DNA of 64,000 nucleotides, taken from positions 237,081-301,080 of the forward strand of contig NIVC01000346.1 of the NCBI GenBank assembly GCA_002269645.1. Direction: 5' to 3'. Origin of the DNA: Macrostomum lignano (taxonomy: Eukaryota). The notes beneath the pieces were generated by a model. That model saw nothing but the letters and a program-made list of their open reading frames with translations, did no database searches and had not been told where the DNA came from. This document shows positions 1 through 64,000 of this stretch, in pieces. Position 1 is the stretch's first letter, and each line of letters begins with the position of its first letter. The position numbers were made by a program, and so were the translations under genes.

Positions 1-11551: not shown

Positions 11552-13151
11552 TAGCTCTAGCTTGCGGAGTCCATCAATTTCGGTTAGCCCGATGCGAGTG
11601 AATGCTAGAGAGGAATTGGGAATTCACTGGACAGTTTCAGCTGTTCCAAAACGAGCAGCGGCCCCATTGCTATTACACCCAATGTATAATATCATGATCA
11701 TTATTCAATATCCAAAATGGTCAGACTACTGATGCAGACACGGCTGGATTTTGGACAAGGGCCAAAATAATCGGTCAAAATATCTTCATATATTCGTTCT
11801 CAGATTCCATGGCAAAAAGGAGTAAGAAAAGGCAGCAGGCAGTGAAACAGTAAGCATAAATTTAGAGTGAGAGCAGCCGGCTAGGAACGGGGTGCTGCGA
11901 CAAGCAACTGTCAATCAGTCTACGTCCAGAATTCGGGACAGCCGTCGGCAACAAGGGTGATGCCAAGCAAATACCAGTAGTTTTAAATAAGCGCCTCGAC
12001 ATATTTTAGCTTGTTACAGCCCCCCCCCGTAGCCTATTTTAATAAGGTGGCTCAATACTGTGTTAAGTAGAGTCATAGTAATTTTATTGGGTTGCATTAT
12101 ATTACACTAAGTAACTATTTTTCTTAACTAAAGTCTAGTTTTGTCTAAGTAAAATTGCAGCAGCTTTAAAAAACCGTCAGCAAATACTCGCCGTTGGTCC
12201 TTATTCCTCAATCATACTGAAGTTCAGAATTTGCATACAAACATTTATAGCTGCAAATTCTGCGCCGAGAAAAAGTGCAATTGCTTGCAATTGATCCAAA
12301 TCAAACCATTTTGTGACGTGAAAATCTAGAGAACAATCTTTAGTACATTTCGTTCTTTTCAGCGTCCTAAAATGAAAAAATGTAAATGATGGAACCAGCG
12401 CTTCGTTCCTAATCGAGGTTTGCATATATCGTTAGCGAAGACTAACATGTACGAAGTAAAAAAGTAACATGTACAAAGTGAACTCCAGCCAGCGGAAGCA
12501 GCTGTTTGAGAGAGAGCTCAGACAGACTTTATTGACACGGAAAATGGGATGATAGTAATCGGCAGTGTACAGCAATGTTTTTAGTACAACCGGTTGGTAG
12601 GCGATAGTCCCTGTGTCAGCGCAAACATAATAAATTTTGGCTTTAGAAATAATTATTATGAACGCAAATTTATAGTCATTTGCGATGCTGAGAATTTACG
12701 CGACTTTTAGCACTTTGGAGAAATGCGGCCAGCTCTGTACTTTTTTATATGCACGAGCAGGTGGTAGATCGATTTCTGAATATTCTCTTTTATGTCTGTC
12801 TCGGCAAGGACCAATCTAACCACAGGTCTCTGAATAATTTAGACCCCTGCTACACCCTACAGATGTATTGAGTCATCGGATTAAGGGAAAAGATGAAATT
12901 CTTTATATGCGAGAGCATAGCGCATTCAATATTCATAATACCGACAGTATGATATTATTACATTAAGTTCAATAGACCTAGCACTGAGATCTGTTTCACA
13001 ACAGCACAATATTGATGATTTTAAGAGTGTACGCTCTAAAAACTGAATAAGAAATGCAAACATGCTCATCACCTATCACCAACTTTGAGTGGTCGCAAAG
13101 GAAATTGCTTCAATAATCAGTTAATTAGTGAGATAGTACAAGGCTGTTCCA

Positions 13152-15741
13152 TCAGATCATTCCTGTCTGTTGCTGCAGTTGCTGTGGCACCAGCGAATTG
13201 TCAGCCACTTCAGCGCAGCCTTCCGATGCTTTGCTCACCTTTTTCCTGTGCCGCTTCAGCAAGCAAAGTTCCAGTAGTTCAACGGCAAAAGCGCAGGTCA
13301 GACCCAGAGTGAGACTGCTCAGGCCGCCAACTTGACTCATCAGCGCGCTGAAGCTCAGCGACAGCGTCTCTGTTTTCTGGATGGTGTTTCGTGTCTGCCT
13401 CCGCACGGTGATGTATGCGAAGTCGCGACCGCTTGGCTCCAGCACTTGCGGTCCAGATATCGCCGTGAGATTTTCCGCCGTTAGGAAGGCGCGCAGCGAG
13501 TTCTTCGCCGACTGGATTGAAGCCTCAGCTTGGCGACGCTGCTCCGACGATGCGGTCAATTCGGCCAGTCGTTCCGAGGCCTCAGCCAAATCGCGGAAAC
13601 TTTTAGCCTGAAGGGCCAACCAGTGCAGTTGCCAGTCTGCCGCACGCCAGATTGTCTTGGAGGAGACCATCTCAAAGTCGTGATAGTGGCAGGGCTTAAG
13701 GCAGTGCGTGTCGCCCAGGTTTGCTCGCAAACTCGGCAGGTTGAGTGACTGCAGACAGGCCCGACTGCGCAGCACTGGCTCCACGCCACGGCGATAGTCG
13801 CCACAATACGGATGCGTTGCATTTGGTGGAGTCTCGCGCAGAAGGTCGGCAAAGTGGCAGCCGCAGGCTTTCAGCACTATCCTGCCGAGCTCCTGGCGCA
13901 AGCAGCCCTCCTGCGAGTAGGCAAAGTCACGTCCGAGGTCCAACACGCGACGCGATGAGGCGAGGGTTTCAGGCAGGCAAGCATCAGTCGGACTGCCAAC
14001 CTCGATCAGGCGCACAGGTTGGTAAGCCATCTCGACCATCTTGCCCGGCGCCACGTGAATGCCTCAGTCGGTTGGTTCGGGGAAGCGATCGTGCTCCTGC
14101 AGCTGCACACGGAAGCCGCTAGCCTGCTGGAAGGCGTCCTGCACGAAGGCCTGCTCGTGCGGATCGGCCCCGTGTTGGTGGTGGCTGTCGGTGACTCTCA
14201 GCACTACCGTAAGCGAGTCGATAGTAGGGGTGGCCTGCGATGGTTTGAGTTTCAAGCGGGAATCTAGTTCCTATGGCACAAATACCCTGACTGTGCCTAC
14301 AATAAACCGTGAACAGTGGAGCTTGAGCAATCATGACAATTTTTTAGGTCAAATATTTTTGTTTTCAAGTTGATAAATGGGACAAAATGACCGCTCACAA
14401 TACAATCACTGCCACTCTCACCAAGCTCTTCAGCGATTAAAATTGAAGGTTCCCTAAAAATTTGGACGTGTCAGAATTTAAATCGAACCACTTCCGGTCC
14501 CGGCACACCAGTCAGCTGTTGCTACATCTGGGCAGCGCTAACACAGCTCTCAGCTTTATAATAACTATGTGCTAAATATTGAAAAATTCTTAAAATACAA
14601 AATATTCTCTTCAAACAGGTTAACAGTGTGATTACAGGAAAATTTTCTTTACTTTCAATTCAAATTGAAAGTTCAAACCTGTTCGTCGAGGATATCTTTG
14701 GTCAGAACAATAGGTCGTCTTTCTTCCCAATTTTGTTCGTACTAATAATGATAATAATAATTGATTACCCCTGCCCTAATGGCCAGATGTGCAACCGACA
14801 GCTCAGCCGCAGCTATTGCGCGGCGCATCTGAAGGCTGCGTACGGCTGTTCAGTCCAAAGACTGGGCGGTCGCCACACACACCCTCAATTACCCCAGCTA
14901 ATGCTGGCACCCATTTTACAGCTGGGTAAACTGAAGCAATGCAGAGTTAAGTGTCTTGCTTAAGGACACAAATTGTTCCAGTGGGATCGGGAATCGAACC
15001 CCCGGACCTTCAATTCGTGAGTCCGAAGCTTTAACCACTAGCCTACAACCCTAAGTCTTCCCAACTTTGTTTTGTACTAGTTAAATCAATAGTTGATTCG
15101 CACACATTCAGCACGCAGACACGAGTCCAATAACAGGTCGCACCTGCACTCACTTGAACCTGGAAGCAGTTGAAGTAGTCCGGCAGGCTGATCAACTTTA
15201 GCAGCGTAGCGCAGCCGTCTCCGCTGCTCATCTCCATGAACGAGCCCGTGGCATTGATGCAGAATATAAATAGCTGCTGGGCTGTGTGGCTCAGCTTCTC
15301 TGCGTCATCCGGCTCCAGGTTCTGATAATAGACCCGCTTGGAATCGCTAGCCAGAATCTCTTCGGCGCCAATGTGATCCCCCGCGTCGAACATCTTCAGC
15401 GCGTGGGGGCGCAGCATTCTAGAAAAATTGGTCGGCGACAGGATCTGGCCGCTCTGCCAGAGCTTGCGTCCGCTCTCTGAGAACGGATAGTGACCGCACA
15501 CGGTCACCGCAGGCCAGCTCAGCCCCGGATCATTCAGCACAACCGTAGTCTGGATGACCGTCTTGTAGCTCAGGTAGTCGGTAACGATGAAGCAAACGCA
15601 GGTGACTAAGAAGGCGGCCATTGCGGCCACGTAGGCGGTCCAAATGCAGCGCAACGGACGCGTTGGTGCTTTCACAGTTTTGGCAACCCCGCGAAGCGAG
15701 GTGGCCGTGCAGAACAGCTCGAAGTCCTGGCGCAGACCCAT
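13152..15741 (-). pseudogene. DEG/ENaC/ASIC-family ion channel gene, 2 exons (15741-15154, 14270-13152), ~568 codons, with a premature TGA at 14066-14064
   Basis: TSLRG pre-TM1, TM1, WPAVTVC, Cys-rich thumb (CLRQ..CGC..YC..CLKPC) and LMSQVGGLSSLTLGLT TM2. Phase-0 donor CAA|GTGAGT and acceptor CCATAG|GAA. ORFs 14064-14255 and 13152-14054 are in the same frame, separated by one TGA. Confidence 0.85.
14745..15051 (-). mobile_element. tRNA-derived CORE-type SINE, family A, copy 1 (in the ENaC intron)
   Basis: A box TAGGCTAGTGG, B box GGTTCGATTCC, CORE-like TGTGTCCTTAAGCAAGACACTTAAC...CTGTAAAATGGG, AT-rich tail. Near-identical to two other copies. Confidence 0.9.
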
Positions 15742-16392
15742 CGTGGGCAAAGTTTTCCTGTCTTCACCCCCCCCCCTGGGACTCGAAGCGTAATTCAGGC
15801 AGAGTGTAACAGAGCTGAAATATAAGCTAAAAGGGATTCCTCACACGCAGGGGTCACGGTGGGGCGGTCGCACTGCGGTAGAACCAATGGCGGTCGGTTC
15901 CCTTAAAAATATCGGTATAGAGGAGCATTAGCATTGGTCAGAGGAAGTGAAGGATCAACAGCTTTTTTATATACTTTAGACTTGGGCAGCGCAGCTGAGG
16001 GCAGAGGTTGATGGCAGTAATTAATTAAAACCCAGAACCATGCTGCCACAATGCCCGTCGTGTTAGGGACTGCAAGCGTCAGCTCCCAAATAATTTATTT
16101 TAGCACTGACAAGACAGATTGCGGGCTTGAACTGCTGGAAGGGGCAGAGAGTCCCAACTCTCAAATCAGCAACGAATTCTACGAGTTGTACTCTAAATAG
16201 GCTCCTGCATTGGCCTTAAACTTTTCCAAGATCGTCCTAGTCTCACTACTATTCGAAGTAGCAAACAGATCTCAATGCTCAAAACGGTGATGTCTGTTTG
16301 TTGGCGTTATTCCAAAATGTACACCTTATTTTAATAAACTTCAGCGTCATTTTTCGTATTTTAAATAAGTGAAAAACTTTATTTTCCCCTAT

Positions 16393-17142
<750 letters not shown>

Positions 17143-18224
17143 GGTTTTGTGAGGTAGTGTATACTTTTAATCCATTCTTCAAAAAATTTGTTTAAACAGT
17201 ATTTTCGAAAATTTATGCATAAAAAACTAGAAATAAACATTTATGCGTGCATGTTGCTACTGCTTCACCGAAAAGAGTAGCGAGATAAAGATTTTGAAAT
17301 AGAAACCTGAGGAAATCAATTTTTTATGAACTACTTTCACCTTTTGTTTTTGGAAGAATTCAGTAAAGCATATGACGTGATTCAGTTGAAATGACCAGCT
17401 GCAGAATTTCATTGAAACACAATCTGCTTAAAGCCCTAGTTATTCAAAACACTTCGCCTATCATACCGGCTTTCTGCAGTATTAGAGAAAATCCTTGCGT
17501 GTCACGACCAGACAGAAAACTATAAATGTTTTTCTTATAAAAAATCGAAGCTATAAGGCAGGCAACTGTTTGTACGGAGCAGCCCGAAACACGGCAGACT
17601 GAGATGAAGGGTGTTTGCCTAATTTTTTCTATCAGTCAAAGACACGCAAGATTTTCTCAAGCGGAAATGTTGAGTGTCTTCAGAAGAGATTCTCCAGTGG
17701 AACAGGGGGGCCGGGCATCGAGAGGGGAGAACGGAGCATACGCTTGGCTCAGTGCCAAAAACCTCATGGCACATCGCCTTCCCTGAGGCGCTCCAATCAT
17801 TTTAGGCCCCGCCGTTCTCACTATGAGCCTAATGGACCGAAAACCGGAGCTGCAGGAAAATCTTCAGTGATTCCATAAGCCTGTTCTTGAGCAACTTTGC
17901 AACAACTGATGCTTCTTTAATCTGATCTGCTTCATTTTTCTCCATCCAATTTAGCCCGTACCCCGCCTTCTTATCCCCCACCTCTAATCTGATTGGTTGA
18001 GCAATGAGTGCTTCTGTGAGGCAGATATTAACAAGCTCTTGTAAGCAAATTCCAAACATAAAATACTACAGCTTCCTTGCTAGCTGTCAGGGTTCTGTCA
18101 GTCAGATGCAGCAAGCAATGATTCCCAGAAGTCCCAAATTCGCGTTGAAGGTAAGTTGACAATTTAATTAACTGTAAACTGTATTTTGTTGCAGTTGACC
18201 CTATAGAAAATATTAAAGATAACG

Positions 18225-18420
18225 ACTTATAGAAGCTTCTACAGGCTTATAAAGGCTGTTACAGACTGGTTACAGTCTGATATAGGCTAGTAGAGACTGA
18301 TACAGGCTTATACAGATGGATACAGGCTTATACAGACTGGTAGAAGCTTATACAAACTTATACAGGCTTACAAAGATGATACAGGCTTAGATAAATAGAT
18401 ACAGAATTATTCAGACTATT
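18225..18420. repeat. Degenerate 10/20-bp tandem repeat (TACAGGCTTA/TACAGACTGG)
   Basis: Direct reading of a 10-bp periodicity. Confidence 0.75.
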
Positions 18421-18480
18421 GAGATAGATCTCATTGGCAAAGAACTGTATACAGTTATTTTATTGTATATAAATTCTAAC

Positions 18481-18780
18481 GGGGTTGTAGCCTAGTGGTC
18501 AGAGCGTCGGACTCGCGACTTGAAGGTCCGGGGTTCGATTTCCGATCCCACTGGAACAATTTGTGTCCTTGAGCAGGACACTTAACTCTGCATTGCTTCA
18601 GTTCACCCAGCTGTAAAATGGGTGCCAGCATTAGCTGGGGTAATTGAGGGTGTGTGGCGACCGCCCAGTCCTTGGACTGAACAGCCGTACGCAGCCTTCG
18701 ATGCGCCGCGCAATAGCTGCGGCTGAGCTGTCGGTTGCAGATCTGGCCGCCCAATTGGGGCAGGTGTAATCAATTAAAAT
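18481..18780 (+). mobile_element. tRNA-derived CORE-type SINE, family A, copy 2
   Basis: GGGGTTGTAGCCTAGTGG A box, GGTTCGATTTCC B box, CORE-like segment, same 3' body as the other copies. Confidence 0.9.
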
Positions 18781-19787
18781 AATCAATTGTGTATAGAACT
18801 GCATATTCGCATTTTTACCTAAATATGCTACTGATACAGACCAGTAGTATAGAGCAGTTTACAGCACAAGCAGTCAGTTACTGAATCCCTACAACTGAAC
18901 TCTGGGTAAGCAAGTGATCAGAATCCCGAGGCCGATGCACCGATCTCAGCAGTTCAACATGATGAGGAAGGAAATTTGATCCGCAGAAATTCGATTACTT
19001 TACCCTTGGCGAAAGACCGGGTGAGTGCTGAGGGGGGGGGGGGGGGGCAGCTCCCATCGTCGAACCAGATGCTGGCCAATCGAATGCTTCTAGTAGAGAT
19101 GCTTTAATGCTCGGATTTTCTGCTTCTGCTGTTGATCTTGCTTTCTGTGAGTGAAGGAGATAGGCGAGCTGCGACAAGCTGGGTGATGGCAACCAGTGCT
19201 CTACGATCGGGGCTGCAGGTAAGCAATGAAACCAGAGTTTTGCCAGTTGACACCAAAAACGAACTACATGAGTAGTATGAGTTTACCGCACTTGCACTGC
19301 GGAGATAGGCGGTAATGTAAAAGAATAGGAGGGTGTAAAAGAGCCAGCTGAGATAGCCAATGGAAATAAGTGGCGTGGGGTGGGTGCGATTTGCTGGGTG
19401 GCGGGTGGTGAAACGCTTATGCAACTCTGCCGCACTATTTGTCAGTGGAGTGAAATAGATAAGAGAGAGGCTCTGGTCTTCTTGGGTGTCTGCCTCTGGC
19501 GCACTGGCATTGTTAAGAAATGAGCAATAAACTTTGTGACGGGTTGTGCTGTGGGGTGGGCTTCTTGCTGCTCTGATATGATTGGAGGGGGTAGTGAATG
19601 TAACAGTACGAGCGTACTTGTGTCATAGCATATAATAATACATAAATAAAAAATACGAGAGAAGAAATGAACAAGATAAGGACCCCTAGTGGTTCATATA
19701 TATATATACGAGTATACAGCAATTAATCCGAGACCTGGACTGACTTGGACTGCTCTACTTTCACAAGCAATCATAATAGCATTGAAA

Positions 19788-20705
19788 ATGAAAACAAAAA
19801 GCAAGACTGAGGCAAGCCTCTCAACTTTTGAAGTTTGTCTAAGCTGCGAAAAAAGTGTTCTTGGAGCACTTAAGGCAGGTCGCCATCTAAACTGTAAGCG
19901 CTGTACATGGTCTGTCTGCTGGCAGTGTGGCATTATAAAGCCTGGGAAAAATATCTTGGCCTCTCGCTATCGAGGACACCAGCTGCTACCCTCTGGTGAT
20001 GAAGGGATCCGCGATTTGCGACGTGATGTTTTCCAAAAAGCGCAGGAGCAAGAAAAGAAGCAGGCTGCGAGAAAGCAAGTTCTTAACGAGGTCATCAACG
20101 TTGTAGTCGCAGAAGCCAATAGCAATGATGATTTTGTCGGCCGTGGAACTGCACATCATGCCGTTGAACCGCTTGTTCGCCAGCCGCCACATACTCGGGG
20201 TAAACAGCTCAGGATGGGCAGCCCCGATATGAACTTCAACGAGGAGCCCAGTGACTATGGAGATGATAATGACCAGGCATTCGACATCAACGAGCAGCCG
20301 CTGCCTGACACCAACGATCAGCAGCTGCCTGACGCCAACAAGCAGCCGCTGCATGGTGTCAACGGGCAGCCGCTGAATCGTGTCAACGGGCAGCCGCTGA
20401 ATGGTGTCAACGGGCAGCCGCTGAATGGTGTAAACGGGCAGCCGCTGAATGGTGTCAACGGGCAGCCGCTGAATGGTGTCAACACGCAGCCGCTGAATGG
20501 TGTCAACGAGCAGCTTGCAAGCATCAATAACATTGGTGAACAGATGGCCCAGCCAAACATTATTGAAGAACCGGCTGGATTGGATTTCCTGATGGAGGTA
20601 TTGGGAGACGGTGAATTGGAAGCTGCTAACAATATCGTAACTCGATACCAGCTGCAACTCGTGCTGCCACCAGTACAACTGTCAAAACTTAACTTAGCTG
20701 AATAA
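19788..20705 (+). CDS. Element ORF1: N-terminal Cys-rich zinc finger (CxxC...HxxCxxCxxxxCWxC), charged helix, and 8-aa repeats (GQPLNGVN)
   Basis: Intronless ORF with the first ATG at 19788 in the frame of the 19689-20705 ORF. TA-rich TATA-like tract near 19697. Confidence 0.6.
   Translation: MKTKSKTEASLSTFEVCLSCEKSVLGALKAGRHLNCKRCTWSVCWQCGIIKPGKNILASRYRGHQLLPSGDEGIRDLRRDVFQKAQEQEKKQAARKQVLNEVINVVVAEANSNDDFVGRGTAHHAVEPLVRQPPHTRGKQLRMGSPDMNFNEEPSDYGDDNDQAFDINEQPLPDTNDQQLPDANKQPLHGVNGQPLNRVNGQPLNGVNGQPLNGVNGQPLNGVNGQPLNGVNTQPLNGVNEQLASINNIGEQMAQPNIIEEPAGLDFLMEVLGDGELEAANNIVTRYQLQLVLPPVQLSKLNLAE
20295..20510. repeat. 24-bp coding tandem repeat (GGGCAGCCGCTGAATGGTGTCAAC), about 9 units
   Basis: Direct reading; in frame within ORF1. 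Confidence 0.9.
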
Positions 20706-21851
20706 AATTAGACAAAATCAAACCAAACTGAATTATCCATTGAGTCTCATCAGTCTCATCCAACCTCCAGCTCAGATTCAAAACGCTGCTGAGACACCTT
20801 CATTGTATCCTGCCTGCGCAGAGGATATGGCAGTTTCCGCTTCCGATTGTTCTCCACCTCAGCGGCATGAGCCCGGAATCGTAGGAGGTTGCGCGCCTGT
20901 CGAGTTAAGCGGCTAAATATGTTTGCTTGCGCCTCCTTGTGATTTCAATTAGCCTTTCAACTTTACTGGCTTTACTGTTCAATCGAAAGCTTAGAACACA
21001 AGTTCTTGTTCGAACGATAGTTGTTAGGCCGCCAGTTTTCTCGCTCGCAAGTTGGCCCATTTCTACTTTTCCGCACTTATATTTATACAACAAAATTTGC
21101 CTCAGTCAGCGTTATTTCAAACCAATAGCAATTGTAGCAAAAGAGTTCTAGATCAACGCAATTGCAAGAAAGTCTGGGAATTATTTCTTTGGTGCGAAAG
21201 TTTGGATGCCTGCATGCCAGTTTCATGTGAACAGCGAAATTGGACACCGCCGTTGTGCGTCATTCGGCGGCTCCAAACTTTTTGCGGTTGCAGCTGTATA
21301 TCGATGTCGCAGATTTTGGGCGCTGATCTCAGCAGTTTTCGTGAGAACCAGACGTTCAGACGTTCTTAGTGCAAGCCAATTTCAGCCGGCTAAACTTTTC
21401 TAACTTTCACTTGTGCCAACTGTGAATTGGCTATCTTATACCGATTTGAACTGTACTGCTTTGTGCGTTTGGCTGCTCAATTTTAGCTTACCATTTTAGA
21501 CCCTCCCCCTCCACTGAACTGATCGATTTCTATTTATACGTACAGTACTTCTTCGCAATGTACATCGTTTGTCCTAACTACATGTACTCACTTCTATAAT
21601 ACAATATAAAGGACCAACGCGTCAGTTTAGAAACGCTGTCTACAACTTGCGGCTCAAGCCAATTCAATCGCTTCGTCTCAATCTCACTTCATCACACAAA
21701 CCATTGAGCGTGGGAAGCACAATGAACTCCTGCTGAACTGGTCTTGCTGTCCAGCCTCGCCAGGTGACTCGACCAAGTGACACGACCAGGTGACACGACC
21801 AGGTGACCTAGCCTATCCCCGTTCCTAGACTTATGAGCATTTTCTTATGGC

Positions 21852-22502
21852 TCATAGGTACCACACCGGATCCTGCTGCAGGTCCGTGTCCTCCGCCGGG
21901 ATGTTCCCAGTCGATGTGCCGGCTCCGGCCAAAGGTGTGGAAGTCACAACCTCGATGTCGGTTGTCATCTCCGATGGTGAGCCGACCTCCTCCTCGCCTT
22001 CAGCAGCCTCAGTCTTGACCGGCAGTATGACGGTGGCGTCTTCGTCCTCATCTTCGGATGAGCTCAGCTCGTACTTCGCCCCCGCGCCTTGGTAAGGCTC
22101 TGATAGCAGCTGGTCTATCCAGTCCGAAGTCTGCCACAGCTTCTGCCAGAGCTTCGGAGACAGCGGCACGGTGTTGCGCTTCATAAATTCCTCACAGCAG
22201 TCCTCAGGCAGCCGCTTCAGCCAGATGAGGCCATCCTTGACTTGAACAAATTTGTCGAAGCCCAGCTTGATGACCTTGACCTCGTTGTTCAGAGCCGACT
22301 TCACCAGCGAGCGCTTTAACTCATTTAGCTTCGTCCACTGCTGCACATTCAGGTTGAAGCCAGGAACACCAGGCTTGAGGCTTGCTGTGCTGCCATGTCG
22401 GTAAAACTTCCTGATCGCGATGTATTTCTGGCCTTCGAATTCTTGCACCTGCACTCTGTAACCTTCACTAATATGCACTCTGTAACCTTCACTGATATCC
22501 AT
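21852..22502 (-). CDS. Element ORF2: PC4/Sub1-like ssDNA-binding protein (one clear and one degenerate PC4 domain) with an acidic tail, 216 aa
   Basis: YRVQVQEFEGQKYIAIRKFY...LKPGVPGFNLNVQQWTKL matches the PC4 pattern V.V.EF.G..Y..IR.YY....KPG..GI.L..EQW..L. A second copy is DKFVQVKDG..IWLKR...NTVPLSPKLWQKL. Confidence 0.8.
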   Translation of the reverse strand: MDISEGYRVHISEGYRVQVQEFEGQKYIAIRKFYRHGSTASLKPGVPGFNLNVQQWTKLNELKRSLVKSALNNEVKVIKLGFDKFVQVKDGLIWLKRLPEDCCEEFMKRNTVPLSPKLWQKLWQTSDWIDQLLSEPYQGAGAKYELSSSEDEDEDATVILPVKTEAAEGEEEVGSPSEMTTDIEVVTSTPLAGAGTSTGNIPAEDTDLQQDPVWYL

Positions 22503-23434
22503 AGTTCACCTGAACTCTGTAACCTTCACTAATATCCATAGTTCACCTGAACTCTGAAACCTTCACTAATATCCATAGTTCACCTGCACTCTGTAACCTT
22601 CACTAATATCCATAGTTCACCTGAACTCTGTAACCTTCACTAATATCCATAGTTCACCTGAACTCTGAAACCTTCACTAATATCCATAGTTCACCTGCAC
22701 TCTGTAACCTTCACTAATATCCATAGTTCACCTGCACTCTGTAACCTTCACTAATATCCATAGTTCACCTGCACTCTGTAACCTTCACTAATATCCATAG
22801 TTCACCTGCACTCTGTAACCTTCACTAATATCCATAGTTCACCTGCACTCTGAAACCTTCACTAATATCCATAGTTCACCTGCACTCTGTAACCTTCACT
22901 AATATCCATAGTTCACCTGAACTCTGTAACCTTCACTAATATCCATAGTTCACCTGCACTCTGTAACCTTCACTAATATCCATAGTTCACCTGCACTCTG
23001 TAACCTTCACTAATATCCATAGTTCACCTGAACTCTGTAACCTTCACTAATATCCATAGTTCACCTGAACTCTGTAACCTTCACTAATATCCATAGTTCA
23101 CCTGCACTCTGTAACCTTCACTAATATCCATAGTTCACCTGCACTCTGTAACCTTCACTAATATCCATAGTTCACCTGAACTCTGTAACCTTCACTAATA
23201 TCCATAGTTCACCTGCACTCTGTAACCTTCACTAATATCCATAGTTCACCTGCACTCTGTAACCTTCACTAATATCCATAGTTCACCTGAACTCTGTAAC
23301 CTTCACTAATATCCATAGTTCACCTGCACTCTGTAACCTTCACTAATATCCATAGTTCACCTGAACTCTGTAACCTTCACTAATATCCATAGTTCACCTG
23401 CACTCTGTAACCTTCACTAATATCCATAGTTCAC
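22497..23434. repeat. 37-bp tandem array, about 25 units, each a copy of the first 37 nt of the PC4 ORF
   Basis: Minus-strand unit ATGGATATTAGTGAAGGTT(A/T)CAGAGT(G/T)CAGGTGAACT. Period of 37 counted directly. Confidence 0.97.
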
Positions 23435-24006
23435 ACAAAATCACTTCGAAAAACTTGTGAAATCGAATTCAAGAAAAAAAAATTTACCGTTGAATTTAAA
23501 AATCTGGGGCTCAAAGCGGAGTGGGGTGGGTGGCATTTTTTGATTATTCGGCATCAAGCAGCGGCTGCTCGTCGGCGTCAGCCACACAACCCGTCACAAA
23601 GTTTATTGCTCATTTATTAACAATGCCAGTGCGCCAGAGGCAGACGACACCCAAGAAGGCCAGAGCCTCTCCCTTAGCTCGTATCTATTTCACTCCACTG
23701 ACAAATAGTCTTTGCTTTGCTACCTGCCTCTCTCAGTGCGGCAGAGTTGCATAAGCGTTTCACCATCCGCCACCCAGCCAATCGCACCCACCCCACGCCA
23801 CTTATTTCCATTGGCTATCTCAGCTGGCTCTTTTACACCCTCCTATTCTTTTACATTACCGCCTATCTCCGCAGTGCAAGTGCGGCAGAGTTGCATAAAC
23901 TCATACTACTTAACATGTATTTAGTTGGACGGGAATTTTCATCTTTTACTTTTGTTGGGAACAGATCAAAAGTTAATGCTTTTAATATTACTTTTATATC
24001 TTATGA

Positions 24007-24308
24007 GGGGGGTTTAGCGTAGTGGTCAAAGCGTCGGACTCACGACTGAAAGGTCTAGGGTTCGATTCTCGACCCTACTCGGAAAATTTGTGTCCTTGAG
24101 CAAGACACTTAACTCTGCATTGCTTCAGTTCACCCAGCTGTAAAATGGGTGCCAGCATTAGCTGGGGTAATTGAGGGTGCGTGTGGCGACCCCCCCCCCC
24201 CAGTCCTTGGACTGAACAGCCGTACGCAGCCTTCAGATGCGCCGCGCAATAGCTGCGGCTGAGCTGTCGGTTGCACATCTGCTCATTGGGGCAGGTGTAA
24301 TCAATTAT
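24007..24308 (+). mobile_element. tRNA-derived CORE-type SINE, family A, copy 3
   Basis: A/B boxes, CORE-like segment and 3' body shared with copies 1 and 2. Confidence 0.9.
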
Positions 24309-24590
24309 TTTTTTACTGGCTTTTTCATTGCTTCACTGATTGTTTGTAAAACTTTCTTTTTACTCGCAATAAATAAGGGGATCTATATGTTTAGATATTT
24401 AGATTTTAGATGCGTCATTGCAAAACAGCAATACGTAAAAGTCAAGTGTATTCCTGCTTTAGGCTATTAATTTACACCGTAAACTAAGTTGTCCTTGGTT
24501 GAAATTATGGTAGTTAGACAGGTGTAAAATTCTGAAACTGTGGGCTGTTGTTTTAAAATTAAACATAAAAGTTCATCAATTCGTAAGCAG

Positions 24591-27500
24591 GGTCACAAAC
24601 AGCCGCCCACAGCAGCCAGAGATGAGCGGCCTCAGAGTTCGCCTCAGCGTCAAGTGAAGAAACAGGCGACGAAATCCGTCTTACAAGATTCTCCATCTAA
24701 GTTGCGGCGAGGGCAAAGCTCCAGGTAAGGCTGTGGGTGACACAGGCTGTGGGTGACACAGGCTGGGGGAGACACAGGCTGTGGGTGACACAGGCTGTGG
24801 GTGACACAGGCTGTGGGTGACACAGGCTGTGGGTGACACAGGCTGGGGGAGACACAGGCTGTGGGTGACACAGGCTGGGGGAGACACACAGGCTGGGGGA
24901 GACACAGGCTGGGGGTGACACAGGCTGGGGGTGACACAGGCTGGGGGAGACACAGGCTGGGGGTGACACAGGCTGGGAGAGACACAGGCTGGGAGAGACA
25001 CAGGCTGGGGTGACACAGGCTGGGGTGACACAGGCTGGGGTGACACAGGCTGGGGTGACACAGGCTGGGGTGACACAGGCTGGGGTGACACAGGCTGGGG
25101 TGACACAGGCTGGGGTGACACAGGCTGGGGTGACACAGGCTGGGGTGACACAGGCTGGGGTGACACAGGCTGGGGTGACAAGAGTGGTGACAGTGCAGTC
25201 CTGTGCAGTTTCGCAGCCTCTCACATGCAATTTTTACTAGCAGTCGCAAGCAACTAGATTTGAGCAGCCTGTACTTTAAGTGTACTTCTCACACCCCATG
25301 CTTCAGGACGGAAGTCATGCTAGACCAGGCTGTGTGCAGAATCGAAGTCCTGGAGAGAGACGCCGACAGCATCAGATCAACTCTGGCTGTAAGCCGGGAG
25401 CAAGACGCAGATAGCTTTTCTTTAGAGCCCATTAGCTCGAGGCACTGAGGCCAGGAGGACAGCAAGATGCGATAGTGGCAGCGGCTGGGGCTGGCGACGC
25501 CCGTGATTAATTGGTCGAATCTGGCGCGATACTTTTTCCCTCCCCGCCCTGGTCACTTCGCCATCAATGCTGGGCTTTGATCTTCGCCGACTAGACGGTC
25601 AGATCTAGCTGTGGAGCGATGCGGACGCGGAGACTGGGTTGACAACGGGGGAACGAGGGCAGACTGGCTTGTATTTTTCTGCTTTTATTGGAGCCGACAA
25701 AGTGAAACTATTTTTGCTACAGATAAGGGTAAAGCAGCTGTCAACTGGTGGGCCACCAGCATTATTGAACCTAGCGGAAGTGTGTCCCTTGTTTCCCTGA
25801 CAGAGGATTTTGCAGATTCTTTCACGCTTATACTTTTGTTCCGTCTCGCCTATAGGCTTTTAACTCTAGTCCTTTGTCTCCCATTCTCATGTCAGATATC
25901 TAATCTCACAGATCCAGATGCCAATTCTGATATCTAATCTCACAGATTCCAGATCCCATCTCCGATATCTAATCTCAAAGATTCGATCTCCCACCTCAGA
26001 CATCTAATCTGATCTCACGATTCCATTTCCCATCTCCTATATCTAACCTCTCACAGATTCCATCTACCTCCTCCAATATCTAATTTCACAAATTCCATCT
26101 CCCACCTCGGATATCTAATCTCACGGATTCCAGATCCCATCTCCAAAATCTAATCTCACAGATTCCATCACCAACCTCAGATATCTATTCTCACAGATTC
26201 CAAATCCCGTTTCTGATATCTAATATCACATTTCACAAATTCCCCTTTTCATCTCTGATATCTAATCTAAAAGATTCCATCTCCCATCTCTGAACTCCCA
26301 TCTCAATCTTGCTAAAGAAACTTAGCCGATCCAGAAATATCTCAATGACATCGCAGAGAAGAGAAGAGAAGCCAGCTGAAGAGCTGGGAAGTCGAATATC
26401 GATCTTTAATGCAGAAATGAGAGACGGCAGCAGCAGAACGAGCTGCATAAAGTCCGTTGGGAATGAGCGGCAGGGGGGGGGGAGGGTGGCGGAGAAGCAG
26501 GCAGTGATGAGAGTCGAAGATTTCTCCCAGCTAGTTGAGCGCATGTATTACACTGGGTACCGATCCTCGCTTCCATGCTGTCATACTTCTCAAGCAATAA
26601 TTCTTCCCACTGTTCGGGAAGATATATACTATCTGAAGTAGCGAATAACAGCGGGGAAAATTGCAAACTTAGACTTCTAATCACCAATTGACGATTTTTT
26701 AATGTATGATATAATATCTCATTTTAACCTATTATATAGTTTATTGTGAAATTAAATTACGCCTATTTCTCTACTTGCTTCAGTAGCAATGAACGAGTTT
26801 TTTATCTTTAATTTGAGAGCTTTTCCCCATGCTCGAAATTTTACGTCGTCGAAGGACAGAAGGTCTAGTGCAGGGTTTTGCAATTTTTTTTATTTTAAGG
26901 GCCAGATAGAGAACCTAGAGTATGACTGCAGGCCAGATGAGAGGAGAGAGGAGAGGGAATAGATAAGAGAGAAGAGAGATAAGAGATGAGAGATAGGAGG
27001 AAATAGATTGGCGAGGCAAGGCGAAAAGAGAGGAGACGAGAGGAGAGAAGATATGAAATAGGAGAGAAGGCAAAGGAGAATGGAGAGAAGAGAAGGAGAG
27101 AAGAGGAGAGGAGAGGAGAGGAGAGGAGAGGAGAGGAGAGGAGAGGAGAGGAGAGGAGAGGAGAGGAGAGGAGAGGAGAGGAGAGGAGAGGAGAGGAGAG
27201 GAGAGAGAAGAGAGTCGAGAAGAGACAAACATTGAGCGGGCCGGATTGCTATTGTGAAGTTTGAAAGGACCCGAGGGACCCGAGAGAAGCTTTGCGAGTC
27301 GCATGTGGCCCGCGTGCCGGAGGTTGCCAACCCATTGTCTAGTCAGAAGTCTCTTTAGCTGGCTCAAAACTGAACGATGCTGGCGATATGAAATTGCAAG
27401 CTTGTGAAGTTTCAAGTTTCCAAAAGCGAACCTGCCTTCGCACCCAACCCGCCCGCACCCAGGCCAGCCAATCGCAGGCCGATCAGCTGTTCAGCCGGCT

Positions 27501-28655
27501 GGAAAGCCTCGAGGAGGCCGGCTGCGAGCGTCGGCTGGCCGCCTTGGAGCTGGACAGCCGCCGACTGCGCCGCGACCTGCTGCGTACCAGCCGCAACACT
27601 GACCAGCTGGCCAATCAGATTGTCTGCAACTCGCTGGCGCACAAGGTCTGCTTTCAGAAGAGAATAAAATTGTCTAAATTAAAGCTTTTTTAAGTTCCCT
27701 ATTAAGCGTTTCTTTACAACGCCATCAAATGAGTAATTGAATCGCACGGATCCGAGTACAAGTCACGTGATCGAACCGAATTTTGGTTGCGTCTCGTGAC
27801 GCCTGCAGCGCGGTTCTCCTCACCAGCGGTTGGGACGAAGCTGGCTCCTTCCGTGTCCCTGAGGTACCGGACGTTAGCGGTATGCTCTCGGGCCTGCAAA
27901 CCTCGAAGAGGCGATTGAGCCTGGCCTTGGTGAAAACTGGGCAGTGGCAGATACGAGCTAAATTGTTCACCGTTTTCACTGCTTGAGCGGCAGACGAGAC
28001 ACTGCTCCGCCATGGAAGGTGGCGGATGGAGGGCCGTGCTGACTACTTAGAGGTACCTCTGGTTGAGCCTAAGGAGGGCTCTGCGCAGGAGGGGATGACA
28101 AGAGGCAGCATGTTTTCATTGATTTGTACATCATTCGTGCGATTTGCGACTCAGTTGATGGGAGAACACTCTCTTTCAGTTAGTTAATTGCCGCAAGGGG
28201 CTCTGGCACTGCCGAAAATCAAGACGACAGCCGACCGGTTTCAGAGTCTCACCGAGCAGAGCCGCTACCTGCGTCTGCGCCTGGACGAGACGGAGCAGCG
28301 AAGTCGCCACCTGGCCGCGGCGGTGGCTGCGCTGACTCGATTGGTGAGCCTGGAACAGGCCGGCTGTGACCCCGATGACCTGAGCTGCTCATCCAGCCTG
28401 AATTGCAGTCTGGAACTCAACTCCCGAGGGGACGCTATTAATGACTGCGGAGATGATCGCGAATCTGCGGCAGCAGCTCCAACTCGAGACGATGACGGCT
28501 ATTCGTCTCTGGCACCTGCGGCGATGGCTGCCGTTGCCGTCGCGGCTGCCGCGGAGGCTTCAGCCGGTCTGGCAACCCGCGTCGAGCCGGAATCGATGGA
28601 TGATTTTTACATCGACGATGACTTTGAGGTGCAGCGAGTTCTTGCTGGTAGATGA
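24591..28655 (+). CDS. Multi-exon coiled-coil protein gene, unidentified. Exons ~24591-24724, 25308-25388, 27473-27645, 28245-28655; the 5' exons are not resolved.
   Basis: Phase-compatible GT-AG junctions (CAG|GTAAGG, TTCAG|G, GCT|GTAAGC, CCCAG|GCC, AAG|GTCTGC, TTTCAG|AGT). Heptad-like peptides (IEVLERDADSIRSTLA, LFSRLESLE, LRLRLDETEQRSRHLAAAVAALTRL). Confidence 0.5.
24725..25180. repeat. 15/16-bp minisatellite (GACACAGGCTG[T/G]GGG[T/A]) starting at a splice donor
   Basis: Direct reading. 16-bp variants lie on the left and 15-bp variants on the right. Confidence 0.97.
25925..26300. repeat. Degenerate ~30-bp tandem repeat (GATATCTAATCTCACAGATTCCATCTCCCA)
   Basis: Recurrent ATATCTAATCTCACAGATTCC motif. 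Confidence 0.8.
26871..27337. mobile_element. hAT (Buster/Charlie-type) MITE containing an internal (GAGAG)n tract at ~26940-27215
   Basis: Ends CAGGGTTTTGCAA and TTGCCAACCCATTG. Flanks GTCTAGTG and GTCTAGTC resemble an 8-bp nnnTAnnn TSD. Subterminal GGGCCAGAT, GCGGGCCGGAT and GTGGCCCGCG motifs. Confidence 0.65.
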
Positions 28656-29550
28656 CACAGTGGGAGATGACACAGTGGGAGATGACACAGTGGGAGATGA
28701 CACAGTGGGAGATGACACAGTGGGAGATGACACAGTGGTAGATGACACAGTGGGAGATGACACAGTGGTAGATGACACAGTGGTAGATGACACAGTGGTA
28801 GATGACACAGTGGTAGATGACACAGTGGTAGATGACACAGTGGTAGATGACACAGTGGTAGATGACACAGTGGGAGATGACACAGTGGGAGATGACACAG
28901 TGGGAGATGACACAGTGGGAGATGACACAGTGGGAGATGACACAGTGGGAGATGACACAGTGGTAGATGACACAGTGGGAGATGACACAGTGGGAGATGA
29001 CACAGTGGGAGATGACACAGTGGTAGATGACACAGTGGGAGATGACACAGTGGTAGATGACACAGTGGGAGATGACACAGTGGGAGATGACACAGTGGTA
29101 GATGACACAGTGGGAGATGACACAGTGGGAGATGACACAGTGGGAGATGACACAGTGGGAGATGACACCGTGGGAGATGACACAGTGGTAGATGACACAG
29201 TGGGAGATGACACAGTGGGAGATGACACAGTGGGAGATGACACAGTGGTAGATGACACAGTGGGAGATGACACAGTGGTAGATGACACAGTGGGAGATGA
29301 CACAGTGGGAGATGACACAGTGGTAGATGACACAGTGGGAGATGACACAGTGGGAGATGACACAGTGGGAGATGACACAGTGGGAGATGACACAGTGGTA
29401 GATGACACAGTGGGAGATGACACAGTGGTAGATGACACAGTGGTAGATGACACAGTGGGAGATGACACAGTGGGAGATGACACAGTGGGAGATGACACAG
29501 TGGGAGATGACACAGTGGTAGATGACACAGTGGGAGATGACACAGTGGGT
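28651..29550. repeat. 15-bp minisatellite, 60 units, two variants GATGACACAGTGG(G/T)A
   Basis: Direct reading; 900 bp. Confidence 0.99.
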
Positions 29551-30467
29551 CGTACGTTTCCATGTGCATTTCAAAAAATCGTTTTTGTTTGTTTGCTGCT
29601 TAAAAATATTTTTTCACACAGTAGTCTACTTCGAGTAGAAATGAAAAATAAGACATACGAACTAGATTTAAGACTCCGACAACAAATTTACTTTTCTATT
29701 CAACAAAAATGGTGTGTCTCGCTCATTTGCGAATGGCATTGAAGAATCACGAGCTCACAGGTCATAACGAGCATGCTGTCGTGAAAATTGCATAGCAATC
29801 TGTGCAAACCTAGAAAAAATAATGCTCTGAAACAAAGATAATTCTTGCATAATTAATACAAACTAATGCGAAAGCAATCAGTGAAGGTGTGTAACAAAAA
29901 AAGAAATGTCTCCCTTTCATAGCCTAGCATTGGTCGACTCCCCCTGCTCTGTGATAACTCGCCGGCATACAATATCCGAACTGACTACTCGCGAGTAGTG
30001 AGTTTGCAGTCGACGGAAGGTGAGAAACTCAGTGTGCGCAGAATTCATGGTTCAAAAAAAATGAAATGGACCACAAGGGAAACAATACTCTAATTATTAA
30101 AAAAATGTGCTCAAAGCTTGCTCATGAGAGTTTAGTTGCAACTCTTTCGGTGCTGAAAGTAAAAAAAAAATTAGGGATCATAAAAGTGCAGGGAATTCAA
30201 AGTGAAGTGGCGCGGGCTTCATCAGGCTTTGCTCACAGGGAATATCTAGGAGGCTTACAATGCCATACACGCAGGATTCTCTGTGAATTAAAGGGTGCAA
30301 AAGGTCAATTATAAGTACCTTATTCTCTAATTTTTGCTCACATGCAAAACAATAAGTCAGTGTGTACATAACTATTCAGTCTGGTAAATGTACATTGGTC
30401 GCCCGCCTCATTCCACTTTCATACAGCAACCCCACTCCGCATTCTGATTGGCTGTGGCTTGGCAGTT

Positions 30468-30840
30468 CTAGGCGTCAGTTTCAATCAGGGGCAGCGAGCT
30501 CTGCGCCACTTTGCCATTGGCCACAGTTGCTCCTCCCACGAAGCCGGAGTCGTTGCTCTCCGAGGCGGTCAAGTTGGTCGACTGCTGCTTATGCTCCTGA
30601 TGCTGTCGCTTCTGATCCCTTTGATGTTGCTTCTGCTGCTGCAATTTCTGCTTTGCAGGCGACTCCGTCTCAGTCCGAGCTTCGTTGTCGTCAATTTTCC
30701 TGTCCGGATTGTCCGGTTTCGCCTCCACAGTGGGGGGCGGCGGCTTCTTCAGACCGAGGGAGGCCAGGCTGGGGTGCAAAGCGAGCGAGGGGATCAAAAT
30801 TAAGGGAGCAGCAATTCGCCACGAATCCTGGCAAGAATGC
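30468..30840 (-). CDS. Possible terminal exon of an unidentified gene (Gln/Lys-rich, low complexity)
   Basis: Open frame of at least 109 codons with coding-like composition and a candidate upstream acceptor. No homology recognised. Confidence 0.3.
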
Positions 30841-31246
30841 GAGTAGTCTCTGCAGTGATTTCAGCTTCTCCTGAGATCCCAATTTAACAAATTCCCGAAT
30901 CCCCTACCCCTGCTCGAGGGGAAGACCGCGGGAAAGGCCTCATTAAGCACGGCCTGGCTGCAGCTCGCTCCCCCCACGCAGTCTCCCAGCTGCCTCTCTC
31001 GCCACTGCTAGGCTGAAACAATCGCGCATTGAAAGCCCGCATCTCACTCTGCTCTTTGAATGGAGCAGCTCGGAGTTCGGCGCCCTCAATCTGGGCCGCC
31101 ATATCCCAGATAAGACTCTAGAAAAGCAGTAAGCTGTCTGTCTTGTTCAAGCTCTCACAGCCTCCCTAATGACCAGTTCATCCAAAGCATTATGGTGAAA
31201 CCTAATTATTTTTCTGTCCAAATAACTTAGTAAATTGACTTGAAAG

Positions 31247-31345
31247 GGTGGCCTTAGCCCAGTGGTCTGGTGTGGCACTCTGATGTGCCAGCGGTCCAGG
31301 CTCGATTCCAAAGTGCAGGAGCTAATTGGAATCTCCGCTTGGCTC
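31247..31345 (+). mobile_element. tRNA-derived SINE-like head, family B, copy 2
   Basis: TAGCCCAGTGG and GGCTCGATTCC boxes; similar to 1395-1500. Confidence 0.45.
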
Positions 31346-32430
31346 TGCTCCTGCAATTAACGCCATTGAGGGCCAACCCCCAAGGCACAGTGAAGTGTAC
31401 ATGCCTAACGATAAATAAAGTTAGGGCCGCTGTACACTCCTGTGCGAGTGTGTGCCTGTGCGTATGACTGCGCACGTATCCGCGCGCTTGCGTGCCTTGC
31501 TCAAGGGGATTAGAACCAATCTAGTATGGTCTTATCGAATTTAAATACATAGCTGAATGCTTTTCCATTCCTGCCTTATATTGGTTGATTATTTCAGAGC
31601 AGCTTTGACCCGCTTTGTATAGAAGAGGATACTAAAGCTACTGGAGGGGAACAAGACTAAAAGGGACAAAAGAAGCGGCAGAGAGGGGAAAGATCAAGGG
31701 AGCAGGGAGTCGGAGAATGTAAAATCTAATTAAATCCTCGCAAATCAACACCCCAGCCCTGCTACAGCCGCGGCCCTGAACGTGCGAATCAACTCAACCC
31801 CCCCTTCCCGGCTGCTCGCTGGCGTGATGTAAGCCGAGTCACGTCACCGTTTGTGCTCAATTACCTGATTCACAGGCAGGTAAGGTAAGGCATTATAGCT
31901 GGGAGGGGATAGACAGACAGACCTGCTTAGGTTTTGCAGCCTAGACATTCGATAAAATTAGAAAGGCATGAGCAAGAAAAAGTAGGCTGTTTTTAATTGG
32001 AAGCTGCAGCTCGAGCCTCATCAGTTGCGTCTCTCACTAAACTTTGCTACTGCAGTTTGCAGTTTCCAGGGTTGATTTAAAATAATGCTTGTTTGGAGCC
32101 GAAAGAGTTCTCTCTGTACTCTGCTTTTATTATCTCAAATTCATATTATTTTTTTAAAACGCCGAGTCTGCTTAAGTTAAAGAATGTTCATTAAAATATT
32201 CAAGTATTCAAGTATATCAAGTATATCATTTTAATAGGATCCAAGGCGGCTGGAGCAACTGATGCCATTCAGGACCGCTGTCAGATTGCTATTGACAGCC
32301 TCATCGCTACAAACGTGGTGGGTTGGCAGCACTAAGCTGGAGCTGGACCCTGGTGGGAGGCGGAATCAATAGGCAGCGTCAACTTCATTCATGTGCGAAT
32401 ATATTGGAAAATTGAAACCTCTCCGAACCA

Positions 32431-32847
32431 CTGTAAGAAATTTTCTATTTTAGTTGACAACGTGACATGCGTGAGATACATTAGCGGACCAGCGTTCTCG
32501 GAGTGGTTCTTTAAATGCGGTAAAGTTGGTCGTGTGCTCAGAGTTCAGTGTCACGGCAGATCTGATCAACTTTTTTATCCGAGGTTCAAGCATTCGGTCA
32601 CCAAGCGGAGAGGCAAATAGGTTTGCTAATAGGTCTGGCAAATAGGTCTGTAAGAAATTTTCTATTTTAGTTGACAACGTGACATGCGTGAGATACATTA
32701 GCGGACCAGCGTTCTCGGAGTGGTTCTTTAAATGCGGTAAAGTTGGTCGTGTGCTCAGAGTTCAGTGTCACGGCAGATCTGATCAACTTTTTTATCCGAG
32801 GTTCAAGCATTCGGTCACCAAGCGGAGAGGCAAATAGGTTTGCTAAT
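32431..32847. repeat. Tandem duplication of a 200-bp segment (32431-32630 and 32648-32847)
   Basis: Two identical copies separated by a 17-bp spacer. Confidence 0.95.
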
Positions 32848-32894
32848 TGACATTTTATTTGCACCTTGCTACTAGGTTCAATCGGGGAATATCT

Positions 32895-33177
32895 CCCCCT
32901 CTCTCTAGGGCCATATGAACCGAGGACGTTGGCGACCACAGTCTTCCACAAAGCAAGGTCCGTTGAGGCGTGAAGTATTTCCAGGCTGCTCATGTTCGTT
33001 TATTGAGACAAATTCTTCAGAAAGGGTTATTTGCTGTCTTTCACGGTCTTTTTTTCCTTCAATCTTCCCAGTCACTGGCAGCTGCTCGATTCCTTCCTTA
33101 TTCATAATATGACCAAAGAATTTCACCTGCCGTCTCCGAATGTTCGCCCTTAAGTTCCTTCAGCAACCAGCTCTTAG
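32895..33177 (-). mobile_element. RTE-clade LINE, 3' fragment
   Basis: NIRRRQVKFFGHIMNKEGIEQLPVTGKIEGKKDRERQ and EILHASTDLALWKTVVANV resemble the RTE ORF C-terminus; frameshifted. Confidence 0.8.
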
Positions 33178-33189
33178 CAGAGCACTTAC

Positions 33190-33840
33190 TTGACTTAGCT
33201 GCAGGGGGCTCCGTGCGTCCGGAGACAGCGAGGAGGCGTTGCTGCCCGTTTCGCTAGCCCCTGGCGACCAGGGGCAGCTAGTGCTGCGGTGTCGCGCAGG
33301 GAGTTCCGGTGGCGCCGGTGTCTGCAGCGCGGTTCCCCTCCGGAGAGTCGAGGAGGTGGATTGTCGCTCGCCCGGTAGCCCTTAGGTAGCGGACGAGCTG
33401 GCAAAGATTCTTGGGCCTGAAAACGTCGGAGAGGTCCGGGTTTGGGCCGAGGTAGGTGAGCCTGTCCTGAGTAAAGGCAGGGCATTCACAGATGAAGTGC
33501 TCCGCATTCTCGACACCGGAGAGGCAGAATGGGCATTCCTCACTGCGGATTTTCCCCTGGAGGTGACGATGCCTGGCAAAGCAGCCATGACCCGAGAGGG
33601 CCATGGTCCCCGCCCTGATGTCCCTGCGGTTGAGTCCAAGCAGGGCCCTGCGCAGGGCGGAGGAAGGACAGGGGACAGCCGCGCGGGATTGCCGGCAGTC
33701 GGGGGGCGTTAGCCTACCTCTCCCTGTGCTTAGAAGCCACCCACTGGTTGATCCGAGTGGTGACAACGGCGATGGGGGTGGGGGCCACGGGCAGGGGACC
33801 AGTGAACCAGTGAAAAAACCGGTCGAGCCAGCCTTGGCAA
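33190..33840 (-). mobile_element. 5'-truncated I-group LINE (end of RNase H plus CCHC zinc finger), ~650 bp
   Basis: 12-bp TSD CAGAGCACTTAC at 33178-33189 and 33841-33852. Motifs VAKAGS, LSGHGCF and CPFC...[14 protein letters not shown]-type tail. Confidence 0.85.
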
Positions 33841-33858
33841 CAGAGCACTTACAGTAAC

Positions 33859-36800
33859 TGTGGTATCCCCAGACTGACTGTTCATTTCATTTATCTATGC
33901 TTGTACCATAGAGTATTCTATTCTTTATAATACACGCGACCGCCAAGAGAAACTTTATATTGCTTGGCCACACGAACACCACATTGGTGGCAGCGGTGAA
34001 AAGAGAAAAGCTACGGATGTACTATTAAGAAAATACCTCGCAGGATGGCCTCAGCACAGTTCTACAGCATTGGGCATTTCGATCCAGACGAAGATCCGCT
34101 CAACAATGCAGATAAGTGGAACGAGTATGTGCAGGAAGTCGAGCTGTTCATGGAAGTGCAAGGAATAGCCGACGAAAAGAAGCAAGCTACATTCTTGCTT
34201 CTAGCAGGGCCGAAAATCCGAAAGCTGTTGCAAACCGTAAGCTATGAACAAGGCTACGAAGCAACGAAGGAAGCGCTCAGCTCTCTATTCCAAGGTGCAA
34301 CCAATAGCGGCCATGAGACTTACAAGCTGCTGTCAGTTAGCCAGATAGAGGGAGAAACGTTTGATTCCTTCTAAAGTCGTCTAAAAAGTGCAGCAAAGTA
34401 CTGCAACTTACACGTCGAGTACAAGCCTGGAGGAAACGAGAGTACAGTGAAGCTTAGCTTCGAGGATCGCCTGCTACGCGATCTGATAGTCCTAAAGAGC
34501 ACATCAAAGCCGCTAAGGACTCTGCTGCTAAAGGAAGGCTCTGACCTCTCCTTGAAGAAGGCAGTAGAAATCAGCAAGAATTTCGAAGCAACAAAAACGC
34601 AGGCTAAAGACATTGAAAAACCAACCAATGAGGCGCGCAACACAGTCAGCAAAATTGACAACAGACCAACTAACAAGCTACAGTTCAAACAGACTGACAA
34701 GCGGACATCAACTCTAAACACCAACAAGTGCGATCGAGTCTGCTACAGATGCAACAGAACAGGTCACCGTCCCTGGGATTGCTTCGCTCGTAACATGGAA
34801 TGCAAATTTTGCCATAAGAAAGGGCACATTAAGCAAGCATGTAGACTATGTCTAAAGACAGGGAGCAGAATAAAAACCAGAAATATTCAGATATCTGAGC
34901 AACCGGAAGAGCAAAATGGCAACGACGAATCGAATGGTGAAGAGATCAACACTGTCGCTAAGACTGAATCGAAGGACTCAGCAGGCGCAAGAGCCAAAGT
35001 GAAGATCAATGGTATTGAGAGTACAGTGCTCATTGACTCCGGATCTTCAGCAAGTTTGATAAGTATGAAATCGTGGGAGTCAGTGAAGTCAAAGGATACC
35101 GTCCTAAACAGATCAGAAAAGCCAAGACTATATGCCTATATGTCGGAAAAGGCGCTGGAAGTCTTGGGAACAACAACACTGGTTGTGATGGCTGGAGACT
35201 CAGTAAAGCGAATCAAATTTATCGTGACGTGCGGTATCAACGCTGAGACAATACTCGGATGTCAAGACAGCATTTATTTGAATTTGCTGCAGATAACGAT
35301 CAATCAGATTGAGAAGAAGAACGAAGAAATCGAACGAATTCTGAAAGATCATCAGGAGGTATTTCAGGGAGTTGGTAGATTGACCACGCAGCCAGCAGTG
35401 ACCATTGCTCTGAAGGAAGGAGTGCCGACATCACAATCGATAACAAGAGTAGCCGCCCATCTCAGAGAAGCACTCTTACAAGAACTGGAAGAGCAGGAAA
35501 ACTCAGGAATCATAGAAAAAGTTGATGGTCCCAGTGCATGGCTTTCGCGGCTAGTTGTCGTCCCAAAAGGAAAGACTGGTAAGGTACGACTGACCGTTGA
35601 CTTACGAAACTTGAACGAGGCAACGGAAAAGCTACAATTTCCTATTCCATCTCTGGATGATCAGCTCACCAATATGGGAGAAGCAAGCTGCTTCAGCTAC
35701 ATTGATGGCAAGAAAATGTTCCATCAAATTGAACTGGACAGTGAATCTAGACATCTGACAGCGTTCTCAACAGGAATCCCTGGACAACCGCTGTACAGGT
35801 ACAAACGATTGCCGATGGGTTGGGTCAACTCGTCATTCTATCTTCAAGCCTACATGACAAAAGTTTTGGCTGGTTTACAAGGACTGCTAAATATTCAGGA
35901 TGATATAATTGTGTATGGAAAGGACGTCAAGGAACACAACAACAGGCTAAAGCAGGTCTTAGCAAGGCTCGTGGAGAACGGCATGACCGTTGGAAAGGAA
36001 AAATGCAAATTTGGAATGAGTAAAGCTACTTTTATGGGATTTATTCTAACCGAGAAGGGAATAACCATCCACGAGAAGAAAACGGAAGCTATTCAAATGT
36101 TCAAACCACCGTGCAATCCAAGTGAAGTTAAATCGTTTCTTGGTCTAGCACAATTTGTTGCCCGATTCGTACCAAACCTAGCAACCTTGTCGAAGCCTCT
36201 GAATGACCCCACAAAGAAAGGAAAGACCTGGGAATGGGGTCCAGAACAAGAAAATTCTTTCAACAGCATCAAAGCAGCGATTAGCTCAACGGAAACGCTC
36301 GCGTACTTTGGAACAGGGCGAGAAACTCAGCTGCGAGTAGACGCTAGTCCTGTCGGTCTTGGTGCGATCTTGGTTCAGCGGCAGAAAGATGGAAATCTAC
36401 AGCCAGTTTGCTATGCCAGTAGAACTCTCACAGACGTGGAGACTCGATACAGTCAAATCGAGCGAGAAGCATTGGCAATTAAATGGGGATGCGAGAAATT
36501 TTCTCACTTTCTCAAAGGAGCAGCCGAATTTACGGTAATAACGGATCATAAACCTCTACTCGGATGTTTTGCATCGAACTCAAAACCACCACCAAGAATT
36601 GAGCGTTGGGCAATGAGATTGCAACCATTCAACTTTAAGATAAAATATGAACCAGGCGACACTAACGAGGCAGATATTTTGTCAAGACAACCGGTGAAAA
36701 CACCAAACGACACACTCTGCAATCGACGCGACATCGCATTCATTAACAGCAAACTTGAAAGCGCAGTAAGCACAGCTCTGAGCTTAGAGCAGATCCGAAA

Positions 36801-38233
36801 AGATTCTGCGATTGATGATGAAATTGTCGAGGCACTGGAATCAATAGTATCAGGAGGAACATGGAAAAAGCACAACAAACTATTTGCAGAAAGAAATAAA
36901 CTATCGGAGCAGAATGGAATTCTCCTGTACGAAGACCGCATTGTCTTGCCGAAGAGTCTGCGACAAAAAGCTCTGTTAATTGCCCATGAAGGACATCAAG
37001 GCATTTCCAAAGCCAAAGAACGACTGCGAAGTACCGTATTTTGGCCTGGTATAAGCAAAGACGTGGAGATCTTTTGCAAGAAATGCAATGTGTGCATCCA
37101 CACAACGAAAAAAGGAAGTCGGATCCCAATTGTGCCAACGGAAATTCCGGATAAGCCGTGGGACAAAGTGGCAATGGACTTCAAAGGACCACTTCCGAAT
37201 GATTGCAACCTGCTAGTTTTCATCGACTACCACTCGAGATTTCCTCTAGTGTTCATCATGAAGCGCACAGAAGCGAGCGACATAGTGCGAATTCTAAAGA
37301 AAGTGATTTCACTATTTGGACCAATGAAAAAAATCGTCTCAGACAACGGAACAAATTTCTGTTCGAAAGTCGTTGACGAATACCTTAACAATCAAGGCGT
37401 CATTCACTCACGGATAATTCCGCGTCACCCAGCAGCAAATGGGGAGGTGGAAAGATTCAATGAAACATTGAACAAAGTCATCAGAAGATCCAGAATTTTG
37501 AATGGATCAAGTTTTGAAGAGGAATTGCAAATCTTCTTGCATGCCTACAGAACAATGCCGATGAGAGCAACAGGCGTAGCGCCAGCAAACCTTTTCTTTC
37601 GGTGGAGCGCGCGGACAAAACTTCCTCAAATGAACGACGAGACAATAGATCCTTTGATTAAGCAGAAAGATAAAGACGCCGACTACAAAAGAAAAATGTC
37701 CAACTACGCTAATCGGAACGCTCGTGACTGCGACATCAAAACAGGTGACACAGTAGTGATTGAAAGGGAAGCAAGGAACAAGTACGATAGTTTTTTTGGT
37801 ACAGAGCAATACTACGTAAGGAAGCGAGTCGGAGGACTGCTGATCCTGGAGAACAAAAGTGGCACAATCAAGAAGCGCCACGTTAACAAGGCCAGAAAGA
37901 TATTCCCAGACTCAGAATCTGACGAGGCTCTGGTATCGTTTTCTGGTGGAGGAGGAATGAGCGACAGTCAGCGAGAAAAGAGGGACGCATCCGAAATACC
38001 ACAGCGTGATCCAAGAACAATGCGCAGAAGTGGACTCCGACCACAGACTGTACTGAGGAGGCCAATTCGTTTCCCTACAATGAACTGATTTTACTAAAGT
38101 TGGAGGGATGTGGTATCCCCAGACTGACTGTTCATTTCATTTATCTATGCTTGTACCATAGAGTATTCTATTCTTTATAATACACGCGACCGCCAAGAGA
38201 AACTTTATATTGCTTGGCCACACGAACACCACA
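33859..38233 (+). mobile_element. Full-length Ty3/gypsy LTR retrotransposon, 4375 bp
   Basis: Identical 125-bp LTRs (33859-33983, 38109-38233; TG...CA). PBS TGGTGGCAGCGGTG (tRNA-Leu-like), PPT AAAGTTGGAGGGA, TSD GTAAC/GTAAT. Confidence 0.98.
34045..38088 (+). CDS. Single-frame Gag-Pol (capsid, two CCHC-type knuckles, protease, RT, RNase H, integrase) with one in-frame TAA at 34372-34374
   Basis: CYRCNRTGHRPWDC, LIDSGSS, IQDDII, VDASPVGLG, TDHKPL, HEGHQG..CKKC, SDNGTNF, NGEVERFN. Domain order PR-RT-RH-IN. Confidence 0.95.
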
Positions 38234-41109
38234 GTAATGCTTAAAAATTTAGGAAATTTTATGATGGCCAAATGTCTGAAAATTACATTAGCAAAAGTCG
38301 AAATATGCAATAGTGAGTAATTGGAACAATCTTTTTGGAAAATCCCATGGTTTAAAAAGCTGGTGCAAAACCGGTAATTTACAGCTGCCTTTAACATTAG
38401 GTTTTATATTAATCTAATAAAAGATAAACTTTCTATTTTTAATTTTAATAAACTTTATAAATGTAATCAATTTACTAGAAACAAGTGAAACATCTCCGTA
38501 TAGTGAATTTTCTCAGTTTGAAAGTGATTGATGGTAGTTATTTTATTTCCTAGTAATAATGGCTTTTATCGAAGTATTATCAAATAAACTTCGTCGCACT
38601 TCACCCAGTCTTCACCCAGTGCCGTCAGAGTTTTTCCAGCCCCGGTGTGACATGCGGACATGAAAACCCATGCGACCCAGTGGTCTCTTCTTTAACACTT
38701 CTTTAATTCTATTTCTATATCTTACCAAAATAATTTAGGTCAGCTAAATCTGTATAAGTGTCGTCAGAGCTCAAACAAACATTTTCCTCAACGTTTGCAC
38801 GCCTGCTCTTGTGCAATGGATGGCGTAATCGCGCAGACCTCTTATCCGGCGCGTTTGTCACAGTCTTACTCGTAGTGAACGCCTTCCCTGGTGGGGCCTA
38901 TAGGGAGGCAGAGGTCCCCGTTGCTGCCCACTTCATGCATGTCAAAATATTCAATACTATGGACCGCTACTCAGACTTGAACCATTTCCGAATCACGCTC
39001 GACGGGAGGGTCTGCAACGCATACAGAGGAAGCTTCTTCACTGCGTGATTTTGACTGCAATGGTTGGGGAAAAGTTCTACGAATTGAAAGCTTGATAAGA
39101 TGGGCTCCGTTTGAGACTGATTGAGGTGGAAGCGTTAGGCGACACGGTGAGATCCACTGAAAACGAGACAGCACCAAGTGCGTTGCTCTTCCGTCAGTTT
39201 TTTTCGGCGATTAGAGGAATGTAATCTCCTGTAATCATCGACTGTATTGGTCTTGTTGAATACGACCACCATAAATATTACGACAGTTTAAGAGTGAGCA
39301 GCCCACACAATCCGGGTCCATCCATTTTGGGAGACTCAGCCTCAGTGGTTGATCCAGTACACTGCAGCTACTACTTATAACAAATTGTGGGCCTCAGAGC
39401 TCAGCCAATTTTCTGGTGAAGGTCGACGGTAGAATTTGTTTCAGATTTACAGAAGTGAAAAATCGAAGTCAAACTTTTTATTTGAAAAACGAACTCAGTT
39501 GCACGGGCACTACCTTCCGTATTGAGCTGGACGGAACCGACCAGTTGCTGTGCCTCGGGGAAGTTGAGTTGTATGCAATCTAGTACATAGAATTTCGGCT
39601 AACTAATAAATAGATAATCGAATAGTTATCGAATAGAGAAATAATTAAAAAGTTAAATTATATGAGCCCACTGCAGTAGTTCATTTTGCCCATAAAGATA
39701 GGAGAGTTGCTAAGTCTTATTTTACTAAATTCATTCTAACTTCGGCTTAGCTAAACATTGTTCAGGAAAAAACTAATTGCCATTGTGTCTGACTGAAAGT
39801 ATACAGTACGAGCTATATACAATATCCGAAGCATCAAGACAAAGACTGGAAGGGTTGCGATAAAGCAAAAAATCAAAAAAGAAGGACGCCAATAAATGGC
39901 GGAGGCATCAGCCAACATATAGAGATAACTGTTTGCCGTAAAGTAAACCACATGTAGTATAGCAGCAAAACTCGGTGGAGTATCAGAAAAAATGATTTGG
40001 TATCACTTTGTGGATGTCTCGTTTAAATATATATAAATTATATAAGGTATTAACAGAGTTTAGCATCAAAACAAGCTTATAGGCTGCTTGTTTAAATGAA
40101 GTCACTATAAATTTAAAGGAAAACTGCTGTTTTACTCCATGCTTTAGTCTGTTTAAATATTTCTGTTTTTATTTTTTCATTTGCGAATTTGCTGCAGGAC
40201 AGCTGCTTCTCGACGACTGTCGGCAGAGCCCAGGCCAGCATGGCTCCTGCAACACAGCCATCGATGGAGTTGACTCGATAGATTATTTATCAAGATACGT
40301 CGCAGAGTTTGAATACCCGTGGTGTGAGGGCCAATTCACACAATGGATTGAATGTCACTGATTGAAGTGCAGGCCTTTAGAGAACTTGCTCACTTGCAGT
40401 ACGATGGTCCAAACTTTTGAAAGAAGGGATTGGAAAATTGAAATTCTTGATGTCTAACTTATATCTTTTCCTAGCAACAAGTCTTTTGGTGTTCTCCCTT
40501 CAGTTTCAGGTTAAATGTATTGTTAAAGCTGATAAGCAGAGTACAATTTTTATCTCATGAGTATAGAAACAGTATAGCAGGAATCTATATGTTTATTCTT
40601 TATTCTTTGAAAAATATTAAAATATACTAAATTTCTGATTTCATTGTCTGTTAATTGTTTAATTATAAAACAAACGATTCCCGAGTAAAGTCTAATAAAT
40701 ATTTTTGAAGACGTATGGATTGATGTCAGAATCTTTTGATAAATTTAATGCACACAGGGCTACCTACTGTATAAGGAGTAATAAAGATAAAGCTGATTAT
40801 CTTGCAGTTCTGTGTGGGTGACTAGGGGCCACACCCAACACAGAGACTCTTACCCATGACACCATGCAGTCCTGAACGCCACTGCTCCTGGTGACTGCAT
40901 AATGAATAACGCCCTGAATAATAAATGCTGCCCTCAGAGCAGCAGCTTTCCAAATTCTGAAATGTTGTCAGAGACTTACGACACCAGGCACTCTGGCGTG
41001 CTCATCTTAGCCTGCTCACACCTGAATGAGCAGTAGCCGCATAAAAACACGGGTAGCTGATGGTATAGCAAGTCACATCTCTCTGACTTCTCAGTCAGGT
41101 ACCAAAGCA

Positions 41110-44100
41110 ATGCTTGGATTTGTGCCACTACTCTCTGTATTATGGGCCAGTTTGCCCATTGCTGAAACATTTTACCAGACGCCGCTGTTCAATGCTGCGC
41201 TTCGTCGTCCACTGAGCACCTCGCCTGCTCAATCTGCTTGCGGTGTTCCAACGCCTCAACGCTTAATCGATTGTCCAGATGGCTCGAGCGGCAGCTGCTA
41301 CTGTAATCGAACATGTCCTCACGGCTACGCAGCACCGACACCAGCGCTGAGTCTTCTAGACTCATCCGTTGTAACTAACGGCTCTGCAAATGCGAGTCAA
41401 GAGTATTCGATCGCAAAAATGAAGCTGCCACTGGCGCAGGATTGGAAACAGAATGGCGACTTCAGCTTCGGTCTCCGATTCCTGTTGGCTGATGGTTTCG
41501 TCAATGGGTAAGGTTTTTTGGTACTAATTAAGCTGCCGCGATATTGGCTTTTCTGTACTCCAAATATTTCATCTTACGACTCCTTCGATTGCTTTGATAT
41601 CTTAATCAAATATTGAGGCACTACATCTACGTCGGCTAGGATAAATAGGATGTGCGAAATTGAGCTTTAAAAATGTTCGTTTCCCAGAGGAAATTTTATT
41701 TTATATTCTTTATTCGAATATTTATTTGCAAGTCAGTCTGGTACATTCGTAAAAAGCGTCATTTGAATCATTTCAGGTCGATTTTTTACCTGACTGATAT
41801 AAACAACAGTCTGGCTTTTGCTGCATCGCTGAGCCCAGCCGGCCTGCATCTTACTTATCGAGACGTGTCGGCAACTCAGCGAAAAATTCTGCACACCGAC
41901 AGCTACCAAACTGGTCGGTGGTATCACCTGGGCTTGCAGGTACACAGAAATCAATGGGCGGTGTTTCTAGACGGCGCGGGACCTCAGCTGACGCCTCTGG
42001 CTGTCTATAACTGGCCAGTTTTAGCACTGGAACCGGTTTCAACTGGTTCGATTGTGCTGGCTAGCGCTTGTTGTGGTAATTGTTTTTTTCGATGTATCTT
42101 CCATACGAGTAGTTTGTTAAAATTATTTAGCTAGAGTTAAGCCAAGATAGCCGTGGTTAGTCAGCAGTTAAATAGGACTGCGTTACGTCTCAAGGCAGCC
42201 ACACTATGGTGCAAAACTGGTCAATTGACCTGCGGTTCCAGTAGACTGCTATGATAGGGTAGGATATTTGCGACACGGTACACGGTATCTGTCGTTGTAG
42301 CCTTTTTAGATCTTTTATTAAAGACAAATCTACTCTATCGTTTTTCAGGGTACTCAGACTTCAATGGAAAGCTAAAAGATTTAAAGTTGTTCAACCGTAC
42401 CATAACAAACCGTGACATGAACCAATTGTACTCCGGAAAGTTCTTGGACTCAGGCCAGGATCTCTCTGAATGCCGATGTCCGTCCAGTCATCCAAGAATG
42501 TCGCTGGACAACCAGACTCTCTGCCTGGCTAACTTTGCTAATGACAGTGAGTTAACGCTACATCCTGCTAAGACTATATCTGAAAAAAACTATACTCAGC
42601 AGCAGCTAACTCGTCTAAATCACACCGCTGATTCACGGCACAGAATAAGGCAATAATTAAAACTGCCAACTTATTCCAGCTTCGAGTGTCCCCCGTCTGA
42701 ATCCGGCCGCACATCCGCTCGAATTCGCCAATGACGGCGACACGGTCAGTTCGTGGATCTCTGCCCGCATGTCGTCAGTAGCCCTGACTGTAGAGTTGCC
42801 AGCCAGTCTCCAGGTAGGCACGGTGGCGCTGGTGCTGCAGGTTGACTCAGGAGCACAGCTGCAGCCGAAGCGGCTTCGCCTTCTGCGATCGGCACACTTG
42901 GAAGGCGATACTTCATGGTCCGTCTGGGCTGAGTTCATCATGAATGCTACAGGCAATGTCACCAGTTGCAGTGTTAACAACGGTAGCGGCGACTGCCGAT
43001 CAATGCCTTCGGCTTCTCAGCCAGGCCGGCTGCTCGCCAACTTCTCTCCGCCGGATCCGTACGCCTCCAAGGAGCAACGAGCAGCAGCCCTGGCCAGACG
43101 AGTTCGCATTGAAGCTTTTGCTCGCGAAGGCTCCCTTGGAGGCTATTACGTTATTTACGAGCTCAGGGTCCTCGCCAGGTGCGACTGCGGAGGCCAGGCG
43201 ACTGACTGCCTTATAGATTCCCACAATGGCAGCGTGAGGTGCTCGTGTCGTCCTGACACCTTCACGCAAGGCAAATTGGTACGCTACTAGTTATGTACTT
43301 TTCCAGCAGTTTTGTGTTATTTTTTACTGTAATTAGGTAGGTGTAAATTGGCATGGTGCAAATGGTATGTTAAGGAAATTATTTACAAAGTCTAATTTAA
43401 TGCCAATACAATGTCCAAGAAAAACATAATAGTATAGGAAAACATGGCTCCACCTAAAGCAGCTAAAATAGGAGGGTGCTACACCTAAGTCAGTTTTTGA
43501 TGCAAAGTTCTTGTGCGGTAAGGCAAGATTGCAGCAGAAGTCTTCCTATGGTACAGCCTACATGTAATATAACTTTATACGCAAAAAGCCCTTTTAAAAG
43601 TTTTGCGTTGTTACTTTTTTAAAGATAAACTCATCATCAATAAGTTATACTTAAAAAAACTTGATGTATGCTCAATGCCGATTCCAGTGCGATGACTGCC
43701 AACCTCTTTACAACGAAAAGCCTTACGCTGTGGGTCAGCCGTGTCGCCAATGCAACTGCAGCGGCCATGCCGACAGCTGCTTCTACAACCGAACCCTGGA
43801 TGACTATCCCGATGAGCTGACTCGTGGAGGCGGCGGAGTGTGCGTCAACTGCGATGCTTTCACTTCTGGACGGAGGTGCGAGCTCTGCCAGGCCGGACAC
43901 TACCGCCCGGACGGGGTCCTGGCAACAGACAGTCGACCGTGTTGGCCGTGCGACTGCAATGAATTCGGCAGTCATGAGCGGTATAACTGCACAATGCTCG
44001 GCGGTCAGTGCTCCTGCCGACCAGGATTCGGTGGACGCCGCTGCGATACGTGCGCAGTTGGTTTTTACAAAAACTTTACTACTTTGAGTAGCATTAACGA

Positions 44101-47100
44101 CAGCTGCATAGCATGCAACTGCAGCAAGATTGGAACGGTCACTGAAGACTTTGACACCTGCGATCCAAGCACCGGCGCCTGCAAGTGCAAGCGGCTTGTC
44201 GGCTCGCGGGACTGCAGCGCCTGCTTGCCGGGTAGCTACAATCTCAGCGTTGAGAATCCGGATGGTTGCCAGGCCTGCGACTGTCATCCTGCCGGCACTG
44301 CAGACTGCAGCTCACAAAATGGCAGCTGTCAGTGCCTGCCAACGCATCAAGGTGTGAAATGCGATTCCTGTCGCCTTGGTAACTGGCGACCAGCAGTTGG
44401 CAGTACCTGTCGTGCCTGCAACTGCACTGCCATTGGCGCTTTGGGAGCCAACAGCACCGGCGGTGATGAGTGCGACCAGAACACCGGGGCCTGCAAATGC
44501 TGGCCAGGGGTCACTGGACCGGCTTGCAACCGGTGCGCCCCGGGGTTTTACAAGCTGTCTGAGACTGGCTGCGTTCCGTGCCGGTCAGACTGCCACCCGT
44601 TGGGCAGTCGTGGATGCGACCCTGTCACGGGAGCCTGCCTGTGTCGGGAAAACGTTGGCGGCGATCGATGCGAACTCTGTCTGGATGGCGCCTGGAATCT
44701 GACTGCGAGTGGGTGTTTGAAGTGCAGCTGCGTTTTTACAGGTAAGCGAAATCGAAGACTGGGGCGCTACAAACGTACGAGTACGCATAGCAACTAAAAC
44801 AACAGATTATTGCGTATCTTTCGCTTATTCAATTATCACAACTTCTTCTGCTGTACTTCACAGTTAGGGTTTGATGTGCCCGCTATCAAAATCTGTTTTA
44901 TATTAGCCTCCACTGCCAACCCTACAAGGAGCAGAACACCAAACTGACAAAAAGCATTCCTGTTTATTTCTTTTTTACGAGCTTAAGATAAACAGCATTT
45001 TAATCGAATGGCAACCAGGCACAACCGGCCAGAGCCAAAGGTCAACCAGCTCCGAAAAACCACACCCACCGCCAAAAAAATTACATCGACACCATAATAC
45101 TACTCGAGAGTTATTGTCAATTTCCAAAAGTAATTTTGCCTAATTAATTTATGCATCAAATCAAAAAATTCTCATTCTTACTCGTTATTATTAGGCACAA
45201 AGCAAGCAGGAAGTAGTTCGAATATCACCGCGTGCAATCCAAGCACCGGTGCCTGTCTGTGCCTGCGTAATCGCACCGGTCGATCGTGCGACGCTTGCGC
45301 ACCAGGTTATCGACCTGCTCCATTCGGCGGAATCGGCTGCATTCCCTGCAGCTGCAATCCCGGTGGCCGCCTTGGAGCTGGCTGCGACTCTGTAACTGGT
45401 AAATGCTTGTGTCGTCTTGGATTCGCTGGACTTCGCTGCGACGCATGTGCCGACGGCTTCTTTGGCTACCCTGCGTGCAACCGCTGCGGCTGCAATCCAG
45501 CTGGAAGTGTTTCGATGGGCAACTGCAATACGACAACGGGTGCTTGCCAGTGCAAGGCCAATGTGGTCGGTGACAAATGCGACCAGTGCAGGCCTGGCAC
45601 GGGGTCACTTGAAGATGCCAATCCCGATGGTTGCAGTGGAGCGCCAGCTCTGCAAGGACCACCCATGATGCTGGCTCGTGGCTCCGGTTTCATCAGCATT
45701 GGCTGGGAGCCGCCAGAGCAACCTAATGGCAACATCACTGGCTTTGAGGTCTTGCAAAACAACAGTCTACGTGCGGTGATTGGCGCATTTGGTAAGATAG
45801 CAGGAATTTATTGTCTTTAATTTTGCCTTTCCAAAACGTTTTAAAATTTACACGATTCTTACACGAACTTCTAGAGCCACGAAACTTCACGGACGTTGGT
45901 CTTCAGGTCTACACAGCATACAGCTACTCAATCGTGTCAAAAAACTCTGCTGGTTCTGTTGCCAGTCGACCGCGAATTTTTTTCACTTTGCCAGCCGCAC
46001 CGTCGGGCACTTTGACTGTAAATGCCACCAGCATACGCTCAACAACGGCGCACATTACCTGGTCTGGGCCCAGCGAGCCAAACGGACCAGTAGATAACTA
46101 TACAGTCACGTCTACCAACACCTATTCACCCGCTGAGAGTAAAGTTCACGCTGTCCTACCAGGCTCAGCCGATTTCGCCAAGATTACTGACCTGCGCGTC
46201 TTTGCCGACTATCGCGTCAGGGTTGTTGCATGCGGCCCCGGTGGCTGCCTCATCAGCCCCCTTGTCAGATTCACCACCCTCGGCTTGCCTCCAGCAGGTC
46301 TGGGTGCTGTTAACGCAACCGCCGTAAACTCAACTGCACTTTTCGTTGCTTGGCCATTTCCCAGCCAGCCGAACGGTATCCTGCTTCGCTTTCAACTCTG
46401 GTTAAATGACAGCACAGTTGGTAGCCCAGTGTTCCAGTCGGAGGGTCGCTACGATCCGCGGCTGTCTCCGACGCCAGTAAGCCTTCCGGGCGTGAACAAC
46501 TCTGGTCCAGCAGCTTCAGCGCTAATCACCGGCCTTCGACCATTTTCCGTATACGCTTTGCGACTTGCTGCTGTGGGTAGTTTTGGAACTACTTTTACGA
46601 ATTGGTTTGTTGCTAGGACAGGTTCCACGTCACTCGCGGCGCCACCATCAGCGCCAAAGCTGACTCCAATTAATTCAACTAGTGTTAGCATCACCTGGAC
46701 TATTCCTGATAGAGGCATTCTGCTAGGCGAACTGGCCAATGTCAGCATTTTAACGAAGATATCAACATCGTTGCTCAGTGCCGTTTTTGTTACCACTCGA
46801 ACGGATGTGAAAATTTTTATTGCGAGTGGCTTTCGACCATTCCAAGATGTAATGTTTGGGTTAAGAGTTTGCAACTATATTTCATGCAGGTGAGATCTAA
46901 AATCGCGAAATTGTGCTAAAGCATAATCAACTGTTATCAATGTGCATCCTAATCGAGGACAGAAGCCATTCAGAAATGCTTGAGCACAACCACAACCTCT
47001 CCAAACCAACATCTCAGAGACAGCCCCATGGCTGAGACCCGACTCGATTCGGCTCCACCCGAAGACCAGCCGTCGCCGTGGCCACCCGTGCCGCTTAATT

Positions 47101-50100
47101 TTCCCGCGAACAGCAGTAGCAGCGGAGCCTCCCTTCAAGTTGGCTGGAAGCCGCCAGTCAAAATCAACGGTCCGCCGCCTCGGTACCGTCTGGAGCGCCT
47201 ACCCGCCGCTGCCGGTCTCGCCGAGTTGCCTACAACTGTCGGAGTGCGACTGGCCGGTTCTGGTTACTACAGATTTTCCGGCGACCTGCTGCCCTACAAT
47301 GTCGATTACTTTGGCCTCGATTTCGTCTTGCGAACGTCTGGAACGCCTCGCGGCCTGTTGCTGTGGTCGGCCGTACCAGATGGTTTGAACTAAACGTTTT
47401 TGTGCTTTGTATTGGCGCCTATGGCTTTCATTACCGTACGGCTTACTAAATCTGGCGACGATTTTGATTCCTCTTTTTAGGCCGTCAGTATCTAGCTGTC
47501 TATATAACACCGGACGGCAAACTGCACTTTCGATTTGCCCTGGAAGACTACGATTCTACTGGCGATGGAGATTGTTCGACAGCCAGTCTAGGTGCAAGCA
47601 GCCATGCAGGATCGATACAGCAGGGTCGTTGGCACCGAGTTTCTGTGCGAAGGTTCGGGCGTGACTCTGAGGTAACCGATTTTTTTAAATTAAAGAAGGC
47701 TCAATGCAATTTTACAATTGAAAAATATAATTGGCTGGTTGCTAAAACTAAAAAATGAGAGCAAAATTTTAATGGCGCGAAGTTGGTAAAACCAAAAGCT
47801 GGTGAAGTTGACGAACGGCCGAAAGAGCTGCCCTTTTATTTATTCAATGTTTCTCTCAACTCTTGTTGAGTATTTAACTTGCCAATATTACTGATTAGAC
47901 TCTCGTAATATTCGAATACTTGACTTATGGATTCTAGCTATGTAGCTGCTATGAGAACATCCCTTCCAAGTTCGGAGCATACGAAAGCACCTGCAAAGAA
48001 CTCATAAGCGAAATTAAAAGCCTCGTGAATTTGTTAAAAAAAGACTACATCGATGAAGTTTAACATCTGAGTCAACGTTAGATTTTCTAATTGATGTAAC
48101 CACGCTCTGGTCGCGGGATAGGGCATGGGAACTTTTTCGAAAGTGCCTCCTATCCCGTGTACCCTCTGCACAGAGCTGTCGAGACTCGGCCAGGTCTCTG
48201 CCCAGGCCTGGAGACTCCCGCTCTGCTGCCCCCCCTCCTACTGCTTTGGTCCCGTCTCCCCTGCCGCCACACCTGCCTTTCCGGGGCCCCCCTACCCCTT
48301 TCTGTACCTCCCCCTCTACCCTACCTCTTCTGTTTTCCGCCCTATTCTTCCTGTACTTTCCCTATCCCCCCCTCTTTTTGTCTCCCTCTGCACTCTTTTC
48401 CTGCGCTGCCCCCCCCTCTTTCTCTGTGTCTACTTACAGTATGTTGTGTGCTCACCGTCTCCCCATCCCCTCTCAAACTCCCAAACGGTGACGCAAGCCG
48501 TGTGACCCCCCTCCCCCTCGGTGACTCATCGATGACTCATCCCCCTCTCTTGCGCAACCTTTTCTCACGCCATTGTTCTCCTCCCCAAATTTCTCATGCG
48601 ACACCCACCCCACCTCCGCTTCTATTGTTCTCGTTTTTGCTTCTTTTGTTCTCTCGACCCCCACCAATTATCACATTTTCTCCGATTTTCTCTTTCTTTT
48701 GTTCTCGTTTTCGCACCTAATTATCACCTTTTCTCCAATGTTTACTTTTCCATTGTTCTCAGTTTTCCCCAATTATCCCCGATTTCCAATTCCTTTGTTC
48801 TCGACCCCAGCCCTATTGTTCTCAATGTTTGCTTGCGCAACACTTTCGCGACCACCCGCTGCGCCAATTATCCCCCCACCCCACCTCCGGATTGCGCAAT
48901 TTCCCTATTTCTCATGTTGCTATGCCGGTCTCATGCTTCTCATCATGACTCATTCTGACGTCATTCTGCCGGCAGCCAATCAGAGAGAGGGAGCCATGGT
49001 AAAGACCTCGAGGAGGCGGCTGTGAGGTCTATAAAAGGAAGCGATTTCGGCATGGGAATCGTCGTTCTTCGCGTTCTACGCTTCAACTTCTGCCCACCTT
49101 CGGGCTCCTAGTCTTTCTTTAGACTTGCCGTCAGACTGAGTTCTGACCCATTCATCTATTAGACGAATCCCTGCCGGTCCGCGGTCTGTTACCGTCAAGT
49201 TATCCTTAGCTCCCCAAGCGAGCTCGCCTATCGGCCAGCGGTCTGATACCGCCCAGCATCATCAGCATCGCCTGATCTACATCAGCGCCTCGTCGCTCCA
49301 GCGCATCGCCGCTTCACTGTCTGCCTGACTGCAGCCTACAGCCACCCTCGGTCACTCCGCCTCTCTCTCTCTCTCTGTGCAGCTGCCGGTAAGTTCCTGT
49401 TACTAATTTGTGCTCTAATTGCCTTTGCTTATCCTGGGGTTTGCCTATTTTCCATTGTCTGATTAGAGAGCTGAGCCAATTGTGATACCGTATCTTTTGC
49501 TGTATTTTTACTCAATAGTGAAGCCGCCTAATTGCCTGATTATTCGCCTAAGGGCCTAATTATTAACTATTAACTAACTTCATCATTATTCAATCTTTCA
49601 CCATCATTTAACTCATGGCTTGCTAAGCCTTTCTCTCGGGGTGGCAAAGCATGAGGGAGTTTGGGTAAGCTAATGGCCTCTCCCCGTGCAAAGCCCGCCT
49701 GTGAGTGCGTGCTGCGGGGCCGCGTGTGCGTGCAGTAGAGGGATTAGCGAGTCTTGGCACAGAATGGCAGTAGGAAGGTTGCAACCCTATGCTAACGCGT
49801 CCCTTCGCCCTGAGCAATCTAAACTGGAGACAGTACATGTTCGCCTCATACTACTCTTAGTAATCAAAGTCGCAAGTCAGCCTCGCTCACAGCCACAAAG
49901 GATCCCCTGCTGAGAAATCCTCCAGGATTGAGCCCAGAGTTCCCGATCATGCCCCAAGCAGAGTCCCTGTACTCGGCTGCATGCGTCTCCCCTGTTAGCC
50001 TAAATCCCCTGGTAACCAATCCAGGCGGGGCTCTAGCCTCGAGAGGTCTGGTAGAAAGATCCAGGTGCGCCAGGTCACATAGAGTGGTGGCAGCCACTCG

Positions 50101-53100
50101 GTCATACCATGACCGAGTGACCAACTATTGCACCTTGGCTACAGGTGGGGTCCATGTGGGTCCTTGGCCCTCTGGTCACGAAGCGCTACCAAAAGCTACT
50201 AATCATGTGGGCGGGACAGTCTGGTGCTGGAGGTCCGTCAGGTCGTTGCCCGGTCATAGGCAGCCTACGGTCATTGCCCCCTCTAGTCATGCGTTCGTCT
50301 CTCTACGGAGCGGACAGGCGACAAGGGCGGTTACATCATAATATAAAAAATTAGAATAGGGCTCACATTTTGCAAAGGTCACGCGACATCAGGGTCTCAG
50401 TCGTGGTAGTGTGGATTCCGGCACCTGTCCCAGTGGCTTGTTCGGGTTGGCTGGCTCTGTTGTTTCTGTTGCTCGCAGCTGAAAGGCAGACGAGCTGGCT
50501 TCACACACTGAATAAAACGCTTGTCGGCGTCCCGGGAATTTCGATGACGAAAGTCAGTTTGCAAACGCTCTAGTAAGCGAAACGGGTCTTTGTATTGAGC
50601 TTCTTTTTGTTTTTGTTGATATTTCTTAATCCTTAGACCTGTAGCTATCAAAAGTCGTTATTGCTATTAACTATAAATTATTTATTGAATGTCTAGAAAT
50701 GTTTAACTTTCTGTACAGGTGATCATCGACGGAGTAACCTTCAAAAGTAACTCCTCAGCACTGGGAACTTCCGAAAGCTGCACTCGGCGCTCTCTGATGG
50801 GCCTCAGCGCAGGTGTGTACATCGGCGGTCTACCGGACATTCGCGACGACAACCTCGAAGCTGAAGCAGCCTGGGCCGCGGCAAAAATCATTGAATCACA
50901 GGAGGGCCGTCGAAGCCTCATTGGCTGCCTTCGCGACGTTCGCATAGTGGTGGACATCCTCCCGGAACCGGTGACGCTTCGAATGGACTGGCGCCGCGCT
51001 TTAGTGCCAAACTACCTGGCGCAAGTGAGATCATTATAACCGAGCCTTTTTTAACTGATTTTATCAGCTGGGGTCTCAGTTGATTTATTTAATAAATCTC
51101 TAACTTAGATTTGGTACCTTCGCTACCACCAGGTTCCTGATATTCCCTTATGCGCCAGTGCTTAAGGTCAAATAATTATAAGACACGAATTTAAGGAAAT
51201 TTGTACGTTAAAAGAAATCTGGAACTCTGAAATCTTGAAGTCAATATATTATTTTCTATGTGCTAAGGTGAGGCTTTCTCTAGAGACGCAACTTCTCCTT
51301 GTGCCATTCTTACCTAGACTTACTACTGCGAGCGCATCACGGACTGCTTTCCCAGGAGTGAATTGCTTTCTACTTCTATAGAAACCTGCAACCTCCCAGC
51401 TGATGCTTCTCTAGACTAAAATTACTAATAGTAGTGTAAAAGCAAAACTGCTGTAATTAAGCTTTATACAGAACCAATGACAAATGAGTCCTACTCATTA
51501 ATCTTGTTCCTATTGCGTCGTAAATATGCTTATCTGAAAAATGGGTGTATTCTTCTTGAGGTCTTGTTACCGTTGCTAAGTTATTCAGAAATCCTGAGAT
51601 GATGCCATGGCTTGTACTGCTTTTTGGTGTTTTGGTAATCTTTAAGTTACGAAAAGCCAAAGAAGTCATTTTTAAGTAGGCCATCCCACAGCTAACTCTT
51701 AAGAATCATAACTTGGATTGAAGTGACGACCTCGTTGGCTATTGACTTTTAGTTTAAAATCTCTGGGCACTATATTTTATACCGCAATATATTATTTTGC
51801 AGCACTGGCAGGGCTGTCCTTCAGAAGCCTCCAATGGACTGACCGCCAGATTTCTTGGTCGCGGCTTTGCCGCCACGTCACCAGGCGCTCTCGCAGCCTC
51901 CTGTAGCGACGGCGGCTTCCGGTTCGGCCTCAGCTTCCGGACCACGCCGGCTACACAGGGAAATCCCAACGTCGCTGTGCTGGCGTTTGCGCACGGAACT
52001 GGTGACGCCTGGTCATCGGATCCAGCGGAGGCGCTGCTGCTGATGCTGGACTCCAGCGCCTCTGGGTCTCCACCACGTCTGCTGGTTCTGGCGCCAGGCC
52101 TGAGGACTGTCACCGCTGCAACCGTGGCAAGTCCCGACGGAAACTCGTCGGCATCGAGTCTGCTCTGCGATCAACTCTGGCATCGGATTGAGCTGGAGAT
52201 GACAGGAAATTATTCGACACCAACTTTCCAGATTCGCTTAGACGGAGTACCGTTGACTATGTTCACTGAAAGTGACAAAATAAACATTACAAAGCCTCTA
52301 GCCTCGCCGTGCAATCTGACTTCAGCGCTATTTCTGGGAGGCCTGCCCTCGCCAACAAGTAGCTTGTCGGCCTCGGAGGCTGCAAGTAGTCTACAGAAGA
52401 TTCTTGATCTAGAAGAGCTGCCAGAGCTGTGTGAGTTGCTTTTCTACTCTTTCAAACTGAATGCAAACGAATATAATGATGTGCAGACGTATCGTTTGAA
52501 CACTCGGGATATTTAAATAACCTAAATAACAAACTCAGTAAAAAATCAAATTAGCGCGCGGAAAAGTTAGAATGCTTTTTTGCCGTCGTTGGTAAAATAT
52601 GGAGTTTATTAGTTAGTTTAAAAAAAGATAAAAACCTCTATACGTTTTTATAAATACTTTATAATTGGAAAAGGTCTGATTAAAGTCAATAATCGATTTT
52701 TGTTAGAATTTCACTCCGAGCGCGTGCCTGTTGAAGCTAAAAAGAAAATTATATCTGCACTTTTTTCTCTTATATGAATTTATGTGCACAATGCACTACT
52801 AATAAGGGTTAGAGATTGTCACACGATCTACGTATCCAATCAATTCAATTGCAATGTTACGCTCTTATAACTTTTTTTCAGCATTTTCCGGTTGTCTAGC
52901 CAATGTCAGTTGCCGAGCAAATTTAGCGGAACCCGTCGTGACTGTTTCCTTCGACTCTGACGTCGTTGATTCACAAAACGTGAAGCTTGATGACAACTGT
53001 TCGCCTGCGCCAGCAGAGTTGACGCCCTGCTCACGTGGAAATGCATCGCTTTCCTCAGTCAGCAGTAGTAAACAAGGAGAAGAGACTGTTGGTACTGCTG

Positions 53101-56100
53101 AGTTAGTGTATGAGGGAAACAGAACTTCAGCTATTGACATTGGTCTGAGCACTTTTACGAATTATCTGTACAGAGTTGTGTCAGCCAATGACAAAGGAAC
53201 GGCTGAAAGTGATTGGATTCCCGGTCACACGGGCGAGGGTGGTGAGTAAAGCGACTATGAGCGTAATAAAATTGATTTTTGAAAGCAAAAGTCACATGTT
53301 AGATTGATTCCTAATCATTGTATCAACATCATTATAGAATATACATATATTCACGGAAATGCATTGTGTATTCTTCGGCTTGTACGAACCAACGCCCTCA
53401 GAGTGTGTACAGTAACAGACAAAGGGAAAGTCATGATATATATACCCCTGTGTTAGTTTTTGTGCTGAGCAACACCTAGTCTGTTTCCTATCGGTAGATT
53501 AACAACTTATTGATTCTCGAATACTTCGAATACAAAGGAGTCGAATACAGTTGACTGCTTAAATTCGAGTACTGAAGACATTTATCTTCCAGAAGGTTGA
53601 CTGCTAAATCTAGAACCTAGAACTAAACCTAACCCTAATCAAAAAACCCGAACCAGAAACTAAACGATAACCTAAATAATGTTATAGCTTAGCTAGTACG
53701 AAATATTTGTAAAGTGGTTTCACTTCCCCCCTCACGAGCAGTTCCTGATGACACCGTTGGACCAAACGGCGTCACTCCAGTTAACGGAACGAGCGAAACT
53801 GCCGACAGCACTTGGCGGTCTCTTCAAGTGACTTGGCCCGCCACCTTCAGCCGGCTTGGTCCAGTAATTGAATACCAAGTGCGCGCCTACCACCCGATAA
53901 ACGGAAGCCTGCTTGCTGAGCGCTCGATTGTTGCAGCGGACATTTTTGAAACAAAGTTTACGTCACTTCTGACTGGCTTAGCGCCCTTCAAACGTTATCG
54001 AGTTCGAGTCGCAGCTTGCACTCGAACTGGCTGCGGAGACGGCACTGACTACATCGACGCTGCAACTCTTCCTGCGGTGCCGACTGTGGCATCTCTACTG
54101 CCAATCTCTCCTTCGCTTTCCATTGGACCTACCTGGATATTGATTTCATGGACTCATCTGCCATCAGTGACAGCCGATGATCTCGAAGCTGCTGCCGAAG
54201 CACTTCCGGGGATGAATGGTCCGTTGGTTGCGTATCAGCTGATCCAGCTTCTGCCTCCGCCCGTAAGACACGTATATGAAGCTGCATTTTAGCACAGAAA
54301 ATGAAGCTGCCTCGAGGCAAAATGTGCCATAGAAAAAGTAAAATTTCACAAGAATAAAACGCATTAAAACAAACTAATACTGACGAGCGTCTTTTATTTG
54401 GACAAATTTAATGTCCATGGATTTTCATGCGGGCACACATTGTAGACATTTTTTTTATTTTCTTGACAGGTCACAGGGAATAGGAGGAATAAACAAAAAA
54501 CTTTTTCCGAGAAACCTCGTGCGATCGTGCTTTAAAGTAATAAGCAAGAACTGGTTTTTGGGATCATACTCTTCGTACACTGAATTTATCCGTTGACACA
54601 ACTGTGAACAAACACATTCGAATTTTGATTCAGTTTTAAGTGTATAAAATTTCTCACATAATATAAGAACTTTTGTAACAGACAAGTGCTAGAATTATAA
54701 GGTGTAAAGAATTGGCCTTTGTGGATATTTTTGTTACGAGCTGAATGTCACAGAAACATGCCTTTCCAATCCATCTGCGAAATCAATATCACACTACAGG
54801 ACGATCGACTTCTTTTATATTCCGGTCAGCAGAGGCAGTTCAATCACACCGGCTTGCAAGTGGCCACAGCATACTCCTATGCACTGTCTGTCTGCAACCA
54901 GCTCGGCTGCTCTCCGATTTCCGGCGACAGGGTCGCACAACTAGAAACGGCTCAGCTGCCTCCTGAGGGCATTGCTCCACCGCGGATCATGCCTCTCGGC
55001 GCCGATTCGGCCAGTATTGCCTGGCTTCCTCCAGCTAAACTCAATGGGAAACTTAGGGCCTATCAGTTAGTGATTACCAACGTCTCGGATTGCAGCAATC
55101 AGAGCAGCGATTTCACTACCTGGCTTGCGCACAGTGACTCTTCGGCTGAGGCCAGGAGTGTCGTAATTAATGATCTCGAGCCGGATACCGAATACTGCGT
55201 GACATTGAAGGTAGGATTTTAAAGAAGGGGTTCTTCATGCATAAAAGCTACAAACTCAAACTTAGTTTTGATTAGATTTTAAGCCTTGTTTTCCGTTTGA
55301 ATCACCCATGAAATAGCTTATATAGGATACTGTTCATGATCCTTTAGCATTTACGGATGTATCCGTGTGTCACACCCAGGTATGCTCTGGCGGAGGCTGC
55401 TCCGAAAGTGCACCAGTCGCTTTCAAAACTGCAGAGAGCTCACCTGAGCAATTACCTCCTCCTAAAGTTGTTTTTGTCAATGCTACATCATTTACGGTTG
55501 TCTGGAATCTGGCTGAGAAACCAAACGGTGAGGCTTTTATATGTTTAAAACATATCGTCGAGCTAACCAATTTTTTAAAAAGGCGATACTTTTCCTACTA
55601 AACACAGGCGAAATTCTATTCCATCGAGTGCTGATTAATGACGACGAAGTGGCCAATCAAACTGACCGGAGTCTGTCTATGACAGGCCTGTTGCCATGGC
55701 GCCTTGTTACCATTCAGGTGTTTCAGTGCAGCCTAGGAGGTTGTGGCGGCAGCCCGACAGTGTCGGTGCGAACTCTAGAGGCTGCACCAGTTGGCGATTT
55801 CCGACTGTCAGCTTTGACGCCAAACGAGGCCAGGTCAGCCCAGCTGTTCTGGACGAACCCGAATGCGCCTAACGGTTTGTTAAACTACACAGTATTTGCT
55901 TTGGGTTCGTTCTACACCGGCGGCACTGGTTTTAACTACTCTACTGTCCTTGAGATGCGACAGGTTGCGGTTACTCAGAGCTATGGACAGTGGATGCAGA
56001 TATCCGGTCTGCTGCCAATGTCTGTCTACTACTTTCATGTCAAAGCGGAGAATTCTGTTGGATCGTTAACTAGTAACACAGTGACAGTTGCTATGCCATC

Positions 56101-59100
56101 TGGTAGTAAGTTTTTCGACGCATGTTTGCTTGTGTATTCTTTGATGAAGCTAGAGACCTCCAAAACAATATTTCACCCGTTCAGGCCCAGACGGCGTCGA
56201 GCCTCCGAATCTGATTGTCATAAACGCGACATCAGTGCAAGCCACTTGGGGCGAAGTTGGGCGGGCGAATTCGGCTCAGCGAGTGAGCGTGACGCTCCAG
56301 ATTCAAAAAGGGGACGATGGAGAGTGGGATAGGTAGGAGTTTTAAGTTTTTAAACAGCAATACAAGCTTCAAAAGCAAGCAACGGATACATTCTGCGTAT
56401 ATTACTGCTCAAAAAAATTGTTTTGAATAAAAACGTTATCAGAGCATCCGACGCAGTGCCATCGGCTGAGTCTTCAACTACCAGTGCTCTGGTGTCGGAT
56501 CTGCTCCCAAATACGCAATATCGATTCCGAGCAGCTGCTCAGAGCCTCTTTGGAACTGGCTATTCGGTGCCGGTGACGGTTAAAATGCCGGAAGCAACCC
56601 CGGGTCCAGTGGGTGCTCCACAGATTGCCAACATTACTTCTGTCAGCGTTCTGTTGACTTGGACTCCGCCAAACAGACCGAACGGAAATATTGTGGCGTA
56701 TCGTTTGTTTATGAATGAAACTTTGATTGCAACGGTGAGTGAAAACTTTTAATCTCTTCTATTTATTTGTAAATGAATAATTAAAAAAATGCTAATGCAC
56801 TTCCGTCTTAATCAGCTGCCACCGATGAATCTGAGCTATCAGGCTGTCGGACTGTCACCATGGCAGCGCTATGTTTTTGCAGTTGTGGCATGCACCAGCG
56901 CAGGCTGCTCGCAGCATTCGTCAGCTCCAGTGATGAAGGCTCGAACTGCAGCAGCTCCAAGCGAAGGCATTCCTGCTCCAGAGGCGATCCCGCTTTCACC
57001 GACGTCTGTCAAATTGAGGCCTCGTCCTCCAAAACGACCAAACGGTCCTCTCATCGAGTATCGATTGTTTAGAAATAACGGAACAGGCCCAACTGAAAAT
57101 AAAACCGATGTTTTGGTCGGTGTCATCTCTGCGACTGACAGCATAGTAGAGTTGATTGACTCCAAAGGAATCAGGCCTTGGAGCAGCTTACGGTATCGCG
57201 TTCAGGTAGTCAATTCTGTCGGATTTTCTTTCGGTGCCTGGGCTGAAGTACGAACTTTGCCGGCAAGGCCAGAACCGCCATTGAAACCCGTGCCAACTGT
57301 TAATCCTGCATCGCCTAGAACTGCAGCGCTGGCTTGGAAACTAGATGTAAAATCTCGTTTAAACGGGCCATTTCAGCGGTTGGAGCTAAGAGTAGATACT
57401 ATGCGAACAATATTGCTCACGACTTCCAAGGCTGAGGCTTTTTCAGGCGGTGTAACCATCGTTGACGATCTGCGGCCGTGGTCCAACCACACGGCTAGCC
57501 TGAATCTTTGCAATACTGGAGGCGGCTGTGCAGAGAGTGACGTTTCAATGTTCTTCAGCCTTGCTGCCCCGCCCGCCGAGCCAGCACATGCGCCTACTGC
57601 GATCGCACTCCGTGCTGTTCCAGCAGCCATTGAAGTCGCATGGAAAGCTCCAGACTGGCCCAACGGTCCGCGACTTCGATACCGAATTCGTCGCTTAAGT
57701 GTGCCAGTCGACTTATGGAGCTATGAAAATCCTCGCAATAGAGGGGTCTGGAATAATGAATCCTACTTTGGATTCAATACCGAATTTAGAGATAATGATG
57801 TTCAGCCACTCGTAGTATACAGCTACAGTCTGGCTGTGCTTAATGATGCCGGCGCAACTGGATTCGGAGAGCCGTCTCGACCTGTTTTGCCTTGGAGTGG
57901 TGGTCCTCCAGATGCCGGGCCTATCATCTTTGCTGCACCAGCAGGACCTCAAGCAGTGCGCGTGAACCTCACGCTGCCCACGCTGCGACAGCTACGAGGC
58001 TTCCCTTCCAGATGTCGCGTTGAATTGACGAGTCCGGCGGCTTTCACGCGTGTTTTGGAAGTGCCCAATTGTGGGGCAAATAGGTGGACTGAGGTTTTTG
58101 TTCGAAACCTGTTTCCAGGCGTTGTTTATAGTGCGATTGTCAACCTGACAGTAGTGCCGGCTGGCTGGGTCCTGAGCAATTCAGCTAGTGTATTAACACT
58201 CGACTCTGGTGAGTTATTTGAAACAGTTATGTATATTCGCTTCTAAATTTAGTCACAAATAGTCGAATTTAAAAGTCATATGGTGTTAAAAATCTTCTTT
58301 GTTTATTCTTTTTATTTAGTTTCCGACACAATCAAGCCGCCCTACCATGTTAGTGTTCTGAATTTGACCGCGGTGCAGATCTACTTTACACCACCCGCCT
58401 CGTTCTCCACTAACAACTTTACAGTCGATTGGAAATATTCAGTTTTGGTGAACGACCGAAAGTTTTCGATTGATTTGGAGCCAAGTCCGTTGAATAGTAC
58501 GGGACTTTCGGCTCTCATAACATCCTTGATTCCAAATCAAGCAAACAAGGTGCAAATAGAAGCCTGCTGCAGTTATTATTGCGTTCTTAGCAACGCTACG
58601 CAAGTCGCTACATCTGAGGTTGCACCTAGGGGTCAAGGTCCGCCGGTGGTTAAGTCAGCTGGGAGTCGTTGGCTTCAACTTAGCTGGCCTGTGCCTAGAG
58701 AAACGGGAGGAGTAATCGATGTTTACCGTTTGTATCGCCGTTCGGCTCAGCATCCGTGCAGGAATGAGACCAGGTCTTCTGCCTACGCCACGTGCCAATA
58801 CACGAGATGTCCTATTGGCTGGCTAGCTTGCAAACTCGGCGCGTGCTACAAGCCAGAGGAGCAAGTCTGCTGCGGGGGAAAGTTACACACCATAACTGAC
58901 GGCTTTCAGTGCTGCCCCGGAGGTGGCTACCAGAGCGTGCCTAATGGAAGCGTCTGCTGTAGGGATGCAGAATTTCCCGACGCCTTCAATGTCGGATTGG
59001 GCAATGCCTGTTGCGGAGGACTTCCGTACTACAATGAAACAGATGGAGATCAAGTTTGCTGCGGTGGTAAGGAGACTCTTTTCTTCGCTTTTGGCGTCCT

Positions 59101-62100
59101 TCTATCGCTGCATATTGGAATTTTATCAGTAGTAACTATTAACATTCAAACACTATTCCAGGTCACTTGCACAGCAGTCGAAATCAGCAATGCTGCGGTG
59201 GTCAAATGGTCCCTAATGATCTAGTGTGCTGCGGCGACTCCATCGCTTATCAGCCACAGTCGAATATGTCTTGCTGCGGCGACCAGTATGTTCTATTAGC
59301 TGGAAGCGATAGTGAAACAGTTTGCTGTCAAGAAGGTAGCGAAGCTCAACTTTATACGCTTTCACGAGATGACTTTGACGGCGAGTCTGCATGGTCTTGT
59401 TGCGGCCTGCAGCTCGTCAAGGGTGCAGAAAGCTCAAACGGCTGCTGCGCTGGTCGAAAGTTCAATTCAAGCCTCGAGGTCTGCGCTTCATCTGACTGGT
59501 GTGGTTTTGGTGTTACCTGTCCCATTGGGTCAGACAAATCTACGGCTTGCGATGCCTGTGATTTTGTGTCTGGCAATGAGACATGTCATGCTGTACATGT
59601 ACGGTCGGACTCGACCGAGACTAGGCCTATCAATGCTAGAGAAACTCTTCACGAAGCAATTAAATACAAGTGCTTATCGGAGCCCCAGCTCGTGTACGAG
59701 GGTCGAAAGGCATCATTCAATGGTGAGAATTTCAATTAGAAACGATTCTTTTTGTGAATAGCTTTATTTGAATAAGGGTTCAAAAATGATTCTTTATATC
59801 CCTTCAAAGCAGTAAAAGTAAAATACCATTGAAAAATATTTTATGATCTTATATATTTCCAATCATACATGTATTTATAGATTGTCAATAATACTTCCCA
59901 AAAATTTGACTAATTCTAGACAGCCAGTTGAGTCCCAGCACCAGATACGCCTATGCTGTGGAAGCAGTAAACTCTGCTGGTGCTACCAACCAATCCTCGA
60001 AGACAATTGTGAGCACTTTTTCGGCTGCACCAAAGTTTGTAACGCCACCAGTTGCTGAACCAATCAGGCCAGATGCATTGAGCCTGACTTGGAGTCCACC
60101 CAGCAAACCCAACGGTCCAGTGAAGTCCTACCGAGTCGAACGGCGTCAGAAAATGGTGAACAAAACAGCCGACTCTTTGAATTTGTTCAGTGGGCTCGTC
60201 TTCAAGTTTGTTGACAGTCTTGCATTGGAGCCATTCAAAGTTTACGAGTACAGAATAATTGCATGCACCGATGGCGGGTGCACCGCTTCTGAATGGGTAA
60301 GTTTACTAAATGGTAACGAAGCGTAAAATCGTTTGTAGTCTATAAGCATTGCTACTTGCAAGAAAATGGTTTTATGAATGGTTGCAAAATGGAGTCGAAT
60401 TAACGTTTGGATCCGCGCAAAGTAATTAGTTTGTGGTTCATCAGGTTATCTGCGTCTTTGAACACCAGCCGCCAACCCGACGTTTTATACATGTACTTTC
60501 CTGATAATGAACAAAATTGTAAGTAAGACCATGGCACTCCTGTAAGATAGTGGGCCTAGGTCATGCGAGAACAAAGCAGTGACCATAACTGCTATATCTA
60601 AGAGTAATAGCATTGTCGGTGGCTGCGTATCGACTGTCGTTTTTATCAGCGCTGTGTTCGAAACCTCTCATATTTAAGATTATTTCACTAATTGCTTGCA
60701 TATAGTAGTGTTGAATCCATTGTTACATAAATAATAAATTACACCGGCAAGGGTTTTCACACGTCATGTCAAAAAGCCACTACAGTTAAACAATCTAAAA
60801 TAATATTCTAGATTGAAGCAGCAACTGCGGAATCGGTTCCAACAAGCATTGAGCCTCCCAGATTAACGGCCCTAGCAGTTGATGCGCTTTTGGCTCAGTG
60901 GCAACCGCCGGAGTATCCAAATGGACGCATTACGGAATACCAGTTACACGACGTCACAAACAAGCGTCAGATCTATTCGGGTCTGGAAACCATCTATCGA
61001 TACGGCGGATTACAGCAAGACACGTTATACGCATTCCTAGTTTCAGCTTGCACAAGACAAGGCTGCACCAACAGTACCAGCTGGCTAGCCACTGTTAGAA
61101 CACTCGAATCACCACCTGCTGGTTTGAAAGCTCCGGGAGTGGTCCTCACAGGGAGCAGCTCGGTATTGGTTTACTGGTCAGAGCCTATTGAAGGCGGTCG
61201 GCCCATCCGATATTCGATTGAACAGAAAGTCGACGGCGACGACCAATTCCGGTTAGTGGCTAGTGACCTTCCCGCTTGGCAGAGGAACGCGAGTTTTACG
61301 GATCTGCTGATCAATAAGCGCTACTGGTTCAGAGTAATTGCTCACGGAGTGAAAAACTTAACGAAACTTGTCGGTCCGTCCATCATGGTTCAAACACCTG
61401 CTCGCCAGCCACCTATTGCAAGCAACATTCAGGCGTGTGAGCCTCTGAACGATGGCAGTCTGCAAATCTCTTGGAATTTGCTGCCACTGGAGCTTGGCAT
61501 TGATCAGTACATTTTAACACTGATTAGTGAGTTTGGCGATTTAATACAAAAGCGCTATTTGCTTCGAGAGACTTTTGGCACGATCTCAAGTTCCGACGGC
61601 TTACGGCCAAACTGTCAATACAGTGTTGCAATGATTGTCTGCCAGAATATCAGCGAGTACAGTTGTCGAGCGGGCGGCTGGGTACTGACTCGCACCGTTG
61701 ATGGAACACCGTTTCAAATGCCAGGCCCACTCGTGTTCGCAGTGGATGCTTATGCAGTGCAAGTGCAGTGGCAAACAGCACAGCTTACCCGAAGCCAGCA
61801 AAACATTCGCACCTTTAAAATTGAGCGTCGCAAGCTGTACGATAATCCTGCTGCAGTTGCTGCCGAGTCTATCATCAAACTCGCTGGTCAAGTTGACGGC
61901 GGGCGTCGAAATTTTCTTGACTTCAGTCCTGACCTTACTCCCAACTCCGCTTTTGAGTACCGTCTCGTGGCTGTTAACAACTACGGCAGGACGGCAAGTA
62001 ACTGGATACAAGTAGTAACAGCTGATGATATTCCGCAGCACGTCCCGATGCCTATCGCAGAAGCTCTAGATCCATTTAGCCTGAATGTAACTTGGACGAA

Positions 62101-64000
62101 CAGTGCTAAACGGAGTGGGCGGGTACTTTTGTACCGACTGGATTACAAGGTAATTTACGGAAGGCTAGACATTAAAGTGTTTACATATCCGGAATTACGA
62201 AGCTCTGATATTCTGGTATTAGAAGCACTTATGTTGCAACTTTACTCATTTTAGGCAATTCGCAGCGCGAGAATCGCAGTTGAAGGCACAGGAAAGCATA
62301 TTGAGCTAGATGGTAGCCGTGGAGGTTGCATTATCGGTGGCTTATCGCCGGCTACAACCTATAATATTCGTCTCGCTGCCTTTAACAGCCGCGGGGTCGG
62401 TTCTGGCCCCTGGACCGAAGCAACGACCTGGGAGGCGCCGCCCATTGGCCTCGCTGAAATAACAGCAACGCCAAATGCTGACGGTCGCGAGCTTTTACTT
62501 AACTGGCTTTCGCCCCGTCGTCCAAATGGTTTTGTGAAATTGTATCGGCTGAAGCATATGCTGACTGTTAACAGTAGTGTATTATTATACGCTGGTCGTT
62601 CGACAGGTTTTCGATGGCGTCCATTAGAGCCGTACACAGTGTACAATGTAGCTCTGGAAGCGTGCACACAAGCTGGTTGCGTCACTGGCCCCACAGAAAG
62701 CCTCCGCACCGCTGAGGCACGGCCCGAGGCTCAGTCGCCACCGCAAGTCGCAGCCATTATTGTCCTGCTAACGTCAGTGGTACTATTGAACATCCAGCTA
62801 CCAAAAATTCAACAATGCACAGCAAATCTGCCACACCTTAGCTACTTATGGGTCTTTAATGAATGTTAACCTGGCCACCAGATACTCGATTACTGTCCGC
62901 GTGAACTGGTCGGCACCGGCTGAGCCAAATGGAAAAATTCTAATCTACCGCATCCTGCGCCGCAACGCTCAGAAACTAGCGAAATGTTCGATACTGTCGG
63001 AAGTTTAAATTTGTCAAAGGCTGATAATGGCCGGTCAATTTTCTCCGCAACTGACTCGAGTGCAAAAGCTTGGACCAAATACTCCTATGCCATTGAGGCT
63101 TGCAACTCTGTGGCCTGCATTAGGAGTTCCTTTGTAGAGTTGGTCACTCCAGAGACGACCCCAGGTCCTCCAGATGTGCCAGGCGTTGCACCATTGCTTC
63201 CAATGTATTTGGTTATTTCTTGGAATCCACCCGTCCAGTCTAATGGTCGAATTATAAAATACAACATTTGGAGAAACGGATCATTTGTCTCAAGTATCAA
63301 AGATAAACCAAAATAGTTCTACAATGTCGTGGACAGATAAAGGCACAGATCTTAGACCTTTCACATTGTACGCCTACTCAGTAGTGGCTTGCAACTCTGC
63401 CGCCGACCCAGCACCTCCTTGTGGCCCTGCATCACCGCCTGGCATCGGTCGCACTCCAGAGGCACCACCAATAGGAGTGAAAGCGCCTCAGATTTTCTCT
63501 GTGACAGCTAATGCCGTGCACTTATCCTGGTTGCCGCCCGCGATTCAAAATGGTGTTATTACTAGGTAATGTTTCAGCTATAAAGTTTTTGCAGAAAGTA
63601 CAAAATTTTATACTGTAATTTTGCTCATCCTAACTATTTTCAATTGCAGATACATGCTAAAACAAAACGAAGTTCCTCTTTTTACAAACTTACCGGCTGA
63701 CACAAACACCACAGCAGTAGTCGGCTTAATGCCGTTCGCGCAGTACGCATTTCGCTTGGCTGCCTGCACTTCATGCAGGCTGCACTGACAGTCCAGTCAC
63801 AACTGTGCGCACTTCAGAAGCAGCACCTGCCGATCTGGAAGCACCAATTCCGACTACTCTTGACTCCAGTCGTATAGCGATTGAATGGCAACCACCAAAA
63901 CGACCAAACGGAGTTGTGACATCATACAGACTGTTGCGCAACAGTCAAAAGTTTACGGAGGTTTCCTCAACGACACTTCAGGTAGTTGACGCTGGCTTGT
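41110..64000 (+). CDS. USH2A: Usherin ortholog, at least 25 exons, 3' end beyond the window
   Basis: Signal peptide, LamG-like, laminin N-terminal (CRCPSSHPR, RLNPAAHPLEFANDGD), 10 laminin-EGF, FN3 x4, 2 LamG, FN3 series, CCG-rich Cys region, further FN3. Exons: 41110-41507, 41777-42075, 42349-42546, 42680-43278, 43688-44741, 45195-45791, 45875-46889, 47018-47382, 47481-47671, 50719-51024, 51803-52430, 52882-53241, 53742-54262, 54800-55210, 55380-55527, 55608-56102, 56185-56331, 56443-56734, 56816-58208, 58320-59066, 59162-59722, 59920-60296, 60812-62149, 62255-63565, 63650-end. Junction phases are compatible apart from up to six single-base frameshifts. Confidence 0.95.
48092..50338 (+). mobile_element. 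Long solo LTR (2247 bp) in usherin intron 9
   Basis: Inverted termini TGATGTAACC...GGTTACATCA and a 4-bp TSD TAAT on both sides. Repetitive pyrimidine-rich U3-like region with an internal promoter. No coding domains. Confidence 0.75.
48956..49036 (+). promoter_or_regulatory. Pol II promoter inside the solo LTR
   Basis: TGACGTCA (48956-48963), CCAAT (48976-48980) and TATAAAA (49030-49036) in canonical order. Downstream donor G|GTAAGT at 49389. Confidence 0.7.

Follow-up and report, generated by a model that had tools for sequence, protein, structure and literature searches.

Within the window, the whole 64-kb stretch of DNA that was analysed, an element of 4.6 kb is bounded by long TIRs and measures about 2.7 kb without a 37-bp tandem array and an insertion of about 0.97 kb. 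It holds only two long ORFs, which are convergent, as the preliminary description had stated, and show no introns in the frames as read; the stop of ORF1 and that of the PC4-like gene, whose 5' piece is ORF2, lie about 50 bp apart in a tail-to-tail arrangement. The locus comprises the following features:

19265..19270, plus strand: probable left copy of the 6-bp TSD, TACATG
19271..19548, plus strand: left TIR, 278 bp, opening with (AGT)2 and lacking four stretches (10, 28, 7 and 3 bp) that are present in the right arm
19788..20705, plus strand: ORF1, 305 aa, with three CxxC pairs (residues 17, 36 and 44), a predicted long helix at 71-109 and an AATAAA that overlaps the stop
20283..20514, plus strand: in-frame 24-bp tandem repeat in ORF1, about 9.7 units
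20756..20881, minus strand: C-terminal tail of the PC4-like gene, separated from the rest of it; basic, with 51-63% identity to the tails in the related proteins P0001-P0003
20882..21855, no strand assigned: intervening segment of about 0.97 kb, non-coding and unclassified, which interrupts the PC4-like gene
21852..22502, minus strand: ORF2, 216 aa, which forms the 5' piece of a MOSUB-like gene, with two PC4-like repeats in one chain and an acidic linker, stopping where the intervening segment starts
22474..23434, minus strand: tandem array of 26 x 37 bp, with units 98% identical on average, made of the PC4-like gene's own start
23552..23584, minus strand: 33 bp directly inside the right TIR that resemble, in inverted orientation, the ORF1 repeat at 20326-20358 (85% identity, E 5e-5)
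23585..23910, minus strand: right TIR, 326 bp, closing with (ACT)2 and holding a 20-bp internal direct repeat
23911..23917, plus strand: probable right TSD copy, TAACATG, with one extra base

The long TIRs, the AGTAGT...ACTACT termini at both ends of the element and the near 6-bp TSD had all been proposed in the preliminary description, and each is borne out, the TSD as a probable one with an extra base in its right copy. The two arms are the same at 273 of 278 aligned bases (blastn E 5e-105), differing by five substitutions and by four gaps (10, 28, 7 and 3 bp), all of which are bases missing from the left arm. The hexamer AGTAGT/ACTACT occurs 44 times on both strands of the 64-kb window, and the TIR ends fold no better than shuffled sequences. 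Of the 63,992 positions in the window, 330 to 598 (0.5-0.9%) have flanks that match as well as TACATG and TAACATG, the figure varying with the way in which edits are counted. In vertebrate Mavericks, (AGT)2//(ACT)2 is the commonest end motif, and intact copies carry TIRs of 46-1,447 bp and TSDs of 6 bp, their modules pointing inward and accessory regions lying beside the core (PMC8097293). The element carries the first of the two end motifs looked for, (AGT)2//(ACT)2 or (AG)3//(CT)3, and its TIRs of 278 and 326 bp fall within the range of tens to about 1,500 bp.

The ends could alternatively derive from two copies: recombination or rearrangement would have brought the left end of one Polinton together with the right end of another, and arms and flanks would come from different insertions. 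This reading would account for the imperfect TSD, for the four gaps, every one of them on the same arm, against only five substitutions, and for the ORF1-like 33 bp that adjoin the right TIR (23552..23584). However, unrelated flanks would agree so well in only 0.5-0.9% of cases, unless the integrase prefers this particular target, and such a chimera seems quite improbable.

The coding content was assessed with Pfam over translated stretches, 57 in all, which cover 56 of the element's 58 stop-to-stop frames of at least 40 aa, with ORF1 entered as two pieces. Polymerase, integrase, ATPase, protease, capsid and transposase families gave no match at E<=1 in these stretches, and PC4 was the sole family above its curated cut-off. 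Pfam may miss diverged capsids, but ORF1 is the only unassigned long ORF that remains; moreover, 4.6 kb leaves no room for the polymerase of an autonomous Polinton. Among the eight window ORFs scanned, the sole rve domain lies in an LTR retrotransposon at 34795-38088. The earlier statement that no transposase, polymerase, integrase or capsid is present agrees with these results, and the element is non-autonomous in that, quite simply, it retains no core gene.

The first repeat of ORF2 is a PC4 domain by sequence (Pfam 34.2 bits against a cut-off of 25, E 1.8e-8) and superposes on the PC4 structure with an rmsd of 1.2 Å over 63 residues, and the predicted fold of the protein (pLDDT 93) places two PC4-like repeats in a single chain. 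In the alignment, F77 and R86 of PC4 are retained at ssDNA-contact positions and W89 is replaced by Tyr, as in MoSub1, while Val and Pro stand at the positions of R100 and K101. Repeat 2 could not be recognised as PC4 by sequence (its hhalign probability of 0.2 did not exceed that of 30 column shuffles), and its profile gave weak matches to two of 54 fetched proteins outside the alignment; a PC4 origin of this repeat is suggested by the model, the sequence proof having failed. The only BFVD match of the ORF2 model at E<=0.001 was MOSUB, A0A5H3CIS2, of a Branchiostoma lancelet adintovirus (Foldseek E 3.1e-5; TM 0.73 of the query over 155 columns), and Foldseek against the PDB gave no match at E<=0.001. 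With an adintovirus protein as its sole structural match among viruses at this threshold, the PC4-like gene is to be regarded as a native Polinton accessory gene and not as captured cargo. In prokaryotic genomes, none of 51 pattern matches was confirmed.

The whole relatives P0001-P0003, known here as proteins alone, share 53-60% identity with ORF2, have the tail and are 246-272 aa long. Conservation among relatives reaches 68-73% in the fold versus 27-37% in the linker, a pattern in the protein sequences that shows selection on the gene family and says nothing for the short element. The ORF2 fold departs at six of 57 columns common to four relatives, the corresponding counts for P0001-P0003 being 2/53, 4/55 and 4/55, and its folded part shows no clear excess of damage in this comparison.

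The Polinton/Maverick origin that had been claimed is upheld along two independent lines, namely ends, TIR length and TSD class as in published Mavericks and the adintovirus structural match, although the gene content in common with Polintons and adintoviruses is this one accessory gene. A DNA transposon that has long TIRs but is no Polinton (Mutator/Foldback-like or another DDE element), carrying a captured host PC4 retrocopy and an unrelated ORF, would fit the lack of a Polinton core gene as a direct link, and PC4 is a universal host family, many of the 69 matches of the profile search being multi-PC4 proteins with canonical repeats. Against it stand the exact Maverick end motif, a protein type with one canonical and one diverged PC4 repeat that is best matched over its whole length, among viral proteins, by one from an adintovirus, and the intronless frames of both ORFs, and this alternative is very improbable. 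The element is real and Polinton/Maverick-derived.

The PC4-like gene is not whole in this copy. In tblastn (E 4e-9 to 2e-3), the tails of P0001-P0003 fall on 20777-20881, which lies about 0.97 kb downstream of ORF2, and we take this detached tail to be NLS-like. The intervening segment has a 4-bp direct repeat at both sides and, near one end, a tandem repeat of 13 bp together with a 10-bp hairpin that is not stronger than in shuffles (z -0.9); searches found in it no Rfam family, no Pfam family above cut-off and no TIRs, and no other copy of it within the 64-kb window. This foreign segment separates the PC4-like gene from its C-terminal tail. At the other end of the gene, the 37-bp array places 25 upstream ATGs or short uORFs before ORF2, of which 24 open 15-codon ORFs. 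The claim of two open cargo genes is not confirmed: ORF1 is open, but ORF2 is the 5' piece of a split gene behind 25 uORFs. Less now speaks for the suggestion that these genes could assist replication, since the PC4-like one is a native accessory gene that has been split by an insertion and sits behind the uORFs.

ORF1 looks like a real gene, and none of 2,000 shuffles yielded an ATG-initiated ORF of at least 228 aa. Homologs were found neither with the full protein nor with residues 1-150 (candidates limited to 167-534 aa), PHROGs and NCBIfam gave nothing, and its Atlas matches, all <=0.86, are leads only. The single-sequence fold of residues 1-110 is unreliable (pLDDT 53). The Pfam IBR family was considered for this protein and rejected, its E values of 0.005-0.03 being below cut-off. 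With regard to Rb-binding motifs, ORF1 has three CxxC pairs, no LxCxE and no CR1.

The retention of both replication and integration ends, an open ORF1, an undamaged PC4-like fold and a compact tail-to-tail arrangement with no core remnants could point to a satellite-like family of mini-Polintons, replicated and integrated by a helper, with its ssDNA-binding and Cys-rich genes under selection and the present copy as a damaged member. However, no second copy of the element was found in the 64-kb window, the PC4-like gene is split and uORF-laden, the arms have diverged by four gaps and five substitutions, the conservation among relatives concerns the gene family and not the short element, and a helper with the same gene would be expected to provide the PC4-like protein in trans; this reading is unlikely. 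Doubtful, too, is an amplified, helper-dependent mini-Polinton (satellite- or defective-interfering-like, of an animal endogenous DNA virus) in which a single-chain PC4-type ssDNA-binding protein and a zinc-binding regulator, both under selection, would let the element modulate protein-primed replication by its helper or compete for it; this locus would be a damaged member.

The element is probably an internally deleted, decaying Polinton/Maverick (an adintovirus-type endogenous element) of an animal, in which two side genes were carried along passively; the gene content marks the host as metazoan. The Maverick-type ends, the lack of core genes, the adintovirus-type PC4-like gene and the three lesions are its observed parts. 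A parent of 13-25 kb would have lost its entire core (pPolB, integrase, ATPase, protease and capsids), and what remained, about 2.7 kb before it expanded later, would be the TIRs with two accessory genes; these genes would be the outermost gene of each parent end or a tail-to-tail pair from one end. Integration would have been performed by the retrovirus-like integrase of the parent family (6-bp TSD), acting on the full element before deletion or on the short form in trans, and the TSD would also survive a deletion after integration. Left-arm deletions, the foreign insertion in the PC4-like gene and a slippage expansion of that gene's start would represent later decay. Because the ORF2 fold shows no clear excess of damage and ORF1 is open over 305 codons, this decay may be recent, or selection may have acted until recently. 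The parent's PC4-like protein would most likely have been a single-chain PC4 pseudo-dimer that bound displaced ssDNA or acted as a coactivator, and its ORF1 product a zinc-binding nuclear regulator; in this copy, both genes would be passengers.

The layout is tidy, with no core-gene fragment beside either ORF and stops about 50 bp apart, which counts against random deletion. The imperfect TSD and a MOSUB link that consists of one Foldseek match at 17% identity also count against the deletion-derivative explanation, and no parent element was seen in the 64-kb window. In our judgement, a one-off short form is somewhat more probable than one with passive sister copies, and an ordinary remnant in decay is the likeliest reading of the element, barring a large number of matching copies in other parts of the genome.

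The MOSUB-like protein offers a specific candidate for the ssDNA-binding protein of Polintons; in adenovirus and phi29, an ssDNA-binding protein is needed for strand-displacement replication. Should the short form prove to be a family, the smallest set of cis-sequences that Polintons need in order to replicate and integrate would be defined by it, and it would show trans-mobilisation, for which we know of no experimental system. As a decayed deletion derivative, it is of little import: most Mavericks are degraded (96% of loci in vertebrates, large insertions being one form of damage; PMC8097293), and there are already non-autonomous Polinton families with names of their own.

Compared with Polintons/Mavericks (PMC8097293; nematode elements, 10.1101/2023.08.22.554363), the element has the same (AGT)2//(ACT)2 ends, TIRs a few hundred bp long, a 6-bp-class TSD, inward-pointing intronless ORFs and accessory genes adjoining the TIRs, but theirs measure 12.7-24.6 kb against 4.6 kb, and here core genes are absent and the TSD is imperfect. 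The adintovirus MOSUB (A0A5H3CIS2) aligns over the whole two-repeat fold and, at 203 aa, is near in size to the relatives; however, identity is 17%, and here the gene is split and lies behind a uORF array. In the label row of the adintovirus maps, the MOSUB label lies close to that of the right-hand ITR, a position taken from label order in the text of Fig. S2 of PMC8502044; MOSUB is absent from the main text of that paper, where no function is given for it. The adintovirus Oncoid proteins (PMC8502044) resemble ORF1 in that an element of Polinton type carries paired CxxC motifs in one of its accessory ORFs, but ORF1 cannot be classed as an Oncoid because it has no LxCxE and no CR1 motif.

No two-gene mini-Polinton was described in the literature searched, which covered few subscription papers and not Repbase, and PC4 is not mentioned in the Polinton papers text-searched for the word; a match pairing polinton with PC4 was set aside, PC4 there being a cluster label. 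The letter N in Polinton family names marks non-autonomous families. The name Polinton-1N1_DR appears in PMC9341505 and Polinton-N1A_NV, which still encodes a major capsid protein, in PMC11296320. Insect polintons that lack polB are reported to have stayed mobile and keep other core genes (10.1101/2025.02.07.637071), their mobility being a point in favour of a satellite family. All of these are, like the present element, Polinton-derived and without replication genes, but Polinton-N1A_NV keeps its capsid gene and the insect polintons other core genes, whereas the element here has none. ORF2 repeat 1 matches cellular PC4/Sub1 in sequence and fold; however, ORF2 is a single chain whereas PC4 is a homodimer, R100/K101 are changed, and repeat 2 is unrecognisable by sequence. 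In PUR-alpha, a two-repeat domain matches the whole ORF2 domain (Z 9.9, rmsd 4.0, 116 residues).

The element at 19271–23910 is bounded by inverted arms of 278 bp and 326 bp, in which 273 of the 278 aligned bases are identical, with five substitutions and four gaps (10, 28, 7 and 3 bp), each absent from the left arm. The long terminal inverted repeats (TIRs) with AGTAGT...ACTACT termini reported in a preliminary description are present. That description also noted a near 6-bp target-site duplication (TSD): the flanks are TACATG on the left and TAACATG on the right, and 330 to 598 of the 63,992 window positions resemble the left hexamer this closely, which makes a TSD with one extra base likely, though short of proof. 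Within the 64-kb window, neither blastn of the element nor a 16-mer test with four of its parts revealed a second copy. The features of the element are as follows.

19271–23910: whole element, delimited by the inverted arms, the AGTAGT start and the ACTACT end
19788–20705, plus strand: ORF1, Cys-rich
20882–21855: unrelated, non-coding segment of ~0.97 kb that splits ORF2 from its tail, with a 4-bp direct repeat at both edges
21852–22502, minus strand: ORF2, PC4-like
22474–23434: tandem array upstream of ORF2, 26 copies of 37 bp, built from ORF2's own start

PC4 was the sole family above the Pfam cut-off among 57 translated stretches of the element, which represent 56 of its 58 stop-to-stop frames of at least 40 aa (the two frames that begin in the left flank were excluded, and ORF1 was entered as two pieces, its repeat removed). 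Families of the Polinton core and of transposases were absent from these stretches at E ≤ 1, in a scan that could overlook shorter or heavily decayed remnants, in agreement with the lack of transposase, polymerase, integrase and capsid noted before.

Residues 11–61 of ORF2 match Pfam PC4 (E 1.8e-8), and its closest relatives, P0001–P0003, are proteins of 246–272 aa with 53–60% identity to it. A profile search retrieved 69 proteins at E ≤ 0.001. The domain alignment comprised the window domain, P0001–P0003 and 14 new proteins hand-picked for pairing a canonical PC4-like repeat with a diverged one (P0004–P0007, P0009, P0010, P0012, P0033, P0034, P0037, P0039, P0040, P0046 and P0047), most of which cover both halves of the ORF2 domain; the remaining matches, largely proteins in which the canonical PC4 repeat occurs two to four times (29 of 71 proteins scanned), were excluded. 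These 14 proteins form a diverse family, 22–53% identical to the window domain, and are probably MOSUB-type proteins of other Polintons. Atlas look-alikes of P0004 are PC4 clusters of 221–251 aa from molluscs, nematodes and arthropods (0.82–0.85), which serve as leads only.

The predicted ORF2 model (pLDDT 92.9, pTM 0.84) consists of two strand-rich repeats with helices after each. Superposition of repeat 1 on human PC4 gives an rmsd of 1.2 Å over 63 residues, with no PDB match at E ≤ 0.001, and the whole domain aligns with the two-repeat domain of PUR-alpha (Z 9.9, rmsd 4.0, 116 residues); descent of repeat 2 from PC4 is not demonstrable by sequence alone. The sole match at E ≤ 0.001 in a viral structure library was MOSUB of the Branchiostoma lancelet adintovirus (E 3.1e-5, TM 0.73, 17% identity), a name absent from the main text of PMC8502044, whose Supplementary Fig. 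S2 places it, in the text layer of the label row, near the right-hand ITR label. This match identifies ORF2 as an accessory gene of Polinton type, native to the element and not captured. Among the DNA contacts of PC4, which include F77, R86, W89, R100 and K101 in the accessible text of PMC4350104, F77 and R86 are retained in the alignment, W89 is replaced by Tyr, and R100/K101 by Val/Pro, so that binding of ssDNA by the ORF2 protein is plausible but unproven.

ORF2 is damaged at both ends and, contrary to the proposal of two open cargo genes, is both split and buried behind the array. All three of P0001–P0003 extend beyond the window ORF2 stop into a conserved basic tail, which matches 20777–20881 on the ORF2 strand (E 4e-9, 7e-6 and 2e-3). 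The intervening segment, which fits no class searched, lacks TIRs, has a tandem repeat of 13 bp and a hairpin near one end, and may be a non-autonomous element that belongs to a different class. At the other end, the ORF2 start 8-mer occurs 26 times, and of the 27 ATGs that precede this start on the side of the right TIR, 24 open 15-codon ORFs; scanning ribosomes would seldom reach ORF2 if transcription begins in the 151 bp that separate the TIR from the array. Homogeneous arrays also lie at 16393–17146 (4 bp), 24728–25180 (16 bp), 28646–29549 (15 bp) and 32431–32847 (217 bp), which shows array expansion to be common in this genome. The folded part of ORF2 differs at 6 of 57 columns common to four relatives, and the nearest relatives at 2–4 of 53–55, which suggests that the lesions are probably young and counts against plain decay.

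ORF1 probably represents a genuine gene, one without an assigned family. None of 2,000 shuffles produced an ATG-ORF as long as ORF1 without its repeat (228 aa), and AATAAA overlaps the ORF1 stop. Among the 368 window frames of at least 60 aa, only 3 place three spaced CxxC within 35 residues: ORF1, the retrotransposon and a laminin-EGF exon. Homology searches, Atlas, PHROGs and NCBIfam yielded no homologs, and Pfam gave an IBR match below cut-off; the label of zinc finger would reflect the motif. Paired CxxC are shared with adintovirus Oncoids (PMC8502044, section 3.2), whereas the Oncoid LxCxE and CR1 motifs are both missing. A 33-bp stretch at 23552–23584, directly inside the right TIR, matches the ORF1 repeat at 20326–20358 in inverted orientation (85% identity, E 5e-5) and may be left over from a longer arm or from template switching.

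The window comes from an animal genome and holds exons of DEG/ENaC-type channels, exons for laminin-EGF and FN3 repeats, an LTR retrotransposon and a mariner fragment. Coding pieces of an amiloride-sensitive sodium channel (ASC, DEG/ENaC) lie on the minus strand at 13152–15741; at 41026–64000, a large multi-exon gene, which we take to be usherin-like, encodes laminin-EGF and FN3 repeats. A SINE-like repeat of ~300 bp with a tRNA-like 5' part is present at 14749–15051, 18468–18785 and 23995–24312, one copy being 85 bp from the element and another between two DEG/ENaC-type ORFs. The young LTR retrotransposon (33859–38233) has a pol frame that is open over 1,097 aa and terminal direct repeats of 125 bp that are identical to each other; in the mariner-type element (2200–3521) the 28-bp TIRs are perfect and the transposase is partial. 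Two other, unclassified inverted-repeat elements occupy 5565–7844 (65-bp arms, 98%) and 4696–5085 (49-bp arms, 86%), and an ankyrin-repeat-like ORF, recognized by eye, lies at 8065–8469, with an 85-bp partial duplicate at 9424–9508.

Without array and insertion, the element measures ~2.7 kb, in the order TIR, ORF1, MOSUB-like gene, TIR, with the two gene stops ~50 bp apart. In the simplest history, an adintovirus-type Polinton would have lost its entire core, either bringing the outermost gene of each end next to each other or joining a native tail-to-tail gene pair to the far TIR; the latter geometry would explain the absence of core fragments without coincidence. The TSD fits a deletion before integration, with helper integrase in trans, or after it, and does not distinguish the two. 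Replication keeps the arms identical in adenovirus-type models, and the divergence of the arms, together with two lesions in one gene, suggests that this copy has stopped replicating. A passive, decaying derivative is the reading we consider probable and a satellite under selection an improbable one, whereas the Polinton origin of the element is very probable.

The feature is real and its assignment to the Polinton lineage was correct, although the element is more ordinary than the helper-mobilised satellite first proposed. It is not an autonomous Polinton but a Polinton-derived element. Polinton TIRs span 100–1,500 bp and TSDs 5–8 bp in the accessible text of 10.1101/2023.08.22.554363. Precedents are Polinton-1N1_DR (PMC9341505), Polinton-N1A_NV, which retains a capsid gene (PMC11296320), and polintons that are still mobile without polB (10.1101/2025.02.07.637071), and non-autonomous copies were not apparent in the anole genome, according to the accessible part of PMC3014272. 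No description of a two-gene mini-Polinton was found in the literature searched, which did not extend to Repbase, most subscription papers or bioRxiv supplements. Vertebrate Mavericks, as presented in the accessible part of PMC8097293, have 6-bp TSDs, TIRs of 46–1,447 bp, sizes of 12.7–24.6 kb and two inward-pointing gene modules, with the core flanked by accessory regions, and 96% of loci are degraded; their commonest end motif, 5'-(AGT)2//(ACT)2-3', is that of the present element, whose ends are Maverick ends.
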